Below, piece after piece: positions 1 to 64,000 of a stretch of 64,000 nucleotides of DNA. Numbering within the stretch: the first letter of the stretch is position 1; each line of letters starts with the position of its first letter. Position numbers and translations under genes: made by a program. The stretch is taken from contig MEUB01000027.1 of NCBI GenBank assembly GCA_001771535.1, positions 20,601 to 84,600 on the forward strand. Direction: 5' to 3'. The DNA comes from a candidate division WOR-1 bacterium RIFOXYB2_FULL_37_13 (GTDB lineage Bacteria; Margulisbacteria; WOR-1; XYC2-FULL-46-14; XYC2-FULL-37-10). Below the pieces are notes generated by a model. The model worked only from the letters and a program-made list of their open reading frames with translations, was not told the origin of the DNA and made no database searches.

Positions 1-320
1 ATGATTGGTCTGGCAAGTTGATACTCGCCATTTATAAAAGTTAAAACAATTAAAATAGAAGAAGCAAACAAAACAGTTAAAAAAACACCTATCAATTCAT
101 CTAAATATAATAAAAAACCCTTTTTGGTTTTATACATTGAAAAAAAATTGAAAGACAAAACATAAACAATAGTTATGGCAAGCAAATAATTGGAATATTG
201 ATGGATAGGTGCGGACAAAAAATTAGACCAAGTTAAGCTGTCAAATCTTATAAGATAAGAAATTATAAAAGATGAAATCACAAAAATAACATCTAAAATT
301 ATTCTAATAATTATAAACAT
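1..320 (-). CDS. Partial CDS (N-terminus only; gene continues beyond window start): polytopic membrane N-terminal region typical of polyprenyl glycosylphosphotransferase (WbaP/WcaJ-like initiating sugar transferase)
   Basis: Manual reverse translation from ATG at 320: MFIIIRIILDVIFVISSFIISYLIRFDSLTWSNFLSAPIHQYSNYLLAITIVYVLSFNFFSMYKTKKGF... Hydrophobic helices separated by an RFD motif, as in Bac_transf N-terminal regions. Overlaps the stop of the preceding gene (ATGTTTATAA). Confidence 0.4.
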   Translation of the reverse strand, partial: MFIIIRIILDVIFVISSFIISYLIRFDSLTWSNFLSAPIHQYSNYLLAITIVYVLSFNFFSMYKTKKGFLLYLDELIGVFLTVLFASSILIVLTFINGEYQLARPI

Positions 321-1276
321 AAATTGTCCCAATATTTTAACACATCTTTTAACGTTTGTTCGAACAAAATAGAAGGCTGCCATCCTATTTCCTTGTTTAT
401 TTTATCGTTTGAACCTATGATAATCTTATAATCATTCGGCCGCAAAAGTTTTTTATCAATTTCTATTGAAATTTCAAGACCAAGCATTTGCGCAAATTTT
501 TCAATAATTTCTCTTAGGGAAATTCCCTTGCCGCTGCATATATTATATATTTCTCCGGGTTTTCCTTTTTCAAACAACTCAAAATAAGCTCTTACAACAT
601 CCCTAACATCCGTAAAATCTCTTACAACGTCAACATTTCCAGTATGAAGTATTGCCTTTTTCAATCCTTGAGCTTTAAATTGAACTAATTGTCTAGCAAA
701 AGATGGAATTACAAAGGTATCTCTTTGGCCTGAGCCCATATGGTTAAAAGATCTCGTCATCATTATGTCAAGATTAAAGCCAGAAACATATATCTTCGAT
801 AAAAGCTCTTGTGATACACGCGCTACAGCATAAGGGCTTGACGGTTTAAGCTCATATGTTTCTTTAAGAGGCAAATCCTTTTCATCAAAATCTCCATATT
901 CTTCTGATGAGCCTATAGATAAAATTCTCGATTTCAACTTTAACTCTCGAACGCTCTCAATAAGATTAAGAAAAATATTCGTGTTATTTTTAAAGCTATC
1001 AACAGGATTTTGCCAGCTGAAAGCTACACTGCTAAAGGATGCTAAATGGAGAATATAATCGGGATTGAATTGGCAGAGGGCAGCTGAAAGATCATCTTTA
1101 TTTAACAAATTCAATTTCTTAAAATCGCATTTTATAGACGGGAATTTTGAAAGATCAAATTGCGGAGCCTGTAGGTCTACACCTAAAACAGATGCGCCAG
1201 GCACTACATTTTCTAAATAATCAAGAAAATGTTTTCCAACAAACCCTGAGAAGCCTGTTATAAGATATTTTTTCAT
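311..1276 (-). CDS. NAD-dependent nucleotide-sugar epimerase/dehydratase/reductase (extended SDR; GDP-6-deoxy-4-keto-hexose reductase-like)
   Basis: N-terminal Rossmann motif ITGFSGFVGKHFLDYL; YxxxK-type SDR architecture; 321 aa. Confidence 0.8.
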   Translation of the reverse strand: MKKYLITGFSGFVGKHFLDYLENVVPGASVLGVDLQAPQFDLSKFPSIKCDFKKLNLLNKDDLSAALCQFNPDYILHLASFSSVAFSWQNPVDSFKNNTNIFLNLIESVRELKLKSRILSIGSSEEYGDFDEKDLPLKETYELKPSSPYAVARVSQELLSKIYVSGFNLDIMMTRSFNHMGSGQRDTFVIPSFARQLVQFKAQGLKKAILHTGNVDVVRDFTDVRDVVRAYFELFEKGKPGEIYNICSGKGISLREIIEKFAQMLGLEISIEIDKKLLRPNDYKIIIGSNDKINKEIGWQPSILFEQTLKDVLKYWDNLCL

Positions 1277-1279
1277 ACA

Positions 1280-2701
1280 TCAAACCAATAGAACATATTG
1301 CCATGGAACTTTTACGATGTTTTGCTCTTTATCAAAATACAGCTCTTCAGAACAAAAAATCACGCCATAATCGCATTTTTTTTTATCCATAGTAAATAGA
1401 GCCTGTTTTATCCCTTTATTGCCGGCTGCAACTTCTATGGCAATCTTTTTCCTTGGGAAACCCAAAATAAAATCAGCCCCTCCATCGGAAGAATCATAAG
1501 ACAAAGAAAAATCTCCATATTTTGGAATAAATCTTTGGAAACAAAGAACTGCTAAATCTTCAAATAAACTTCCTTGATAATCATCGAGCAGTTTAGAGCT
1601 GTCTAATGAATTTAAAAAGAAACTTCTAAATGCCGGAGTTGCAAATAAATATTTAGAAGGTTTTCTTACTTGAGAATAATGAGAGCCATGAGGGGCTACG
1701 CGAATTAATACCCCAGCTTTACATAAAGCCATTAGAACTGAAGAAAGAGTTTCTTTCCTCATCTCAACAGCGCAACTCAAATGAGTTAAGCTAACACTAA
1801 TTGAGTCAGAAATAAGATACAAAATTCTTTCGACTTTACTGATAGTTTCAACTTCAAATCTTCCAAGCAATGGAAGATCAAACGAGATGATTTTATCTAT
1901 CATCTGGCCAATATATTCATTTGAGAGTGCCTCATTTTCAGATTGAATTGTAAAAGGAAGTGTTCCAAATTTCATATATTTTTTTATTTCAAATCGATCA
2001 ATTTGCAACCAATACTTTTTCACCCTGCCCTCTTCCTTTTTAAGTTCTTTGAACAATTTTTCGGCGTTATCAGAAGAAAGCAAAGCATTTGCAATATTTT
2101 CGCTAAGGTTTTCAGGCAGTAAAATATTATCCTTTATCATTTCGTATTCATGGAAATTAATCGGAAAAATATCGACAAGTTTAACTCTTCTTGATAAATC
2201 GGCATTAATTTGATCCTTTAAAAGCAAAGATGCGGAACCAGTGCATAAAACAAAAACATTCTTCGATTTGTCGTATAATGTTTTTAAAAATGCCGACCAT
2301 TTCTTGTCATAGTGTACTTCATCTAAAAACAGGAAAAACGGCTTTTTAAACTCTTCAACCGCAGAGCCCACCAGTTCTTCATAGCATTCAATTGCGTCCC
2401 ATAGCGTAACATCAAATCTTTTCACAATTTCGTCAACTGAAAGATATAGTTTTTCAGCTTGTGCATGAAAATACAGTTGAGCAAGAAGCGTTGTTTTACC
2501 TGTCCCTCTAAGCCCTGGCATTACAATAATTCTTGGTTCGTTTTTACCATTTATAAAGCTATTTATATGATTTTCTAAAACAAAATAGGCACTTCTCTTA
2601 TGAAACACCTTACCATTTACATCCCTTATATATCCCTCCAAACGGTCTTTCGAATGTAAAAGCTGGTTTTGAATATATTTTTTCAATTCCTCATTTTTCA
2701 T
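1280..2701 (-). CDS. AAA+ ATPase of the AAA_14/DUF4143 type (uncharacterised ATPase family)
   Basis: Walker A motif PGLRGTGKTTLL; Walker B-like FLFLDEVHY; long C-terminal DUF4143-like region; 473 aa. Lies between the complete epimerase gene and a partial copy of its 5' end. Confidence 0.7.
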   Translation of the reverse strand: MKNEELKKYIQNQLLHSKDRLEGYIRDVNGKVFHKRSAYFVLENHINSFINGKNEPRIIVMPGLRGTGKTTLLAQLYFHAQAEKLYLSVDEIVKRFDVTLWDAIECYEELVGSAVEEFKKPFFLFLDEVHYDKKWSAFLKTLYDKSKNVFVLCTGSASLLLKDQINADLSRRVKLVDIFPINFHEYEMIKDNILLPENLSENIANALLSSDNAEKLFKELKKEEGRVKKYWLQIDRFEIKKYMKFGTLPFTIQSENEALSNEYIGQMIDKIISFDLPLLGRFEVETISKVERILYLISDSISVSLTHLSCAVEMRKETLSSVLMALCKAGVLIRVAPHGSHYSQVRKPSKYLFATPAFRSFFLNSLDSSKLLDDYQGSLFEDLAVLCFQRFIPKYGDFSLSYDSSDGGADFILGFPRKKIAIEVAAGNKGIKQALFTMDKKKCDYGVIFCSEELYFDKEQNIVKVPWQYVLLV

Positions 2702-2785
2702 AGTTTAAAAGCCTCCAGAAATACATGCTACTGCAATAGTCCAGAAATGTCAATGCCTGGCCTATTAGTATAGTACAGCAACAAA

Positions 2786-2893
2786 TTATGGCGCCTGTAT
2801 ATCTACGGCTAACACAGATACTCCGGATTCAACATTTTCTAAATAATCAAGAAAATGCTTGCCAACAAATCCAGAAAACCCTGTTATAAGATA
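2786..2893 (-). pseudogene. Remnant of the 5' end (35 codons) of a paralogous NAD-dependent epimerase gene, followed by a stop codon
   Basis: Reverse translation gives MKKYLITGFSGFVGKHFLDYLENVESGVSVLAVDIQAP*, versus MKKYLITGFSGFVGKHFLDYLENVVPGASVLGVDLQAPQ at the start of gene 311..1276. Nucleotide similarity is about 85–90% over ~110 bp (1162–1276 versus 2782–2893). Confidence 0.65.
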
Positions 2894-2958
2894 TTTTTTC
2901 ATTTTTTACATTTTAGCGCGAACAGGAACAACCTACAAGCAAAGAGACCTTTAGAGAA

Positions 2959-4110
2959 TCAAATAAACTTATACAATTTCTTACAAATGTCACCCCAATT
3001 AAAATTGGAATTAACGAAATCAAAAGCTTCTTTTGCTAATTCTCGATTAAATTCCGGTTTCTGCAATAAAGACACAACAGCATTTGCGAATTCCTCTGGC
3101 TTATCTGCAATTAAAATATGTTTATTAGGTAAACAATTTATCCCTGAAAGTACACAATTTGTAGCAACCACAGGAACCTTGCAAGCCATCGCTTCTAAAA
3201 TTTTATTTTGAATACCTGTCCCAGATAACATAGGAGCTACCGCGCATGAGGCAGACGCAATATGCTCATAAATATTTTCGACATACCCTATCACAAAAAT
3301 ATCCACGCCATTGTCTAAATTTTTTATTTTCTTTGCTGGATTTGCGCCAACAACAAAAAACTTCGCATCGAGCATTTTAGCCTTAATCAATGGGAATACT
3401 TCTTTGACAAAAAACAATACAGCATCAACATTTGGGAAATAACCTAAATTCCCTGTAAAGATTATCTTGTTTGGTGTTTTTACAATATTATTTATTCCAC
3501 AAACATTTACACCATTTTGAACAACTTCAATTTTCTTGCTATCAGATATGGCCTTTTTTTCAGAGATAGAAACGACTAAAAAGCTACAATTAAGATTTGT
3601 TATTGTTTTTTCGTATCTTTCCATGGATTTCCATTCATAATAAAAAATTGGTTTCACCCAAAATCTTTCTCTTTTAAATCTTTTTTTCATATTTAATGCA
3701 AGGGAATCCACAAGATCAACAATAATTCTAAATCCTTTAAATTCTTGAATATATTGCGCCATTCTAATCAATTCAATCTGAACAATATCAAATTCATGCT
3801 TTGATTTAAGTTCTGTTATTTTGTTTTTTATCAGAGAAGAATATGAGGAAAAATTCTGGAGAGGAAGCCCCAAAAAAATCATTTTAAAAAAGTTAAATAT
3901 TTTTTCGAACAACCCAATCTTAATGCAATAAATCTCTTCACAATATTTTTCAAGCTCTTTTTTATTGATAAAATCTTTTTTCGAACAAATAGAAAGCAAA
4001 GTTACCTTATGACCATGCCTAGATAAATATTTAATAAAATTATAAACCCTTACCTGCTCACCTTTCAAGGGAGGATAAGGAAAGCGTGGCGTTAGAAATA
4101 AAATTTTCAT
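2959..4110 (-). CDS. Glycosyltransferase family 4 (GT-B)
   Basis: C-terminal motif APMLSGTGIQNKILEAMACKVPVVATN (E-x7-E-like GT4 signature). Confidence 0.8.
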   Translation of the reverse strand: MKILFLTPRFPYPPLKGEQVRVYNFIKYLSRHGHKVTLLSICSKKDFINKKELEKYCEEIYCIKIGLFEKIFNFFKMIFLGLPLQNFSSYSSLIKNKITELKSKHEFDIVQIELIRMAQYIQEFKGFRIIVDLVDSLALNMKKRFKRERFWVKPIFYYEWKSMERYEKTITNLNCSFLVVSISEKKAISDSKKIEVVQNGVNVCGINNIVKTPNKIIFTGNLGYFPNVDAVLFFVKEVFPLIKAKMLDAKFFVVGANPAKKIKNLDNGVDIFVIGYVENIYEHIASASCAVAPMLSGTGIQNKILEAMACKVPVVATNCVLSGINCLPNKHILIADKPEEFANAVVSLLQKPEFNRELAKEAFDFVNSNFNWGDICKKLYKFI

Positions 4111-5267
4111 TTTTTGCCTGCTATTTCATAAATTGAAAGAATACGACTTGCCATTTTCATCCAAGAAAACGCCTTAGTCCGTTCTAATCCTTTTATTCTC
4201 ATGTCATCTTTCATTTGTTTATTATTAACTACATTTATAATTGCATTTTTAAAGTCTTCATTACTAGTTGGATCTACTAAAACAGCTGCACCGCCTGATA
4301 TCTCAGGCAAACAAGATTTATTTGAGGTAATAACAGGAACCCCACAAGCCATAGCTTCTAATACAGGCAATCCAAATCCTTCATATAAGGAAGGATAAAC
4401 AAATAATTCCGCACAATTATACAAAGCGACAATATCATCATCTTCAACAAAACCCACAACAATAACATCTTTTATGTTTGGATGCCTTGAGATCAATTCA
4501 AATAATTTTGTTTTTTTCCAGTTCTTAATACCAAGGACAACTAAGCTTTCCTTAATCTTTTCATCCTTTTTTATCTCTAAATAAGATTTTATGATAAATT
4601 CTGTGTTTTTCCTGGGATCTGTTGCCCCCAATGCTAATATATATTTATTTTTTATATTAAAGGAGCTTTTAACTTTATCACACAATTCTTTATTTTTATC
4701 AACAATATGAAATCGAGTATCCATCCCTGCATAAACAACCAATATATTATTAGGAGCAATTTTTGGGAAGTGATGCAATATATCAATCTTTGAAAATTCG
4801 GAATCAGTAATTATGCGAAATGTTTTGCTTATAACGCGCCGAACTATATACTTGCGATATATTCTTCCAATTCTTTGATACATTGAAGCAGATTTTGGCA
4901 ATAAAGAGTAATCTTTCAAATACATGACATCATGAATAGTAACTATCAATTTTATTTTTTTGCTAAGAAAAACAGGCGCAGTATTTCCCGTACAATGAAG
5001 GATCTCAATATTGTCAAACCTTGCCACAAATGGCAATAAAATTTGTTCCCAAATAAGATAGTTTGATATTAAAAGCTTTTTTGTCGAAAAATTGCTTTGT
5101 TTTGGTAAAACACCTTCTATATCATCAGAGTCAACATATAAAATATATTGATTCACTTTGTCAATTTCTGCAAGATTTTGAATTAACTTTAAAGTGTAAT
5201 TACCGATTCCTCTTCTATTTTTTATAGCAAAACGGGCATCAATTCCTATTTTCAATTTTTTATTCAT
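4107..5267 (-). CDS. Glycosyltransferase family 4
   Basis: YPSLYEGFGLPVLEAMACGVPVITSN motif. Confidence 0.85.
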   Translation of the reverse strand: MNKKLKIGIDARFAIKNRRGIGNYTLKLIQNLAEIDKVNQYILYVDSDDIEGVLPKQSNFSTKKLLISNYLIWEQILLPFVARFDNIEILHCTGNTAPVFLSKKIKLIVTIHDVMYLKDYSLLPKSASMYQRIGRIYRKYIVRRVISKTFRIITDSEFSKIDILHHFPKIAPNNILVVYAGMDTRFHIVDKNKELCDKVKSSFNIKNKYILALGATDPRKNTEFIIKSYLEIKKDEKIKESLVVLGIKNWKKTKLFELISRHPNIKDVIVVGFVEDDDIVALYNCAELFVYPSLYEGFGLPVLEAMACGVPVITSNKSCLPEISGGAAVLVDPTSNEDFKNAIINVVNNKQMKDDMRIKGLERTKAFSWMKMASRILSIYEIAGKK

Positions 5268-5271
5268 AAAT

Positions 5272-6060
5272 TTAACATTTAATCTGCCTTCTGAGCTTTA
5301 TGCGTTTCTTGAAATTATAAAAACAATAGAACAAAAAAACTCTAACTAAAAATAAATAATTTTCTACCCTAGATGAAATATATCCATATTCATGCATTTT
5401 ATTCCTTATTTTTTTTAAATATCTTAACAATTCAAATATATTCGAAGATTTTCCTCCATCAAGAAAATAAGTTGTGTCAAAAGGCAAAACAGTATATTTT
5501 TCGCTTCCCTTAAATGCTATCCTTAACCAATATTCATAATCCATAGCTTGTTTATAATTTACATCAAACAATCCATGTTTATCAAAAACATCTTTCACCA
5601 AAAAAGTAGATTGATGCGGGATGCAATTCTTCGCAAGCAATGTTTTATAGTCTGGATTAGCTTTATACACGTGAAGTGGCTTACCTGATGCATCTATCAC
5701 AATTGAACCAGCAACTGCCCATCTCCAATTTTTTTCATAGTACGATGCCATAACTTTTGAAATAACATCATTGTTTATATATCTATCTCCAGCATGAAGA
5801 TGGGCAATTAACTCACCATTTGCATATTTAATCCCTTTATTCATGGCGTCGGAAATACCACAATCTGCTTCTGAAACAATTTTTATCGTTCTTAAAGGAT
5901 ATTCAGTAGCAATCAGCTTAATAATCGCCAGAGTATTATCTGTTGATTTACCATCAATAATTATATATTCAAGATCAGGATATGTTTGAGTTAAAACACT
6001 TCTCATCGTTTCAGCAATTATTGCCTCTGAATTTTTACAAATGGTAATAACAGAAATCAT
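5272..6060 (-). CDS. Glycosyltransferase family 2 (GT-A)
   Basis: N-terminal ISVITICKNSE...YIIIDGKSTDNT with a DxD-type GT2 fold. Confidence 0.8.
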   Translation of the reverse strand: MISVITICKNSEAIIAETMRSVLTQTYPDLEYIIIDGKSTDNTLAIIKLIATEYPLRTIKIVSEADCGISDAMNKGIKYANGELIAHLHAGDRYINNDVISKVMASYYEKNWRWAVAGSIVIDASGKPLHVYKANPDYKTLLAKNCIPHQSTFLVKDVFDKHGLFDVNYKQAMDYEYWLRIAFKGSEKYTVLPFDTTYFLDGGKSSNIFELLRYLKKIRNKMHEYGYISSRVENYLFLVRVFLFYCFYNFKKRIKLRRQIKC

Positions 6061-7283
6061 GGCGTAACTCCTTTAAGCTTTAAAACTTTATTTGATTCAT
6101 TTCTACCTTTGCTAAAGTTGTAAACAAACAAATAAATGGCAAACAAAAACAATCCTGAAAAATACATATTAGACAAGCCAAACGTTCCGAGCAAAAAAGC
6201 GAACACTGCGAAGTCAATTGCAAAATATCCTCTATCTTGAGCGTATATTTTTATTAATAAATAAAAAAGAAAAGAATATACAATTATCGAAAGAATTATT
6301 CCTAGGTCATACAGCATAGATACAAATCCCAAATTTGCCTCTTCTCCATAGTTTGTTTTAACGTATTCGTATGATGAATTTAATCCTTTTGGCAATAATG
6401 AAATATCATTCAGCACATACATTGACCCCATAGATCTATGCGCAAAATATTCTCCACCAAAATAAACAATAAATTGGGCTCCTAATAAGAATAAAAAACT
6501 AAAAACAATAATTGCCATTGCCTTTGATCTTAAAAATTTAACAATCGTATATGTCGCTAAAAACATAAAAGCAAGAATCAAGGCGGCCTTAGAAAGGCCA
6601 ATAATTAATCCTAAAATTGTAAGGGAAAAATATTTTATATTAAATTTTTTATTAATAATAGAATAAATAATAAACAAAAACAACAAAAATATGCCCATAG
6701 GGCCAGGTTCTCTGAAAATGGATAAAGGTCGACAATATTGAAAATTATTCAAGAAAGAGAAAATCGATCCCATGAATAAAAAAGGGAACTGCTCATGCCA
6801 TGTAAATCCGGAAATAAGAGGATATAAGCCTTTAATAATTATTTTATTGAAACCCAAAAAATTATACAATATAGTTGAGATTGCAATTTGCCCTATAATG
6901 ATTTTAGAAGTGGCAAAGCATAAATTCGAAAATTTCTGCAATATCCCCTGCGATACTGGGAAAAAAATAAAAAGCAACATTATTTTTACCAATGTTTTAA
7001 TAGTAAAAACAAATGAATTATCAATAGCGGAGCCTCCAAACAATCTCCCTTCTAAACTAACCATCCCCGACTGAAGCATGCTAATTAACGCAACAAATAA
7101 GCCTAACATCAAAATAACTATAATAAATTTTGATTTTACTTTTTTAAGAACAAATATGGGAGAAATAATTATAAAAGGGAACAAAAGCAAAGTAAAAATA
7201 ATATTAAATAAATCGTCAAACATCCCGCCCGTCAAAACAAACAAAAGAAGTAAATAAAAATATGGCTTTAATTTATTAAGCAT
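6057..7283 (-). CDS. Polytopic membrane protein, O-antigen polymerase (Wzy)-like
   Basis: 408 aa with at least 10 predicted hydrophobic helices and a larger loop; sits among glycosyltransferase genes. Confidence 0.5.
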   Translation of the reverse strand: MLNKLKPYFYLLLLFVLTGGMFDDLFNIIFTLLLFPFIIISPIFVLKKVKSKFIIVILMLGLFVALISMLQSGMVSLEGRLFGGSAIDNSFVFTIKTLVKIMLLFIFFPVSQGILQKFSNLCFATSKIIIGQIAISTILYNFLGFNKIIIKGLYPLISGFTWHEQFPFLFMGSIFSFLNNFQYCRPLSIFREPGPMGIFLLFLFIIYSIINKKFNIKYFSLTILGLIIGLSKAALILAFMFLATYTIVKFLRSKAMAIIVFSFLFLLGAQFIVYFGGEYFAHRSMGSMYVLNDISLLPKGLNSSYEYVKTNYGEEANLGFVSMLYDLGIILSIIVYSFLFYLLIKIYAQDRGYFAIDFAVFAFLLGTFGLSNMYFSGLFLFAIYLFVYNFSKGRNESNKVLKLKGVTP

Positions 7284-8397
7284 TAGGCTTTTTATCTCTT
7301 AAAACATTCTCATATGTTTTTTGTGTTTGCTCCGCAGTTTTTGCCCATGTAAAATATTTCATTCGCTGAAACCCTTTTTCTATCAATTGGTTCTTCAAGC
7401 TTTTATTACATATCACTTTCTTAATACTATTCAAAATTGACACCTTATCTGTAGGGTCAAAATATTCCGCTGCGTCTCCTGCAACCTCAGGGAAACAACT
7501 TGTATTACTAATTATCACAGGACACCCACAACTAAAAGCATCCACAATAGGAATTCCAAATCCTTCATACAAGGACGGATAAACAAAGCTCTGCGCATTC
7601 CTATATAAATAGGCTAAAACACCATCAGAAAAATCATAAAAAACTATTTTTTTTTCAATATTTAATTCCTTAAACAAAGTTATCTCTTTTTTTGAAAATT
7701 CCCTGCCGCCAATACATATTAAATATAATTCCTTATCCTGAGCTAATAGAGAAGAAATGCTTTCCAAAAAAAAAGTAAAATTCTTATACAATTTCCTATC
7801 TCCAACATAAAGCAAATATTTCCCAAAAAACTCTAAATCAATTGGTTCGGCCTCAACCTGACCAAAAGAACTTCCATGATAAATTACATCTATTTTCTCA
7901 GGACTTATTGAATATATTGACTCAATATCATGCTTAGTGTTTTCTGAAACAGCTATAATCCTAGAGGCCTTTTCTAATAATATTTTCTTAAATTTAGCTG
8001 CTACATCATTTTTTTTGAACATACTACTGAATTTCTCATGAATTAAATCATGTACAGTCAAAACAAACGGATGATCCCCAATATATTTCAAAAAATAAGC
8101 ATCATAATAAGTAGGGTGAAAAACATCAAACTCTTTTTCTCTCAACTTTTTTTTGCTCATCTGAATATTAATCAAATTCATTAATTGATTTTTTTTCCAC
8201 GATTTTATAGCTTTTAAAAATGGCATATGTCTAGAGAATGGAGCTCCTTGCAAATAATTATTATTTGAAAATAATAAAGGCAAATCAAAATCAATTTGTT
8301 TATCCAAATAGAAAAAATTCATTAATTCAAAAAAATATCTGGAAATACCCCCGTAACACTGGAAAGAGAATATTTGCCCATCATAAAGAATTTTCAT
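7276..8397 (-). CDS. Glycosyltransferase family 4
   Basis: YPSLYEGFGIPIVDAFSCGCPVIISN motif. Confidence 0.8.
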   Translation of the reverse strand: MKILYDGQIFSFQCYGGISRYFFELMNFFYLDKQIDFDLPLLFSNNNYLQGAPFSRHMPFLKAIKSWKKNQLMNLINIQMSKKKLREKEFDVFHPTYYDAYFLKYIGDHPFVLTVHDLIHEKFSSMFKKNDVAAKFKKILLEKASRIIAVSENTKHDIESIYSISPEKIDVIYHGSSFGQVEAEPIDLEFFGKYLLYVGDRKLYKNFTFFLESISSLLAQDKELYLICIGGREFSKKEITLFKELNIEKKIVFYDFSDGVLAYLYRNAQSFVYPSLYEGFGIPIVDAFSCGCPVIISNTSCFPEVAGDAAEYFDPTDKVSILNSIKKVICNKSLKNQLIEKGFQRMKYFTWAKTAEQTQKTYENVLRDKKPNA

Positions 8398-9515
8398 AAC
8401 ATGCCTCGCTCAATAAATTCATTTACGCATTTTTTGATTTCATAAAACATTTTATCTTTTGAAAAACAGCTTAACCCCCTTTTGTGTCCATTAATAGCTA
8501 ATTCCATTGCCTTCTTATTGTCATACAATAAATTTATTATCTCATCCGACAATTTGGCTGCATTATTTGGCGGAACCAATAGTCCGCAATTTTCAATAAT
8601 AACTTCTGGGATACCGCCAACACGAGTCGCAATAATCGGCTTTGTTTGCATCATAGCCTCCAGCACAGCATAAGACAAACTTTCATTAAGAGATGGGACA
8701 ACAACAACATCCGACATTTCAATAAAATTTTGAACATCTTCTCTAAAACCTAAAAATAAAACACTATCGGCAATCATCAATGACAGCGCCAAGGCTCTAA
8801 GGTCATAAAGTAAACTCCCTGCCCCCACAATGATTAGCATTGCATCAGGAATTTTCTCTAACACTTTTTTGAAAGATACTATTAATACTTCTAACCCTTT
8901 TTCTGGCGCTAGCCGGCTTACACAAACAATAATCTTTTTATTATACAAATCATAATCATTTATAAAAGCTTTTATAAACAAAGATGAAAGTGGTTTTTGT
9001 TCAACTCCATGATATATTTTTCTTACTTTATCAGGATTGCACTTATATGTTGAGATTGCAATGTCAGCAACATATTTAGAAGGACAAATCAATCGGCCTA
9101 TCCTACTGAAAAGATTTTGTGCTATAAATCTTCTCAATAAGACACCTATTTTTTCGCATTTGTTAGGAAGTTCTGCTGCATGCAAAAAACCTATAGTCTT
9201 TCTAAAGGCAAAAAAGGCAGCAATTGCGCCATGCTGGCAAGAAAACGTATTTCTAAAGTTTATAAAAACAATGTCTGGAGATATCTTAAGAAAAAAAATC
9301 AATAATTGCAAAAAACTTAAAAAATCAAAAACACTCTTTGGTCGTATCTTAATAATTTCTACGCCTGTTTTTTTTTCTGCTTCACCAAAAGCTTTAAACG
9401 TTGAACAAACTACATACAACTTATTTTTTTCTGAGCAAAAGCCAGAAACAATATCATTGAGATATTTCTCTGCTCCACCATATTCAAGTGAATCACTATA
9501 AAATATTATTTTCAT
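8394..9515 (-). CDS. Glycosyltransferase family 4
   Basis: GT-B layout with C-terminal VVPSLNESLSYAVLEAMMQTKPIIATRVGGIPEV. Confidence 0.75.
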   Translation of the reverse strand: MKIIFYSDSLEYGGAEKYLNDIVSGFCSEKNKLYVVCSTFKAFGEAEKKTGVEIIKIRPKSVFDFLSFLQLLIFFLKISPDIVFINFRNTFSCQHGAIAAFFAFRKTIGFLHAAELPNKCEKIGVLLRRFIAQNLFSRIGRLICPSKYVADIAISTYKCNPDKVRKIYHGVEQKPLSSLFIKAFINDYDLYNKKIIVCVSRLAPEKGLEVLIVSFKKVLEKIPDAMLIIVGAGSLLYDLRALALSLMIADSVLFLGFREDVQNFIEMSDVVVVPSLNESLSYAVLEAMMQTKPIIATRVGGIPEVIIENCGLLVPPNNAAKLSDEIINLLYDNKKAMELAINGHKRGLSCFSKDKMFYEIKKCVNEFIERGML

Positions 9516-10549
9516 GCTTTTATTTGTTTTATTTTATCAAATTTTTTCAACTTAAAACCTTTTAACTTTCTTGCAATCCCCCAAAAAAATAAGCTTGATT
9601 TTGAAATAAATAAAGGCAGCCTGACTAAAAACAGCTTAAATCTCCATTTAGCCAAAATATCTTTCCCCCACAAATGAGCTGCTTTCAACTTAGCAAGTTC
9701 AATGTTTCGTTGTTTTGCTCGAATAAACCCTTTATGATATTTTAAAATTATATTTGAAAGAATAAGACCAAAAAGCATGTTTTTAAATTTCAAAATCATT
9801 TCCTGTAGCCCATTTGCAATAAAAAAGGGTTCTACACATTTATAGAAAGAAATATGCATATCTATAACATTTTTCACACTATCTTGATTTTCATGAACTC
9901 TATACAAATACAATGAATCCTTAGTTATATAAATATATTTATCATGCAAATTCACTTCAAACCAAAAGAAGACGTCACTAACAGGGCCGACTTTTTTCCA
10001 TTTAAAGAACAATTTATTTTTATTTATAAAATCCATTCGAAGCATAACTGTTGGACATGCAATTAGATTTCTCCCTTGGCAAAAATCTTTTATATATTCA
10101 TTTTTTTTATAAACAACATCTTGGTCGAGTAAAAATAAGTTATTGGAAATAATTCCATTGTTAATATCAATAGTATCAATATTTGAAGATACCATCACAA
10201 CATTCTCATTATTGTCCAATATTTCAACTTCCTTTTCTAATAAATTGGGCTTCATAATATCGTCATCGTGTGAAATAATAAAATAAGGAGATTTATTGAG
10301 CCTCAAAGCTATATTCAAGTTTGCTGCCCCAACGTTCCTTCTATGCTTAATATATATAATCCGTGGATCAGCAAAACCACGCACAACCTCTTCTGTCTTA
10401 TCAGTAGAAGCATTATCTAAAATCATCAGCTCAAAATCTTTATATGTTTGATTCAATATTCCATCAATCGCATATTTCAAGAAATGTGCCCTATTATATG
10501 TAAGCAATGCAACAGTAAGTTTAGGTTTGGCGGATTTCATAATATTCAT
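9512..10549 (-). CDS. Glycosyltransferase family 2
   Basis: LTVALLTYNRAHFLKYAIDGILNQTYKDFELMILDNASTD. Confidence 0.8.
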   Translation of the reverse strand: MNIMKSAKPKLTVALLTYNRAHFLKYAIDGILNQTYKDFELMILDNASTDKTEEVVRGFADPRIIYIKHRRNVGAANLNIALRLNKSPYFIISHDDDIMKPNLLEKEVEILDNNENVVMVSSNIDTIDINNGIISNNLFLLDQDVVYKKNEYIKDFCQGRNLIACPTVMLRMDFINKNKLFFKWKKVGPVSDVFFWFEVNLHDKYIYITKDSLYLYRVHENQDSVKNVIDMHISFYKCVEPFFIANGLQEMILKFKNMLFGLILSNIILKYHKGFIRAKQRNIELAKLKAAHLWGKDILAKWRFKLFLVRLPLFISKSSLFFWGIARKLKGFKLKKFDKIKQIKA

Positions 10550-11559
10550 CTATTCGCTATCTCTTTTATTAATGTTTTAACAAAATACTCATTAGAGAAC
10601 TGGTAAGCCGCATTGCTATTAAGAAATTTTTCTATACTATTTAAATAATTGACATATTTATCATCCCTTATATTGCTAATAAAAGCATATAAACTATCAT
10701 AACTATTAAATTTTCTTTTATCAATAAAACATTCTGATGGAATATATTCTGTTACATTATCTGCCCCTAAGTAAATTGGAACACAAGCTGAAAAGAAACA
10801 ATCAAAAATCTTTTCCGTTATATATCCTGATATATCTCTGGCATTCTCATAACAGATAGAAAACTTATATTTCAATAGAACATCATTTTTCCTTTTTACT
10901 GTGCCTTTATAACTAGGGAACGGGGGCATAATTTTTTTGCGCATCTTATTGAATAGCTTTACGAATAAAGAATTGGAAGACGGATAGTCATCCCAACCAA
11001 AACCATACAAATCAAAATCCTTAGGATGATTTTTTCCAAACCATCGGATCGCCTTAATTCGTTCGGAATATAATTCCAAAGCAGATTTTAAGCTTTTATT
11101 CCCAGCTATCATAGTACAAAGTTTTTCCTTCACTGAAATATCTTTATTTATCTGACTTGGCAGTTTAAAAGAATAATTTATCTTAAAATATTTATTATTA
11201 TCAATATAGTCGTCGTAATAGGTGAATATTTTTTTAAAATATTTATGTTTTGATAGATCAAAATTGCCAGAGTGTATCAAGCCATTTTCAACAATTAATA
11301 AATATATGGATTTATTATTATTAATAGCAAACTTAAAATATTTATTATTTAAATCAGGCATATCTATAAAAAAGAAAGCATCCACAGAAGCCATGTCAAC
11401 TAAATCTGGAGTGCTTACCTTTATACCATGACCTTCAGCATAAGCCTTTAAATCAATCCAAGGCTGAAGCAAGTTATCTCCTATCGAAACGTTTGGATTG
11501 TTAAACAAATAGTTATTTTTTGTGATTTCCTCATAAACATTACAAAATACAATTATCAT
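10546..11559 (-). CDS. GT10-family alpha-1,3/4-fucosyltransferase-like glycosyltransferase
   Basis: YKFSICYENARDISGYITEKIFDCFFSACVPIYLG closely matches the conserved GT10 motif (Helicobacter FucT: YKFNLCFEN..GYVTEKI.DAYFS..IPIYWG). Confidence 0.7.
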   Translation of the reverse strand: MIIVFCNVYEEITKNNYLFNNPNVSIGDNLLQPWIDLKAYAEGHGIKVSTPDLVDMASVDAFFFIDMPDLNNKYFKFAINNNKSIYLLIVENGLIHSGNFDLSKHKYFKKIFTYYDDYIDNNKYFKINYSFKLPSQINKDISVKEKLCTMIAGNKSLKSALELYSERIKAIRWFGKNHPKDFDLYGFGWDDYPSSNSLFVKLFNKMRKKIMPPFPSYKGTVKRKNDVLLKYKFSICYENARDISGYITEKIFDCFFSACVPIYLGADNVTEYIPSECFIDKRKFNSYDSLYAFISNIRDDKYVNYLNSIEKFLNSNAAYQFSNEYFVKTLIKEIANR

Positions 11560-11587
11560 AAAACAATATTCTCCTAAAACATTCTTT

Positions 11588-12313
11588 CTATACCTTATAA
11601 AAATTAAATTTAGATAAAATATTTCTAAAAAAAAGAGACTTCTTGCTCAATTCATAAGGCGCTCTCGTGGTAGCAGATACACCAATTATATCAGGATAAA
11701 TTAAAAAATTAGGCATATCTAAATCCTTTAAAGAATTATAAAACAAATTTTCCAAGGATTTCCCATTGAAATCATCGACATCCATATATAAATTAAAAAG
11801 ATATTTCTTATAAAAATCCATGCTAAACTTAAAAAATCTCGTATCAACCTGATCCTTAATATTATGACAAAGCTTATTAAATATGTTTTTCACGCTTTCA
11901 TGTTTTTGGAAAATTAGGTTAAAATTCCTTATAAATAAACGTCCAGTTATTTTATAAATAGATACATCCTGAGTTATGATCTTGCTATTATCCAAAGCGT
12001 ATTTTATTATTTCCCCTTCTCCATATCCTTTCCCTCTTACAAAAGAACCCTTGTTGCCATCAAAAACTAAAATCTCTAAAGTCTTATTTAGATATTGTGC
12101 TAAATCATGTAAAAAATCATAGTCATACTTAAAATTACTATTTTCACAAAAAATAATGTTTTTGATATTTGTATTAACCATCCAACAAATAATAGAATAT
12201 ATATATTGCTGCAATCGTTCTTTGGGAGAAGTTATTTTAACAAATGGTGTTCCCCCAGGGGCTATGCATCCTGTCATTAACAGAAAAGTTTTATGGCGTG
12301 AGGGGTTTAACAT
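11588..12313 (-). CDS. Hypothetical protein with no motif I can recognise; true start may be the internal Met near 12277
   Basis: 241 aa ORF in the operon frame with a tight gene junction. Confidence 0.35.
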   Translation of the reverse strand: MLNPSRHKTFLLMTGCIAPGGTPFVKITSPKERLQQYIYSIICWMVNTNIKNIIFCENSNFKYDYDFLHDLAQYLNKTLEILVFDGNKGSFVRGKGYGEGEIIKYALDNSKIITQDVSIYKITGRLFIRNFNLIFQKHESVKNIFNKLCHNIKDQVDTRFFKFSMDFYKKYLFNLYMDVDDFNGKSLENLFYNSLKDLDMPNFLIYPDIIGVSATTRAPYELSKKSLFFRNILSKFNFYKV

Positions 12314-13253
12314 GTTTTTTGATTTTTTTTAACCCTGCTTTAATAAAACGAAATATTGAATAATTAAAAAATAAAAATGGCAACAAAAAAACAAAAACTT
12401 TAAATTTAAACCCGTAGCTGCAAATAATTGCACGAGATTGCCTAAAAACATGATAGTATGCACCGTTTCTGTGAGCAAAAAGCATGATCCAACAATGCTT
12501 TAGCCAACCCCACAAAAATATTTTTGATTTTTTAAAAGGCATTAAATCCGAAAGCAATGGCATCCCAAGATGAGAAAGAGAGTAATCAGAAACTGAAAAT
12601 ATTGATAAAAAAGATTCTTCAATAATAAAAGAATGTCTTGACAATAAATGAAATTTCAAGGCTCCTTTATCTTTTGCAGCAGCTAACAAAACTGCCAAAT
12701 GAGGAAATGAGGAATTATGAAAATAAAAGGCTGTTGCAATATATGGAGAAAAAGTTTTCATGTTGTATAGGCAAGCCGAGATAAGCCCTATTCCTTCGGA
12801 AACAGGTAAAACCCATCCATCAATCCATTCATAAACCATAGCACTATCTTTTTTTGTTTTCTTATATACATTACTAAAATCAAGCCCCATATCCAAGTTT
12901 AAAGAAATAAAATCAATATTCTCATCCAATTCATGCAATAAAGTTTCAACAGCATTTTCGGTCACAAGGTCATTGTCGCTTAATAGCCAAAGAAATTCGT
13001 CAGCTCTAGCAAAAACAAACCCTAATAAAATATTGCCATTCCCTCCAATATTCCCACAATTCTTCATAAATATAATATTTTCTGAAGAATATAAGAAGGG
13101 TAGTTCATCATTTATTCCATTTGGCGAAGCATTATCATTGACAATCAATCTAACCCTATCTTTATGTTTATTAACTTGAGGAATAAGAACTTCTAATTGC
13201 CTTCTTATTTCTTTTGGCCTATTGTAAGTTGGAATATAAATAAATAATTTCAT
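12291..13253 (-). CDS. Glycosyltransferase family 2
   Basis: MKLFIYIPTYNRPKEIRRQLEVL...LIVNDNAS; typical GT2 N-terminus. Confidence 0.7.
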   Translation of the reverse strand: MKLFIYIPTYNRPKEIRRQLEVLIPQVNKHKDRVRLIVNDNASPNGINDELPFLYSSENIIFMKNCGNIGGNGNILLGFVFARADEFLWLLSDNDLVTENAVETLLHELDENIDFISLNLDMGLDFSNVYKKTKKDSAMVYEWIDGWVLPVSEGIGLISACLYNMKTFSPYIATAFYFHNSSFPHLAVLLAAAKDKGALKFHLLSRHSFIIEESFLSIFSVSDYSLSHLGMPLLSDLMPFKKSKIFLWGWLKHCWIMLFAHRNGAYYHVFRQSRAIICSYGFKFKVFVFLLPFLFFNYSIFRFIKAGLKKIKKHVKPLTP

Positions 13254-13254
13254 A

Positions 13255-14565
13255 CTAATTAATTTTCCATTTCAATGTAGGCGCTAACATTCCTAATCGT
13301 GATTCATTAGCATAAGGATTTAAGTCCATATCTCTAAAAACCTCAAACCTTAATCTGGAGTCATTGTCAGGCGGTAAAACCCAGCCTAAATGATGAAAAC
13401 AGCATAAAAGTTCTACTGAATACATCCGACTCAAAAATAAATCTATTGGCATATCAACAGATATTTTTATATGACCAGTTTTTAACGCACTAAAATCCAT
13501 ACCGCCTGAATCATGGATGTCTGATGTGAATATTAAGTTTCTTTCTCCATCATAAAAAGCCATACTAAAAATCAACCGCGAATCAGCCTGCAATAAATGC
13601 GCATCAATATTTATTGTATATTTTTTGCTATTATAAAGCATGCCTCTTGGAATATTGCCTGCTTCATCTGTTATGTAAAATCTTTTTATTTGTACAATTT
13701 CTGAAAAAGGATAACTCTTTTTGGGAGTCCAATCCAATAGAGAAATTTTTACCATAGATTCAGTTTCACTCATATATTTTTTTATAACTTCATCAACTTC
13801 ACCAATAAAACCAATTCTCCCCTTATCCAATAAAATTGCCTTATTGCATATATTTTGAATCGCACACATATCATGACTTACAAATAACACAGTCTTATCC
13901 TCTCCCATTGATACATCTTTCATCTTTTTTAAACATTTTTTCCTGAATTGGAAATCTCCTACTGCTAAAACTTCATCTACTAAAAGCATTTCAGACTCTA
14001 AATGCGCCGCAACAGCAAAAGCAAGCCGCACATACATTCCTGAAGAATACCTTTTAACAGGAGTATCCAAAAACTTTTCAACTTCAGCAAATGCAACAAT
14101 TTCATCAAATTTTCGTTTTATTTCTGCTTTTGTCATTCCTAAGATTGCCCCATTTAAGTAAATGTTTTCACGCCCAGTTAATTCCGGATGAAACCCTGTT
14201 CCAACCTCCAATAAGCTAGCAACTCGACCTTTTATAGATACACTTCCAGTTGTCGGCTCGGTAATCCTACTTAATATTTTAAGGAGCGTAGATTTTCCTG
14301 CCCCATTTCTACCGATTATTCCAACCCTGTCACCTTGTTTAATTTCAAAACTTATATCTTTGAGTGCCCAGAATTCTTCAAGATGTGAATCGTGAGTTGT
14401 GAAACGTGAATCGGGAGATGCAAAATGGAAAAAGGCATTTTTTAGCCAAAGCACTTTTTCTGCAATAACATCACGCAAAGCAACATACTTGCCATGCCCT
14501 TCCTGCTGATGTCCTATTATGTATTTTTTGCCTAGATTTTCTACTTTAATTACAGGGTAACTCAT
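13255..14565 (-). CDS. wzt: O-antigen/teichoic-acid-type ABC exporter ATP-binding protein (Wzt) with C-terminal extension (putative glycan-binding domain)
   Basis: Walker A GRNGAGKSTLLKIL; ABC signature YSSGMYVRLAFA; Walker B LLVDEVLAVGD; about 180 aa C-terminal extension typical of Wzt. Confidence 0.85.
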   Translation of the reverse strand: MSYPVIKVENLGKKYIIGHQQEGHGKYVALRDVIAEKVLWLKNAFFHFASPDSRFTTHDSHLEEFWALKDISFEIKQGDRVGIIGRNGAGKSTLLKILSRITEPTTGSVSIKGRVASLLEVGTGFHPELTGRENIYLNGAILGMTKAEIKRKFDEIVAFAEVEKFLDTPVKRYSSGMYVRLAFAVAAHLESEMLLVDEVLAVGDFQFRKKCLKKMKDVSMGEDKTVLFVSHDMCAIQNICNKAILLDKGRIGFIGEVDEVIKKYMSETESMVKISLLDWTPKKSYPFSEIVQIKRFYITDEAGNIPRGMLYNSKKYTINIDAHLLQADSRLIFSMAFYDGERNLIFTSDIHDSGGMDFSALKTGHIKISVDMPIDLFLSRMYSVELLCCFHHLGWVLPPDNDSRLRFEVFRDMDLNPYANESRLGMLAPTLKWKIN

Positions 14566-14603
14566 TTTTTCTCCATATCTTACGTTAAAACAAATCTATC
14601 CCA

Positions 14604-14638
14604 TGCGTCGCATTTGCGTCGCATTTGCGTCGCATTTA
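14604..14638. repeat. Perfect 11-bp direct repeat x3 (tgcgtcgcatt) in the 75-bp gap upstream of the wzt start codon
   Basis: Read directly: ...ccatgcgtcgcatttgcgtcgcatttgcgtcgcatttacg... Confidence 0.85.
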
Positions 14639-14640
14639 CG

Positions 14641-15996
14641 TTATGCTAAATAATAATAAACGTTTTTACCTTTTCCATTCCGCATAATAAGACTTTTTTC
14701 TTGTAAAGATACAAGTTCTCTAACGGCAGTATCTTTAGATGTATTTAATAATCCCATACAGGTTCTTCTATTTATCTTTTTGTTTTCTCTTAAATAATCC
14801 ACAATCTTTTTCTGCCTTTCATTTAATTCTTTAAAAGACTCCTCACTAATGCGATATTTTCTAAACGTAACAAGGAAGTCTCCAGAGGTTTCTTCAAAGA
14901 TCGGCTCAGGTAAACCTTCTTTTAAACAAGTTTTAACCATTCTGTTTGTTCCAGTACCCCACTCTTCAATATACTTCATTAAAAAGAAACATTTTCCAAT
15001 CAATGGATTTCTTAAAATAGATTTGTGCTTTTTCTTAAGATCCTCTGGGATAAGAGGATTTGGCAGATGTCCGCAACCCCATATTTCCATTCTATCATCA
15101 AAAACCCTAATTTGTATATTGCTTGCAATGCCATAATCTCTATGGCAAATCGCATTCGTAATTGCTTCTCTTATCGCCTCAATCGGATATTCCCATTTTT
15201 CAATCCTCTCGGTTCCTTTAATTTCAGCATGAAGCTTAATATGCTCCTTTATAAACTCTAAAGCATCATCTCGTTGTTGAAAAAGATTTCCTCCGAAAAC
15301 TTTCATATCAATGAATTCTATTGGACTAATTCCTTTAAACCTTGCGCATTTTAATTTTGCCTGTGAAAAGAATTTTTGAGTATTTTTACCAAATAAAAGC
15401 ATTGCGGCATTTGTTAATTTATTATTTACAATCAAATCTAGCCTCTTTAAAACATCTTTTGCTGATATTTTTAGATCAAGATATAGCCTTCTCTCAAAAA
15501 CTATCTTTTTAAGAAAGTTTTTTACTTGCGCAACATCAACATCCTTTAATGTAGCCCCTTTACAGCTTTGCTTATCAAACTGGAGCTTGTCTTTATGCTT
15601 TTCCAAAATCAAAAATTCATATTCATCCTTGCTCATTTTAAATGAGGATTTTCCGACTCTCTTGTATGGCCGCCCAAAAGCCAGCACACTTTTATCTGGA
15701 GATGGCATTACTTGAATTACAATAATTGTTTTACCATCAATCTTTTTCATCGTTATGCTGGGATAAACTTTAGGATCAGTTTCCTGTTGAATTTTATTAG
15801 CAAGACGCTCAAGAGTCCCTTTGCCAATTGATATCCCAATAATATTGCCAGAATCAGAAACGCCAACTAAAATTTTACCGCCTACCGTATTAGAAAAAGC
15901 TGAAATTGTCTCTATAGCTTCATTATCAAAACTCTTCTTAAATTCAACAAGTTCTGATTCGCCTTTTTTTATCAGTTTTTTAATATCTTTATCCAT
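14641..15996 (-). CDS. AlbA_2 (divergent AAA / Schlafen-like) + HATPase_c_4-like + C-terminal winged-helix protein; putative DNA-binding regulator of unknown mechanism
   Basis: N-terminal ESELVEFKKSF...AFSNTVGGKILVGV, typical of the AlbA_2 domain; central AIREAITNAICHRDY motif; C-terminal helix-turn-helix (HTH)-like region. Paralogue of 30305..31672. Confidence 0.65.
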   Translation of the reverse strand: MDKDIKKLIKKGESELVEFKKSFDNEAIETISAFSNTVGGKILVGVSDSGNIIGISIGKGTLERLANKIQQETDPKVYPSITMKKIDGKTIIVIQVMPSPDKSVLAFGRPYKRVGKSSFKMSKDEYEFLILEKHKDKLQFDKQSCKGATLKDVDVAQVKNFLKKIVFERRLYLDLKISAKDVLKRLDLIVNNKLTNAAMLLFGKNTQKFFSQAKLKCARFKGISPIEFIDMKVFGGNLFQQRDDALEFIKEHIKLHAEIKGTERIEKWEYPIEAIREAITNAICHRDYGIASNIQIRVFDDRMEIWGCGHLPNPLIPEDLKKKHKSILRNPLIGKCFFLMKYIEEWGTGTNRMVKTCLKEGLPEPIFEETSGDFLVTFRKYRISEESFKELNERQKKIVDYLRENKKINRRTCMGLLNTSKDTAVRELVSLQEKSLIMRNGKGKNVYYYLA

Positions 15997-16018
15997 AATA
16001 AATTATTTCCTATCCATC

Positions 16019-16939
16019 TTAGATCCCCAACTTTTTTAATATTTTATTAGATATAGAATCAGAATCTAAACCTATTTTTCTCCTGACAAAATCCTGATCC
16101 CCGACATATTTTACGAAACAATCATTCACTCCAAAACATTTAATTCTAGCCATTATGCTTAATTTTGATAATGCTTCTAAAACAGCGGAACCAAACCCTC
16201 CAACAATTGAATGTTCTTCTATTGTAAAAATACACTTTGTTTTAGAGGCTGCAAAAGATATCGCTTTATAATCTATGGGTTTAACTGATGGCATGCTTAT
16301 TAAGTTAACGCTAATTCCCTTATCTTTTAAAATTTTAGCAGTATCCATTGCTGTTTTAAGCATATTACCGGTAGAAAAAATTGAAATATCATTGCCTTTA
16401 AAAATATGAATCGATTTGCCAAAAGAAAATTTTGGTTTTTTATCATGTAAGCGAGGTTCCCCGCTTTTCCCAATTCTTATGTAAGTGGGCCCTTTTTTCT
16501 TATATGCTTCAACAATACAAATTTCAGCTTCAATAGGATCTGCCGGACAAAAAACCTTCATATTTGGTATCGCCCTCATAATGGCAATATCCTCTACTGA
16601 TTGGTGAGTCGATCCTTCTTTTGCATAAGTAAGCCCTCCTCCTAAACCTATAAGAACAACATCCAGATTCTGATAGCACAAATCTATTCGTATTTGCTCA
16701 AAACATCTCATCGAAACAAATGGGGCAAAGGTATAAAGAAAACATCTTTTGCCCGATAATGCCATGCCGGCTGAAACACCTACCATATTTGCCTCAGAAA
16801 TTCCGACATTCAAAAATTGTTTTGGCAATTCCTTTTCAAAATCTTCGAAAACTGAAAAGCCCATATCAGCAGATAAGAGCATAACATTTTTATCTTTCAG
16901 CGCTATTTTCTTAATTGAAGTTACAACTGAGTTTCTCAC
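16019..16939 (-). CDS. Transketolase, C-terminal (pyrimidine-binding + C-terminal domain) subunit of a split transketolase
   Basis: 306 aa; GISEANMVGVSAGMALSGKR...; pairs with the N-terminal subunit with a 4-bp overlap. Confidence 0.8.
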   Translation of the reverse strand: MRNSVVTSIKKIALKDKNVMLLSADMGFSVFEDFEKELPKQFLNVGISEANMVGVSAGMALSGKRCFLYTFAPFVSMRCFEQIRIDLCYQNLDVVLIGLGGGLTYAKEGSTHQSVEDIAIMRAIPNMKVFCPADPIEAEICIVEAYKKKGPTYIRIGKSGEPRLHDKKPKFSFGKSIHIFKGNDISIFSTGNMLKTAMDTAKILKDKGISVNLISMPSVKPIDYKAISFAASKTKCIFTIEEHSIVGGFGSAVLEALSKLSIMARIKCFGVNDCFVKYVGDQDFVRRKIGLDSDSISNKILKKLGI

Positions 16940-17790
16940 TTAATTTTATCTCCAAAGTTACAAAGAGCTTTTTTGAATTCATCCTCTTTTGGTGATCTGT
17001 AATGCCACATCAATGAATCTTCCATAAAAGGAATACCCTTACAATGCACAGTCTTTGCAATGATCAATAAAGGTTTTTTTGATTTTATATTTGCTAAAGA
17101 ATTATATATTTGCAATATATTATGTCCGTCTATTTCTTTTACATTCCAATTGAATGCTTCCCATTTCCGTCTTAAAGGTTCAAGGCTTAAAACATCACTT
17201 GTCCGTCCATATCCTTGGAAACCATTCTTATCTAAAATAACGGTTAAATTATTCAATTTATGATGTGTTGCAAAAAGCGCTGCCTCCCAAATAGAACCTT
17301 CATCACATTCTCCGTCTCCAATAATCGTGTAAACAGAATATTTTTTATTATCTAATTTTGCGCTCAACGCCATGCCAGCCGCAATAGATAGCCCATGGCC
17401 TAAAGATCCCGTAGATGCCTCAATTCCAGGAACACTCCCAAAAACCGGATGTCCTGCCAGTCTCCCATTATTAGAATAATAAGTATTGAGAATTTTTTTA
17501 TTGAAAAATCCTAATTTAGACAAAATAACATATAGGGCAACACAAGCATGCCCCTTGCTTAAAACAAACCTATCCCTATCAGGAGAAACAGATTTTATCT
17601 TATTAACATTTAAAATCTCATAAAACAAAACAATTAAGATATCAACCAATGAATATGCACAACCAATATGCGAACTTTTAGATTTTGTTATAAGCTCTAA
17701 TATTTTCTTCCTCACTTCCATTGAAGTAAACGTAAGTTTATTGATTTTATTTTTCATATAATTCTTTTTTATTTTTTCTAAACCATTCAA
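16936..17790 (-). CDS. Transketolase, N-terminal TPP-binding subunit
   Basis: GHPVFGSVPGIEASTGSLGHGLSIAAGMA...IIGDGECDEGSIWEA is a TPP-binding signature. Confidence 0.8.
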   Translation of the reverse strand: MNGLEKIKKNYMKNKINKLTFTSMEVRKKILELITKSKSSHIGCAYSLVDILIVLFYEILNVNKIKSVSPDRDRFVLSKGHACVALYVILSKLGFFNKKILNTYYSNNGRLAGHPVFGSVPGIEASTGSLGHGLSIAAGMALSAKLDNKKYSVYTIIGDGECDEGSIWEAALFATHHKLNNLTVILDKNGFQGYGRTSDVLSLEPLRRKWEAFNWNVKEIDGHNILQIYNSLANIKSKKPLLIIAKTVHCKGIPFMEDSLMWHYRSPKEDEFKKALCNFGDKIK

Positions 17791-18730
17791 TATAAAGTTT
17801 TAATCCTTCATTTAAATCTATCGTGGGCTCCCAACCTAAAGTTTTCTTTATTTTATCAATATTAGCCTGCCAAAAAGCAGGTTCGCTTTCTCTTGAAGCT
17901 ACCTTGCCCCACAAACATTCATTGCGTTTCCCCATAATACTGCAAATTACATTTAAAATATATTGAACGGAATACTGCCTCCCACTAGAAATATTAAAAA
18001 TTTCACCATTAAGCTTTTTAGCCCCCAGAGAGTTAATTATCTTTAAATATGCATTAACAATATCATCTATAAAACAAAAATCTCTGACAGAAGATGGGTT
18101 TGCCAAATTTGGAATTTTATCCTCTAATAAAGGTTTAATAATTGAAGGAAAAAGTCTCCCTGGATCCTCAAAGTAACCATAAGCAGAAAACAATCTTATA
18201 GTTATAATATTTCTATCTGTTTTTTTAGCTGTTTTTTGGCAAAATAATGTAGTTGCTGCTTTTGAAAGACCATAATCATTAACAGGTTCTAGATAATCTG
18301 TCTCACGCATAGGCTTATTTTTAATTCCATATTCCGAAGAAGACCCTGTATTTATAAATAGTTTTCCATCTGTTTTCAAAAAAGCTTCTAAAAGATTAAT
18401 TGTGCCAAACAGATTAACTTGAAACATTCGTTGTAAATCTTGTTGATAATGATAGCCTCCATATACAGCAAGATGAATTATTATGTCAGGATTAATATCA
18501 CTTAAAACACTCGAAATTTTTTCTTTATCACTTAAATCAGCTTCATAAAACTTTATTTCATCAAATATTCCCCTCAATCTCCACAAATCAGAATCATTTT
18601 TTTTAATTGCATAAACTTTTGCTCCAAGATTTACCAATACACGAGCAATATTTGCGCCAACAAAGCCAGTCACTCCCGTTATTAATATCTTTTCTTTTCC
18701 AATAAAATTATTTTTTTCTGCCTCTTTCAT
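17747..18730 (-). CDS. NAD-dependent epimerase/dehydratase (extended SDR)
   Basis: ILITGVTGFVGANIARVL Rossmann motif; 327 aa. Confidence 0.8.
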   Translation of the reverse strand: MKEAEKNNFIGKEKILITGVTGFVGANIARVLVNLGAKVYAIKKNDSDLWRLRGIFDEIKFYEADLSDKEKISSVLSDINPDIIIHLAVYGGYHYQQDLQRMFQVNLFGTINLLEAFLKTDGKLFINTGSSSEYGIKNKPMRETDYLEPVNDYGLSKAATTLFCQKTAKKTDRNIITIRLFSAYGYFEDPGRLFPSIIKPLLEDKIPNLANPSSVRDFCFIDDIVNAYLKIINSLGAKKLNGEIFNISSGRQYSVQYILNVICSIMGKRNECLWGKVASRESEPAFWQANIDKIKKTLGWEPTIDLNEGLKLYIEWFRKNKKELYEK

Positions 18731-18748
18731 ATAATAATTATTCGAATA

Positions 18749-20086
18749 TTATTTATTAGCATTAGTTTTCATAAACTCATTTACCATTTTAACAATATAT
18801 TCCAACTTCTCTTTTGTCATCCCCGGATAAACCCCAACCCAAAAAGTATTATTCATAATTAAATCCGTATTTGTAAGTTTACCTACAACCCTATATCCCT
18901 TTTTAACCTTTCTCATTTCATCAAATGCCGGATGGCGAAGCATGTTGCCGGCAAAAAGCATTCGCGTTTGTATTTTACTATCCTCGAGATAATTGACGAT
19001 TTCTTCACGAGAAAATCCTGCATCAGGTTTTACAGTAATTAAAAACCCAAACCAACTGGGGTCTGAATCTTTCAGAGCTTTAGAAAATATAAGTTTATCG
19101 GAATATTTGCTTAATGCATCAAGTAAATATCTGTAATTTTTCTTTCTCGCCTCAATAAAGCCTAGAAGTTTATCTAATTGCGCACAGCCAATCGCAGCCT
19201 GCATATCGGTTACCTTTAAATTGTATCCAAAATGAGAATAGATATATTTATGGTCATAGCCATAAGGCAACTCTCCCAACTGCCATTTAAATCTTTTCTT
19301 GCAAGTATCATCCTTTCCACTCGGACACCAGCAATCACGACCCCAATCTCTAAAAGATTCAATAATACGCTTTAACTGAAGATTATTAGTTAAAAGAGCT
19401 CCGCCCTCTCCCATTGTTATGTGGTGAGGCGGATAAAAGCTGCAAGTGGCAATATCACCAAAAGTTCCCGTATATTTGCCTTTATATGTTGAGCCAAGAG
19501 AATCACAATTGTCTTCAATCAGCCATAAATTATGTTTCTTGCAATAGTTCTTAACTTTATCAATATCAAAAGGATTCCCTAAAGTATGAGCAATCATTAC
19601 AGCTTTTGTTTTTTTAGATAAAGCCTTTTCTAGCTTATCACAATCGATATTATAAGAAGGCAAAGTTACGTCAACAAAGACAGGAATAGCTCCAAATTGG
19701 ATAATAGGAGCAATTGTTGTTGGAAACCCTGCGGCAACTGTTATGACCTCATCTCCTCGCTTAATTTTTTTATTGCCAAGCTTAGGAGATGTTAAGGCCA
19801 TAAAAGCCAGAAGATTAGCAGAAGATCCAGAATTTGTTAAACTGCAATGCTTAACGCCAATGAAATCTGCCAATCTTTTTTCAAATTCCGCGGCATAACG
19901 GCCGGAAGTTAGCCAAAATTCAAGAGAGGAATCAACAAGATTGACAAGCTCTTTTTCATCATAAACGCGCCCGCCATAATTAACACGGGTTTCGCCTGGG
20001 ATAAAATCGGATTTTGATTGTGAAGCTTTATAATAATCTTTAACTTTGTTTAAAATTTCTTGTTTGAGTTTATTTTTTTTGTTCAT
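18749..20086 (-). CDS. ddhC: CDP-6-deoxy-D-xylo-4-hexulose-3-dehydrase (E1; DdhC/RfbH), PMP-dependent, with [2Fe-2S]-binding Cys motif
   Basis: Extensive collinear similarity to RfbH: FWLTSGRYAAEFEKRLADFIGVKHCSLTNSGSSANLLA, GDEVITVAAGFPTT, HNLWLIEDNCDSLGSTY, SFYPPHHITMGEGGA, ESFRDWGRDCWCPSGKDDTCKKRF, GYDHKYIYSHFGYNLKVTDMQAA. Confidence 0.85.
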   Translation of the reverse strand: MNKKNKLKQEILNKVKDYYKASQSKSDFIPGETRVNYGGRVYDEKELVNLVDSSLEFWLTSGRYAAEFEKRLADFIGVKHCSLTNSGSSANLLAFMALTSPKLGNKKIKRGDEVITVAAGFPTTIAPIIQFGAIPVFVDVTLPSYNIDCDKLEKALSKKTKAVMIAHTLGNPFDIDKVKNYCKKHNLWLIEDNCDSLGSTYKGKYTGTFGDIATCSFYPPHHITMGEGGALLTNNLQLKRIIESFRDWGRDCWCPSGKDDTCKKRFKWQLGELPYGYDHKYIYSHFGYNLKVTDMQAAIGCAQLDKLLGFIEARKKNYRYLLDALSKYSDKLIFSKALKDSDPSWFGFLITVKPDAGFSREEIVNYLEDSKIQTRMLFAGNMLRHPAFDEMRKVKKGYRVVGKLTNTDLIMNNTFWVGVYPGMTKEKLEYIVKMVNEFMKTNANK

Positions 20087-20152
20087 AATTATCTCCCAAG
20101 TTGTCCTGATTTACCAGGCTAATATTTTGTTTTTATCCTTTTTCTGAATAAT

Positions 20153-21250
20153 TCAAGGCTTATAAAGTTGCCGTTGATCCGGAGTTATAAAATCTTCTTT
20201 TGTAAATACTTCTGAATATGGCACCGGTATTGGTTTGCCATATATTCTTTTTGCTATATATTTATCAATAAAGTTTCTATCTTCAGCAATCCAACATGTA
20301 TCACAATATTGTCCAAACTGTTTAATATTTAAGCCCCGGTCAATAATATCTTTTAAGGGTTCCTCAAAAAAGTTTCCAAGAGAAGTATGAATGTATGGGC
20401 ATGGCATTACATCTCCGTATTTTGTAATTGAAACCATTCTTTTGACAGCAATACAGCCCAACTCAACACCGTAAGAGGGAGTTAAATGTGTAAACACATT
20501 ATGTTTTTTCTCCAATTCTCTCATGTAATCCATATCCGCTCTATCAACCAGACTGCTAAAATTCCCCTCCCAAGCCCCAACTGGCTTTGCATATGATACA
20601 AAAACCCCAACCCCCTTATCATTAAAAAACTTTAAAAATTCAATAAATTCTTGCGATCTGACTCTCTGCTTTGTAACTACAGTTTGTATAATAATCTTTA
20701 ACCCGGCATTCAAGGCCGCATCAACCGCCCTTAACGCCTTTTCATGAGATTTTGCTTTTCGCCTGAACTGATCATGTTCATCAGCTGAAAGACTGTCAAT
20801 ACTAAGTTGGATTTTATCAACTCCTATACTTTTTAAATGTTCTGCTCTCTTTTCATCTAACAACCAACCATTCGTATCAGAAGTTATGTAAAATTTTTGT
20901 GGATCAATAGCATTCACCAACTCATCAAAATCAGGAAAAACCAAAGGTTCTCCACCTGTAATAACAAGGTGTGCAAGCCCCATTTCATCTGCCTGCCGCG
21001 AAAGCTCCTTAACATCATTAATGGTAAAAACCCTGCCATCTTTTCTACCCTGGAACCTTTTTATGCAACAATGTTCACAGACAAAATTACATGTATAATC
21101 ATACTGAAATTGAATTATTGCGATACTTTCCTTGTTTTTAATTTTCTCATCATATTTCAGGATTTTTTCATACACCTGTGGTTTTTCTTTTTTTAGCAAA
21201 AACCTGCCTGCCTCTTCTTGAGAATTCAATTGCCCTTTTTGATTCGACAT
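20153..21250 (-). CDS. Radical SAM enzyme with C-terminal SPASM/twitch-like Cys-rich domain
   Basis: CNFVCEHC (CxxxCxxC) at about residue 55; C-terminal GCIAVKRMVSITKYGDVMPCPY and CDTC motifs. Confidence 0.75.
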   Translation of the reverse strand: MSNQKGQLNSQEEAGRFLLKKEKPQVYEKILKYDEKIKNKESIAIIQFQYDYTCNFVCEHCCIKRFQGRKDGRVFTINDVKELSRQADEMGLAHLVITGGEPLVFPDFDELVNAIDPQKFYITSDTNGWLLDEKRAEHLKSIGVDKIQLSIDSLSADEHDQFRRKAKSHEKALRAVDAALNAGLKIIIQTVVTKQRVRSQEFIEFLKFFNDKGVGVFVSYAKPVGAWEGNFSSLVDRADMDYMRELEKKHNVFTHLTPSYGVELGCIAVKRMVSITKYGDVMPCPYIHTSLGNFFEEPLKDIIDRGLNIKQFGQYCDTCWIAEDRNFIDKYIAKRIYGKPIPVPYSEVFTKEDFITPDQRQLYKP

Positions 21251-21297
21251 AATATTTTCCTCCTAATAATAATTTTATTTTAATCTATTCTTCAACG

Positions 21298-22437
21298 TTA
21301 AACAATCTCTAACCCAAAATCTCTCAATATAGAAACATTAATATTTTTATCAAATTTCTGCCTTACAATTCTTGCCACCTCATCGGAATAACTAGCTGCC
21401 ATAATAATTATTGCATCAACAGGATCAATATTGAGCATGACAGGAGCAACAATAGGGATATGCGTAGCTGAAGTGTATTTCCCCTGTTTAAATGGGGCAG
21501 AATCAACGACATATCTAATTTTATTTGATAAATCTGCCAAAGAAATAATTGCCAAAGCTTGATGGCTAGCCCCCCAAACAGCCACGCTCTTCTGCTTAAA
21601 TTGGCTGATATATCTGTCCATTTCATCTTTAATTTTAGTTTGATGCTGATAAAAAGAAGAAAGATCCATTCTTCTTCCTTTTTTTACAGTGGCAGAAATA
21701 ATAAAATCATGCCAAATCTCACTGCAATCAATAATGTCAAAACCATTCAAATGCAATGTTGTCGTTAATGTTTTTTTTGTAAAATAAAAAATATGATCAG
21801 GAATAAACTCAGAAAAAAGTTTATTGCGTAAAATCATATCAAAATTAGGCACTTCAACTATTCCAATTGCATTAGGTGCCAAATTATTGTAAATTCCTTT
21901 TAATGCGGAATTTGGATCAGGAAAATGCTCAAAAAAGTTTAAAATAAAAAAAGCAGCAAACGGCGCTTGTTTTAATGTATAAGAACCATTGTCAATATAA
22001 CCCTGTTCTACCTTCAGCCCTTGGTTGATGCATTGCGCTACGGATTCGCTCAAATGTTCCAAACCATAAGCCTCTGCTCCACATTGTTGCATAATAGAAA
22101 GATATTCTCCCTTGCCACACCCAATTTCAATTATTTTTTGACCCTTAAGTGAATATTTTTTAAAAAAATCGCTGAATTGTTTTATTCTGAATTTTTCCAT
22201 GTCTTCAGAAAAAGCAGCAGCACGTATAACATCTTTATAATAAGCAACTGGCTCACTGTTTAGCTGTACTAACCTGCATCCCATGCATTCACAAATTTCC
22301 AAATCAATACCTTTTTCAGAGGAAAGTGCTGCTAAATCCGGTAAAAATTGAGCCGATTTAGGCATATTTTTATAATGCAATATAGGTTCTGCAAAAAAAT
22401 CATTCCCGCAGACTCTACAGCATTTGTTTTTTTTCAT
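21298..22437 (-). CDS. SAM-dependent methyltransferase with N-terminal Zn-ribbon, TylC3-like NDP-hexose C-methyltransferase architecture
   Basis: Probable start MKKNKCCRVCGNDF at 22437 (the ORF-track start at 22533 overlaps the upstream gene); central class I MT fold IIEIGCGKGEYL; roughly 100 aa C-terminal domain. Confidence 0.55.
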   Translation of the reverse strand: MKKNKCCRVCGNDFFAEPILHYKNMPKSAQFLPDLAALSSEKGIDLEICECMGCRLVQLNSEPVAYYKDVIRAAAFSEDMEKFRIKQFSDFFKKYSLKGQKIIEIGCGKGEYLSIMQQCGAEAYGLEHLSESVAQCINQGLKVEQGYIDNGSYTLKQAPFAAFFILNFFEHFPDPNSALKGIYNNLAPNAIGIVEVPNFDMILRNKLFSEFIPDHIFYFTKKTLTTTLHLNGFDIIDCSEIWHDFIISATVKKGRRMDLSSFYQHQTKIKDEMDRYISQFKQKSVAVWGASHQALAIISLADLSNKIRYVVDSAPFKQGKYTSATHIPIVAPVMLNIDPVDAIIIMAASYSDEVARIVRQKFDKNINVSILRDFGLEIV

Positions 22438-22438
22438 A

Positions 22439-22948
22439 TTAAATAAATTCCCTATACATTTCATTGTGAGCAGAAATAATGTTGCAAGGACAATTGCTGT
22501 GCCATAACCACTGGTTTGCATGAGGAGCCTCACTATTATATTTCAAGCTTTCATCAAGCTTATCAATTAAACGACATTGATATAAGAACGAAATAAAATG
22601 ACCCCTGACTTGCCTATCTTTTATAAGACACTCTTTTGTTGCCAAAGGAACAGGATTATAATCTACTAAAGCCCTAAGCTCATTTTTGGCTACTGCTTTT
22701 ATTCTATCAGCCAGAGTTTCCTTATATCGGATTATACCGCCAGGCAAATGCCATCCGGCAGAAGCAAATCCGTCATCACGCCAGGTTAAAAGTGTTCTAT
22801 TCTGCTCGTCTTTTATCAACAAATCTACATTAACAAGAGGTGTGATTTTACTTATAAAAAGAAATATTTCTTCAGGCAACCCTTTTGATGGGTTTCCAAT
22901 AAAAGATGACAAGAGTTCTATTGCCTGCGTAATTTCCATTGATTTCAT
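22439..22948 (-). CDS. NUDIX hydrolase (GDP-mannose mannosyl hydrolase / WcaH-like)
   Basis: WHLPGGIIRYKETLADRIKAVAKNELRA resembles a Nudix box; 169 aa. Confidence 0.5.
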   Translation of the reverse strand: MKSMEITQAIELLSSFIGNPSKGLPEEIFLFISKITPLVNVDLLIKDEQNRTLLTWRDDGFASAGWHLPGGIIRYKETLADRIKAVAKNELRALVDYNPVPLATKECLIKDRQVRGHFISFLYQCRLIDKLDESLKYNSEAPHANQWLWHSNCPCNIISAHNEMYREFI

Positions 22949-23817
22949 ATTAGTTCACTTTTTTCAATAACATGCTGATTTGCGCTATACCATTGATATA
23001 AAGAATTTATCGATTCGTCGATAGGACTGAATTTAAAATCTTTCAATTCAGCCATAAGCCGCGAATTATCTCCACTATATTCTCTAGTAGTTTCGGATTT
23101 AATTATTATCTTTAGTTTTTTCCCGGATATCCCGACAACTTTTTCAGCCAGAGTTTTAAAATCAAGAGCCTGCCCTGAACAAACGTTATAAGCCTGTTCA
23201 CGCATCTTATTTTCAATAAACCATTTAACAATTCTCGCCAAATCATCTATATATAAAAAATCATAAACAACATTCTGATTAATAATAATTGGAAGATCCA
23301 TAATTGCACAGCAACAGGCTTTGGAAATAAAACGATACCGCCAATCTTCATATTTGCCAAATACTGAAAATACTCTAAGATTGTATATGTTACTGTTTAA
23401 CTGCGCGTATTTGTTCATTAAATATTTTGAAAATCCATATTGGTCGGAAGGAACATATTTATCAAAATACTCTTCTTTCATTCTAGGAATCCATTTTTCA
23501 CGCCCAAACTCCGCCCCCGAACCAAAATAAATCATTTTGCCAAAAAAGTCTTTGCAACGCGCTAGGTTAAAAAACATTCTAAGATTGTTTTCCAAAACCT
23601 TGGCTGGATCTTTGGTTGAATATTTTGGCGCAGGGTCATACGTGGATGAATGGAGAACAATATCAAATTGGTTTTTCTTAATATATTCAAAAACATTTAA
23701 ATAATCCAAAAGGTCAAGCTCATTACTGCTGCAAGAGATAATTGTATAATCATCCTTTAATTGCTCAAATAGATTTCTTGCAATAAACCCATTACCGCCG
23801 GTTATCAATATTTTCAC
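22945..23817 (-). CDS. NAD-dependent epimerase/dehydratase/reductase (SDR)
   Basis: MKILITGGNGFIARNLFEQL Rossmann motif. Confidence 0.75.
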   Translation of the reverse strand: MKILITGGNGFIARNLFEQLKDDYTIISCSSNELDLLDYLNVFEYIKKNQFDIVLHSSTYDPAPKYSTKDPAKVLENNLRMFFNLARCKDFFGKMIYFGSGAEFGREKWIPRMKEEYFDKYVPSDQYGFSKYLMNKYAQLNSNIYNLRVFSVFGKYEDWRYRFISKACCCAIMDLPIIINQNVVYDFLYIDDLARIVKWFIENKMREQAYNVCSGQALDFKTLAEKVVGISGKKLKIIIKSETTREYSGDNSRLMAELKDFKFSPIDESINSLYQWYSANQHVIEKSELI

Positions 23818-23838
23818 AATATCATTTCCTTTTGATAT

Positions 23839-24900
23839 TCATCCTTTTAAATATTCACCCGCTAAGTGCATATCACACTCTTTTGTACACTTAATCCCTT
23901 TTGCCAAATCATAGTGATTTTTTCTGAATTCATTATATTTTTCTCCGTTCCAGATATCATATAAACTATTTTCTTTCGCATTGCCTAAAATTATTTCATT
24001 ATTATAATCTTCCATACACATAACAACATCAGCATTGGATTTTATAGTCATTGACATCCATGGGTGCTTGCAAATTTCAGACCAATGGACAGAATTTGTG
24101 CCATGAAAATCCTTTCGATACCATTGTTGATCCTCACTCTTCAAATAAACATAAACATCTAAACCACAAAAAGCATCTTTAAGTTTTTGATATTCTTCTT
24201 TCTGCCAAGAATTATTTAAATCGAGCATTGTAATAATAATAGTTGTTTTATAGCCTTTTTGCTTTTTTATATTAATTAATTGCAAAATTTTATTATAACT
24301 ATCTGTAAAATTTGAGGCTTCACCCCTAATTTCTTTATGCTTTTCATCATCAACACTCTCGATTGAATATTTTATATAACTTAAGCCATTTTCAAACATC
24401 TTAATAGTGTTTTCAATATTGATGTTGGCAGGATTACAACTAAAATAGGAATAAAACCCCTTTTCAGTAAGCAACTTTACATATTCTCCCATATTCTTAT
24501 CTAATAAAGGATCTCCATATCCATGAAGTTGGATAACTTTCGGTATTATGTACAAAAAGAAATTGTTTTCGCTTTGTTCATCTTTCTCGATATTGTAGTT
24601 TTCTTTTACAAATCTCTCCCAATCTGACCATTCTTCTTTGGACCATGGACGCAATTGATTCAATATATTTATAAACACTTCCCTATTGATAGTTTCAATT
24701 TTTCTCGTCATTCTGGTTGTTCGAGGGCACATTTTGCATTTCATATTGCAAGCATTCGTTGTTTCAATGTTATAAACAACAGGATCCTTACTTCGGAATT
24801 GCTCAAATTGATCAATGATGTAATTTTTATCGAATTTTTCCCCATTCAACATTTCCTTGGAAAATTTATAAGCTTTCATAAAAAAATTAATATCAAACAT
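23839..24900 (-). CDS. Radical SAM enzyme (second copy) with C-terminal Cys-rich SPASM-like region
   Basis: CNMKCKMC (CxxxCxxC); C-terminal ICKHPW...VVMCMEDY...KCTKECD. Confidence 0.7.
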   Translation of the reverse strand: MFDINFFMKAYKFSKEMLNGEKFDKNYIIDQFEQFRSKDPVVYNIETTNACNMKCKMCPRTTRMTRKIETINREVFINILNQLRPWSKEEWSDWERFVKENYNIEKDEQSENNFFLYIIPKVIQLHGYGDPLLDKNMGEYVKLLTEKGFYSYFSCNPANINIENTIKMFENGLSYIKYSIESVDDEKHKEIRGEASNFTDSYNKILQLINIKKQKGYKTTIIITMLDLNNSWQKEEYQKLKDAFCGLDVYVYLKSEDQQWYRKDFHGTNSVHWSEICKHPWMSMTIKSNADVVMCMEDYNNEIILGNAKENSLYDIWNGEKYNEFRKNHYDLAKGIKCTKECDMHLAGEYLKG

Positions 24901-24936
24901 TTTTTACCTCCAATAATTTCGATTTATTGTATTTTC

Positions 24937-25914
24937 TTAGCACGATTTGTCTACCTTAAATGAAAGCGTCTGTAATGCAATTTCAAGCGCATTTATCCCA
25001 TCATCAAGCGTACAAATCGGCTCGGTTTCACGGCGAATCACAGATAAGAAATGGCGCATTTCATCAATAAACAATGAATTCCTTTCGAAATATTTTGGCG
25101 CTTCAATAAATTCCCAAGCAGAATGATTCGGTCTATAAATTGATAACTGGCCATCTGCATTATTCCAACGGATTGTGCCATTTGTTCCAATAACTTCCAA
25201 GTGGTGAGTTGTTGGCCTTTGTATATAATCAAGATGCACAGATCCAAATGCTCCATTAGGAAATTTCAAGTATACATCCGCAACATCTTCAACATTGATA
25301 CCTAGATCTCCTACTGTATCTGTATGCGCCCACATGAATTCAGGTTTTCCAAATAACCAGCTTAAATAATCAAATGGATGGCAAAGGGTTAAAACAACTC
25401 CACCGCCCAAGTCTGGACGAGCTGCATAACTGTTCCGAAAATCTTCCCATGGATGCCAGTCAGGCAAATATTCTCCCCAATGAACATTAATAGAAACTAT
25501 TCTACCAATTTCTCCTTGGGAAATCATATTAGAAGCAATCTTAAGTGTAGGATGAAATCGATACTGAAAGCCAACTAAAAATTGTCCTCCACCATGCTTC
25601 AAGGCTGCTTTTAATTTATCTATCCCTGCTAATGAATCAGAAATAGGCTTTTCGATTAAAATATGGCAACCAGCTTCTGCAGCCGGAATTGCAATATCAA
25701 AATGTAATGAAGTCGGATTTGATATTATTACAGCATCTGGTTCATGCTTTAAAGCCGAATAAATATTAGTTTCAATTGGAAATTCTTTGAATTCATCATC
25801 AATTGGAGAGGCAACCTTATTACGGCATAAAACAATATCTTTTTCTCCAAGAGAAATTAAATTCTTCAAATGCCTGCGCCCAATAGATCCAAGCCCAACA
25901 ACAACAAATTTCAT
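24937..25914 (-). CDS. Gfo/Idh/MocA family NAD(P)-dependent oxidoreductase
   Basis: MKFVVVGLGSIGRRHLKNL N-terminal Rossmann motif; EKPIS motif. Confidence 0.8.
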   Translation of the reverse strand: MKFVVVGLGSIGRRHLKNLISLGEKDIVLCRNKVASPIDDEFKEFPIETNIYSALKHEPDAVIISNPTSLHFDIAIPAAEAGCHILIEKPISDSLAGIDKLKAALKHGGGQFLVGFQYRFHPTLKIASNMISQGEIGRIVSINVHWGEYLPDWHPWEDFRNSYAARPDLGGGVVLTLCHPFDYLSWLFGKPEFMWAHTDTVGDLGINVEDVADVYLKFPNGAFGSVHLDYIQRPTTHHLEVIGTNGTIRWNNADGQLSIYRPNHSAWEFIEAPKYFERNSLFIDEMRHFLSVIRRETEPICTLDDGINALEIALQTLSFKVDKSC

Positions 25915-25941
25915 TTTATATTTTTTCCTTATTTAAAAACC

Positions 25942-27747
25942 CTATTCTTCAAGCGGAGGAATAATCATATTTTCAAGAAATTCCTTTCTATCCAAAAAAG
26001 GCCATAAATCTTCTAATGGTTTTGAAACCATTGTTCCATCCTGTTTTTGAATAGTACTCATGCTGGGAGCCCTTGGTTCATCTGGAGGAGTAAGAATTTC
26101 GCAAACTACGGTTCCCGCCATATTCAAAACTTCCCGAAGTTTGTCAGCCAGCTTTTCTTGGCTGGTTATTTTTTTGATTTTAAGTCCATATGCTTGCGCA
26201 ACTTTACAAATATCCGGAAGTTCAAGCCCGCTGGTAGAATCAGCCCCTGTCAACCTATTAAAATATCTCATTTGTGAAGTGCGTATAGATGAATATCCCT
26301 GATTATTTAATACAAATATTTTTATTGGCAAGTTAAGTCTGGCTAAAGTTTCAAACTCTTGAATATTAAATTGAATGCCACCATCACCATCTACACAAAT
26401 AGTCCGTTTTTTATCACTTGCAAGACATCCTCCAATACTGGCCGGTAACCCATTCCCCATCGAACCTAATGCTGTTGTATTCAAAACTCTTTGACCCTTT
26501 TTTGCTTTAAAAGCAAGTAAAAATATCTCAATACCAGCACCAGAACTGCAGGGGATCACAATATCATCGCTATTTAGCTCATCTGAAAGAACCTCAGTAA
26601 AAACATATGTACTGACAAGTTTCTCTTCTCTATATTCTAGCAATACAACCGGATATTTCTTCTTCCATTCTTTACATCTAATAAGCCAATTTGAACGGTT
26701 CTTTGGCAGAATGCTATTTAGCTGTTTTATCATTTCTTGAATAAATATTTTAACATCAGAACAAATTGGAACATCTATTTTAGTCTGCATTTTATTAATT
26801 TCTGCCGGATCTATGTCTATCATGATTTTTTTGGCTGCTCGCGCAAATTTTTCATGGGAATACCCCGTTACAACGGTATCCAACCTGGCGCCAATGCTAA
26901 TTAAACAATCTGAATTTTGAAGGGCGAAGTTTGCGCCGCGTGGAGCTACAGGGCCTGGCCGGCCAACCAATAAATCATATGAATCTGATAAAATATCAAG
27001 GGCAGGCCATGTTAACAATACTGGTATTTTTAATTGCTCAATCAAAAAAAGTGCATCCTTTATTGCCCCTGATAAGCGCGTTCCATTCCCTAACAATAGT
27101 ATAGGCCTTTCAGACTTATTTAATAATTCAATTGTTTTTGAAACTAGATCAGATATATTATTTCCCTGCGATTGGTTGATAATATTTTTTTCATCAAAGC
27201 CTTCTAGTTGATCAATATCAATTATTGAAGCTTGAACATCTAAAGGGATATCAATCCATACAGGCCCTGGCCTGCCTGATTTTGTCAGATAAACCGCTTT
27301 TTCTAAATGAAAGCGGATGCTACTAGGATCCATAATAGTAACAGAATATTTGGTAATAGATTTTACAATCGGAACAATATTAACTTCTTGTACGCCGTTT
27401 TGCCTTACACCCAAATTGCCAATAAGATCAGACCTTTTAACCTGTCCTGAAATAAACATACACGGGGTAGAATCCAACCATGCCCCTGCTACTCCGGTAA
27501 TAGCATTGGTTCCCCCAGGACCAGTTGTTACTAATGCTACGCCCATGTTATTTTTTGCAATTCTTGCATAAGTTTCTGCTGCCATTGCGCTAGCCTGTTC
27601 ATGTTGATTGCAAACAAATTCAATATTTTTATTGTGGCCAATAGAATCATTCAAGTGCATAGCACCCCCACCCGGAACCATAAACACATGCTTAACTCCC
27701 TGGTCAACTAAAAATTTAACAACATAATCAGATAATTTGATTTTCAT
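25942..27747 (-). CDS. TPP-dependent enzyme of the acetolactate-synthase large-subunit family (YerE-like branched-sugar C-C ligase candidate)
   Basis: 601 aa; N-terminal pyrimidine-binding domain with VFMVPGGGAMHLND; C-terminal TPP-binding GSMGNGLPASIGG...DGDGGIQFNIQE. Confidence 0.8.
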   Translation of the reverse strand: MKIKLSDYVVKFLVDQGVKHVFMVPGGGAMHLNDSIGHNKNIEFVCNQHEQASAMAAETYARIAKNNMGVALVTTGPGGTNAITGVAGAWLDSTPCMFISGQVKRSDLIGNLGVRQNGVQEVNIVPIVKSITKYSVTIMDPSSIRFHLEKAVYLTKSGRPGPVWIDIPLDVQASIIDIDQLEGFDEKNIINQSQGNNISDLVSKTIELLNKSERPILLLGNGTRLSGAIKDALFLIEQLKIPVLLTWPALDILSDSYDLLVGRPGPVAPRGANFALQNSDCLISIGARLDTVVTGYSHEKFARAAKKIMIDIDPAEINKMQTKIDVPICSDVKIFIQEMIKQLNSILPKNRSNWLIRCKEWKKKYPVVLLEYREEKLVSTYVFTEVLSDELNSDDIVIPCSSGAGIEIFLLAFKAKKGQRVLNTTALGSMGNGLPASIGGCLASDKKRTICVDGDGGIQFNIQEFETLARLNLPIKIFVLNNQGYSSIRTSQMRYFNRLTGADSTSGLELPDICKVAQAYGLKIKKITSQEKLADKLREVLNMAGTVVCEILTPPDEPRAPSMSTIQKQDGTMVSKPLEDLWPFLDRKEFLENMIIPPLEE

Positions 27748-28304
27748 TAAACACCTATAGTTATAGTTTCTTTTGCTTTCATTTTTTGTTCCAATAGCAT
27801 ATCTAAGAATTCACGAACAGCCCCATCTCCACCCCTATGTCGAGTTATAAAGTCAACACTTTTTAAAACTGAGGGATGCGCATTAGGAGGGGCAACTGAC
27901 AAGCCAACAATTTTCATTGCAGGCAAATCATTGACGTCATCACCAATAAAGCATATTTCCGATAAATCAAAGTTATTCCTTTTGGCAAATTCAATAATCG
28001 ATTTTGCCTTATCTTTACAGCCTTTATATATTTCTTCAATCTTAAGTTTTTGTGCATATCTCTCCACAATTGCCATGCCTGAGACACTGCTTTCACCCGA
28101 CATTAGAGCAATTTTTATGCCTGCTTTTTGGGCAAAAGGAATCCCTGTTATATCTGCAAAACAAAAACGTTTTAGTTCAACATTATTTGAGTCCCACCAA
28201 AATGTTCCATCTGTCAAAACACCATCAACATCCATAACAACCGCTTTTATTTGATCAATTTTTATATTTTCAAGCATTTTATATCCCCCAAAGCTATCAG
28301 ACAT
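27747..28304 (-). CDS. HAD-IIIA phosphatase, KdsC family (3-deoxy-ulosonate-phosphate phosphatase-like)
   Basis: VVMDVDGVLTDG (HAD motif I) and FIGDDVNDLPAM (motif IV); 185 aa. Confidence 0.75.
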   Translation of the reverse strand: MSDSFGGYKMLENIKIDQIKAVVMDVDGVLTDGTFWWDSNNVELKRFCFADITGIPFAQKAGIKIALMSGESSVSGMAIVERYAQKLKIEEIYKGCKDKAKSIIEFAKRNNFDLSEICFIGDDVNDLPAMKIVGLSVAPPNAHPSVLKSVDFITRHRGGDGAVREFLDMLLEQKMKAKETITIGV

Positions 28305-29166
28305 TTCTAAGTCTTTTTATAATGGCTTCTTCCTTTGGTACAATCCTTTTTATGCCATCTCCCATAGACTTTTCAACCAATCGAATATCTCTCATTAAAC
28401 GATTTAATCCGTTTGGTTCCAAAGATGCCGCATGGTCAGATCCCCACATGGCTCTATCAAGAGTAATATGGCGCTCTATAACACAAGCTCCCATAACAGA
28501 AGCCGCCACAGATGTAGCCAGCCCTGTTTCATGCCCTGAATACCCAACAGGAACTTGATATCTATCTTTTAAAAAAGGTATTACCCTAAGATTCAAGTCT
28601 TCATAGCTTGCAGGATAAGCACTGCAACAATGGAGCAAGATTAAATCATTCTTCTGCAATATATCGACAGCATGATCAAGTTGTTCTAATGAAGACATGC
28701 CAGTTGATAGGATTATAGATCTTCCTTGTTTTCTTACATGTTTCAACAAAGCATCATCGGTTAATTTGGCAGCAGGAATTTTGTAACATGGGATATTGTA
28801 TTTCTCAAGAAAATCAACTGAATCCATATCCCAGGCAGATGCAAACCATGTTATCCCTATCTCTTTGCAAAATCTCTCAATTTCATCATATTCATTCTTT
28901 TCAAATTCAACCCTTTTGCGATATTCAAAATATGTCATATTGCCCCATGGGGTTTCACGAACAATATCTCGCTGACTAACTGGAACACATAATTCTGGAT
29001 TGCGTTTCTGGAATTTTACAGCATTACATCCTGATGCAGCCGCAACAGTGATTAATTTTTTTGCAATATTCACATCCCCGTTATGATTTATGCCAATTTC
29101 TGAAATAAAATAAGCAGGCTGTCCATCTCCAACTTTTGTATTTCTAATATTTACCGTATTATCCAT
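28297..29166 (-). CDS. NeuB-family PEP-dependent sugar synthase (N-acetylneuraminate / ulosonic acid synthase-like), TIM-barrel only; no SAF/antifreeze C-terminal domain
   Basis: YFISEIGINHNGDVNIAKKLITVAAASGCNAVKFQKR matches the NeuB N-terminal signature; 289 aa versus about 340 aa for canonical NeuB/PseI. Confidence 0.7.
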   Translation of the reverse strand: MDNTVNIRNTKVGDGQPAYFISEIGINHNGDVNIAKKLITVAAASGCNAVKFQKRNPELCVPVSQRDIVRETPWGNMTYFEYRKRVEFEKNEYDEIERFCKEIGITWFASAWDMDSVDFLEKYNIPCYKIPAAKLTDDALLKHVRKQGRSIILSTGMSSLEQLDHAVDILQKNDLILLHCCSAYPASYEDLNLRVIPFLKDRYQVPVGYSGHETGLATSVAASVMGACVIERHITLDRAMWGSDHAASLEPNGLNRLMRDIRLVEKSMGDGIKRIVPKEEAIIKRLRNV

Positions 29167-29219
29167 TTTTTTCTCCTTTTAAATTTTTACTGATGATTTG
29201 GTAAAATAATTTATTGTTT

Positions 29220-30308
29220 TCATGTTTTATTTACCTTTATGCCTTTAGAATATAATTCTATTTGATTATAACAAACTCTCCTCAGGTCTTTTCTTTCTTT
29301 ATAAGCTCTAGTCCACTCAACAATCTTATCAAGTGCTTTTTCCAAATCCCATTTAGGATTCCAATCTAATCTTTTTTTAACCTTAGTACAATCTAATTTT
29401 AAATAATGCGCCTCATGAGGATGCATCCCTTTATCAATTTCATAAGAAGCAGCTTCTCCCCATTTAAAGCATAATTTCTTAACAATCCATAAAACGGATC
29501 TTGAATCTTTCTCATCAGAACCAAAGTTCCAAGCTTGTGAATATTTAGCTCCATTTTCATATAATTTTTCAGCCAAAAGAAGATATCCGAAAAGTGGTTC
29601 CAAAACATGTTGCCATGGTCGTATTGCTTTTGGGTTTCTAATTGTAATTTTTTTATTGCTTAAAATTGCTCTCACAAAATCAGGGATTAGACGATCTTGC
29701 GCCCAATCCCCACCACCGACAACATTCCCCGCCCTAGCAGTCGCAATTCCAACTCCATGAGCAGAATATTCTTTTGGGTTAAAAAATGAATTTCTATAAG
29801 CGGCTGTTACAATTTCAGAGCATGCTTTGCTGCTGGAATAAGGATCATATCCCCCTAAAGGTTCGTCTTCGCAATAGCCTGCAGCTCTTTCTTTGTTTTC
29901 ATAACATTTATCTGTAGTTACATTTATAAAAGCTCGAACAGTTTTACAGATTCTTACGGCTTCCAATAAATTTACTGTTCCCATTACATTTGTAGAATAA
30001 GTATCTACTGGATTTTTATAAGAATCACGAACCAAAGGTTGCGCCGCCATATGAATCACAATATCAGGTTTTGCCTTAAACAAAGCTTTTTGAAGATTTT
30101 CTAAATCCCTTATATCTCCGATAACAGAAGTTACAAGTTCTTCTATCTTGCATAATTTAAATAAACTGGGATTTGTAGGTGGATTTAATGCATAACCTGT
30201 AACTTTTGCTCCAAGCAAGTTAAGCCATAAAGAAAGCCATGCGCCTTTAAAGCCTGTATGGCCCGTTAAGAAGACTCTTTTATCTTTCCAGAAATTTTTA
30301 TTAATCAT
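29220..30308 (-). CDS. ddhB: CDP-glucose 4,6-dehydratase
   Basis: NFWKDKRVFLTGHTGFKGAWLSLWL is the RfbG/DdhB signature; probable start at the internal Met (30308), overlapping the upstream gene by 4 bp. Confidence 0.85.
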   Translation of the reverse strand: MINKNFWKDKRVFLTGHTGFKGAWLSLWLNLLGAKVTGYALNPPTNPSLFKLCKIEELVTSVIGDIRDLENLQKALFKAKPDIVIHMAAQPLVRDSYKNPVDTYSTNVMGTVNLLEAVRICKTVRAFINVTTDKCYENKERAAGYCEDEPLGGYDPYSSSKACSEIVTAAYRNSFFNPKEYSAHGVGIATARAGNVVGGGDWAQDRLIPDFVRAILSNKKITIRNPKAIRPWQHVLEPLFGYLLLAEKLYENGAKYSQAWNFGSDEKDSRSVLWIVKKLCFKWGEAASYEIDKGMHPHEAHYLKLDCTKVKKRLDWNPKWDLEKALDKIVEWTRAYKERKDLRRVCYNQIELYSKGIKVNKT

Positions 30309-31672
30309 TTTTTTTCTTGCTTGCTCGTTATTAATATCTTCCAAAATCCACCTTTATCAGGACCAATTCTCTTAATAATCCCCTTACTCTTGAGCTTCAT
30401 TAAATTCTCCTCGGTTTTACGCAAAGAAATCCCAATGGCATTTGCAATTTTTACGGCAGAAATATTGGACTCTTTATAAATCAGATTGACTATTTTTTTC
30501 TGATTTGGTGTTAATCTTTCACCGACCTTTTCACCGACCTTTTCACCGACCTTTTCACCGACCTTTTCACCGACCTTACTAAAAAATGTTACAGAAAAGA
30601 TTCCCGATTCTTCAAGAAACTCGGGTTCCGGTAGTCCCTGTTTCTTACAACCAGCAATTATCTTAAGCGTTCCGCTCCCCCAACTTTCAATAAAACCAGC
30701 TTTATAAAATATGTCAGCCAACAGTACATTTCTTGGCTTCGATATGTGTTTTTGCTTCAATTTGATGATTGGAAGCTCTTTTGGCATTTTGCCTTCATTC
30801 ATAATAATAAGCTTTTCATCATATATTCTTATTTGCACCGCGGAAGTTCCGGTATAATCCCTATGAACAAGAGAATTTAAGACCGCTTCTCTAAGCGCAT
30901 TATATGGATATTCAAGCTTTTCTCTTCGATGGATGCCTTCATAGGAAATTCGACTTACCAAATACTTTGTCTTTAACATATTCATAACAACTTCAACTTG
31001 ATTAAATAGGTTTCCTTCAACAACATCGCTGGTTAATATTTCGCTATCAGACTTGAATTTCCCTATTTTTACATGGGCTTGCGGATAAAAGGCCTGAACT
31101 TGCCTGCCAAATAAGAGAAGAGCAGCTCTTTTGAAACGTTTATTTTTCAATAAGTTTAATTTATTAAGTATATCTACAGGAGCCTTTTCGTTTTCAATAT
31201 ATGGAAGCCTATCTAATGATAATTTTTTAAAATCTTTAATTGTTTTATCGTCTATATCAGTCATCTTTGCGCCTTCTTCAATAACTTCGTCCCATGTTTG
31301 ACCTGATTTTTTCAAAAGAAAATTTGCTAATTCATTTCCGGAAAGCTCTAGAACAACGCTTCCGCTCCTAATGTAATATTTGCCTTCATAAGAGATAGGA
31401 ACGGACACAGGTTTTATCTTTAATACAATATAATATTTTTTTGATTTTTGTCTAATTAAAATATCAGGTATTATCCCCAATTTATTATTTACTTTATTAG
31501 GAACAATTTCCAATATTTTTTTTGGATCAGGAACTCCAACAATAACACCCTTGTCATCTATTCCAATAAATACCTCTCCTCCATTAGTATTAGCAAAAGC
31601 ACATACTACTCTCAAGATCGAATCATTCCATTCTCTTTTAAATTCTATATTTTGTTTTTCAATGTTTTTCAT
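30305..31672 (-). CDS. AlbA_2 (Schlafen-like) + HATPase_c_4-like + winged-helix protein, paralogue of 14641..15996; contains a (GEKV)5 tandem peptide repeat linker
   Basis: IEFKREWNDSILRVVCAFANTNGGEVFIGI; LREAVLNSLVHRDY; C-terminal wHTH; repeat KVGEKVGEKVGEKVGEKVGER. Confidence 0.65.
   Translation of the reverse strand: MKNIEKQNIEFKREWNDSILRVVCAFANTNGGEVFIGIDDKGVIVGVPDPKKILEIVPNKVNNKLGIIPDILIRQKSKKYYIVLKIKPVSVPISYEGKYYIRSGSVVLELSGNELANFLLKKSGQTWDEVIEEGAKMTDIDDKTIKDFKKLSLDRLPYIENEKAPVDILNKLNLLKNKRFKRAALLLFGRQVQAFYPQAHVKIGKFKSDSEILTSDVVEGNLFNQVEVVMNMLKTKYLVSRISYEGIHRREKLEYPYNALREAVLNSLVHRDYTGTSAVQIRIYDEKLIIMNEGKMPKELPIIKLKQKHISKPRNVLLADIFYKAGFIESWGSGTLKIIAGCKKQGLPEPEFLEESGIFSVTFFSKVGEKVGEKVGEKVGEKVGERLTPNQKKIVNLIYKESNISAVKIANAIGISLRKTEENLMKLKSKGIIKRIGPDKGGFWKILITSKQEKK
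30515..30578. repeat. 12-bp tandem repeat x5 (ttttcaccgacc) inside CDS 30305..31672, encoding a (GEKV)n linker
   Basis: Read directly: tttcaccgaccttttcaccgaccttttcaccgaccttttcaccgaccttttcaccgacctt. Confidence 0.9.
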
Positions 31673-31697
31673 TTATATCAAACACCAATTGGAACCA

Positions 31698-32483
31698 TTA
31701 TTCCCAAACCTTCCACGGCGCATTCCCTTTATTCCACATTTCATTTAGAAGGACAGAGTCGCGATAGGTATCCATACATTGCCAAAAGTCAGAATGGGGA
31801 TACATCATAAGCTCCTCTTTCTTAACCAGGTTTTCCAGCGGTTTTTTTTCAAGAATACAATCATCATCAGTTGAAAGAAAATCAAATAATTCCCTTTTAA
31901 AAACAAAAAAGCCGCCATTTATATGTCCTTCAGAAACCGTCGGCTTTTCATTAAAGCTTAAAACTTTATTGTCTTTTGACGATATTTCACCAAATCTTGA
32001 TGGGGGTCTGACCGCTGTAATCGTAGCTGTTTTCCCATGTTCATGATGAAACTCTAAAAGTTTACTAATATCAACATTCGCTAAGCCATCTCCATAGGTA
32101 AGAAAAAATTCTTTGTCACTCCCAATAAAATCCTTAATTTTCGCAACACGGCTGCCTGTTTGAGAAAGTTGCCCAGTATTTACAAAAGTGATATTCCAAT
32201 CTTCTAAGGTGGAGCTGTTATGATGAATTACTCTTTCCTCTTTTGACCTTAAATTCAAAGTAAAGTCATTCATTAACTCTTCAAATTTTAAAAAATAGTC
32301 TTTTATCATATCCCCTTTATAACCCAAGCACAAAATAAAATTTTTATATCCATAGTGAGAATATGTCTTCATAATGTGCCATAAAATCGGCATTTCTCCA
32401 ATTGGCACTAAAGGTTTTGGCCGATATTCTGTTTCCTCGCGTAAACGAGTTCCCTGTCCGCCGCAAAGAATAACTACTTTCAT
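31698..32483 (-). CDS. ddhA: Glucose-1-phosphate cytidylyltransferase
   Basis: MKVVILCGGQGTRLREETEYRPKPLVPIGEMPILWHIMKTYSHYGYKNFILCLGYKGDMIKDYFL closely matches RfbF. Confidence 0.85.
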   Translation of the reverse strand: MKVVILCGGQGTRLREETEYRPKPLVPIGEMPILWHIMKTYSHYGYKNFILCLGYKGDMIKDYFLKFEELMNDFTLNLRSKEERVIHHNSSTLEDWNITFVNTGQLSQTGSRVAKIKDFIGSDKEFFLTYGDGLANVDISKLLEFHHEHGKTATITAVRPPSRFGEISSKDNKVLSFNEKPTVSEGHINGGFFVFKRELFDFLSTDDDCILEKKPLENLVKKEELMMYPHSDFWQCMDTYRDSVLLNEMWNKGNAPWKVWE

Positions 32484-32505
32484 GTTTTACCTCCGTATTT
32501 ATTCC

Positions 32506-34280
<1,775 letters not shown>

Positions 34281-35333
34281 CTACCCGATAGTTACCTTAT
34301 TTTTTGTCCAATCTATTCCTTTAGAGTCCAAAATTTTAGCTCCATCGCCAATTGGCTTAAGCCCGAGCATTTCCATATCGGCATCAACCATAATTTTTAC
34401 AAGCTCATGGACTTTTACTTTTGGTTCCCAATTAAGAACCTTTTTGGCTTTTGAAATATCGGCACAAAGAAAATCAACTTCAGTCGGCCTAAAATATTTG
34501 GGGTCTATCTCAACATATTCCTTCCAATCTAAATTAACATAAGAAAAAGCCTCTCTTACAAAATCTTCAACAGTAACACTCTCTCCCGTCCCTATGACAT
34601 AATCATCGGGCTTATCCTGCTGAAGCATCAACCATTGGCATACAACATACTCCGGCGCGTATCCCCAATCTCTTTTGGCCTTTAAATTGCCAAGATATAA
34701 TTTCTTCTGTTTTCCGGCAACAATATTCGCGACTGCTCTGGTAATTTTTCTCGAGACAAAGGTTTCTCCGCGGCGAGGGCTTTCGTGATTAAACAAGATT
34801 CCATTACAGGCAAACATATCGTATCCTTCTCTGTAATTAACAACCATCCAATAAGAATAAACCTTAGCAACAGCATAGGGGCTGCGGGGATAAAAAAGAG
34901 TCTTTTCATTTTGAGGGGGCTTTGATGCTCCAAACATTTCAGAACTTGAAGCTTGATAAAATTTTGTTTTAATGCCGCTGCATTTAATTGCCTCAAGCAA
35001 TCTGGTTGTTCCCAAGCCTGTAATATCTCCGGTATATTCAGGGGTATCAAAACTGACTCTTACATGGCTTTGAGCTCCCAAATTATAGATTTCGTCAGGC
35101 TCAATCTCATAAATTAAATTGATTAATTGGCTAGAATCAGAAAGGTCTCCATAATGCAGAAAAAATTTAGCGTTTGAAGAATGGGGATCTACATAAATAT
35201 GATCAATTCTATTAGTATTAAATGTGCTTGCTCTACGAATTAAGCCGTGAACCTCATACCCTTTGGATAAAAGGAATTCAGCTAAATAGCTGCCATCTTG
35301 TCCAGTTATGCCTGTTATTAAAGCTTTTTTCAT
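34281..35333 (-). CDS. gmd: GDP-mannose 4,6-dehydratase
   Basis: [47 protein letters not shown] is the canonical Gmd N-terminus; YGDLSDSS; 350 aa. Confidence 0.9.
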
Positions 35334-35348
35334 GTTATTCCCCCATCT

Positions 35349-35570
35349 TTACAACTTTTCAACGACTTTTTCATAGGCTTTGCGGACTTTTTGAGGTAAA
35401 TCAGGGCTTAAAAGTAAAAGAATATGCCTTCCCAAAACTCTATACTGACCGCCAATTTTAGCGGCACGAAGAACACCCCTTTTAATTAAACGGCGAAACG
35501 TAGAATCGCTTATTTTTAAAAGTTTCTGGGCTTCCTCGGAAGTATAAATTTCAGATTCATTTAGCTGCAT
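35349..35570 (-). CDS. Small helix-turn-helix DNA-binding protein (excisionase/MerR-like HTH_17 family)
   Basis: 73 aa; SEEAQKLLKISDSTFRRLIKRGVLRAAKIGGQYRV is a typical HTH. Sits immediately upstream of gmd, after a 63-bp intergenic gap. Confidence 0.5.
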   Translation of the reverse strand: MQLNESEIYTSEEAQKLLKISDSTFRRLIKRGVLRAAKIGGQYRVLGRHILLLLSPDLPQKVRKAYEKVVEKL

Positions 35571-35633
35571 AAGACTATATATAAGTATAACAAAATATAA
35601 AACTTATTCAATAGCAGTCAAAAGTTGTCAAAA

Positions 35634-36284
35634 TCAGAGGTTTGCTTTTATTTCAGACCAACTATTTTTTAGATAATCAAAAATAAAAGACAAAACGCTT
35701 CCCAGTATAAGAGATATAAAAAATGCAACCATTAAATTTTTCTTCAAAGGAGTTACTGAAAAAGCTTCGCCAGGACCTGCAGCATCCATTTTTTGAAAAT
35801 TAACGCCTAGAGACCTATTATTTAAAAAATCACCTAATTTATCAACATAAGTGTTAGCAACTTTTACTGCAAAATTAGGTTTATATAAAATAACATTTAT
35901 TTCAAAAACTCCATCAGATTTTCTGGTTGCTCCATCGACATTCCCAGACAAAAAAGCTGCCGCATCTTCTATTGTCTGGTTTTTTTCAAAAAGAACCGGA
36001 AGTAAATTTAATTCATTAATAACACTCTTTGCCAATACCTTGCTTTTAAGTATCGCCTTAATTTTAGATTCACTACCACTACCACCACCAAAAGACAAGC
36101 CTGGAAGTAAGCTTCCTCCGCTGCTGTCTAAAATAAGAATAGTAGCAGAAGCTTGATATTGTTTTGGCGCTTTGGACGCAGTAATATAAGAAAAAGTAAT
36201 GGCTATAAATACAACAACAAAAATAAACCATTTATATTTATTCAATATTTTTATAATATCAATTAAGTTAATTTCATTTTCCAT
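35634..36284 (-). CDS. Short Wzz-like polysaccharide co-polymerase (chain-length determinant) protein
   Basis: 216 aa with N- and C-terminal TM helices; the N-terminal Wzz-like region follows the first helix; adjacent to the Wza-like gene. Confidence 0.5.
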   Translation of the reverse strand: MENEINLIDIIKILNKYKWFIFVVVFIAITFSYITASKAPKQYQASATILILDSSGGSLLPGLSFGGGSGSESKIKAILKSKVLAKSVINELNLLPVLFEKNQTIEDAAAFLSGNVDGATRKSDGVFEINVILYKPNFAVKVANTYVDKLGDFLNNRSLGVNFQKMDAAGPGEAFSVTPLKKNLMVAFFISLILGSVLSFIFDYLKNSWSEIKANL

Positions 36285-36304
36285 ATTAAAGCCCTCAAGT
36301 CTTA

Positions 36305-38365
36305 CTATTTAAAAATCGTAACCAGCACGGCAGAAGTAACGGCTACTTGATATATCCAATTTGTAAATTCTTTAAATGAAAGCAGGAAGTTTTCTTCCTT
36401 AATTTTTTCAGGAACAAATATCACATCTCCAGGCATTAAAGTTTTTGACATAAGGCTGGCATCCTGAGATCTCCCCATTATTGAACCATCAGCTTTTAAA
36501 ACCTGTAGATTATCCCTGTCCGCATATTTTGTAAATCCACCCATTTTTTTTACATAATCCGAAACTTTTGCCTTATCAACATAAACAACATTTCCTTCGC
36601 CATAAGTTGAACCAACTATGCTTATAGTTTCCGGCATCTTTGGAACAAAAAGAGTATCTCCATCTTCTATGGCAATATCGTCTGTCGAATTTTTAAAATT
36701 ATCCAATTGAGTAAGTTTAATAATAACCCTGCCATCAAATTCCTTCTGTAAAATTTGGTTGGAAATTTCTTTCCCTCGTTGAAGTTGTTCCTTTGTTGCC
36801 GATAAATTCTCATCTGACAAAGAAGAAGCTGCCGCACTTTTTTCTTCGCGTAAAAGTAATAAATTAAACTCTTCAAAGAATCTTTTGCTTGCTTTTGACT
36901 GCCTCTCCTTCGCTGAAACTCTTGTAAAAACAGCACCATACAAATAAGCATCAGAAGTAAAACCTTGAGCACGTGCTAAAACAGAACTCAACGTTTCGCC
37001 TGGAACAACATAATAATCGCCAGGAAGAACTACTTCTCCATTAAGAGTTATTTTGGGTATCTCAGTATTTTTTTCTACAACAACAATCCGATCTTCCTCT
37101 TTCAACACAAAATTCTGGCTCTGATCCTGTGAAAACAGTTTTTCAAGGCTAAATGGCATGATTTTAACTTCCAGAGTATTTTTATCAACCCTTATAACCT
37201 CACCTTGTGTCAACTGGGGGGAACCAAGCAATAAACTAGGCTTTAAAATTATATCTTTTAGCCGCATTCCTTCTTTAAATTCGTATTGGCCCGGATATTT
37301 TACTGCTCCTTCCAAATTTACAAAATTAGTAACAACCGCGTAAATAGCTCCAATCGTAACAATATCCATATTTTTAAGCGGAATGCCAAAATGTTTGCTC
37401 TCGGATAAAGAAAGCTTCTTATCTATAAGAATTTTTCGTTTATAGTTGTCAACCCTTTCCAATTGCACTCTTGAAAGATTGGCAGTAGGAATAAAACCTC
37501 CAGCAGTATCAATCGCGGAACCTAAGTCTGTTGCCCCTTTTATTTCATATATTGCCGGCCGGCGAACATCCCCTTTTACAACAACAACATCAGAAAGTAA
37601 AGGAATAAAAATTGTATCCCCGTCTCTTAAAGGAATATCCTGAGTCTTATCGCCCGATAAAAGAAATTTATATAAATCTATTATAGCCACCGTTTTCCCA
37701 TAACGGATAAGCTTGATATTTCTTAAACTTCCGCTTTTTTTAGGCCCGCCCCCCAAAAATAAAGCGTTAAAAGTTGTTGTCAGCGAACTTATAGAATAAG
37801 ACCCTGGAGCATTTATCTCCCCAACCAAATAAATCGTTATATTGCGAAGCCTCTTTACACTGACACTAACATTTACTTTTTCATAATAACTGGAAAGTCT
37901 TTGTTTTATAACCTCTTCCAACTCACCATAACGCACACCCGCAACATTCACAACCCCAACCTTTGGCAAAGTTATATTCCCTTCTTGATCAACAACAGCC
38001 TCAATTACCCCTTCTGTTATTCCCCATAATGTTATACTAAAAGCATCTCCCGGGCCAAGCATATAATCGCCGCCGACAGGCGCATCAGAAAGAAGTGTCC
38101 TTGAAGAAGCAAAAATATCATAGCCAAATTGGTTCAATCCAAAAGATTTTTCTATTGAGGAAAGTTCCATTAATGGCCTACCAGCAGATAAATTAATATT
38201 TTCTTGCGGGTTAGAATAAGAACTGTTGTTTTGCCCTTGCGTACCAATAAGCCCTTTAACTTTATCTATTTCTGCCTGAGTATAAGCAGCAAAAGAGAGG
38301 CTTGCCAAACATATAACGATGATAAAAGAGATGCTAAATAATCGAGTAATTTTCATGTTTTGCAC
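36305..38365 (-). CDS. Outer-membrane polysaccharide export protein (Wza/OPX-like with repeated SLBB-type domains)
   Basis: 686 aa; signal-peptide-like N-terminus; repeated roughly 80 aa beta-rich modules (..PGDY.V.PG.TL.. / ..GDVIFVP..); polysaccharide-export-like region near the N-terminus. Confidence 0.55.
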   Translation of the reverse strand: MQNMKITRLFSISFIIVICLASLSFAAYTQAEIDKVKGLIGTQGQNNSSYSNPQENINLSAGRPLMELSSIEKSFGLNQFGYDIFASSRTLLSDAPVGGDYMLGPGDAFSITLWGITEGVIEAVVDQEGNITLPKVGVVNVAGVRYGELEEVIKQRLSSYYEKVNVSVSVKRLRNITIYLVGEINAPGSYSISSLTTTFNALFLGGGPKKSGSLRNIKLIRYGKTVAIIDLYKFLLSGDKTQDIPLRDGDTIFIPLLSDVVVVKGDVRRPAIYEIKGATDLGSAIDTAGGFIPTANLSRVQLERVDNYKRKILIDKKLSLSESKHFGIPLKNMDIVTIGAIYAVVTNFVNLEGAVKYPGQYEFKEGMRLKDIILKPSLLLGSPQLTQGEVIRVDKNTLEVKIMPFSLEKLFSQDQSQNFVLKEEDRIVVVEKNTEIPKITLNGEVVLPGDYYVVPGETLSSVLARAQGFTSDAYLYGAVFTRVSAKERQSKASKRFFEEFNLLLLREEKSAAASSLSDENLSATKEQLQRGKEISNQILQKEFDGRVIIKLTQLDNFKNSTDDIAIEDGDTLFVPKMPETISIVGSTYGEGNVVYVDKAKVSDYVKKMGGFTKYADRDNLQVLKADGSIMGRSQDASLMSKTLMPGDVIFVPEKIKEENFLLSFKEFTNWIYQVAVTSAVLVTIFK

Positions 38366-38382
38366 TAACTCCTTAAAATAAA

Positions 38383-39435
38383 CTATTCTTTAACAACTAT
38401 TGATCTTACCGCCGATGAAACGCCCGGGCCAAAACTTGCGGCTGATTCGATTTTATCCCAGTTATCTTTAAACCATTTAATAGCCGCTTGCAGTCCATCC
38501 TCAAATTTTGTATTAGGATCATATCCTATAAGTCCTTGTGCTTTATCAATAGAGGCTCTAAGCCTTTTTTTGGTATCCCATTTTCTAACTTCTGAAAATT
38601 TAATCTCAGCTTTATTGCCTACAATCGAATTCACAAGTTTAGCCAAATCTCCTATTTTTGTCTCAACTCCGGAGGCAAGATTAAACTCCTCTCCAATAGC
38701 AGCGTCAACAACTCCGGCACGCAACAAACCATCAACAATATCTCCGACGTAAGTAAAATCTCTTGTTTCTTCACCTGTTCCTGTTATAGGCAAAGGCATC
38801 CCCTTAAGCGCCCAATAAATAAAATTGGGGATAACATTCCTATACTGTCCCGGAATTTCACCCGGGCCATAAGAATTAAAAAAACGGGCTTTAACAACCG
38901 GAACATTGTAGTGATGATGAAAGAAATTACAGTATAATTCCCCTAACATCTTTGTTATTTGATACGGCGTTGTCAGATGCATGGACATAAATTCTTCCTT
39001 TAACGGGAGAGGCGCATTTGAACCATAAATTGAACAACCAGAAGAGGCGTATACAAATCTTTTAATGTTATCTTTTGCAATAGTCGCATATTCTAAAAGT
39101 TTTAAAGTTCCCATTCCATTGACCGCTAAATCTTTTTCAGGATGGTCAACTGAATTTTGATTGGCAAAAAAAGCCGCCAAATGAAAAATATATTCCGGCT
39201 CTTCAAAAAATACTCTTTTTAATTTTATTTCATCAAGGATATCACCTTCAACAAATAAAACATTGGGAAGAGATGGAATATTCCAACGTTCAGCAGAAAC
39301 AAGATTATCCAAAACTATTACCTTTGCAGCTCCCGCTTGAGCCAAAGCTCTTGTTAAATTGCTTCCTATTGCCCCAGCCCCTCCCGTTACTAAAACAGTC
39401 TTATTTTTATATTGGGCTAAATGCTCTAAGCTCAT
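38383..39435 (-). CDS. NAD-dependent nucleotide-sugar epimerase/dehydratase (extended SDR)
   Basis: KTVLVTGGAGAIGSNLTRAL; 350 aa. Confidence 0.75.
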   Translation of the reverse strand: MSLEHLAQYKNKTVLVTGGAGAIGSNLTRALAQAGAAKVIVLDNLVSAERWNIPSLPNVLFVEGDILDEIKLKRVFFEEPEYIFHLAAFFANQNSVDHPEKDLAVNGMGTLKLLEYATIAKDNIKRFVYASSGCSIYGSNAPLPLKEEFMSMHLTTPYQITKMLGELYCNFFHHHYNVPVVKARFFNSYGPGEIPGQYRNVIPNFIYWALKGMPLPITGTGEETRDFTYVGDIVDGLLRAGVVDAAIGEEFNLASGVETKIGDLAKLVNSIVGNKAEIKFSEVRKWDTKKRLRASIDKAQGLIGYDPNTKFEDGLQAAIKWFKDNWDKIESAASFGPGVSSAVRSIVVKE

Positions 39436-40659
39436 TTATGATAAAACCTTAATTCCCTTCATTATATTTTCATACTCATCAACACAACTTTTTCTTGAAA
39501 AGAACTTTTCAGCAGCAATTCGGCCATTTCTTCCCATCTTCTCAAGCAAATTATGATCATTATATAATTTCAAGACCGCCTTAGCAAGTTCTTTTGGACT
39601 ATCAGGCTCTACGCATAATCCACAAATATTTTTTTCAACAATTTTGGGAGCATCTCCGGCCAAAGGAAGGCTTGCAATAACTGGTCTGCCGGCAGCCATA
39701 ATACTCAAAAGCTTTCCTGGAACCACAGGTGTTGCCAAATCTTTCTTTAAAGTCACAAGGCAAATATCAGATGAATGCAAAATGTCGGGATATATTTCTC
39801 TTTTTTGCGTAGGAATAAAAACAAGATTTTTCAGATTTAATCGCTTGGTTTCTTTTTCTAACCAGCTTTTCTTAACCCCGTCTCCAACTAAAACAAACCT
39901 GATATTATTCTTATCTTTTAAAATCTCCGCCGCGTAAATCACAACCTCCAAACCTTGCGCAAATCCCATAACACCTGCAAAAGATACAACAAATTTATCG
40001 GTTAATTTATACTTTTCACTAAATTCATTTTTCTTCTCTCCTGGTCTTATTAAATCTATATCAACCCAATTATGCACAACATAAACAGATTCAGTTTTGG
40101 CTCCATTATTAACAACATAATCTTTATTCCCTTCAGAATGAACCGTAATAAAATCTGATTTTCTATAGACAAATAATTCCATCCATTTGGAAACTTTAAT
40201 TAAGAATTTATTCTTTAATAATCCCAGATCTATTACCGTTTTAGGATAAAGATCCTGAATATTGGAAATAAGTTTTTTCTTTCTTATCAAACCAAGCAAA
40301 TAACCTGATATTCCAAGAGTAAGCGGCGGTGAATAGATCAAAACAGCGTCAAAATCTTTAATTCTTAACCCGCCATAAAAAAAGATAAAAGCCAACAAGA
40401 AGTGTTCAAATCCTCTCACAATTGGAACATTTCTTAAAAGAGGAGGAATGCTTAACCTATAAACCTTAACTCCAGAAATAATCTCTTTTTTTAAAATTTT
40501 TTTACAGTCCACACCATCTGCCACATTATAGCGCGGCATTCGAGTTATAACTGAAACTTCATGTCCTCTTTTAACAAGAGACTCCGCAAGTTCAAAAAAA
40601 AGAGTAGAACAAGATTTTGTTTCTGGGGGGAACGCTTCAGAGAGAATTAGCAAGTGCAT
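39436..40659 (-). CDS. Glycosyltransferase family 4 (WbuB/WcaI-like)
   Basis: MHLLILSEAFPPETKSCSTLFFELAESLVKRGHEVSVITRMPRYN N-terminus typical of the WbuB-like GT4 subfamily; GT-B C-terminus. Confidence 0.7.
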   Translation of the reverse strand: MHLLILSEAFPPETKSCSTLFFELAESLVKRGHEVSVITRMPRYNVADGVDCKKILKKEIISGVKVYRLSIPPLLRNVPIVRGFEHFLLAFIFFYGGLRIKDFDAVLIYSPPLTLGISGYLLGLIRKKKLISNIQDLYPKTVIDLGLLKNKFLIKVSKWMELFVYRKSDFITVHSEGNKDYVVNNGAKTESVYVVHNWVDIDLIRPGEKKNEFSEKYKLTDKFVVSFAGVMGFAQGLEVVIYAAEILKDKNNIRFVLVGDGVKKSWLEKETKRLNLKNLVFIPTQKREIYPDILHSSDICLVTLKKDLATPVVPGKLLSIMAAGRPVIASLPLAGDAPKIVEKNICGLCVEPDSPKELAKAVLKLYNDHNLLEKMGRNGRIAAEKFFSRKSCVDEYENIMKGIKVLS

Positions 40660-42841
40660 CTATTTCTATTGGTCTCCTTGTTTTTATTGACTCTATAATC
40701 GCAAAAGTTGTCAAAGTAGTATAAACGTATTCTTTAAAATCAACAACCGGTTTTCCTTCTTTTAAAGAGACAAAAAACGCTTTAAACTCATCATTAAATC
40801 CCCGATCTAGGCTAAAAGAGCTCTTCTTTTTTATTTTTCCATCTTTCGCAAAAAAGAGCGATTTAAAATTATCTATAACACAAACAGATTTTCCACTAAA
40901 AATTTCAAATCTCTCCCGAGGAAGCATTTTATCTCCTTGAGAAGAATAGAGAATTGTTCCTATTGATCCGTTTTTAAACTTTAGGGATATTAGAACATTA
41001 TCTTCCCCTTTGATATCTGTAGCTTCAGCATAGACACTAATAGGCAAAGAACCGGTTAAATACTGCATTAAATCAACAAAATGACATACTTCCCCTATTA
41101 CGCGCCCCCCACCCTCTGTTGAATCATGGATCCAACTATCAGCAGGAACAAATCCGGCATTTACCCTACAGTTAATAACCATATCAGAAGCATTTCCCAA
41201 TAATTGCTTTGCCAATGTGGAATAAGGAGCAAATCGCCTATTAAACCCGACCATAAGCTGCAAACCCTCTTCTTTATGTTTTAAATCATAAAGAGCAATA
41301 ATATTTTTTAACTCTTCATAATTAACACAAAGTGGCTTCTCAACAAAAACATGCTTACCTGAATTTAGTGAATCCACTATCATTTGCGCATGAAGATTAT
41401 GGCGGGTAGAAATTATAATTGCATTTATATTTTTATCATTTAGAAGCTCATGATAATCAGAAACAGCGTATTCAAACCCATATTTCAATCCAGCATGCCT
41501 GCCTTTATAGCCTGAAGTATTTGCTATCCCTATAAGCCTTGCTTCTTTTTTGAATTTCTTAAGCGCAGGAAGCAGTGACGTATTAGCATGAAGTCCTGCA
41601 CCAATAAACCCAATTCCAAATTTGGACATTGGCCATTCGACATTCGACATTTTCTCCTCTGTTCTGTGTTCCGTGTTCTGTGCTCTAAGTTCTATTCTCT
41701 TCTTACTCTCCTGCACCTCCCCATATTCAAGCAGCACACCTAAATATGGCTCTTTCCCACTCAAAATCATCTCATATCCTTTTAGCGCATCATCGATTTT
41801 GAATCGATGAGTTATTAATTTTTGAACATTAACTTTGCCTTGAGATATTAAATCCAAAAAACAAGCCATGTTGCGCTGTGTTGTCCAGCGTACATAAGGC
41901 AACGGATAATCAATGCCTTTATTTTCATAAAGAGGATCAAATTTGCCTGGGCCTGTTGCGCGAGAAACTACAACTTTTAATTCTTTTTTGAAAAATTCCT
42001 GTCTTGGCAAATCAAGCGATATCATTCCACAAGCAACAATTCTTCCTTGATCACGAGAAATTTCAGATGCCATTTCAATAGGCTTATTATCTTGAGACCC
42101 TGCCATTATAATAACAGCATCAACCCCTACCCCTTTTGTGAAATCAAGTGAAGCTTGTAAAATATCATCGCGGCCAATTAACGCGCAGGTATCTGCGCCA
42201 AAATTTTTCGCCATATCAAGCTTGTTATTTGAAATATCAATGCCCAAAACCTTGCAACCAAAAGCTTTAAGCATTTGTACCGTTAATTGGCCAAGAAGAC
42301 CCAAGCCAATTACGGCAACATTTTCTCCAAATGTTAGATTTGCAATTCTTATGGCATTAAGAGCAATAGCACCAAGTCCAACAAACGAAGCATCTTCAAA
42401 AGATAAATTATCAGGAATCTTAACAAACATATTTTTGGGAACATAACTTAATTCAGAATGAGTCGCAAACAAATCGCCAAAACAAGCAATTCTGTCACCT
42501 ACATTGGACATTCGACATTCGACATTCGACATTTCTTTAATAATTCCGGCAGAACTATAGCCTAGTGGCACAGGCATATCTAACCGACTCATTACGGCTT
42601 TATAAGCGTCAAAAAAGCCATCTACTTGAATTTTGCTTATAACTTGCTTAACTAAATCGGGACGGGCCAAAGCTTTGCCAAGATAACTTTTTTGGGCAAG
42701 GCTTATCATAAGTTTTTCCGTACCAACGCTTACAAGAGAATTTTTTGTTTGCAGAATAACACCTTGTGATTTTAATAAAGGGTCGGAAACTTCAATTAGT
42801 TGAAGTTCTCCTGTTTTATAATTTTGGATAAGCTGTTTCAT
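40637..42841 (-). CDS. Bi-domain oxidoreductase: N-terminal zinc-type alcohol-dehydrogenase-like (MDR) domain fused to a C-terminal Gfo/Idh/MocA domain; contains two in-frame heptamer-repeat insertions
   Basis: N-terminal MDR fold (GVGVDAVI, Rossmann AVIGLGLLGQ); C-terminal domain begins MSKFGIGFIGAG (Gfo/Idh/MocA N-terminus) with EKPL motif; 734 aa. Confidence 0.8.
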   Translation of the reverse strand: MKQLIQNYKTGELQLIEVSDPLLKSQGVILQTKNSLVSVGTEKLMISLAQKSYLGKALARPDLVKQVISKIQVDGFFDAYKAVMSRLDMPVPLGYSSAGIIKEMSNVECRMSNVGDRIACFGDLFATHSELSYVPKNMFVKIPDNLSFEDASFVGLGAIALNAIRIANLTFGENVAVIGLGLLGQLTVQMLKAFGCKVLGIDISNNKLDMAKNFGADTCALIGRDDILQASLDFTKGVGVDAVIIMAGSQDNKPIEMASEISRDQGRIVACGMISLDLPRQEFFKKELKVVVSRATGPGKFDPLYENKGIDYPLPYVRWTTQRNMACFLDLISQGKVNVQKLITHRFKIDDALKGYEMILSGKEPYLGVLLEYGEVQESKKRIELRAQNTEHRTEEKMSNVEWPMSKFGIGFIGAGLHANTSLLPALKKFKKEARLIGIANTSGYKGRHAGLKYGFEYAVSDYHELLNDKNINAIIISTRHNLHAQMIVDSLNSGKHVFVEKPLCVNYEELKNIIALYDLKHKEEGLQLMVGFNRRFAPYSTLAKQLLGNASDMVINCRVNAGFVPADSWIHDSTEGGGRVIGEVCHFVDLMQYLTGSLPISVYAEATDIKGEDNVLISLKFKNGSIGTILYSSQGDKMLPRERFEIFSGKSVCVIDNFKSLFFAKDGKIKKKSSFSLDRGFNDEFKAFFVSLKEGKPVVDFKEYVYTTLTTFAIIESIKTRRPIEIDALANSL
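41625..41688. repeat. Compound heptanucleotide repeat tract forming the inter-domain linker of the bi-domain oxidoreductase (minus strand ACAGAAC ACGGAAC ACAGAAC ... ATGTCGA ATGTCGA ATGGCCA ATGTCCA)
   Basis: Read directly; encodes RAQNTEHRTEEKMSNVEWPMSKFG. The units carry four ATG codons in frames 0, 1, 2 and 0. Confidence 0.85.
42501..42535. repeat. Heptanucleotide tandem tract (acattgg acattcg x3 acatttc; minus strand ATGTCGA x3 ATGTCCA) inside the MDR domain coding region; encodes MSNVECRMSNV
   Basis: Read directly at 42501–42535. Confidence 0.9.
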
Positions 42842-42880
42842 AAAACTAAAGCAAATTATACCATGAATAGATATATGTTT

Positions 42881-44428
42881 TCATAATGGGGCATTGGCTG
42901 CTTGCTTCTTCCTTATAATAAACAATTTTATATGATTTAAAATATATATTATTGGTCCTTTTTCTTCGGCATTCAAACCTATCAGATAAGTCAAGAAAAT
43001 TCCAACAGATGTAAATACAAAAGCGCCAGCAGTTGTTATCAAATTAAAAGAATCAACATTAAAAAACCAGAAATGTATTACCAAAACAATAATAACTGGG
43101 AAATATATTGGGAATAAAATCCTTTTGAAATATTCTGACCATTTAATTTTTAAATGTCTTAACATACTGCCCAATAAATAGCATTCAAATAGTACAAAAG
43201 GAACAGTAGTTCCTAAAGCCACTCCAACCAAACCATATTTTTTTATCAGAAAGAAACTCAGTGCGACATTTATTATTGAACACAGCCAAGAATATATGAG
43301 CAGTTCTTTGATACGACCTAATCCTTTCATTACATGCAGGCCGGCGGAATGATTAATATTGAACCATTGGTGAAAAAGTAAAATACTTAGAACAATTGCC
43401 CCTGAACTTGCAAATTCCTTTCCAAACCAACTGTTCAAAATAGGAAAAGTATAAATAAATAAAGGCAAGCCAAGAGAAAAATAAATTATCATTGTATATT
43501 TAGTTGTTTTTAAAAATAGTTCTTTGATAGATTTAAGGGCTCCTTGTCCATGAAAATAGGATGTTGCTGGCAAGAGGCCAGTGGTAATCCTTAAGGATAA
43601 TTCCATGGGAAAATTATAAATTTTTTGACAAATCCCATATATGGCAACTAAAGAAGCAGGGAGAAAAAATGCAATTAATATAATATCCACCTGAAATAGC
43701 AATATTCCACTAACGCTTAACAAGAGGAGGTAGAAAGAAAAAGCAAATTGTTCTTTGAATGATTTCATATCGGGGAGGATAAATCTTTCTTCTGTTTTAT
43801 ACTTTAATATGCTTCTTTTAAGTACAATATATACAATAAAAATCATTATCTGAACAAAAGTGAAAATGATTACGATCCAAATAAGACGGGGATAAACAAA
43901 TACAACCAAGATACTTAATGTAGTAGTTAAAATTGCTTGGAATGCTTCGATAAAATGCACGATTTCATTCCTTTGCATAGCCGCCATTAAAGACTGCAAC
44001 GGAACAGTAAGACTCGCGAAAAAAACATATACAGCAATTGCATTAAATATTATATGATACTGCAACAGATATTTATCTGTGAAAGCAAAATGATTAATTA
44101 AAAAATAATTGAATAAAAACAATATTAAGGCAGATATTAGTCCAACTAAACACATAATAATAAAACCACCATTTAAATCTTTTTTCAACTCTAATAAATT
44201 GTTTTTTGAATATTCACTTGCCATCTTTTTTGTAAAGCTTTGGCCTAATGCATCCCAACCATATTTAAAATAACCGACAATCGCAAGGATAAAAAACCAT
44301 TCACCCAAAAATTCTTTTCCAACATTATAAAATGCAATAGTAATAAATAAGAAACCAAGCAATCGCACCAAAACAAAAGATGCATAACTAAATCCCATAA
44401 TTTTTATTAATTTATTTTTTATTTCCAT
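42881..44428 (-). CDS. Polysaccharide/O-unit flippase, MOP superfamily (Wzx-like)
   Basis: 515 aa, about 12–14 hydrophobic helices, typical Wzx size and topology. Confidence 0.55.
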   Translation of the reverse strand: MEIKNKLIKIMGFSYASFVLVRLLGFLFITIAFYNVGKEFLGEWFFILAIVGYFKYGWDALGQSFTKKMASEYSKNNLLELKKDLNGGFIIMCLVGLISALILFLFNYFLINHFAFTDKYLLQYHIIFNAIAVYVFFASLTVPLQSLMAAMQRNEIVHFIEAFQAILTTTLSILVVFVYPRLIWIVIIFTFVQIMIFIVYIVLKRSILKYKTEERFILPDMKSFKEQFAFSFYLLLLSVSGILLFQVDIILIAFFLPASLVAIYGICQKIYNFPMELSLRITTGLLPATSYFHGQGALKSIKELFLKTTKYTMIIYFSLGLPLFIYTFPILNSWFGKEFASSGAIVLSILLFHQWFNINHSAGLHVMKGLGRIKELLIYSWLCSIINVALSFFLIKKYGLVGVALGTTVPFVLFECYLLGSMLRHLKIKWSEYFKRILFPIYFPVIIVLVIHFWFFNVDSFNLITTAGAFVFTSVGIFLTYLIGLNAEEKGPIIYILNHIKLFIIRKKQAANAPL

Positions 44429-44457
44429 TAAGATAATCCTACCCTTTATTTTTAGAT

Positions 44458-45807
44458 TTATTTAGCATGATGCTCTTCAATTATCTGATTAAACAAACAA
44501 CACAATTTTTCAACAGACTCTGCAGCATTATATTTTTTGATTTTATCAAAATTAGGTTCAATTTTTGGTTTGTTTAATTTGTTCTCTGAATAAAATGCCA
44601 ATACAGCTGCCTTTATTTTATCGACATCAAAGATATCAACAATTCTAACGGTATTAATGTCTTCAATTATGGATGACGCTCCTCCATTTTTGGGTAATAA
44701 TGCTAAAATTGGTTTTCCTGTACGTAGATAATCAAAGATTTTCGTTCCCAGTCTTAAATTAACATGTTCAGATGGTGGTTGTGAAAATAGCAATAAATCC
44801 GAATTTTTAATTGCTTCTATATAATAGGAAAAAGCCACATAAGGCAATAAAATAATTATTTTTTGTAAATTATATTTAACAATAGCTTGAGCCCGATATG
44901 AGGAATATGCTAAATTACTATAAAAATATATTTTCAGTTTGCTTGCAAATTGTCGATTTTCATCTATAGCATTTCTTACAGCTTCGCAAAATGGTTCTAA
45001 TTGCTCGTTTGAATAAATAGTTCCGGCATAAGTAACTATAAAATCATCATCTTTTCGCACAAGCTTAGCTGCCCCTCTGAAATCATTTTCGTCATATCCA
45101 CATATAATTGTATATATTTTATGAGCAAAATTTTTATACGCCTTCTTTAAATGTTCACCAATTTGAGGCGTAACAACTACAAATTTTTGACTTTTACTAA
45201 TCGATAAATAAAATATTAACTTATTAAAAATTTTACTTGTAAAAATACTATAAATATCTGATTTTTTATCTAAAAGCCAAATTCCACCACCCTCTGCAAC
45301 CCAAGGAACTTTTGTTATTCGGCTTAAAATATAACCCACTAAATTTGAAGAATATGGCAAAGGACTGGAGTAAATCACATCAATGTTTTCTTTTTTTATG
45401 ATTTCTATGCCTTTTATTATACTTAATAAAATCCAACCAATTTTATTTTTATCATCAAGAAGCAATAATCTAATTATTTTTTTAGCTATTAAATCAAAGA
45501 GTGAAAAGGAATTATTTGTTTTTTTTCTATCACTGTCCGACAATCGTTCGTAATTAACAAACAAGTTTCTTTTAAAAAAACTAAAGCTAAAAATATCCCT
45601 ACTTTTATAAATTTTGACTTTATCTTTTATGTCGTTATAAAAAGAAATATCAGTTTCGGGCATGTCCGGATTTTTTACTGTTAATATTATTGGTTGCCAA
45701 CCATATTCATTAAAATATTTTGAAAATTTCCCTATCCGCCTTGATAAAACAGTTAACTGCGGGGGGAAATAATAACTAATTATTAATGCTTTTTTAGTTT
45801 TTACCAT
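44458..45807 (-). CDS. Putative glycosyltransferase (GT-B, GT4-like, divergent)
   Basis: N-terminal KKALIISYYFPPQ as in GT4 N-terminal domains; C-terminal GKPILALLPKNGGASSII. Confidence 0.45.
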   Translation of the reverse strand: MVKTKKALIISYYFPPQLTVLSRRIGKFSKYFNEYGWQPIILTVKNPDMPETDISFYNDIKDKVKIYKSRDIFSFSFFKRNLFVNYERLSDSDRKKTNNSFSLFDLIAKKIIRLLLLDDKNKIGWILLSIIKGIEIIKKENIDVIYSSPLPYSSNLVGYILSRITKVPWVAEGGGIWLLDKKSDIYSIFTSKIFNKLIFYLSISKSQKFVVVTPQIGEHLKKAYKNFAHKIYTIICGYDENDFRGAAKLVRKDDDFIVTYAGTIYSNEQLEPFCEAVRNAIDENRQFASKLKIYFYSNLAYSSYRAQAIVKYNLQKIIILLPYVAFSYYIEAIKNSDLLLFSQPPSEHVNLRLGTKIFDYLRTGKPILALLPKNGGASSIIEDINTVRIVDIFDVDKIKAAVLAFYSENKLNKPKIEPNFDKIKKYNAAESVEKLCCLFNQIIEEHHAK

Positions 45808-46729
45808 TTGTTTTTTGTGTTTTTTTCTTAAATCGCAGATATTTTATCTTTATATATGCCCTTTCAACAATTACAAAGAACCATAGAAGATAGTTTAAAA
45901 AAATATTAGTTTTGAAGTGATTTATAGAATACAAGAAATTCATATAAGATCTTAAGTAAAAATCGGAATATTGTGATATAAAAATTAAAACATCATGTTT
46001 TATTGAAATTAAACTATTGCGATTTGTCCGAACTCCCAAATATCCAGAACATTTTATATTATCAAGCATTTCATTACTCATTCCACGACTATAAGGCAAA
46101 GCAAAATACAATGTTTCTTGATTCAAATTGTTATCTAATTTTGTTTTACTTGCCAATAATTCATCATTTATTCTATTGGAGAAAGTTTTGAAATCTTCAC
46201 TTTTTAGAGGCATAAACGAGGTGTGTTTATCAGAATGACTTTGTATGTCAAATAGTTGGGTTCCTGCATTGTTTTTATATTCTTTAATTCCTTGAAAATC
46301 TTGCCAAGTAATACTGCCTGGAGTATTAACCCAACTTGTTATCACAAAAAATGTAGCCTTGATATCATGTTCTTTCAATATAGGACAAACATAATTAAAC
46401 CAACTAATATAGGGGCCATCAAAAGTAATAACAACTGTTTTCTTATGCAAAGGGATATTATTAATTATTTTATTGTATAACTCGCTAAGAGTTAAAAACT
46501 CGTAATTATTTTTTTTGAAATACATAATTTGTTTAATGAATTTATCTGGTTTGGTGTAATAAAATTTGTTATCTGAATTTGTTAGAACATCATGATATGT
46601 TATGATAATTGCATTGCCTTGCTGACTTATAGTTTTAGATATAATCAACTGTTCCCTCATGTAAATGAAAAATGACAATAAAAATAAAACAAAAAATATT
46701 AATGTAATAAATATCATAGCCATACTCAA
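45794..46729 (-). CDS. Polysaccharide deacetylase family protein (NodB / CE4 homology domain) with N-terminal TM anchor
   Basis: VVITFDGPYISWFNYVCPILKEHDIKATFFVI resembles NodB motifs 1–2; ITYHDV. Confidence 0.65.
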   Translation of the reverse strand: MSMAMIFITLIFFVLFLLSFFIYMREQLIISKTISQQGNAIIITYHDVLTNSDNKFYYTKPDKFIKQIMYFKKNNYEFLTLSELYNKIINNIPLHKKTVVITFDGPYISWFNYVCPILKEHDIKATFFVITSWVNTPGSITWQDFQGIKEYKNNAGTQLFDIQSHSDKHTSFMPLKSEDFKTFSNRINDELLASKTKLDNNLNQETLYFALPYSRGMSNEMLDNIKCSGYLGVRTNRNSLISIKHDVLIFISQYSDFYLRSYMNFLYSINHFKTNIFLNYLLWFFVIVERAYIKIKYLRFKKKTQKTNGKN

Positions 46730-46742
46730 TTTCTAAGCTTTT

Positions 46743-47810
46743 TCATTTTGCCATAATTTTTTGCAAAGAATCAAGAAATTCTTTGTTTCTGTAATCAAAT
46801 TTTTGGGGGATATAAATCTCATGACATTTTGTGCTTTTTAATAGCCCCAATAAATTATTTTTAAACTCTTCCCAATGAGAAAAAACACCTTTTTGAGGAT
46901 TGCCATATGAATATGCCTCTATGAAATTCAAAAATGAATTAAACTCAAATTTATTTATCCACATTAATCCAGGAATCAAAACACTGCCTTCAACATCTTC
47001 TTTTATAAAAAAGTTATTATTTGTAGTTGTTTTTAAAAGAAAAATAGCAGATAAAGGCTTACTGTTCCCAATCTGAATTTCAGGAAAAACGCTATCCAAA
47101 TTTGCAAATAACGGAGGTTTAGCAAACCCAGCAGATAATTTGTAAATCCAAGAATTTCTTGCAATAAGAATTCGCTCCCAAGCAGTCAATCTTTTCTTTA
47201 TAAAAGGACACTTCGCAACATTATAATCAAAAAGGCTTATTGGCGTAGGATAATTATAGACAATACCTTCCTTTGAAAAAATCGTAAAATCATCTGAAAA
47301 ATATTCTTTCATTCCATGTTCAAGCAAAAGCAACAAAAGAGATGTTTTACCGGTACCAAGCAAAGCAGGAAAAGCAAAAGCCCTTTCCCCATCGCCCACA
47401 CAGGAAGAATGCAAAAGAATGTATCCTTTCAAAGACAATTTATAGTAAAATAATGGTTCGATTACTTGATAGAACAAGTACTTACAAGAAAGATCATTTC
47501 CATCAAAAAAAATAGTTGTTTTTTTCTCATTTAAACCCTTAATTGCAATTTTCCACTTTCCAAATTTTCGGCTATCCTCCCAATAAATTATTCCTTCTTT
47601 AACAAGGTATTTTCCAACTTTAAGGGTGTCAGTTTTTAAGGAGATAGGCATTTCTCCCAAGCGAAACTCAAAATCCATATCATCTTCTTTATCAATATCA
47701 ATGCTAAAATATTTAAATTGGCGATCTAAAAATTCCAGCCAATTTTCTTTTTCACTTACCAGCTTAAATTTTAAAATATTATGAATATTATAATATGATT
47801 CTTTAATCAT
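46743..47810 (-). CDS. HprK-related kinase-like P-loop protein (putative)
   Basis: LHSSCVGDGERAFAFPALLGTGKTSLLLLLLEHGMKEYFSDDFTIF resembles the HPr-kinase C-terminal P-loop region. Confidence 0.35.
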   Translation of the reverse strand: MIKESYYNIHNILKFKLVSEKENWLEFLDRQFKYFSIDIDKEDDMDFEFRLGEMPISLKTDTLKVGKYLVKEGIIYWEDSRKFGKWKIAIKGLNEKKTTIFFDGNDLSCKYLFYQVIEPLFYYKLSLKGYILLHSSCVGDGERAFAFPALLGTGKTSLLLLLLEHGMKEYFSDDFTIFSKEGIVYNYPTPISLFDYNVAKCPFIKKRLTAWERILIARNSWIYKLSAGFAKPPLFANLDSVFPEIQIGNSKPLSAIFLLKTTTNNNFFIKEDVEGSVLIPGLMWINKFEFNSFLNFIEAYSYGNPQKGVFSHWEEFKNNLLGLLKSTKCHEIYIPQKFDYRNKEFLDSLQKIMAK

Positions 47811-48784
47811 TATAGCTTTCTAGCTTGATTCAACCATTTTATTGTTCGTGAAACGCCTTCTTTTAAAGTAAATGGCTGATCACCAACAATTTCCCTTAAA
47901 TGACCCATGTCAAAAACATATTCAGTTAAAATATTTTTAAGCCTGAAGCTTTGCAAAGGGATATTTTCCCAACCACGCTTTTTTAATATATCACCAATTC
48001 TAGCTATGATCTTTACAGGAATTAAAGGCAAATGAAATATCCTATGTGCTTTAAGCTGATTTTTGATCTCTAGCGCCATATCATATAAATCTGCAGGCAT
48101 ATAATCTGCTATGTAAAACGTTTTTCCTGATACTTTTTCTTTTGGAGCAGATAGCAGCTTATATATGGAATAGACCGCGTTTTCAACATACCCCAAAGAT
48201 CTTTTATAATGTCCACTGCCAATGTGGAAATACCAACCACGTTTTATTGATCTGAAAAAATTAATGTATGGCTCTTCACCCCATGGCCCCCATATAGAGA
48301 TCGGCCTTATTATTGTCCAAGAAAATTCCAAATCTTTCTGTTCACGAACAATTTTCTCCCCTATCATTTTGCTTTCACCATAAAGAGTAGACGGTTTATA
48401 ATCCGTGTCATGTTTGGGTATATAGCCCATCTCACAAACAAGTAAAGTCGATGTAAATATTGCCCTTTGAACAGATGGAGTAGCCTTTAGCGCTTCTATC
48501 ATATTCCTAACCCCTGTGGTATTTTCCGCGTAACAAGCAATATTGGCTCGCGTTAAACCGGTTTTTGCAGCTAAATGGACTACAAGTCCGGGCTTGAATT
48601 CTTGAATTTCTTTTTTCAAATTTTCGACATCTAAAATATCACATTTGTGCCAGTACTTATTATGAGCGATCTCCTTAGGCTCTTTGATGTCTAAATTTAA
48701 AATATCAGTATAGCCTTCTTTAATAAGAAGGTTCAACATGTTTGTGCCAATAAAACCAGAGCCGCCTGTAACTAAAACTTTCAT
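47810..48784 (-). CDS. NAD-dependent epimerase/dehydratase (SDR)
   Basis: MKVLVTGGSGFIGTNMLNLL. Confidence 0.75.
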   Translation of the reverse strand: MKVLVTGGSGFIGTNMLNLLIKEGYTDILNLDIKEPKEIAHNKYWHKCDILDVENLKKEIQEFKPGLVVHLAAKTGLTRANIACYAENTTGVRNMIEALKATPSVQRAIFTSTLLVCEMGYIPKHDTDYKPSTLYGESKMIGEKIVREQKDLEFSWTIIRPISIWGPWGEEPYINFFRSIKRGWYFHIGSGHYKRSLGYVENAVYSIYKLLSAPKEKVSGKTFYIADYMPADLYDMALEIKNQLKAHRIFHLPLIPVKIIARIGDILKKRGWENIPLQSFRLKNILTEYVFDMGHLREIVGDQPFTLKEGVSRTIKWLNQARKL

Positions 48785-49938
48785 GATAAGCTCCTTCTGT
48801 TTTTTGCTGTATTATTGCATGTTTCCTCAAATACTTTTAATGTTTGCCTTGCGGTTTCTTCCCAATTAAAGAATTTTACTCTTTCCTTTCCCTTCTCAAT
48901 TAATTCATTTTTTATCTCATCAGAACTCAATACTATTGATATTTTTTCTGCAATATCATTAACATTTAAAGGATCAAAACATAAAACCGCATCCCCTCCA
49001 ATTTCTGGTAATGCTGTTATATTAGAACAAACTACAGGAATACCAAATGACATTGCTTCCAAAAGGGGCAAGCCAAAACCCTCATAAGTTGAAGGAAAAA
49101 CGAACAATTCAGCCTTTTTGTATAGATGATAAAGATCATGATTGTCAACCCAGCCCGTAAGAAATATTTCTGATTCCAGATTCTCAGATTTAATTTTTGC
49201 CATTAATTCATTATGCTGTCTTCCAGGTATGCCTGAAATTACAAGTTTACAACTAAAACCCTTATTCTTTCTCAATATCTTAAATGCAGCTATAAGATTT
49301 ATATAGTTTTTGTGCTGATGTGTCCTTCCAACCGTCAATATATACTTACCCTCTATTTTCTTTAGAAGAGGATATTCCTTGCCATTAAAATCAACATTTA
49401 AATCTAATATATTCCCTCTCCCCAAATATACAGCTTTTATCTTTGCACTACTGGCTTTGGTATATTTTACGATTTCTGTTTTTGTGTATTCAGAAATTGA
49501 AATAATTTTATCCGCTTTAATAGCAGATAATAAGATGAGGTATTTCAGGAACAAATATTCAATCCTTGAAAAACATTCACCAAAATGAGCCCAATATATA
49601 TCACAGATATTTAAAACCAACTTACTTGGAAGCCATAATACTGGAGAAATATTTGTCGGGGAAAACAATAAGTCAATTTTATGTTTCTTAACATAAAATG
49701 GTAAAAATAGCTGCTCCCATATTATTCTAAATAATAAGCGTTTTTTTGATGCTGGACAAAATATTTTTATAAAATTATTGTCACCAGGGAATAAGTGGTG
49801 GTTGGTGTCATTTACAAATAAAAAATATTGATTCTTTTTATCAATGATGCTTAAATGCTTTATTAAATTTACTAAATATGTTTCTCCCCCACCGCTTACT
49901 CCAGGGAAAATACTCAAAGCATTTATGCCAATAATCAT
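48781..49938 (-). CDS. Glycosyltransferase family 4
   Basis: FPSTYEGFGLPLLEAMSFGIPVVCSN. Confidence 0.8.
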   Translation of the reverse strand: MIIGINALSIFPGVSGGGETYLVNLIKHLSIIDKKNQYFLFVNDTNHHLFPGDNNFIKIFCPASKKRLLFRIIWEQLFLPFYVKKHKIDLLFSPTNISPVLWLPSKLVLNICDIYWAHFGECFSRIEYLFLKYLILLSAIKADKIISISEYTKTEIVKYTKASSAKIKAVYLGRGNILDLNVDFNGKEYPLLKKIEGKYILTVGRTHQHKNYINLIAAFKILRKNKGFSCKLVISGIPGRQHNELMAKIKSENLESEIFLTGWVDNHDLYHLYKKAELFVFPSTYEGFGLPLLEAMSFGIPVVCSNITALPEIGGDAVLCFDPLNVNDIAEKISIVLSSDEIKNELIEKGKERVKFFNWEETARQTLKVFEETCNNTAKNRRSLS

Positions 49939-49941
49939 ATA

Positions 49942-50712
49942 TTATGCCTTTCTTTTAAGATTATTATTGTTGCCATTTAAAATAGCAAACCAATACCAAT
50001 GCAAATATTTTGGAAGCCATGCCCATAGCTTGAATCGAGACTTTTTTTCGCCAGTATCCCTCCATATGCAAGGAACTTCAATTATTTTATAACCGAAAAC
50101 GAATGCCTTAACAATCAACTCAAGCCCCAATTCAAATCCACCTATACTCTCTATCATTATTTCATTTAAATATTTTTTCCTATACATTTTAAAACTATTG
50201 GTAACATCATGGGTAGGAACGCCAGTTAAATAATGGAGAGAAACTCCAGCAGCCCGTGAAAGGAGTTTTTTAAACCATGAACCCCCTATTTGTTTTCCCC
50301 CTTTCATGTATCTTGATCCACAAACAAGGTCGTAACCGCTATTAATCAATCGAAACATTTCATCAACATTAGTAAGGTCATCGGAAGAATCCGCCATCAC
50401 AATAAGAATTGCTTCACTTTCAGAGTTTTCAAATCCAGTCCTAATAGCATTAATAAATCCGGATCTATATTTATTTTTTAATAAATGTATTTTTGTATTA
50501 TTACTTATTAATTTCTTAACAGCAGGTATCGTATTATCTTTTTCATCGTCATAAACCACATAAACATTATTTGGCGTTTTAATCTTTTCCTTAATTTCAC
50601 AGACAACATTTTTTATATTTTCGCCTTCATTATAAACTGGTATAACAATGCTCAACAAATCATCCATAATTTCTTTATTTACCTTCATATTTATAAATAT
50701 CACAAGAGTCAT
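49942..50712 (-). CDS. GT2 polyprenol-phosphate glycosyltransferase (Dpm1/ArnC-like, soluble); probable true start at an internal Met near 50667–50688
   Basis: LSIVIPVYNEGENI...VVYDDEKDNT...MADSSDD; overlaps the upstream gene if the ORF-track start is used. Confidence 0.7.
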   Translation of the reverse strand: MTLVIFINMKVNKEIMDDLLSIVIPVYNEGENIKNVVCEIKEKIKTPNNVYVVYDDEKDNTIPAVKKLISNNTKIHLLKNKYRSGFINAIRTGFENSESEAILIVMADSSDDLTNVDEMFRLINSGYDLVCGSRYMKGGKQIGGSWFKKLLSRAAGVSLHYLTGVPTHDVTNSFKMYRKKYLNEIMIESIGGFELGLELIVKAFVFGYKIIEVPCIWRDTGEKKSRFKLWAWLPKYLHWYWFAILNGNNNNLKRKA

Positions 50713-51040
50713 TATCCATTTTTTTGGACATCACATTAATCCACTTGCAATCACTATTACATGTAAAAGTATGAACTTCATAAGGCTCAACAAGGAAAAT
50801 TGATCCCTTATTAGCAAGAAACTCTTTAATGAGTTCTCCTTTTAGATCAACTACTTTAATACTGATATTTCCCTCTATAATGTAAAACAATTCCATAGCT
50901 TCTTTGTGATAATGGCCCCCTCGAATTTGCCCAGCCTGTGTTTCTATATAATTTACTTCTTGCCAATTACCAAAATTTACAATACCTAAAAACAAACCTC
51001 TGATACTTGCATTTTTTTTATATGCTTCAAAAATCTTCAC
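50675..51040 (-). CDS. Cupin, WxcM/FdtA-like domain (NDP-4-keto-6-deoxyhexose 3,4-ketoisomerase-like)
   Basis: 121 aa; RGLFLGIVNFGNWQEVNYIETQAGQIRGGHYHKEAMELFYIIEG matches the FdtA/WxcM-type cupin signature. Confidence 0.55.
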   Translation of the reverse strand: MKIFEAYKKNASIRGLFLGIVNFGNWQEVNYIETQAGQIRGGHYHKEAMELFYIIEGNISIKVVDLKGELIKEFLANKGSIFLVEPYEVHTFTCNSDCKWINVMSKKMDNDSCDIYKYEGK

Positions 51041-51894
51041 AGGTTAAGCCTTTTCTTTATCTCTAGCAAAGCCTCTTCAGTTTTTGTCATTTCTATGCCA
51101 AACAATTCACATGTTCGTTTGTTAGATAACGACAAATCAGGGAAAAGAAATAAGTTCTCATCCTTGGTGTAAAGTTGTTTTTTTAACAATCCGGAATCAA
51201 AGCCAAAGACTTTAGCAAAAAACAACGCAAATTCATATCTGGAAAGAGCCTTACCACAAGCATGAAAAACATTTGTTCCATCATTGGAAAGTATTACTTT
51301 TTCAAGGATTTTCAGAAAATCATCCACATATGTTGGAGAATATCTTATATTTGAAAAACATTCAACGACTTGTCCTGAAGAAAGTTTTTGGCGCAAATAA
51401 CAAAGAAAAGTTGCATTTGGGTCATATAATGCACTTAAGCGAACCGTAATGAATGATTCTTTAGCATTTTTTGCGCCTTCTATCTCTCCACTTAACTTGC
51501 TTTTACCATATACTGTCTTGGGGTTTGGCACATCATTTTCTGCATACCCTCCACACATTCCATCAAAAACATAATCTGTTGATATATATATGATTTTTGC
51601 CTTTCCAGCGAATACAGATGCAACATTTTTTATCGTATCACAATTAATCTGATAAGCTTCTTTAGGATTTGTTTCACAAAAGCTGATGTTTTTATTTCCA
51701 ACCGCATGGATGACAATCTCGGGGTTAATGTTTTTTGATACATGCAAAAGCTCTTCATGATTTTTAAGATCACATTGAATCTGTCCATCTTCTTTGGGCA
51801 ATAAATCTAAAGAGATTAATTCATCTCTTTCACAAAAATGATCTTTTATAATGTTTCCAACATATCCTGCAGCACCAGTTAATAATATTTTCAT
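51037..51894 (-). CDS. RmlD-like NAD(P)-dependent reductase (dTDP-4-dehydrorhamnose reductase family)
   Basis: MKILLTGAAGYVGNII; 285 aa; RmlD-substrate-binding-like layout. Confidence 0.55.
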   Translation of the reverse strand: MKILLTGAAGYVGNIIKDHFCERDELISLDLLPKEDGQIQCDLKNHEELLHVSKNINPEIVIHAVGNKNISFCETNPKEAYQINCDTIKNVASVFAGKAKIIYISTDYVFDGMCGGYAENDVPNPKTVYGKSKLSGEIEGAKNAKESFITVRLSALYDPNATFLCYLRQKLSSGQVVECFSNIRYSPTYVDDFLKILEKVILSNDGTNVFHACGKALSRYEFALFFAKVFGFDSGLLKKQLYTKDENLFLFPDLSLSNKRTCELFGIEMTKTEEALLEIKKRLNL

Positions 51895-51902
51895 GATTTC
51901 CT

Positions 51903-53417
51903 CTATTGCAATTTCATTACAGCATAATTTCTTTCAAGATAAACAGATTTATATTTTTCTTCTAAAAATAGATACAATTCTCTTCCGTTTATCCTTGGAT
52001 CGCGTCTCAAACTTTTAGGTGTATAAGGCGCAAACCAAGGTTCCAAATCAGAAGTATACCATGTTACAGCCAACCATTTCGCCCCCTTATTTTTCAGATA
52101 GACAATTTGCTTTAACATATCTTCATGATTATTATAATCCCCCCAGATTGCCCATCCTTTTCTATTCGCAAGATAAAATAAAGATGTATTATTGGAGCCT
52201 ATGGCAACACCTCGATCATGGATATTTATTGAAATGATAAATTCTGAGGGAGCACTATTTTTTTCAACTGCCTTAGCCACTGACATCATTACATCATCAT
52301 GTCTTAAAACAAAACCAGTTGCAAGCAAAAAACTAAATATAAATAGCGACATAAAAGTATAAAATACCATCTGTTTTCTATTAGAAACACAATATCCATA
52401 AAACAATATAAAACCGCGCGCCATAAATAAGGCGGTAATTGGCAAAAGCGCATAATAATAATAATATTGATCACTCACAGTAGGCACAATTATAAAATAA
52501 AACGGAATACCTGACAACAAAACAACATCTAAAAAAGTTGACTTTCTTAATCCTAATATAAAATATAGCAGCCCAGTTCCACACCATAAAAAACTTATGA
52601 TTGTAAAAAATGGTTTGATGTAATAATCCAAATGAACAAAACGCGATAAATCTCCAATTAGAAACTTCGCATCATCAGCTCTTTGTGCAAAATCTGTAAT
52701 CTTAAGCCTATAGAAATACCAGGCTATTAACGGGACAATCACAAAAATAAAAAATATTATCATTTCCTTTAATTTTGGAATTCTTATTTTCCCTTGGTCA
52801 TAAGATAAGGCAAGAATCATAACAGGCAAATATGGGACAATAAGTGGTATTTTCAATAGACTAGCAAAAGAAAGATTTATAGAGAATAAAACAAAATATT
52901 TCATAAGTTTTTGTTTTCTCCATTCTAAAAGGCAATAAACAGAAATCAATAGGAACATCAAGCATAAGGCATCTGGCTGAAAGGCTGTTCTCATTAACAT
53001 GCCTACAGGCGAAAATATAAAAAACATTGCACCAAGCAATGCGACAGAGCTTCCAAACAATTTATTTGATATCTTAAATAAATAGATTAAGCTTATAATG
53101 GAAGCAAGTAAACTAATAAATTTTCCCCAAAATATATTATGGTTAAATAATAGGAAAAATATTCCCACAATAAAATTGTATAAAGGAAATTCATTAACAG
53201 TCATAAGCTTATCTTTGCCTTGTAAATTAATATATAACCCATTAATTGCAAAATGGTTGTTTACATAATTATCCGTGAGCATGGCAGTTTGTGTTTGGCG
53301 CCACATAGTTCGAGTAATTGGAGGGGAAAACAAATCGTACAAAGAAATAAATATAAGAATCCCAATTAATGCGCATAAAACATACTTCGAATTAAATATT
53401 TCATATTTTTTAATCAT
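51903..53417 (-). CDS. Polytopic GT-C fold membrane glycosyltransferase (ArnT/PMT/GT39-83-like) with C-terminal periplasmic domain; start probably the internal Met (MMIKKYEIF)
   Basis: More than 10 TM helices followed by a roughly 130 aa soluble C-terminal domain; downstream of a Dpm1-like GT2. Confidence 0.45.
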   Translation of the reverse strand: MIKKYEIFNSKYVLCALIGILIFISLYDLFSPPITRTMWRQTQTAMLTDNYVNNHFAINGLYINLQGKDKLMTVNEFPLYNFIVGIFFLLFNHNIFWGKFISLLASIISLIYLFKISNKLFGSSVALLGAMFFIFSPVGMLMRTAFQPDALCLMFLLISVYCLLEWRKQKLMKYFVLFSINLSFASLLKIPLIVPYLPVMILALSYDQGKIRIPKLKEMIIFFIFVIVPLIAWYFYRLKITDFAQRADDAKFLIGDLSRFVHLDYYIKPFFTIISFLWCGTGLLYFILGLRKSTFLDVVLLSGIPFYFIIVPTVSDQYYYYYALLPITALFMARGFILFYGYCVSNRKQMVFYTFMSLFIFSFLLATGFVLRHDDVMMSVAKAVEKNSAPSEFIISINIHDRGVAIGSNNTSLFYLANRKGWAIWGDYNNHEDMLKQIVYLKNKGAKWLAVTWYTSDLEPWFAPYTPKSLRRDPRINGRELYLFLEEKYKSVYLERNYAVMKLQ

Positions 53418-54721
53418 CATAATTCTAATTCTTGATCTAACATAATTTGCTTGCTTCTGACAAACAAGTTCTTTTTTGAAAAGTAATACATCCAAAAAAA
53501 GAAGAAAAGACCCTCCTCAAAATAATGCCCAACTCGCATTAAATGAAGCAAGAATAGAACCAATATACCATTGTTGATTGCCCATGAATAGTTATCGTTA
53601 TCCTTGTTCTTTGATATATAAAACCTAATAAGAAATATAAAAACCAGAGAAATCCCAAGTAAGCCAGTTTCAGATAATAACCGCAAAAACAATGAATTAG
53701 CATCCTCTACGCTAACCTCACTAATAATACTATCTCCGCCTATAATATTCCCAATATATTTATGGTAAGACAACTCATGCGATCCAAGTCCGGAACCAAA
53801 TATTGGATTCACACTAAAACTTTTAAATGCAACCATAGCATTGCTAAAGAAGGCAAACGAGCTTACATTGATTGCGCCAACGCTTAAAGACCTTTGCCCA
53901 GAAATAAAACCAATAGAATCATCTATACGCCTTTTTACTTCAGAAATACTATTATAAATTAAAAAGCTAGAAACTAAGATAATTACAATGCTTATAAATA
54001 AATATTTAACATTTCTATTATTAATTAACAATAATAAGAAGGAAATCCCCACCCCAAAAAAGCCAACTGTAGAAAAAGTTAAAATCACGGACAAAATAAT
54101 AGCTAAGCTTTTCCAATTACTTATAAATCGCACACTATTCCCAAATATACTTGTTAAAGAAACAAAAAATGCTGGCATCATGAGAACTGCATAACCTGAT
54201 GGCTCACGCATGATAGAGTTAGTACGCAATAAGAATGAATTCCCTGTCGCTAATCGCCAACCCGGTATAATGCCGTTAAAAAAATCATATCCTCTTTCAA
54301 AATGAATTAAAAAACTTACTTCTTGAAATATGCCAATCGCTCCCACGACTAAAGCAATATTCAAATATATGTTAAACAACTTTCCAACCTCAAATTTATT
54401 AAATTTTAATAAAAGATAAAAAACTACCGCATTAAGCAGTATCCCCATCATTTGTTTGCTAACAAGCACAGCAGTATCATTCCCTTGAAAAACATTATAG
54501 AAGGAGGTTAGAATGATGATGAAAAAAATGAAAATAAAAACATTGTTAATGGAAATCATTTTTGATTTCATTAACCAATAAAGCAATACAATTAAAATAG
54601 CTATATAAGAAAATCTGAGTTCAAACATTGTATTGGCAGAATAAATCCATCCGCTCATAAAAGCCGTAAATATTAAAAGATAGTTTATTGAGTTCTGTGC
54701 GGATATTTTTAAATTATTCAT
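53417..54721 (-). CDS. O-antigen ligase (WaaL) / Wzy_C family membrane protein
   Basis: 434 aa, about 10–12 TM helices with a large periplasmic loop near the C-terminus; adjacent to the heptosyltransferase gene. Confidence 0.5.
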   Translation of the reverse strand: MNNLKISAQNSINYLLIFTAFMSGWIYSANTMFELRFSYIAILIVLLYWLMKSKMISINNVFIFIFFIIILTSFYNVFQGNDTAVLVSKQMMGILLNAVVFYLLLKFNKFEVGKLFNIYLNIALVVGAIGIFQEVSFLIHFERGYDFFNGIIPGWRLATGNSFLLRTNSIMREPSGYAVLMMPAFFVSLTSIFGNSVRFISNWKSLAIILSVILTFSTVGFFGVGISFLLLLINNRNVKYLFISIVIILVSSFLIYNSISEVKRRIDDSIGFISGQRSLSVGAINVSSFAFFSNAMVAFKSFSVNPIFGSGLGSHELSYHKYIGNIIGGDSIISEVSVEDANSLFLRLLSETGLLGISLVFIFLIRFYISKNKDNDNYSWAINNGILVLFLLHLMRVGHYFEEGLFFFFWMYYFSKKNLFVRSKQIMLDQELEL

Positions 54722-55881
54722 TACTTCTTAGATTTTTTTACAATATCAGAAAAAGGCAAACAAGAAATCACGTTCATAACTTCTTCAATCGAAATAGTCT
54801 CCATACAATTTATATGCGGACATCCACAGATGTTCCCTTGCAATTTGCAAGGAGAACAAGCAACTTTCACTCTTATGATCATATTTGGTTTAGGCGAACC
54901 CCATTTTTTATAATTGCCCGAACTGAAAAGTGCAACCGTTCGCACGCCTAAAGCTACGGCTAAGTGCATAGGGCCGGTATCATTAGAAATAAAGCAATTG
55001 CACTGTGATATTTTGCCAACCAATTCAATAATATCATTTCCTATCCATACTTTCGCTGTCTTTTTCATAAAACTAACCACATTATTAACAACAACAGCAT
55101 CTTTTTCTCCACCCAAAATAATTGGATCTCCTAAGTTATTTTCAATAATTGCATCTGCTAATTCCGCATATTTTTGTGCGGGCCATCTTCTCTGTCTTTG
55201 TGGGGCGCCAGGGAAGATGCCTATCATATGAATATTTTTATCTTCATCATGTTTTTGCTTATTATCTATGCTGTTAAATCCGGGATCAATTATGCTATAT
55301 CCTAATATATCTAGAAGCCGAAGAAGCCTATCTTTTTCATAAACGTCAAAACGGATATCCCAGCGTTGAACTATTCTCTTATCAAGAAAGATTCCATTCC
55401 CTGCATAATTAAATCCTATAATCATTCTTGCTCCTGATGCATAAAGCAAATACAAAGAATCGATGTGCCCTTTTAGGTCAATAGCAAGATCAAATTTTTC
55501 ATGCCTAATTATTTTAATTACTTTTAGGCATTCCTTTAAGAATTTTAGAAATTGATTGTTTGCATAACGAGCATATATGAAATGGTCGTGGAAAATAACA
55601 TTATCAATGAATGGAATGATCTTTAGTATCTCGCTGTTTTCATTTAAAGTTATCAACGTAATTTCTGAATTTGGATTGTTCAATTTTAAGTTTTTCAAAA
55701 GCGGTATCATATGAATTAAATCGCCAAAATGGCCAAATTGGAAAATGGCTATTTTATTGTAGTGTTTACTATTTTTCGTATTGAATATTGTCCTAAACAA
55801 TTTTCTAAATAAGCCATAAAACATCGCAGGGATGCAAACAACCGCATAAAACATTAATTTTAATATTATATTTTTTTTCAT
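54721..55881 (-). CDS. Glycosyltransferase family 9 (LPS heptosyltransferase family)
   Basis: GIFPGAPQRQRRWPAQKYAELADAI and ISNDTGPMHLAVALGVRTVALFS (the GT9 NDSGPMHLAAA motif). Confidence 0.8.
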   Translation of the reverse strand: MKKNIILKLMFYAVVCIPAMFYGLFRKLFRTIFNTKNSKHYNKIAIFQFGHFGDLIHMIPLLKNLKLNNPNSEITLITLNENSEILKIIPFIDNVIFHDHFIYARYANNQFLKFLKECLKVIKIIRHEKFDLAIDLKGHIDSLYLLYASGARMIIGFNYAGNGIFLDKRIVQRWDIRFDVYEKDRLLRLLDILGYSIIDPGFNSIDNKQKHDEDKNIHMIGIFPGAPQRQRRWPAQKYAELADAIIENNLGDPIILGGEKDAVVVNNVVSFMKKTAKVWIGNDIIELVGKISQCNCFISNDTGPMHLAVALGVRTVALFSSGNYKKWGSPKPNMIIRVKVACSPCKLQGNICGCPHINCMETISIEEVMNVISCLPFSDIVKKSKK

Positions 55882-56082
55882 TACACTATTGTGGCACGAG
55901 GTCGAAAAATTTTATACCTTATCTTTATATTTTACTAAATACTTTTCTATTGATTCCCTCAATCTTATAACAAGCCCATTATTATTTACCAAACTTGAAT
56001 CGCCATTTAAGATTTCATCCAATGAACTGATTAATTAATTAATTAATTGATTGATTGATTGTTCTTATTTAAATGTTCATTA
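55882..56082 (-). promoter_or_regulatory. Largest intergenic gap of the array (201 bp); probably holds the terminator/promoter junction for the heptosyltransferase–ligase sub-operon; contains a tetranucleotide repeat tract
   Basis: Non-coding in all frames; AT-rich with several TATAAT-like hexamers on the minus strand. I identified no clear -35 box. Confidence 0.3.
56028..56063. repeat. Tetranucleotide repeat tract (TGAT)(TAAT)4(TGAT)3(TGTT), which is (CAAT)4(TAAT)4 on the coding strand
   Basis: Read directly: tgattaattaattaattaattgattgattgattgtt. Confidence 0.9.
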
Positions 56083-57405
56083 TCAAAGCTTAATTATATT
56101 CTTATATTTATTCAAATATTTCGCAGCATTTATCATATCAATAAGCACCTTTGAATTATCCGCTATCATTTTCAAATTAAATTTGTCATGATTGACTAAT
56201 ATCGCAACGGCATCAGCTTTTTTTAGATTTGCTTTAGTTAATGGAATAAAATGAATATCCCCTTTTAAATCATACTCCTTTGCTGCTGCCTCATAGTGAT
56301 TAACATATGGGTCAAAGCCCCACACCTTTGCCCCTTTATTTAAAAGAAGTTTAATTATTTCAAAAGAAGGAGAATTCCTAATATCATCTATATTTTTTTT
56401 GAAAGTTAATCCAAGAATAAAGACAGTTGCGTTCTTAAGTGATTTGTTTTGTAAATTTAATGCCTCTCCAATTTTTTCAACAGCATAATACGGCATATTT
56501 TGATTCACTTCGGCCGCTAGTTCTATGAAATTTGCAAAGAAGTTATATTCTCTTGCCTTCCAAGATAAATAGTATGGATCAACAGGAATACAATGTCCAC
56601 CAACTCCAGGTCCTGGATAAAATGGGAGGAAGCCAAAAGGTTTTGTTGCCGCAGCGTCAATTACTTCCCAAAAATCTATTCCCATCCTATTAGATAAGAT
56701 CAGCAACTCATTAACCAACGCAATGTTTACACTCCGAAAAATATTTTCAAGCAGTTTGCACATTTCCGCAGATCTTGGGCACGAAACAACATGAATATTT
56801 TTCTCATCTATTATCAAAGAAAATACTCTTTTTGTTAAATCCGCGCACTTTAAAGTTAACCCTCCCACAATTTTAGGAGTATTTTTAACATTAAACTTCT
56901 TATTGCCAGGATCAATTCTTTCTGGGGAAAATGCAATATAAAAATCCTTTCCAGCTTTCAATCCGCTTTGTTCAAGAATAGGAATAATATCCTCATCTGT
57001 TGTCCCTGGGTATGTTGTGCTTTGCAATACTATAAGTTTTTCCTTGCTCAAATAGCTTGAAATGGATTTAGCCGCATTTATCATAAAAGAAATGTCAGGA
57101 GCTTTTGCTTTATTAAACGGAGTGGGCACACAAACAAAAACCACATCTATGCTCGCAATAGCCTTAAAATCATTTGTAGCAGTAAATTTACTTTTTTCCA
57201 CTAAATGCTTAATCAATTGGCTGTCAATATCTTGGATGTAACTTTTACCAGCATTTAACATTGATACTTTTTGACCATTGATATCTATTCCTATGGTTTC
57301 AATTCCTGATTTTGCAAACTCAATTGCGAGAGGCAATCCAACATAACCCAAGCCAATTATTCCAACTTTTAGCCTTTTATTCTTGATTTTATCTAATAAT
57401 TTCAT
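56083..57405 (-). CDS. UDP-sugar 6-dehydrogenase (UDP-glucose/GDP-mannose dehydrogenase family; TviB/WbpO-like UDP-GlcNAc dehydrogenase)
   Basis: KVGIIGLGYVGLPLAIEFAKSG N-terminal NAD motif; catalytic Cys region GGHCIPVDP; 440 aa. Confidence 0.8.
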   Translation of the reverse strand: MKLLDKIKNKRLKVGIIGLGYVGLPLAIEFAKSGIETIGIDINGQKVSMLNAGKSYIQDIDSQLIKHLVEKSKFTATNDFKAIASIDVVFVCVPTPFNKAKAPDISFMINAAKSISSYLSKEKLIVLQSTTYPGTTDEDIIPILEQSGLKAGKDFYIAFSPERIDPGNKKFNVKNTPKIVGGLTLKCADLTKRVFSLIIDEKNIHVVSCPRSAEMCKLLENIFRSVNIALVNELLILSNRMGIDFWEVIDAAATKPFGFLPFYPGPGVGGHCIPVDPYYLSWKAREYNFFANFIELAAEVNQNMPYYAVEKIGEALNLQNKSLKNATVFILGLTFKKNIDDIRNSPSFEIIKLLLNKGAKVWGFDPYVNHYEAAAKEYDLKGDIHFIPLTKANLKKADAVAILVNHDKFNLKMIADNSKVLIDMINAAKYLNKYKNIIKL

Positions 57406-58387
57406 TTTTTTCTGCCTTTCTATAATTATTTTTACACCATATTATGGTATTATTTAACCCTTCTTCAAGTGATACCTTGGGATAAAACCCCAACATATTT
57501 CTTGCTTTATCTATACTTGGCTTTCTATGCTTAGTATCTTCAAAATTCTTGCCATAATACGCTTGAGGATCAATACAAGCAATCTCTGAATTAGATTTTA
57601 ACTTTTTTTTGATCAATTTTGCTAATTCTAATATAGATAATTCCACATCATTTCCAATATTAAACACTTCTCCAATAGCTTCATTTTTTTCCATTGCAGC
57701 AATAGTTCCTGAAATTGTATCTGCAATATAAGTAAAACAACGTGTTTGATCTCCACTCCCATGTACCGTTATAGGTGCTCCTTTTAACCCCTGTCTTATA
57801 AATTGTGCAATAACGCTACCATAACCTTTTGAGTCTATCCTTGAACCATATGAATTAAAATAGCGAACGATAGAAACTTGGAGCCCTTTATCGAAATAGG
57901 CAAAAGCTAAATGTTCATCAATTGCTTTGGCTGTGGAATAGCTCCACCTATGGATTTTGGTGGAACCCAAGATTCTGTCATCATCTTCAGAAAATGGTGT
58001 CTTGGCAGATTTTCCATATATTTCAGATGTAGAAGCAATTACAATTCTTTTGTTATATTTAAAAGCATGTTTTAAAAGGTTCTCCGTACCTTTTACATTT
58101 GTCAAAATCCCCTCAAGGGGATTTTGAAGAATATTTTTTACTCCGACAGCAGCCGCAAGATGATAAACTCGTTCGCTTTCCTTTACTAATTTCTCAACCA
58201 ATTCTTCATTTAATATGTCGCCTTTTATAAATTTAAAATTACTATTATCTAAGTTATGATTTATATTTTCCATTTTACCAGTGGAAAGATTATCAATAAC
58301 AGTTACAAAATCGCCAGAATTAAGCAAAAAATCAACAAGATTAGAACCAATATAGCCAGCCCCTCCTGTCACTAAAATATTTTTCAT
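57389..58387 (-). CDS. NAD-dependent nucleotide-sugar epimerase (TviC/WbpP-like) or decarboxylase (extended SDR)
   Basis: MKNILVTGGAGYIGSNLVDFLL; 332 aa; coupled to the dehydrogenase with a 17-bp overlap. Confidence 0.7.
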   Translation of the reverse strand: MKNILVTGGAGYIGSNLVDFLLNSGDFVTVIDNLSTGKMENINHNLDNSNFKFIKGDILNEELVEKLVKESERVYHLAAAVGVKNILQNPLEGILTNVKGTENLLKHAFKYNKRIVIASTSEIYGKSAKTPFSEDDDRILGSTKIHRWSYSTAKAIDEHLAFAYFDKGLQVSIVRYFNSYGSRIDSKGYGSVIAQFIRQGLKGAPITVHGSGDQTRCFTYIADTISGTIAAMEKNEAIGEVFNIGNDVELSILELAKLIKKKLKSNSEIACIDPQAYYGKNFEDTKHRKPSIDKARNMLGFYPKVSLEEGLNNTIIWCKNNYRKAEKNEIIR

Positions 58388-59292
58388 CTTTTCTCCTTAA
58401 ACATTGGTTTAATCTTTTCATTGTGTATATATTCAATAAACCCTTTAATTATACCCCTAAAAACAGCAGCATACTGGAATCTTTTATTCTTATTCATTAA
58501 TGATTTTGGGGAAATAATATTTTGTAAAGATCGAATAAAGCTTTTCAATACTGTTCTAGAAAAAAAGAATAAATAGACAATTGAATAAGCTTTATCTGAA
58601 AATATTTGCTTTGCAAACATTGCACCTGAAGCATAAGCATATCTAAAAACCTTATTAGGGGCAGTTTCTATTAAAACAGGATGAAAAACAACTAAATCCG
58701 GCAAATACAATATCTTCTCGCCAGATTGTATCAGTCTAAAAAATAGATCGCTTTCTTCTGCGGTAAAATATTGAGCTCCAGGTCCAAACTTTTCATCAAA
58801 TAAACCAATTTTCTCGAAAATTTCTTTTTTTATCACAACGGCGCTAGCCATGAAGTAATAATAATCCATTCGTTTCAAATATTTTTTATTATTATCACGA
58901 AAAACATCAGTATACGGAGTTTGATCCAAAATATTTAAAATTTTCCCACAAAAAACTTGCGCCAAACTATCAGAAAGATGAGTCAAAAGTATTGCCAAAA
59001 AGTCATATTTTATGACTGCATCATCATCTACAAAAATCAAATAATCTCCCGTACTTTTTTGGCATCCATAATTTCTCGCCTTGGAAGCTCCCATTTCTTT
59101 GATAGTATGAAAGAATACCAATTCAGAAAATTCTGTCTTAATATGCTGACTTCCATCCACGCCGCCATTAAATACTACCACTATTTCAATCTCGATAGAT
59201 TTCACATATTTATGAGCTTTTTCGATTGAAACAATACAGCTTTGTAAATCACTAATTCTATCAGTACATGGGACTACAAACGAATATTTCAT
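58384..59292 (-). CDS. Glycosyltransferase family 2
   Basis: MKYSFVVPCTDRISDLQSCI...FVDDD. Confidence 0.65.
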   Translation of the reverse strand: MKYSFVVPCTDRISDLQSCIVSIEKAHKYVKSIEIEIVVVFNGGVDGSQHIKTEFSELVFFHTIKEMGASKARNYGCQKSTGDYLIFVDDDAVIKYDFLAILLTHLSDSLAQVFCGKILNILDQTPYTDVFRDNNKKYLKRMDYYYFMASAVVIKKEIFEKIGLFDEKFGPGAQYFTAEESDLFFRLIQSGEKILYLPDLVVFHPVLIETAPNKVFRYAYASGAMFAKQIFSDKAYSIVYLFFFSRTVLKSFIRSLQNIISPKSLMNKNKRFQYAAVFRGIIKGFIEYIHNEKIKPMFKEKR

Positions 59293-61040
59293 AACTTAGG
59301 CTCCTCATTCTTTTGTTTTGCATACATTTCCACTCCAAAATATTTCCTATAATAAATAGTTTCATTTTCTTTATTTGCAAAATTATTATAATTGTTTATT
59401 GTGAACCTATTTGAGCAAATTTCTTCATATGAAGGGACTTGAACCTTTGATCGCTTTTCTTTTATAGCCTTACTTATTAAGTGATGACGCTCAATTGTAG
59501 TTTTTGCCATTGAGCGCATCCAGTTAAAGTTTACAATAGTTAGCATTAATATTATAAATACTATTAAAAATGCTCCTATATAGCTATTTTCTATCCTTAG
59601 TAATAAATTTTTATCTTTATCTATCCAATAAATAAGAACATTTTTAAAAATGACTATGGTAAACCATAAAACAAAAAGCAAGGTTCCCCATACTCCCATA
59701 TAAGGAAATACGCTCCAGATAAAGATAAGAAATAACAAGAAAAATATATCTATAGCATTATTTTTCATAAAAAAATCGAACCGAAAACTATTGCCATCAA
59801 TATAACGATATGAAAAATAGATGAAAAATAAAACAACCAATATTAACAAAAAGGAAATATATTCTACCCCTGCCAACATCCTAAAATTAGTTGCTATATT
59901 CCCATATAATTTGTTTGAAAAAGAATTTGCCATTGGAACACTATCATGAGAATTAATTAATCTAATGAAATTCCCAGGAGCAGTGATACAAGCAATAGTT
60001 CCAAATAACAATCCCGTATGGCAAAAAATGCGATTTAATGGGAGCTTACTTTGTATTATTTCTTTTAAAGTTAAAAATACAACTAAAGTTAAAAATACAA
60101 AACTATACACTTCATGGGTAAATCCAGCAAAAAATCCCAAAATATTAAAGACTATTACGATAAGAATATTAATTTTAATTTTATTTTTACCAAATTGAAA
60201 TACTTTTTGAAACATAAAATAATAAGCAATTAACAATATTAAGGATATTACATAAATCGAAGTCATTGTCCACATTAGTAAAAAAGAAATGCTAGGATTA
60301 AAATAAAATATTATTAGAAATAACAGCAATAGAATCATTGGGTGGTTTAACGCCTCACGAAAACTGCCAGATATAATAGCCATTGTTAATACTATTAGAA
60401 ACATGAAGCATAATCCAGCAATGCTCGCAATAAATACTTGGCCAAAAATACTTAATAAAGGTATTAATGCAAACCCCATAATTCGCCCGCCATTAAAGTT
60501 ATAAATACCCTTCATGCTTTCAATTAATAATGGGACATTTGTTACTTGTTTCCCAATTTCACCATTATTATCATCAAGGTAAAGTTTATGGCCATTTGTA
60601 AATTGATAAAGCACATCATCTCCAAGAGGTTGCCTGTAATAACTAATAAAAAGAACAAATGCAAATATAAATATTAATACTGTTAAGCTTAATATGTATT
60701 TTATAGCTAGAGGCTGGGGAGTAAAGATTCTATTCAATAATAATTTATTTATTTTACTCTTATCAAACCATGCAGTAAGAATACAGAATATTAAACCGAA
60801 TATTCCAATTGCGATAAATTTTTGAGCGTATCCCTTTATTTTAACACTCCAAGGTTGCTCTTTTGAAATGCCATTGACTATCGTTTCCAACGGAATATTT
60901 TTTATTTCCGAAATGCGCTGCAATGCGCCGTTTAACATTGCTTGGCTAGCTAGCAATAAAATCCCCATCATCATTACAGATAAAAACAATAGGCATAAAA
61001 ACGATAAAATTACTTTTGCCTTTGAATTGAAAAATTTCAT
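59289..61040 (-). CDS. Large polytopic membrane protein of unknown function (possible GT-C-like periplasmic glycan-modifying transferase)
   Basis: 583 aa with about 14 hydrophobic helices; sits two genes downstream of a GtrB-like GT2. Confidence 0.4.
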   Translation of the reverse strand: MKFFNSKAKVILSFLCLLFLSVMMMGILLLASQAMLNGALQRISEIKNIPLETIVNGISKEQPWSVKIKGYAQKFIAIGIFGLIFCILTAWFDKSKINKLLLNRIFTPQPLAIKYILSLTVLIFIFAFVLFISYYRQPLGDDVLYQFTNGHKLYLDDNNGEIGKQVTNVPLLIESMKGIYNFNGGRIMGFALIPLLSIFGQVFIASIAGLCFMFLIVLTMAIISGSFREALNHPMILLLLFLIIFYFNPSISFLLMWTMTSIYVISLILLIAYYFMFQKVFQFGKNKIKINILIVIVFNILGFFAGFTHEVYSFVFLTLVVFLTLKEIIQSKLPLNRIFCHTGLLFGTIACITAPGNFIRLINSHDSVPMANSFSNKLYGNIATNFRMLAGVEYISFLLILVVLFFIYFSYRYIDGNSFRFDFFMKNNAIDIFFLLFLIFIWSVFPYMGVWGTLLFVLWFTIVIFKNVLIYWIDKDKNLLLRIENSYIGAFLIVFIILMLTIVNFNWMRSMAKTTIERHHLISKAIKEKRSKVQVPSYEEICSNRFTINNYNNFANKENETIYYRKYFGVEMYAKQKNEEPKL

Positions 61041-61089
61041 TTGCTATCATTCTCAATATTTAAAACATTATAAGCACACAAACTATACG

Positions 61090-61821
61090 TCATATTTTCT
61101 TCCTACATATTGCCAAGATAGATAAACCTGGCAAGAAAACTGAAAATCTACTTAAAATTTTATTAACTGAAAAATCAATATTAAGAATAATATTGATTGA
61201 ACGAGTAATAAAAGAGCTTTCATTATAACGCCATAAGCCTATTCCAGTACTTTTTTTGTTTTTCATGAAAATTCTTTCAAGCAAGCAATAAATACCTTTC
61301 AATATAAACAATATACTATAAAAATAGTAGCTATTTTCAACAAGAATCCCATTATTTTCCAACAACATAAGTAATTGTTTTTTGCTATAACGCCTATAAT
61401 GTTTTAAAAATACATCATGAGATGAAAATAAGAATTGCATTGCGGGAACTGTTATCACCAATTTTCCATTTGACTTTAATTTTCCAAGTGCTATTTCTAA
61501 AAAACTCTTTTCATCTTCAATATGCTCAAGAACATCCATCATTATTAAACAATCAACGCTATTATTTTCAAGCAAAGAAATATCATTTAAGCAAATAATT
61601 CCATCTTTTTCTGATTTTTTATTTTCATATTTATTATCAATTGCAAATACTATTCCGTTAGTAATTGTAGGCAATTTTGAAGTGAAAAATTCATCCCCAG
61701 AGCCAATATCTGCATAAATGGCATCTTTATCATTATTCTTTAATAATTTCAATATATTTTGACATCTGGATAACTCCCAAGGATGTCTCATTGGATTATC
61801 TGTTTTTTCTATTAGATCCAC
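61090..61821 (-). CDS. Class I SAM-dependent methyltransferase
   Basis: IYADIGSGDEFF (motif I) and DCLIMMDVLEHIED (motif II/post I). Confidence 0.7.
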   Translation of the reverse strand: MDLIEKTDNPMRHPWELSRCQNILKLLKNNDKDAIYADIGSGDEFFTSKLPTITNGIVFAIDNKYENKKSEKDGIICLNDISLLENNSVDCLIMMDVLEHIEDEKSFLEIALGKLKSNGKLVITVPAMQFLFSSHDVFLKHYRRYSKKQLLMLLENNGILVENSYYFYSILFILKGIYCLLERIFMKNKKSTGIGLWRYNESSFITRSINIILNIDFSVNKILSRFSVFLPGLSILAICRKKI

Positions 61822-62786
61822 TATGATTTCCCTTTTTCAATATTATTATCAAATGACTTCTCTTTTGCCAAATATATAGGTCGTTTTTTTACTTCCGCAT
61901 AAGTTTTTGACATATACTCACCAAGAAGACCTATGCTTAAAAGTTGAATGCCACCCATAAACAATATAATTGCTATTGTCGATGGCCAGCCAGAGACAGG
62001 ATCTCCAAAAGCAATTGTGCGTACAATAATAGTAATTATGAATATAAATGAAAAAAATGATGCTACAAGCCCCAACCATGAAGAAATTAATAAAGGCTTA
62101 GATGAAAAAGAAGTAATTCCAGAAATTGAATATACAAATAATTGCCACAGAGACCACTTTGTTTGCCCTGCCGCCCGTTCCACATTTTCATACGATATAT
62201 ATTTAGTTTTAAAACCAACCCAGGAAAAAATACCTTTTGAAAATCTATTATACTCTGACATTTGTAAAACTGCATTTACTACCTGCCTAGTCATTAGCCT
62301 GAAATCTCTCACCCCATCAATAATCGGGACATCAGAAAGCTTATTCATAAGGCGATAAAACATTTTTGTAAAAAAAGACCTCAAAATTGGCTCTTTTTTT
62401 CTGGTCGCTCTTCTTGCAATAACAACATCATATCCGTCTTCCATAATATTTTTATACATTATTTTTAATAATTCAGGAGGATCCTGCAAATCAACATCAA
62501 TAACCGCAATAAAATCGCCCTTTGCATTTTGCAAGCCTGCAAAAATAGCAGCTTCTTTGCCAAAGTTTCTTGAAAAAGAAATATAATTTACCCGATCATC
62601 ATATTTTTTCATGCTTTTTAGCAATTGCAACGTATTATCTTGCGACCCATCATCAATAAACAAAAAAATACAATGAAGATCAATCAATTGCTTTGTAACT
62701 CTATTTATTTCACTATAAAAATGCGATAAAACCTCTTGCTCATTGTAGCATGGAACTATTATTACTAATTCTTGCCTGATAGACAT
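61821..62786 (-). CDS. GT2 polyprenol-phosphate glycosyltransferase with C-terminal TM helices (GtrB/ArnC-like)
   Basis: LVIIVPCYNEQEVL...FIDDGSQDNT...VIDVDLQDPPE; two C-terminal hydrophobic helices. Confidence 0.8.
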   Translation of the reverse strand: MSIRQELVIIVPCYNEQEVLSHFYSEINRVTKQLIDLHCIFLFIDDGSQDNTLQLLKSMKKYDDRVNYISFSRNFGKEAAIFAGLQNAKGDFIAVIDVDLQDPPELLKIMYKNIMEDGYDVVIARRATRKKEPILRSFFTKMFYRLMNKLSDVPIIDGVRDFRLMTRQVVNAVLQMSEYNRFSKGIFSWVGFKTKYISYENVERAAGQTKWSLWQLFVYSISGITSFSSKPLLISSWLGLVASFFSFIFIITIIVRTIAFGDPVSGWPSTIAIILFMGGIQLLSIGLLGEYMSKTYAEVKKRPIYLAKEKSFDNNIEKGKS

Positions 62787-63716
62787 CTAAATCTCCTTTT
62801 TAGCAAACAAATTCCTTCTTAATTGATAAAACCCAAATGAAACTTTTCTAGGCAACAAAAAAAACAGGAGAAGTAATAAATTGGAAATATTATTTTTCAA
62901 TTGAAAAGCTTTTTTTGCGTTTTCCAAATATATTTCATTTCCAGCTACAAATTGAAGACAAGATAAATGATGCAATATGCTTGACAACTTTTGCCTATTA
63001 ACCTTATCAGAAAACCCATAAGACAAGAAATATTTATTATAATGATCCAATGATTTTTCAACATAAGCCAATTCATTCCCTGAAGTAGAAGAATCATATT
63101 TACGGTAATAGGCTAAACATTCTTCTATGTAATAACATGAATATTTTGGATACATTCTTAACCATAAATCATAATCTTCACGTGCTTTTAAATCTATATC
63201 TTCTTTAAACCCTCCCATACTTACAAAAACAGATCTTTTCATTAATACAGTCGACTGAATAACTTTAATTTCTGGTAAAAAATCTCTATCATTAAAATAT
63301 CCACTTTTCAGTTTCTTTATAAGAGGTGTGTTTGTTTTTTTATCATTCAATATAAAAATTGCATTAGTTGAAACTAATGCAATTTTGGAATCTTTTTTAA
63401 TAACTGCAATTTGTTTTTCTAGTTTGTTTTTAATCCACAAATCATCATGATCTAAAAAAGCAATATATTCTCCATTTGATAATTCAACGCCTTTATTTCT
63501 TGGCTTAGCCGGCAATCCAGAGTTAGTTTGATAATAATATTTCAAACGATTATCTTTTATTGATTTTACAATCTCAGAAGTATTATCAGTGGAACCATCA
63601 TCAACAAATATTATCTCAAAATTGGAATAAGTTTGGGCAATAACTGATTCAATTGTCTCTCTAATTAAATCCGCTTTATTATAAGCAGGAATAACAACGC
63701 TTATTAAAGGCTTCAT
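62787..63716 (-). CDS. Glycosyltransferase family 2
   Basis: LISVVIPAYNKADLIRETIESVIAQTYSNFEIIFVDDGSTDNT. Confidence 0.8.
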   Translation of the reverse strand: MKPLISVVIPAYNKADLIRETIESVIAQTYSNFEIIFVDDGSTDNTSEIVKSIKDNRLKYYYQTNSGLPAKPRNKGVELSNGEYIAFLDHDDLWIKNKLEKQIAVIKKDSKIALVSTNAIFILNDKKTNTPLIKKLKSGYFNDRDFLPEIKVIQSTVLMKRSVFVSMGGFKEDIDLKAREDYDLWLRMYPKYSCYYIEECLAYYRKYDSSTSGNELAYVEKSLDHYNKYFLSYGFSDKVNRQKLSSILHHLSCLQFVAGNEIYLENAKKAFQLKNNISNLLLLLFFLLPRKVSFGFYQLRRNLFAKKEI

Positions 63717-64000
63717 TTCTGAGTTGACCTCATTTTTTCAAGGCCTTCAAACAATGTCAATGGCTTTATTTTTAATATTTTTTCCATTTTTGCGGTATTA
63801 TAAGATGTGTCCTTTGGCCTTGGCACCAATTCATTGAAATATCCTTGCTTAACAGGAATAACAAGCTCTTTATTAAGATTGAATATTTCAGCAACTGCTA
63901 CAACAAGCTCATAAATACTGACTCTTTCTCTACCAGCAAGATTAAAAATGCCATATTGATTGCTATTAATCATCTTCCATATTGCGTTGGCACAACTACC
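63713..64000 (-). CDS. Partial CDS (C-terminal part; gene continues beyond window end): RmlD-like/SDR nucleotide-sugar reductase C-terminal region
   Basis: The minus-strand frame stays open to the window edge (...GSCANAIWKMINSNQYGIFNLAGRERVSIYELV...). The C-terminal substrate-binding region resembles dTDP-4-dehydrorhamnose reductase. Confidence 0.45.
   Translation of the reverse strand, partial: GSCANAIWKMINSNQYGIFNLAGRERVSIYELVVAVAEIFNLNKELVIPVKQGYFNELVPRPKDTSYNTAKMEKILKIKPLTLFEGLEKMRSTQK

Follow-up and report, generated by a model that had tools for sequence, protein, structure and literature searches.

A SAF-less NeuB-family synthase and a KdsC-type phosphatase as putative acyl-donor suppliers of a YerE-like enzyme in a CDP-sugar locus of an uncultured WOR-1 bacterium

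How acyl-branched sugars are made has been described by a "unifying scheme" (Steitz et al., 2022; PMC9306805) that covers the clusters for erwiniose (ErwI/J-ErwE-ErwF), caryophyllose (MMAR_2331-MMAR_2332), gastriose (MygI-MyGE-MygF) and yersiniose (YerE/YerF). The suppliers of the keto acid in the published clusters are pyruvate aldolases, namely HpcH-family and BphI-like enzymes (HpcH/HpaI or BphI/HMGL type), and 4-hydroxy-2-keto acids are taken as donors by ErwE, MMAR_2332 and MyGE; MyGE accepts linear keto acids up to C8, and ErwE rejects pyruvate (PMC9306805). In a different context, PEP-dependent ulosonate-phosphate synthases are paired with C0 HAD phosphatases of the YrbI family, as in KdsA/KdsC and in the KDN-9-P synthase and KDN-9-P phosphatase BT1714/BT1713 of Bacteroides thetaiotaomicron. 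Our literature search found no paper tying YerE to neuraminate synthase.

The locus described here belongs to an uncultured WOR-1 bacterium, a host unlike those of the acyl-branched scheme, and was analysed in a window of 64 kb (the whole stretch of DNA under study), in which the listed ORFs were confirmed at the coordinates given below, all on the minus strand. As in the acyl-branched scheme, the genes leading from CDP-glucose to CDP-4-keto-3,6-dideoxyglucose are present: RfbF, the glucose-1-phosphate cytidylyltransferase that forms CDP-glucose (31698..32483; TIGR02623, 336 bits, cut-off 300), RfbG, the CDP-glucose 4,6-dehydratase (29220..30344; TIGR02622, 504 bits, cut-off 278), and RfbH/DdhC (E1), the CDP-6-deoxy-4-keto-glucose 3-dehydrase (18749..20086; NF011936, 763 bits, cut-off 423), whose product is proposed to be the 3,6-dideoxy-4-keto acceptor. 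The E3 (DdhD-type) reductase needed by RfbH was found neither in the 64-kb window nor as a conserved neighbour. RfbF and RfbG on one side and RfbH on the other enclose the genes for a NeuB-family synthase, a HAD phosphatase and a ThDP enzyme. The original prediction, which concerned the NeuB/HAD pair, had not mentioned this setting. The cassette is flanked upstream by the ABC-2 permease Wzm (32506..33339; PF01061) and downstream by the ABC ATPase Wzt, which carries a weak Wzt_C domain (13255..14565; PF00005 and PF14524). Since homologues are 10-25 aa shorter, the listed ORFs of RfbG, of the C-methyltransferase and of the transketolase N-terminal subunit (TKN, TTG start) are probably slightly overlong; the true start of RfbG probably lies downstream of the listed TTG, and that of TKN at Met12 of the listed ORF (homologues of 270-277 aa).

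The synthase (28297..29166, 289 aa), whose ATG is preceded by a GGAG sequence, carries, according to Pfam, a NeuB domain (PF03102, 274 bits, residues 38-273) and nothing else; the SAF domain is absent, as had been predicted. Its assignment to a NeuB-type profile holds at the domain level and not at that of the NCBIfam models, since it remains under the cut-offs for NeuB (263 vs 400) and PseI (217 vs 340). It shares with NeuB of Neisseria meningitidis (NmNeuB, 1xuz), PseI and LegI the TIM-barrel NeuB domain and the residues that bind the metal and PEP; NmNeuB E25, K53, Q55, K129, S154, Y186, S213, H215, E234, H236 and D247 all have a conserved counterpart. Unlike these canonical enzymes, it lacks both the SAF (antifreeze-like) domain, which in NmNeuB provides Arg314, and an acidic side chain where NmNeuB has E134, the residue here being a Lys; E or D stands at this position in 23 of 23 SAF-containing homologues, and S, M or C prevail in the SAF-less ones. 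The identity is about 35-42% to SAF-containing homologues and 44-83% within the SAF-less clade, a distinct one to which the protein belongs. A grouping with SpsE (1vli, 385 aa with SAF), which had been named as a possible objection, was rejected, the protein falling apart from it. The best PDB match (150 bits) is 6ncs, a "sialic acid synthetase" of Leptospira borgpetersenii that likewise combines a NeuB domain with the absence of SAF and is of equal length (290 aa) but retains an Asp at the NmNeuB-134 position (KIASCD).

The stop of the NeuB gene overlaps by 8 nt the start of the HAD gene (ATGTCTGA), an overlap also kept in an Elusimicrobia locus, so that the coupling of the two genes described in the original prediction holds. 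The phosphatase (27747..28304, 185 aa) belongs to the KdsC/YrbI family of C0 HAD enzymes (TIGR01670, 138 bits, cut-off 107); its best PDB matches are KdsC enzymes and the KDN-9-P phosphatase BT1713 (94 bits for the BT1713 structures), and, unlike KdsC and BT1713, it lies below the equivalog cut-offs for KdsC and for KDN-9-P phosphatase. The concern that active-site residues might be missing did not materialise, as the catalytic residues are intact and two recognisable motifs, DVDGVLTDG and GDDVND, are kept. These sequence features support for the pair a logic in which a 3-deoxy-ulosonate phosphate is formed from PEP by the synthase and dephosphorylated by its partner, as in KdsA/KdsC and BT1714/BT1713. 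Unlike those systems, the pair lacks a CMP-transferase partner here and is joined to the gene of a ThDP enzyme, whose start overlaps the HAD stop by 1 nt (TAATG). Neither the ThDP enzyme nor this junction had been noticed in the original prediction.

The ThDP enzyme (25942..27747, 601 aa) has the TPP_enzyme_N, M and C domains and fails every AHAS equivalog cut-off (TIGR00118, 391 bits). In the PDB it matches JanthE (8rph, identity confirmed) over its full length with 395 bits, 5ahk with 274 bits and true AHAS with 257 bits; it is therefore called here a YerE-like carboligase, a label that rests on the solved relatives JanthE and 5ahk and not on the sequences of YerE, ErwE or MMAR_2332.

The CMP-transferase reported as missing from view is indeed missing: no CTP_transf_3 match was obtained among the ORFs of at least 120 aa in the whole 64-kb window, and tblastn with 23 CMP-transferase sequences gave the HAD domain as its sole match in the window, because the queries include CMP-transferase-HAD fusion proteins. 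Furthermore, 57 SAF-less NeuB loci from other genomes were scored for ThDP and CTP_transf_3 neighbours: 19 had only the former, 22 only the latter, none both and 17 neither. CTP_transf_3 was found in 0/19 ThDP-linked and 22/39 remaining loci (Fisher p = 9.7e-6), whereas RfbF/RfbH was enriched in the ThDP-linked ones (10/19 vs 4/39, p = 8e-4). The arrangement NeuB-(HAD)-ThDP with RfbF/G/H also occurs in loci labelled Elusimicrobia, Smithella, Acidobacteriota, Planctomycetales, Chloroflexia and others. The HAD is present in only 9 of the 19 genomic NeuB-ThDP loci, which suggests that not all of these systems use a phosphorylated substrate. The ThDP-linked NeuBs are polyphyletic in a simple NJ tree, and the linkage would thus have arisen or moved several times.

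A reverse search from the ThDP enzyme brought up YerE-like genes in 76 metagenome loci, in which a gene for the supplier of the keto acid was sought within four genes. The supplier was a short NeuB in 16 of the 76 loci, nine of which also encode a KdsC-type HAD; in 13 others it was a NeuB-cupin fusion, in seven an HpcH/HpaI aldolase and in three an HMGL-like aldolase. The NeuB share is inflated because the seeds were ThDP enzymes of NeuB-linked loci. Two kinds of supplier were never found in one locus (0/76), nor was a CMP-transferase (0/76), and the KdsC-type HAD was found with short NeuBs and never with aldolases or NeuB-cupin fusions. The exchange of the synthase for pyruvate aldolases, which are known to feed YerE-like donors, fits a donor role for its product (PMC9306805).

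Several genes follow that of the ThDP enzyme in the cassette. A GFO/IDH/MocA oxidoreductase (24937..25914; Pfam) is a putative tailoring enzyme; its gene comes after the ThDP gene in L001, L003, L015, L019, L020 and L063 as well, and in the Smithella locus (L001) a HAD-GFO oxidoreductase fusion of 495 aa is encoded. Two radical SAM/SPASM enzymes are putative tailoring enzymes (Pfam): one (23839..24900) has orthologues in L001 and L003 (64-76% identity), the other (20153..21250) in L003, L015, L019, L020 and L063. An RmlD-like SDR of 290 aa (22945..23817) is a candidate branch-ketone reductase of the YerF type; in 15 metagenome loci, which span all supplier types, the HpcH-aldolase type included, its orthologues (36-66% identity) stand immediately 3' of the ThDP gene. 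A small NUDIX-like protein (22439..22948; weak PF00293 match) is kept in L003 and five metagenome loci, and a sugar C-methyltransferase of the TylC3 type (21298..22533) has Methyltransf_13, 23 and 14 domains.

From these data, the NeuB-like and KdsC-like enzymes would provide a branched-chain sugar with its acyl donor and would not form a glycosyl-donor pathway, a reading to which we assign a probability of roughly 0.6. The pair might instead make a KDN/Kdo-like acid, activated by a CMP-transferase outside the window (e.g., a housekeeping KdsB) and placed as an ulosonic residue in the glycan, where it may end the chain and be recognised by the C-terminal domain of Wzt. The KdsA/KdsC-like and Bacteroides KDN-like logic, the BT1713 match of the HAD, the 22 CMP-transferase-linked SAF-less NeuB loci and the fact that the window is only 64 kb of the genome are all in line with this; however, the CMP-transferase of those 22 loci is encoded near NeuB, in most cases right beside it and in some as a fusion with the HAD, while it is missing here and in the 19 ThDP-linked loci, the HAD and ThDP genes here show translational coupling, and the conserved NeuB-ThDP adjacency would be left unexplained, which makes this alternative unlikely. 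The KDN/Kdo-like sub-pathway originally predicted thus stands for its synthase/phosphatase logic and intact catalytic residues, but does not look like a free-standing glycosyl-donor pathway. Improbable, too, in our judgement, is a third use of the ulosonate, either as acceptor of a pyruvate-derived hydroxyethyl group at its C2 ketone or as precursor of a 2-deoxy-aldose by decarboxylation, with the CDP-3,6-dideoxyhexose genes independent: the native acceptors of AHAS are alpha-keto acids and the ThDP enzyme is a member of the superfamily of AHAS-like decarboxylases, as its TIGR00118 score reflects, but it stays under all AHAS cut-offs, is closer to the YerE-like structures and co-occurs with RfbF/RfbH, either product would be without an activating enzyme in these loci, and the interchange with pyruvate aldolases fits a donor.

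The split transketolase was correctly recognised as a two-subunit enzyme, with an N-terminal (PP-domain) subunit (16936..17790; PF00456, 149 bits) and a C-terminal (Pyr and C domain) subunit (16019..16939; PF02779 and PF02780) whose ORFs, as listed, share 4 nt; the latter has its best PDB match in the split transketolase of C. hydrogenoformans (6yaj, 212 bits). It had been further proposed to supply the acceptor of the synthase, and a dedicated role in providing a sugar phosphate (e.g., erythrose-4-P or ribose-5-P) is doubtful. Such a role would agree with the position of its genes in the same co-directional cluster, with the intact ThDP, Mg and catalytic residues, with the conservation of the residues matching R358 and S385 of E. 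coli, and with homologues of the C-terminal subunit in 2/80 YerE-like metagenome loci. On the other hand, the transketolase is nine genes distant from the NeuB/HAD pair and missing from 19/19 other genomic NeuB-ThDP loci, and three of its closest homologues with sufficient flanks (52-55% identity) lie in polysaccharide loci with no NeuB or YerE-like gene, among NDP-sugar enzymes (SDR, PglF-like dehydratase, DegT, TylF methyltransferase, aldo-keto reductase). Moreover, where the split enzyme 6yaj, which has been characterised, shows "ATHAG" with the His that binds phosphate (H461 of E. coli), "GLGGG" is found both here and in those homologues, and the position of E. coli R520 is a Lys. The transketolase appears, therefore, not to be tied to the pair. 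Split-gene transketolases have been proposed for the hydroxyacetyl branching of keto sugars in miharamycin and amipurimycin, these candidates being all from Streptomyces secondary-metabolite clusters and their function only proposed (PMC12247030). As in those clusters, the enzyme stands here among NDP-sugar-modifying genes, although in a surface-polysaccharide locus, and with the adjacent extended SDR of epimerase/dehydratase type directly upstream (17747..18730; Pfam, no NCBIfam match above cut-off) it would form a separate sugar-tailoring module.

In the donor-supply pathway that we favour, RfbF, RfbG and RfbH would convert glucose-1-P to CDP-4-keto-3,6-dideoxy-D-glucose, while the SAF-less NeuB would condense PEP with a phosphorylated aldose to a 3-deoxy-2-ulosonate omega-phosphate, from which the KdsC-type HAD would take off the phosphate. 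By analogy with ErwE, MMAR_2332 and MyGE, the YerE-like enzyme, whose gene adjoins the putative maker of the 4-hydroxy-2-keto acid as in the acyl-branched scheme, would decarboxylate this acid to an acyl-anion equivalent and join it to the C4 ketone of the CDP-4-keto-3,6-dideoxyhexose as a long side branch. The new side-chain ketone would be reduced by the RmlD-like SDR, in the manner of YerF, and the product tailored by the GFO oxidoreductase, the two radical-SAM/SPASM enzymes and the C-methyltransferase, all of them additions to the acyl-branched scheme; the glycan would be exported via the flanking Wzm/Wzt transporter. As in that scheme, the finished sugar would remain CDP-activated and a CMP-transferase would be unnecessary; the comparative evidence favours the suggestion, already made in the original prediction, of a product "fed into the CDP pathway". 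The best model is, therefore, that of a novel variant of the scheme published for erwiniose and caryophyllose, in which an irreversible PEP-dependent NeuB-family synthase and a KdsC-type phosphatase would take the place of the pyruvate aldolase as suppliers of a 3-deoxy-2-ulosonic acid donor.

The window is a single continuous surface-polysaccharide locus with a G+C content of about 32%, in which all substantial ORFs lie on the minus strand. In the direction of transcription, the genes of a GDP-mannose dehydratase and an Fcl-like GDP-fucose synthase are followed by wzm (32506-33339), rfbF, an AlbA_2/Schlafen-type gene (30305-31672), rfbG, the NeuB-like gene (28297-29166), the gene of a KdsC-like HAD phosphatase (27747-28304) and that of a ThDP enzyme of 601 aa (25942-27747). 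Then come a GFO/IDH/MocA oxidoreductase, a first radical-SAM/SPASM enzyme, an RmlD-like SDR (SDR_b, 22945-23817), a NUDIX-like protein, a sugar C-methyltransferase, a second radical-SAM/SPASM enzyme, RfbH, an extended SDR (SDR_a, 17747-18730), the N and C subunits of a transketolase (16019-17790, with the C subunit at 16019-16939), a second AlbA_2 gene (14641-15996) and wzt (13255-14565). RfbF, RfbG and RfbH score well above their NCBIfam equivalog cut-offs (336 versus 300, 504 versus 278 and 763 versus 423, respectively); NCBIfam gave no specific name for SDR_a, SDR_b or the GFO, C-methyltransferase and NUDIX-like genes, and an E3/DdhD-type reductase, the partner of RfbH, was not found within the 64-kb window. 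The coupling of the phosphatase to the NeuB-like gene, already recognized in the original prediction, consists of an 8-nt overlap. That prediction had missed the sequence TAATG, in which the HAD stop codon and the ATG start codon of the ThDP gene overlap, so that the NeuB, HAD and ThDP genes form one translationally coupled string.

The NeuB-like protein has PF03102 (274 bits) as its sole Pfam domain and ends 16 aa past it, without the C-terminal antifreeze-like (SAF) domain of canonical NeuB, as had been proposed. It does not reach the nonulosonate-synthase equivalog cut-offs (263 versus 400 for TIGR03569 and 217 versus 340 for TIGR03586); a 100% identical NCBI protein comes from "candidate division WOR-1 bacterium RIFOXYC2_FULL_37_10", and the closest solved structure, 6ncs, is that of a SAF-less Leptospira enzyme of 290 aa. 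When aligned with the Neisseria meningitidis enzyme (NmNeuB), it keeps the equivalents of E25, K53, Q55, K129, S154, Y186, S213, H215, E234, H236 and D247, all of which we take to be catalytic, metal-binding or PEP-binding residues. Arg314 of NmNeuB comes from its SAF domain. Across the homologues, an acidic side chain at NmNeuB position 134 goes together with the SAF domain: E or D is present in 23 of 23 SAF-containing homologues, while nearly all SAF-less ones have a non-acidic residue there, mostly S, M or C. The NeuB-like protein (in its motif KIPAAK) and its two nearest relatives have Lys. Residue 134 is a possible sequence marker separating the two architectures.

The phosphatase exceeds the cut-off of the KdsC/YrbI subfamily (TIGR01670, 138 versus 107), in agreement with its first assignment, and carries the motifs DVDGVLTDG and GDDVND. 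Its top PDB matches are KdsC enzymes, with BT1713 also among the best, and its scores lie below the equivalog cut-offs for KDO-8-P and KDN-9-P phosphatases (NF007019, 130 versus 208; NF058599, 134 versus 180). No CTP_transf_3 cytidylyltransferase was found in the 64-kb window, either by a Pfam scan of all ORFs of at least 120 aa or by tblastn with 23 CMP-transferases, which confirms its predicted absence from this stretch.

The third member of the coupled string contains three TPP-enzyme domains and remains below every acetolactate-synthase cut-off (best 391 versus 538). Among PDB entries it matches best 8rph (395 bits), which is JanthE, a YerE-like carboligase, followed by 5ahk, presumably PpYerE (274 bits), and only then by true acetohydroxyacid synthases (257 bits); the alignment with 8rph is full-length and includes the C-terminal tail. 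Placed through these two structures, the protein is predicted to belong to the YerE-like subclass and not to the acetohydroxyacid synthases. The reaction of YerE-like carboligases is the addition of a 2-keto acid, with its decarboxylation, to the C4 ketone of CDP-4-keto-3,6-dideoxyglucose (PMC9306805, PMC12247030), which is exactly the compound that RfbF, RfbG and RfbH are predicted to make. Moreover, the long-branched sugars erwiniose, caryophyllose and gastriose have been fitted to a single scheme, in which a pyruvate aldolase (the HpcH-family MMAR_2331 or the BphI-like ErwI) forms a 4-hydroxy-2-keto acid, with donors ranging from C4 to C8, that a YerE-like enzyme (ErwE, MMAR_2332 or MyGE) takes as donor before a reductase completes the branch; pyruvate itself is rejected by ErwE (Steitz et al., 2022; PMC9306805). 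Of the genes for CDP-4-keto-3,6-dideoxyglucose, the window has RfbF, RfbG and RfbH (E1), with no E3 gene found in it. It shares with the published clusters a YerE-like ThDP enzyme and a neighbouring enzyme predicted to form a 4-hydroxy-2-keto acid, but this supplier belongs to the NeuB family, whereas the published clusters use a pyruvate aldolase. A 3-deoxy-2-ulosonic acid, the type of product made by NeuB and KdsA, is chemically a 4-hydroxy-2-keto acid. Reportedly, more than 200 YerE-like clusters were mined by Krug et al. in 2024, and NeuB-type clusters may be among them; in the literature searched, no paper was found to mention YerE together with a neuraminate synthase.

A scan of GTDB genomes with the NeuB-like protein gave 80 loci, in which ORFs were called up to 8 kb on each side of the NeuB gene and clustered, and the common neighbour families were named by Pfam. 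Homologues with at least 44% identity are SAF-less and about 275-320 aa long, some longer ORFs or fusion proteins being the few exceptions, and those with 42% identity or less have at least 335 aa, their SAF domain being assumed from length. A gene for a ThDP enzyme of about 600 aa is present in 19 of the SAF-less NeuB loci, usually adjoining, with a KdsC-type HAD gene between the two in 9 of these 19, and RfbF, RfbG, RfbH, FkbM methyltransferases, GT2 and GFO proteins are frequent there. A CTP_transf_3 gene, again usually adjoining, occurs in 22 SAF-less NeuB loci, and in no locus do the two partners meet (Fisher p = 9.7e-6). Furthermore, RfbF/RfbH are enriched in the ThDP-linked loci (10/19 versus 4/39, p = 8e-4). 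In a simple NJ tree, the NeuB proteins of these loci are scattered over several branches of the SAF-less clade. An Elusimicrobia locus (L003) shares the gene order of the window over the whole stretch between NeuB and RfbH, the one difference being that the C-methyltransferase and NUDIX-like genes have changed places; the 8-nt NeuB/HAD overlap is kept and the transketolase is absent. The HAD and the GFO oxidoreductase form a single fusion protein in a Smithella locus.

The same question was approached from the ThDP enzyme, with 16 ThDP proteins (alignment A1) leading to 80 metagenome loci, 76 of which have a ThDP ORF; candidate keto-acid-forming genes were counted within four genes of it. A short NeuB was found in 16/76 loci, 9 of them with a KdsC-type HAD, a NeuB-cupin fusion of about 505 aa in 13/76, an HpcH/HpaI aldolase in 7/76 and an HMGL-like protein, taken as the BphI type, in 3/76, the last three never with a KdsC-type HAD; since relatives of NeuB-linked ThDP enzymes are over-represented in the sample, these proportions are not natural frequencies. 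Two kinds of supplier never occur together in the 76 loci, and no CMP-transferase homologue was found in these YerE-like metagenome loci. NeuB occupies the position that HpcH or HMGL aldolases hold in related loci, and it never shares a locus with them, a pattern of non-orthologous replacement at one pathway position, which is the strongest argument for the NeuB-like protein and the HAD as suppliers of the ThDP donor. Orthologues of SDR_b come immediately after the ThDP gene in 15 loci covering all supplier types, and for this reason SDR_b is the best candidate for a YerF-type reductase.

Judged by synteny, the NeuB-like protein and the HAD probably make a 3-deoxy-ulosonic acid, as originally proposed; this acid would, however, be the source of the acyl branch on a CDP-linked sugar and not part of a separate KDN/Kdo-like sub-pathway, and the ThDP enzyme would add it decarboxylatively to the CDP-keto-sugar. 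A NeuB acting on an aldehyde derived from a CDP-sugar was also considered; this idea is unsupported, as it leaves the KdsC-type phosphatase without a role and the interchange with aldolases unexplained. The SAF-less clade might have been tied to the characterised Bacteroides KDN-9-P synthase BT1714 through the HAD beside a Muribaculaceae homologue (L030), but the HAD in question, at 67 bits, is no orthologue of BT1713, and this link cannot be claimed.

The transketolase is indeed a two-subunit enzyme, with PP, Pyr and C domains detected by Pfam in the N and C subunits, and its top PDB match is 6yaj, the characterised split enzyme of C. hydrogenoformans (212 bits). The idea that it supplies the acceptor of the NeuB-like protein is not supported: it is absent from all 19 other genomic NeuB-ThDP loci, and three near relatives of the N subunit (52-55% identity) are encoded in polysaccharide loci in which NeuB and YerE-like genes are both lacking, beside SDR, aldo-keto reductase, TylF methyltransferase, DegT, PglF-like dehydratase or GT2 genes. 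The equivalents of E. coli H26, H66, H100, D155, N185, E411 and H473 (ThDP, Mg or catalytic residues) are kept. As for R358, S385, H461 and R520, which we take to form the sugar-phosphate binding site, the first two are seemingly kept, H461 is replaced by Gly (GLGGG, in these homologues as well, versus ATHAG with the phosphate-binding His in 6yaj) and R520 by Lys; R358, S385 and H261 were placed by eye from the HMMER alignment to 6yaj and the subunit termini, MAFFT against E. coli TktA having misplaced them. In the C subunit (16019-16939) and the proteins of L085-L087, G-[LI]-G-G-G stands in place of the T-H-x-G whose His binds phosphate in housekeeping transketolases, and this replacement hints that the split transketolases of polysaccharide loci use a different acceptor. 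The enzyme could be an ordinary transketolase, or it could act on NDP-keto-sugars, as proposed for Streptomyces split transketolases (PMC12247030); for the present it is most sensibly regarded as a module of its own.

Several other features of these loci deserve mention. The CDP-branched-sugar cassette is bounded by wzm and wzt, with paralogous AlbA_2/Schlafen + HATPase_c_4 genes near both ends, the first of which (30305-31672) also encodes a winged-helix domain. There is no evidence that the cassette is mobile: the two AlbA_2 proteins are only 32% identical, and a direct-repeat search across 13-34 kb of the window gave nothing meaningful, with no DNA repeats flanking their genes. Fucose or a related 6-deoxyhexose is probably another constituent of the glycan, the window encoding a GDP-mannose 4,6-dehydratase with the Fcl-like synthase (33336-35333; 297 versus an equivalog cut-off of 500) and a GT10 fucosyltransferase-like protein (10546-11559). 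In the upstream part of the locus, a zinc-type alcohol dehydrogenase domain and a GFO/IDH/MocA oxidoreductase are joined in one protein of 734 aa (40637-42841).

The CMP-transferase-linked SAF-less NeuB loci (e.g., L047, L048, L051, L053, L054, L059) represent a second context, with class-IV aminotransferase, radical-SAM/SPASM (about 270 aa), Methyltransf_23, AP_endonuc_2 and adh_short neighbours, and have the appearance of a CMP-ulosonic acid pathway that is still uncharacterised; L021, L022, L023 and L055 encode the CMP-transferase as a fusion with a KdsC-like HAD. The NeuB-cupin fusion (L090, L103, L112 at 7871-9406, L116, L122, L124, L127-L129, L139, L158, L159, L166) joins a NeuB domain to a C-terminal cupin with a weak D-lyxose-isomerase-like match, usually directly upstream of the YerE-like ThDP gene, and its consistent lack of a KdsC-type HAD suggests an isomerase-coupled route on unphosphorylated aldoses. 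Many NeuB-ThDP loci (L001 at 17968-19359 and related Smithella and Acidobacteriota loci) end with a GT2 gene, followed in several by one for a small GtrA-like membrane protein, with a PMT_2/TPR protein nearby in some; these genes suggest that a periplasmic GT-C transferase receives the branched sugar by way of a polyprenyl-phosphate carrier. In L135 (9224-11800), L138, L140 and L146 the YerE-like enzymes are about 850 aa long, of which about 260 aa form an N-terminal extension that carries no annotation, and a conserved gene of about 185 aa, with no family assigned, precedes them.

Taken to its furthest, the locus could specify a CDP-3,6-dideoxyhexose with a C7-C8 polyhydroxyalkyl chain at C4 derived from a Kdo- or KDN-type acid, a sugar of 13-14 carbons in total, deoxygenated and C-methylated by the two radical-SAM enzymes and the C-methyltransferase, with the split transketolase adding a second branch, of two carbons, to an NDP-keto-sugar. 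This combined structure is improbable; if it is true, the monosaccharide would exceed any described in size, and the transketolase branching would be the first of its kind beyond Streptomyces secondary metabolism.

From the synteny, NeuB-type supply is predicted to be a variant on the known YerE-type pathway, widespread in uncultured bacteria. The arrangement is common: in 29/76 YerE-like metagenome loci of a NeuB-biased sample, NeuB and ThDP genes lie no more than four genes apart, and many uncultured phyla with uncharacterised surface glycans have it too. SAF-less proteins of this kind are at present named "N-acetylneuraminate synthase" in database sources; the combination of a SAF-less NeuB, a ThDP enzyme of about 600 aa and RfbF/G/H would instead predict a long-branched deoxy-sugar and not a sialic-acid-like residue. 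For biocatalysis, it would give access to chiral polyhydroxy 2-keto acids by an irreversible reaction driven by PEP and coupled to tertiary-alcohol-forming carboligases, of relevance to groups working on YerE-like enzymes. If true, the NeuB family would gain a second role, in which its product is the acyl-anion donor for a ThDP carboligase and not a CMP-activated glycosyl donor.

Follow-up and report, generated by a model that had tools for sequence, protein, structure and literature searches.

Gene content of the locus

The window (the whole 64-kb stretch of DNA that was analysed) contains a cell-surface sugar operon of an uncultured anaerobe, surrounded by an O-antigen/capsule locus. E1 (RfbH/DdhC), two radical SAM enzymes, here designated rSAM-1 and rSAM-2, and their neighbouring genes lie on the minus strand throughout (Table 1), and an Elusimicrobia contig (L005) shows synteny with the entire array. 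The initial annotation had reported ddhC, two radical SAM enzymes with auxiliary-cluster Cys motifs and a C-methyltransferase alongside; all of these genes are present, and the coordinates that it gave were all right. It had also placed rSAM-1 67 bp downstream of ddhC. The two genes are indeed adjacent, but the gap is 66 bp and, on the minus strand, transcription passes through rSAM-1 first and E1 directly afterwards.

Table 1. Genes of the array and the matches on which their assignment is based
Feature	Position	Strand	Evidence
Split transketolase	16019..17790	-	Transketolase_N, Transket_pyr and Transketolase_C matches
SDR, 327 aa; likely NDP-sugar reductase or epimerase of an E1/transketolase sub-cassette	17747..18730	-	Pfam Epimerase, 153 bits
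E1, CDP-6-deoxy-L-threo-D-glycero-4-hexulose 3-dehydrase (RfbH/DdhC), PMP + [2Fe-2S]	18749..20086	-	NF011936; 3BCX; conserved His/Cys
rSAM-1, radical SAM, 3-Cys auxiliary cluster site, MoaA/viperin/BlsE-like	20153..21250	-	CNFVCEHC; Radical_SAM, 91 bits; SPASM, 25.6 bits (cutoff 21.5)
TylC3-type sugar C-methyltransferase	21298..22533	-	Methyltransf_13, Methyltransf_23, Methyltransf_14
Nudix-fold protein, degenerate Nudix box	22439..22948	-	Weak Pfam NUDIX match
SDR, 290 aa (SDR290), candidate YerF-like ketoreductase	22945..23817	-	Pfam Epimerase, 98 bits
rSAM-2, radical SAM, 4-Cys twitch domain, remote BtrN kin	23839..24900	-	CNMKCKMC; Radical_SAM, 51 bits; SPASM, 54 bits
GFO/IDH/MocA NAD(P) oxidoreductase, putative rSAM-2 partner in keto-acid module	24937..25914	-	Pfam domains
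YerE-like ThDP carboligase	25942..27747	-	Three TPP_enzyme domains; JanthE (8RPH) best PDB match
KdsC/YrbI-type HAD phosphatase (ulosonate-phosphate phosphatase)	27747..28304	-	TIGR01670, 138 bits (cutoff 107)
Short NeuB-like PEP-condensing synthase, 289 aa, no SAF domain	28297..29166	-	Pfam NeuB, 274 bits
CDP-glucose 4,6-dehydratase, DdhB/RfbG	29220..30344	-	TIGR02622, 504 bits (cutoff 278)
Glucose-1-phosphate cytidylyltransferase, DdhA/RfbF, makes CDP-glucose	31698..32483	-	TIGR02623, 335.8 bits (cutoff 300)

The C-methyltransferase consists of a Zn-finger, a class I methyltransferase and a C-terminal domain; its homologues are 371-386 aa long, and its real start is likely at 22437 (MKKNK). 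The match of DdhB to TIGR02622 starts at residue 18, and the real start of this gene is probably downstream of the TTG start of the ORF. The Nudix-fold protein has the conserved motif PGGixRxKE...R...vA..E.G, and the REUXEE motif is absent. SDR290 co-occurs with the ThDP enzyme, the C-methyltransferase and rSAM-1. The transketolase is split into N-terminal (16936-17790) and C-terminal (16019-16939) parts. The gene order rfbH-TKN-TKC recurs on Desulfobaculum and Methylovirgula plasmids, and in Methylovirgula an oxidoreductase equivalent to the 327-aa SDR is located beside rfbH and the transketolase. According to a review of ThDP enzymes, gene clusters have led to the prediction of transketolase-type branching, and the split transketolase is a candidate for a second ThDP system that branches deoxy-keto sugars.

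E1 and the absence of E3

The assignment of ddhC was confirmed, as its product is a genuine E1 with scores of 763 bits against NCBIfam NF011936 (RfbH; cutoff 423) and 571 bits in a comparison with 3BCX/3BB8, structures of Yersinia E1. The His-His pair (H221/H222) at the position of the aminotransferase Lys is retained, as is Cys194...Cys252-x-Cys254-x7-Cys262, and the four Fe-S cysteines are invariant throughout the E1 clade.

The initial annotation also stated that the window lacks E3, and considered that a canonical ddhD might lie just outside. Among window ORFs of at least 100 aa, no Fer2, FAD_binding_6 or NAD_binding_1 domain was found; tblastn of the window with the genuine Salmonella E3 gave no match, and the window contains no ORF with a ferredoxin motif. 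Neither was E3 found in the 10 kb beyond either end of the window, so that the statement holds for this larger region as well. In the compared loci, which cover about 10 kb on each side, E3 was near E1 in a single one of the 99 sequences with an E1 orthologue, namely the Salmonella control (676 and 346 bits with two probes; about 1.9 kb from rfbH). Thus, lack of E3 is the rule in this E1 clade. The same genome could have a gene for E3 or for a specific reductase at another site. SpnQ is a documented E1 homologue that works without E3 and is reduced by general ferredoxin or flavodoxin, and by analogy we take such reduction as our working model of E1 in this locus.

Radical SAM enzymes

The Cys motifs of the two radical SAM enzymes had been described as SPASM/twitch-like. 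The invariant cysteines are 54/58/61 and auxiliary 266/284/319 in rSAM-1, and 51/55/58 and 277/295/338/342, as well as 155, in rSAM-2. Since only three and four auxiliary cysteines, respectively, are invariant, the domains are twitch-type or partial SPASM, and not the full seven-Cys SPASM. Assignment of these proteins to the housekeeping MoaA or PqqE families was rejected, as the scores (98 bits for MoaA, cutoff 284; 71 bits for PqqE, cutoff 381) are far below the cutoffs. The suggested relation to sugar metabolism is supported by the presence of the enzymes within sugar pathways across many phyla.

rSAM-1 is 71-80% identical across phyla. The best Foldseek matches of its predicted model (pLDDT 72, moderate confidence; TM-scores about 0.5, as also for the rSAM-2 model) are MoaA, SuiB, SkfB, BlsE and viperin, and its fold neighbours are nucleotide-handling enzymes. 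In 19 non-redundant rSAM-1 loci, the two commonest neighbours are the ThDP enzyme (14 loci) and the Nudix-fold gene (13), followed by E1 (12) and the C-methyltransferase (10). In another metagenome (L112), rSAM-1 is fused to a methyltransferase of the same type, and in three loci (L120, L111 and L115) it occurs without E1 or the ThDP enzyme within reach. From these patterns, we propose that rSAM-1 may act on a CDP-sugar jointly with the C-methyltransferase.

The initial annotation named BtrN as a possible relative, and this fits rSAM-2: the two are collinear in an alignment that includes the twitch motif. The top Foldseek matches of rSAM-2 are DesII, SkfB, BtrN and anSME. The short NeuB adjoins rSAM-2 in all six contexts, and three of these (L007, L134 and L135) are cassettes of HAD, aminotransferase, rSAM-2, NeuB and CMP-sugar synthetase, which indicates that the intermediate they have in common is an ulosonic acid. 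rSAM-2 is proposed to be a carbinol dehydrogenase acting on an ulosonic acid or its precursor. The GFO oxidoreductase, whose best PDB match is myo-inositol 2-dehydrogenase, is fused to a HAD phosphatase in L006.

ThDP carboligase and probable keto-acid supply

The ThDP enzyme scored 395 bits with JanthE (8RPH) versus 274 bits with acetolactate synthase, and is under the equivalog cutoff of the latter. Of the 80 E1 loci of reference genomes, 26 have a ThDP gene. JanthE has been described as YerE-like, and YerE-like enzymes use functionalised C4-C8 2-keto acids in vitro with surrogate acceptor substrates; CDP-4-keto-3,6-dideoxyglucose has been proposed as their physiological acceptor. We propose that the present enzyme would add a decarboxylated keto acid to C4 of this CDP-sugar.

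The short NeuB-like synthase does not reach the equivalog cutoff of either NeuB or PseI, its best PDB match is the short NeuB 6NCS, and it is proposed to make a phosphorylated 3-deoxy-2-ulosonic acid. The KdsC-type phosphatase scored 134 bits with the KDN-9-P phosphatase model, and its PDB matches are KdsC enzymes and 3E8M, which is presumably the Bacteroides KDN-9-P phosphatase. The two enzymes probably supply the 2-keto-acid donor. In cassettes with rSAM-1 only, a pair of NeuB-cupin and NT5C-type phosphatase genes is directly upstream of the ThDP gene; thus, there are two independent gene sets in which the carboligase is found together with a PEP-condensing synthase and a phosphatase. Judging from gene content, the YerE-like carboligase together with the NeuB/phosphatase keto-acid module is the organising feature of the locus, which the initial annotation had overlooked, and this feature would place the locus in the known scheme of acyl-branched sugars.

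Proposed pathway and alternatives

We assign a probability of roughly 0.6 to the reading that the genes from 32483 to 16019 form a single operon-like array for a CDP-activated 3,6-dideoxy-4-C-acyl-branched hexose in the O-antigen/capsule locus of a WOR-1 (Saganbacteria-type) anaerobe, with E1 reduced by general carriers without E3 and an ulosonic acid as the ThDP donor. In this pathway, DdhA and DdhB would form CDP-4-keto-6-deoxyglucose, from which E1 would strip the 3-OH via a PMP-glucoseen intermediate, its [2Fe-2S] cluster taking two electrons from low-potential ferredoxin or flavodoxin as in SpnQ. In a parallel branch, the short NeuB-like synthase would join PEP and a sugar phosphate, the phosphatase would release the 3-deoxy-2-ulosonic acid, and rSAM-2, as a BtrN-like radical dehydrogenase, would re-tailor one carbinol of this acid with the GFO oxidoreductase. 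The ThDP enzyme would then decarboxylate the acid and add it to the C4 ketone, and the CDP-linked product would be tailored by rSAM-1, the C-methyltransferase, the Nudix-fold protein and SDR290. In the most likely logic of this tailoring, rSAM-1 would convert a carbinol to a ketone, the methyltransferase would methylate the adjacent carbon and the SDR would re-reduce the ketone. However, because the side chain would already have a ketone after ThDP ligation, the methyltransferase may not depend on rSAM-1 for one. The sugar is probably of the YerE/ErwE type, and rSAM-1 and rSAM-2 are members of widespread, unstudied families that appear to tailor a sugar with an unusually long branch.

The initial annotation implied that the lack of E3 is connected with the radical SAM enzymes, which was not supported. 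It is very improbable that one or both of them substitute for E3, either by passing electrons from their auxiliary Fe-S clusters to the [2Fe-2S] cluster of E1 or by AprD4-type radical deoxygenation in place of E1/E3 reduction. E3 is indeed missing, both enzymes have auxiliary clusters, and rSAM-1 is close to E1 here and accompanies it in 12 of its 19 loci. However, 98 of the 99 E1 sequences are without E3, whereas rSAM-1 is found in two and rSAM-2 in none of the 80 reference-genome E1 loci, and 78 E3-less loci have neither gene. Furthermore, an E1 without E3 may be accompanied by only rSAM-1 (as in L003), by only rSAM-2 (as in L006) or by neither of the two, and each radical SAM family is also found without E1 nearby. 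The Fe-S and His machinery of E1 is complete, and there is thus nothing to replace. Radical SAM enzymes are themselves consumers of low-potential electrons, and we know of no precedent for such a protein as an electron carrier. An E1 that performs no reductive deoxygenation, and acts like ColD (hydrolysis, with glutamate recycling the PMP) or as a 4-aminotransferase like SpnQ without reductant, is improbable as well. It would agree with the absence of a reductase gene nearby and with the report in a review that SpnQ transaminates if no reductase is supplied, but ColD lacks the four Fe-S cysteines that are invariant in the present clade, the same review states that E1 and ColD do not show the transaminase side activity, and the YerE-like partner requires the 4-keto-3,6-dideoxy product.

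It is possible, but rather doubtful, that NeuB, the phosphatase, GFO and rSAM-2 constitute a separate pathway to a modified ulosonic-acid sugar of a glycan, brought next to the carboligase by operon packing, and that the ThDP enzyme adds pyruvate to give a yersiniose-type C2 branch. YerE itself was published to use pyruvate, and the three rSAM-2/NeuB cassettes with CMP-sugar synthetase and aminotransferase have no ThDP enzyme. However, no CMP-ulosonate synthetase (CTP_transf_3) was found in the window ORFs, L005 or L006, and in each of these three the ThDP gene is immediately flanked by the phosphatase or NeuB gene on one side and by the GFO gene on the other. The recurrence of a synthase and phosphatase beside the carboligase in independent gene sets also argues against a separate pathway.

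Comparison with known systems

DdhA, DdhB and E1 are clear orthologues of enzymes of the Yersinia/Salmonella CDP-3,6-dideoxyhexose pathway (DdhA-D / RfbF,G,H,I), and E1 shares about 57-58% identity, as well as the His and Cys motifs, with its enterobacterial counterparts; that pathway combines E1 with E3, whereas the present locus has no DdhD/RfbI. In this respect E1 resembles SpnQ of the spinosyn forosamine pathway, also a [2Fe-2S]/PMP 3-dehydrase in a cluster without E3. However, SpnQ belongs to a secondary-metabolite cluster of an actinomycete and has a TDP-2,6-dideoxy sugar as its substrate, and the present E1 lies among CDP-glucose genes in the surface-polysaccharide locus of an anaerobe.

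The best sequence and fold matches of rSAM-1 are MoaA, viperin, BlsE and AbmM, several of which act on cytidine nucleotides. Its three auxiliary cysteines are arranged as in MoaA, although it scores far under every family cutoff. The pairing of a radical SAM enzyme with an NAD(P)H reductase is also that of AprD4/AprD3. Unlike rSAM-1, none of these enzymes is known to have a methyltransferase or a Nudix protein as a conserved partner. The cluster motif, HxYG[DE]PLL and the twitch signature C-[MF]-ED-[YF]-N...GN...DIW...K[YF]..FRK are common to rSAM-2 and BtrN. BtrN pairs with the aminotransferase BtrS in butirosin biosynthesis, and rSAM-2 is similarly accompanied by a DegT aminotransferase in three loci. 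However, rSAM-2 is about 100 residues longer, with an insertion, the remaining sequence similarity is only 37 bits, and its substrate context is not an aminocyclitol but an ulosonic acid. The HAD-aminotransferase-rSAM-2-NeuB-CMP-synthetase cassettes follow the logic of the KdnB/KdnA route to 8-amino-Kdo (Kdo8N) in Shewanella, where a hydroxyl of the ulosonic acid is oxidised and then transaminated, and KdnA (PDB 5K8B) is among the better matches of the partner aminotransferase. KdnB is a metal-dependent alcohol dehydrogenase, whereas in these cassettes a radical SAM enzyme would serve as an oxygen-independent oxidant; in the window, GFO takes the place of the aminotransferase.

The YerE, ErwE, MMAR_2332 and MyGE pathways (yersiniose, erwiniose, caryophyllose and gastriose) employ, as proposed here, a ThDP carboligase on CDP-4-keto-3,6-dideoxyglucose with a dedicated supply of 2-keto acid, and then a ketoreductase and, in some cases, a methyltransferase. 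A radical SAM component is not described in the ThDP papers on which this comparison draws, and the word "radical" is absent from the text of the review. The locus adds to the scheme rSAM-1, rSAM-2, the Nudix-fold protein and the C-methyltransferase, and its keto acid would be derived from a NeuB-type PEP-condensing synthase and phosphatase instead of a pyruvate aldolase. We infer that the type of pathway is already known, and that these additions and the NeuB-derived keto acid are its departures in this locus.

Organization of the locus

The window, at about 32% G+C and with all of its substantial ORFs on the minus strand, is one very large surface-polysaccharide locus, as every ORF of at least 100 aa was scanned with Pfam and NCBIfam models. 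The same scans identified numerous glycosyltransferases (GT2, GT4 and GT9), export genes (Wzm/Wzt, Wzx, Wza and Wzz), a GDP-mannose dehydratase and a UDP-glucose dehydrogenase. In the 10 kb beyond each end, guaA, guaB and mreBCD lie on one side and further glycan genes on the other. The sugar-nucleotide genes are tightly packed from 32483 to 16019 and include the 3-dehydrase E1 (RfbH/DdhC), two radical SAM genes (rSAM-1 and rSAM-2), and DdhA and DdhB, both of which exceed their equivalog cutoffs.

Coordinates of the genes and gene groups discussed in the text
Feature	Sequence	Positions	Strand
E1 (RfbH/DdhC)	window	18749-20086	-
rSAM-1	window	20153-21250	-
CMT (C-methyltransferase)	window	21298-22533	-
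Nudix-fold protein	window	22439-22948	-
SDR290	window	22945-23817	-
rSAM-2	window	23839-24900	-
GFO (oxidoreductase)	window	24937-25914	-
ThDP enzyme (YerE-like carboligase)	window	25942-27747	-
KdsC/YrbI-type phosphatase	window	27747-28304	-
Short NeuB	window	28297-29166	-
DdhB	window	29220-30344	-
DdhA	window	31698-32483	-
Schlafen/AlbA_2, HATPase_c_4, wHTH gene	window	14641-15996	-
Schlafen/AlbA_2, HATPase_c_4, wHTH gene	window	30305-31672	-
AAA_14 ATPase	window	1280-2701	
AAA_14 ATPase with DUF4143	L001	19790-20962	
rfbH, (SDR), transketolase-N, transketolase-C	window	16019-20086	
rfbH, (SDR), transketolase-N, transketolase-C	L089	9962-13105	
rfbH, (SDR), transketolase-N, transketolase-C	L137	7009-11123	
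DegT/rSAM-2/NeuB cassette	L007, L134, L135	~8300-12750 each	
rSAM-1::methyltransferase ORF	L112	9989-12259	

Two genes of the Schlafen/AlbA_2 family flank most of the sugar-nucleotide array, one of them separating DdhA from DdhB, and a gene of this family was also found at the edge of the polysaccharide locus of an Elusimicrobia contig (L135). The pair does not form the ends of a mobile unit, the two proteins being only 32% identical to each other and flanking DNA repeats being absent, and the array between them is not a recent mobile cassette. Genes for AAA_14 ATPases likewise occur within or at the edge of glycan loci, both here and in the comparison locus L001. For two ORFs the mechanically called start probably makes the gene too long. 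CMT, if begun at the GTG at 22533, shares 95 nt with the Nudix gene, and its true start is probably the ATG at 22437 (MKKNK), which fits the homologues of 371-386 aa; the TTG start of DdhB overlaps a Schlafen gene, and the model match begins at residue 18.

The E1 dehydrase and its missing reductase

The product of the ddhC gene is a genuine E1. It matches the RfbH equivalog NF011936 over its full length at 763 bits (cutoff 423) and the crystallised Yersinia E1 (3BCX/3BB8) at 571 bits to 3BCX over residues 5-441. A His stands at the active site in place of the aminotransferase Lys (FYPPHHITMGEGG aligned with the E1 sequence FYPAHHITMGEGG). H221 and H222 do not vary when E1 is aligned with the Yersinia enzyme and three cassette homologues, nor do Cys194, Cys252, Cys254 and Cys262, which have the spacing C-x57-C-x1-C-x7-C. 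The exact spacing of the four [2Fe-2S] Cys of E1 is said to have been established in earlier work. A review of nucleotide-sugar dehydratases affirms the four-Cys [2Fe-2S] motif of E1.

The initial annotation found no gene in the window for E3 (DdhD/AscD/RfbI), the flavoprotein reductase that usually serves E1, and this is borne out by the domain scans and E3 probes: Fer2, FAD_binding_6 and NAD_binding_1 are absent from all ORFs of at least 100 aa in the window, and the 10 kb past each end contain neither these domains nor a ddhD. We compared the 80 loci most similar to the window E1, taken with 10 kb on each side from GTDB contigs at one genome per species. Two E3 probes were run by tblastn and phmmer, one an AscD sequence that Pfam verified as having the Fer2/FAD/NAD architecture, the other the genuine Salmonella E3 annotated 1.9 kb from rfbH (L088), which was also the positive control. 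They recovered the control at 676 and 346 bits and found no E3 in the window or in any other of the 80 loci, even at E = 10. In all of the sequence fetched (2.1 Mb), 99 sequences contain an E1 orthologue, and E3 is near E1 only once, in the Salmonella control; nor is an E3 annotated in the plasmid-borne rfbF-rfbG-rfbH clusters of Azospirillum and Methylovirgula. A regular-expression search of the fetched loci for plant-type ferredoxin and FNR motifs, a crude method superseded by tblastn and phmmer, gave no E3 candidate.

In this E1 clade it is ordinary for E3 to be absent. The initial annotation had set the two radical SAM enzymes in the place of E3, and that they are neighbours of an E1 without a partner is in accord with such a role. 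However, while E3 is missing from nearly all of the E1 loci, rSAM-1 occurs in only 2 of the 80 and rSAM-2 in none, so there is no statistical relation between a missing E3 and the radical SAM genes. Since, moreover, rSAM-2 follows NeuB and rSAM-1 follows the ThDP, methyltransferase and Nudix genes (see below), the proposed replacement is unsupported. Clustering of the neighbours in the 80 loci revealed no conserved substitute reductase of another kind beside E1, giving sugar genes only (such as GT2, LicD, RmlC, GmhA/B and GtrA); no ORF with a ferredoxin motif was found adjoining E1, and the window has no CxxCxxCxxxCP ferredoxin ORF. According to the review of nucleotide-sugar dehydratases, SpnQ, which is homologous to E1 and shares its Fe-S motif, relies on general pairs of ferredoxin or flavodoxin with a reductase and not on E3. 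The most economical model is that E1 here would likewise draw its electrons from general ferredoxin or flavodoxin carriers, which would suit an anaerobe in which the radical SAM enzymes, too, depend on these low-potential electrons. The textbook E1/E3 pair is apparently the exception: nearly all of the sampled E1 loci, from anaerobes, two alphaproteobacterial plasmids and archaea, do not encode E3 nearby, and this bears on the annotation or reconstitution of 3,6-dideoxyhexose pathways.

The order rfbH, (SDR), transketolase-N, transketolase-C of the window recurs in L089 and L137, on plasmids from Desulfobaculum bizertense and from Methylovirgula sp. HY1. Of the 80 E1 loci, 5 have transketolase-N. 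The recurrence suggests that a second branching route, of the transketolase type, leads from the E1 product.

Two radical SAM families with twitch-type domains

Both radical SAM genes are as initially described in having auxiliary-cluster domains. The CX3CX2C motif is C54/C58/C61 in rSAM-1 and C51/C55/C58 in rSAM-2, the Radical_SAM scores are 91 and 51 bits (cutoff 29.5), and the gathering scores of SPASM are also exceeded. Of the description "SPASM/twitch-like", only the second half stands. Although Pfam SPASM matches, neither protein has the full seven-Cys motif CX9-15GX4C...CX2CX5CX3C...C; the C-terminal invariant Cys are only three in rSAM-1 (266, 284 and 319) and four in rSAM-2 (277, 295, 338 and 342), and on these motifs the auxiliary domains are classified as single-cluster twitch-type. 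Neither protein matches MoaA or PqqE confidently (rSAM-1, 98.5 against a cutoff of 284 and 71 against 381; rSAM-2, 18.9 and 32.7). rSAM-1 does adjoin ddhC, but the gap is 66 bp, not 67, and rSAM-1 is transcribed before E1 rather than lying downstream of it.

Sequence alignment of rSAM-2 with BtrN gave three collinear segments, one over the cluster motif, one pairing HGYGDPLL with HFYGEPLL, and one over the twitch signature C-[MF]-ED-[YF]-N...GN...DIW...K[YF]..FRK; C295 is aligned with a twitch-domain Cys of BtrN (E = 1.3e-8). The four twitch Cys are in register and the core motifs collinear, as in BtrN-type enzymes, and the C-x17-C spacing is presumably that of BtrN. The first fold matches of the AlphaFold model of rSAM-2 (pLDDT 84) are DesII, SkfB, BtrN and anSME. 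DesII (8HZY) was absent from the phmmer lists of both proteins at E <= 0.01 and is a fold neighbour only, of rSAM-2 (TM ~0.5, 11% identity), and no AprD4 entry was among the matches of PDB sequence searches with either protein.

rSAM-2 and a proposed role with ulosonic acids

Homologues of rSAM-2 that are 65-82% identical occur in Margulisbacteria, Elusimicrobia, Deltaproteobacteria and archaea. A short NeuB gene adjoins rSAM-2 in all six non-redundant contexts. Three of the six have the order of the window (NeuB, phosphatase, ThDP, GFO, rSAM-2). Synteny with L005, an Elusimicrobia contig, extends over the full array, and L006 has a fusion of GFO with the phosphatase. An archaeal locus (L007), a metagenomic contig (L134) and an Elusimicrobia locus (L135) instead have genes for a HAD phosphatase, a DegT aminotransferase, rSAM-2, short NeuB and a CMP-sugar synthetase, and lack both E1 and ThDP genes. 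This second cassette, often accompanied by B12-radical SAM and MBOAT genes, has the look of a pathway, as yet undescribed, that makes an amino-ulosonic acid. From the two types of context, the shared element would be an ulosonic acid, either CMP-activated or, in the window locus, passed to the carboligase.

BtrN oxidises a carbinol, and a DegT-family aminotransferase then aminates the product. L007, L134 and L135 likewise pair rSAM-2 with a DegT aminotransferase, in support of a putative SAM-dependent two-electron oxidation of a secondary alcohol. The aminotransferase itself is not diagnostic; it matches many sugar aminotransferases, with BtrS and KdnA present but not at the top. We propose that rSAM-2 may be a radical dehydrogenase acting on a hydroxyl of an ulosonic acid or its precursor, and that in the window the GFO enzyme may re-reduce the ketone; the net outcome would be epimerisation, or deoxygenation if dehydration intervenes as in AprD4/AprD3. 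From homology and gene order, we consider that this proposal has slightly less than an even chance.

The carboligase and its proposed donor

The ThDP enzyme (601 aa) is nearer to YerE-like enzymes than to acetolactate synthases in sequence score: it matches JanthE (PDB 8RPH) at 395 bits and acetolactate synthases at up to 274 bits, and its score of 390.7 bits with the ALS equivalog is below the cutoff of 538. JanthE has been called YerE-like and described as coupling 2-keto acids with ketones. ErwE, MMAR_2332 and MyGE, all of them YerE-like, accept functionalised C4-C8 2-keto acids, and it was proposed that a cluster-encoded aldolase makes 2-keto acids which are then added to CDP-4-keto-3,6-dideoxyglucose, giving erwiniose, caryophyllose and gastriose (Steitz et al. 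2022). A later review of ThDP enzymes mentioned more than 200 such clusters and also predicted transketolase-type branching. The window gene shares its array with DdhA, DdhB and E1, 26 of the 80 E1 loci contain such a ThDP gene, and the enzyme is a candidate for ligating a 2-keto acid to CDP-4-keto-3,6-dideoxyglucose.

Where the published scheme has an aldolase, the window has the short NeuB and the KdsC/YrbI-type phosphatase. The short NeuB (289 aa) has the NeuB TIM-barrel domain only and, in both equivalog score (263 bits to TIGR03569, cutoff 400; 217 bits to TIGR03586, cutoff 340) and lack of the C-terminal SAF domain, falls outside the NeuB/PseI nonulosonic acid synthases. The phosphatase scores 138.4 bits with TIGR01670 (subfamily cutoff 106.95), and its relatives in the PDB are KdsC enzymes and 3E8M, which we take to be the KDN-9-P phosphatase of Bacteroides. 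Where a cassette has rSAM-1 and lacks rSAM-2, the genes directly upstream of ThDP encode an NT5C-like phosphatase and a NeuB-cupin fusion of 505 aa. Since two independent versions of a PEP-condensing synthase with a phosphatase thus stand beside the carboligase, we argue that its donor would be a 3-deoxy-2-ulosonic acid. A NeuB-type synthase with a phosphatase would be a new way of supplying the keto-acid donor and would extend the acyl-branched-sugar scheme.

In L001, L003, L005, L006 and L100, the cassette is followed by an ArnC-like GT2 gene, often with GtrA and a PMT_2/ArnT-like transferase, which suggests that in those organisms the sugar is delivered via a polyprenyl-phosphate carrier. 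The window cassette is placed instead in a Wzm/Wzt ABC-transporter locus.

rSAM-1 and the methyltransferase

A protein recorded for candidate division WOR-1 bacterium RIFOXYC2_FULL_37_10 is 100% identical to rSAM-1, and homologues of 71-80% identity extend from Desulfobacteraceae to Phycisphaerae, Clostridiales and Omnitrophota. The orthologues make up one 50% cluster, part of a larger family that has 217 clusters at E <= 1e-30. The best matches in sequence and fold are MoaA, SuiB, SkfB, BlsE, viperin and AbmM, with scores far under the family cutoffs and a structure model of moderate confidence (pLDDT 72); several of these enzymes act on cytidine or guanosine nucleotides. The three C-terminal Cys are in the arrangement of MoaA, in which the open iron binds the substrate.

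In 19 non-redundant loci with a flank of at least 8 kb, the neighbours of rSAM-1 are ThDP (14), Nudix-fold (13), E1 (12) and CMT (10), and never E3; a ThDP gene is present in both of the E1 loci with rSAM-1. L120, L111 and L115 have rSAM-1 with no E1 or ThDP gene within reach. In L112 a single 756-aa ORF joins an rSAM-1 orthologue (71% identity) to a methyltransferase that has the Zn-finger, class I and C-terminal domains of the window CMT and is distantly related to it. The neighbours, the fold matches and this fusion taken together suggest that rSAM-1 acts on a CDP-linked sugar together with CMT. Elsewhere, B12-radical SAM genes adjoin rSAM-1. The Nudix-fold protein is small, and is with ThDP one of the two commonest neighbours; in alignment its box, PGGixRxKE-x4-R-x3-vA-x2-E-x-G, is conserved and degenerate, a non-canonical form without REUXEE.

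As for the reaction, our preference is that rSAM-1 would oxidise a carbinol to the ketone needed by an enolate-type C-methyltransferase, SDR290 then restoring the alcohol. This assignment is less likely than not, and radical dehydration, epimerisation or cyclisation are the alternatives.

Comparison with known systems

The gene neighbourhoods agree with the earlier view that the radical SAM enzymes belong to sugar pathways. What we say of function beyond family assignment is inferred from homology and gene neighbourhood, in comparison loci spanning about 10 kb on each side. We put at roughly 25% the probability that the two families mark unexplored anaerobic sugar chemistry of the following kind. 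rSAM-2 would be a dehydrogenase of ulosonic acids that needs neither oxygen nor NAD; archaea and Elusimicrobia would transaminate and CMP-activate its product, and in the window it would be the acyl donor of the YerE-like enzyme; rSAM-1, fused to a C-methyltransferase in some organisms, would perform a radical step on the CDP-sugar. If true, the product would be a monosaccharide with a C7-C8 polyhydroxy branch, of 14-15 carbons in all, and the rSAM-1 step would enable C-methylation at an otherwise non-activated carbon.

The two families keep 65-82% identity across bacterial phyla and into archaea and have only generic or automatic labels in the databases searched; the locus gives these very conserved families a pathway context, partner genes and candidate substrates. 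Full-text searches found no relevant paper linking radical SAM enzymes with E1/CDP-sugars, nonulosonic acids or branched O-antigen sugars. The type of pathway, E1 with a YerE-like carboligase, is already known, as are E1 homologues without E3. Relative to Steitz et al. 2022, the later ThDP review and the results of the full-text searches, what appears to be new is the supply of the donor acid by NeuB and a phosphatase; also new are the two conserved radical SAM families with their partner genes, and the fusion of rSAM-1 with a methyltransferase.
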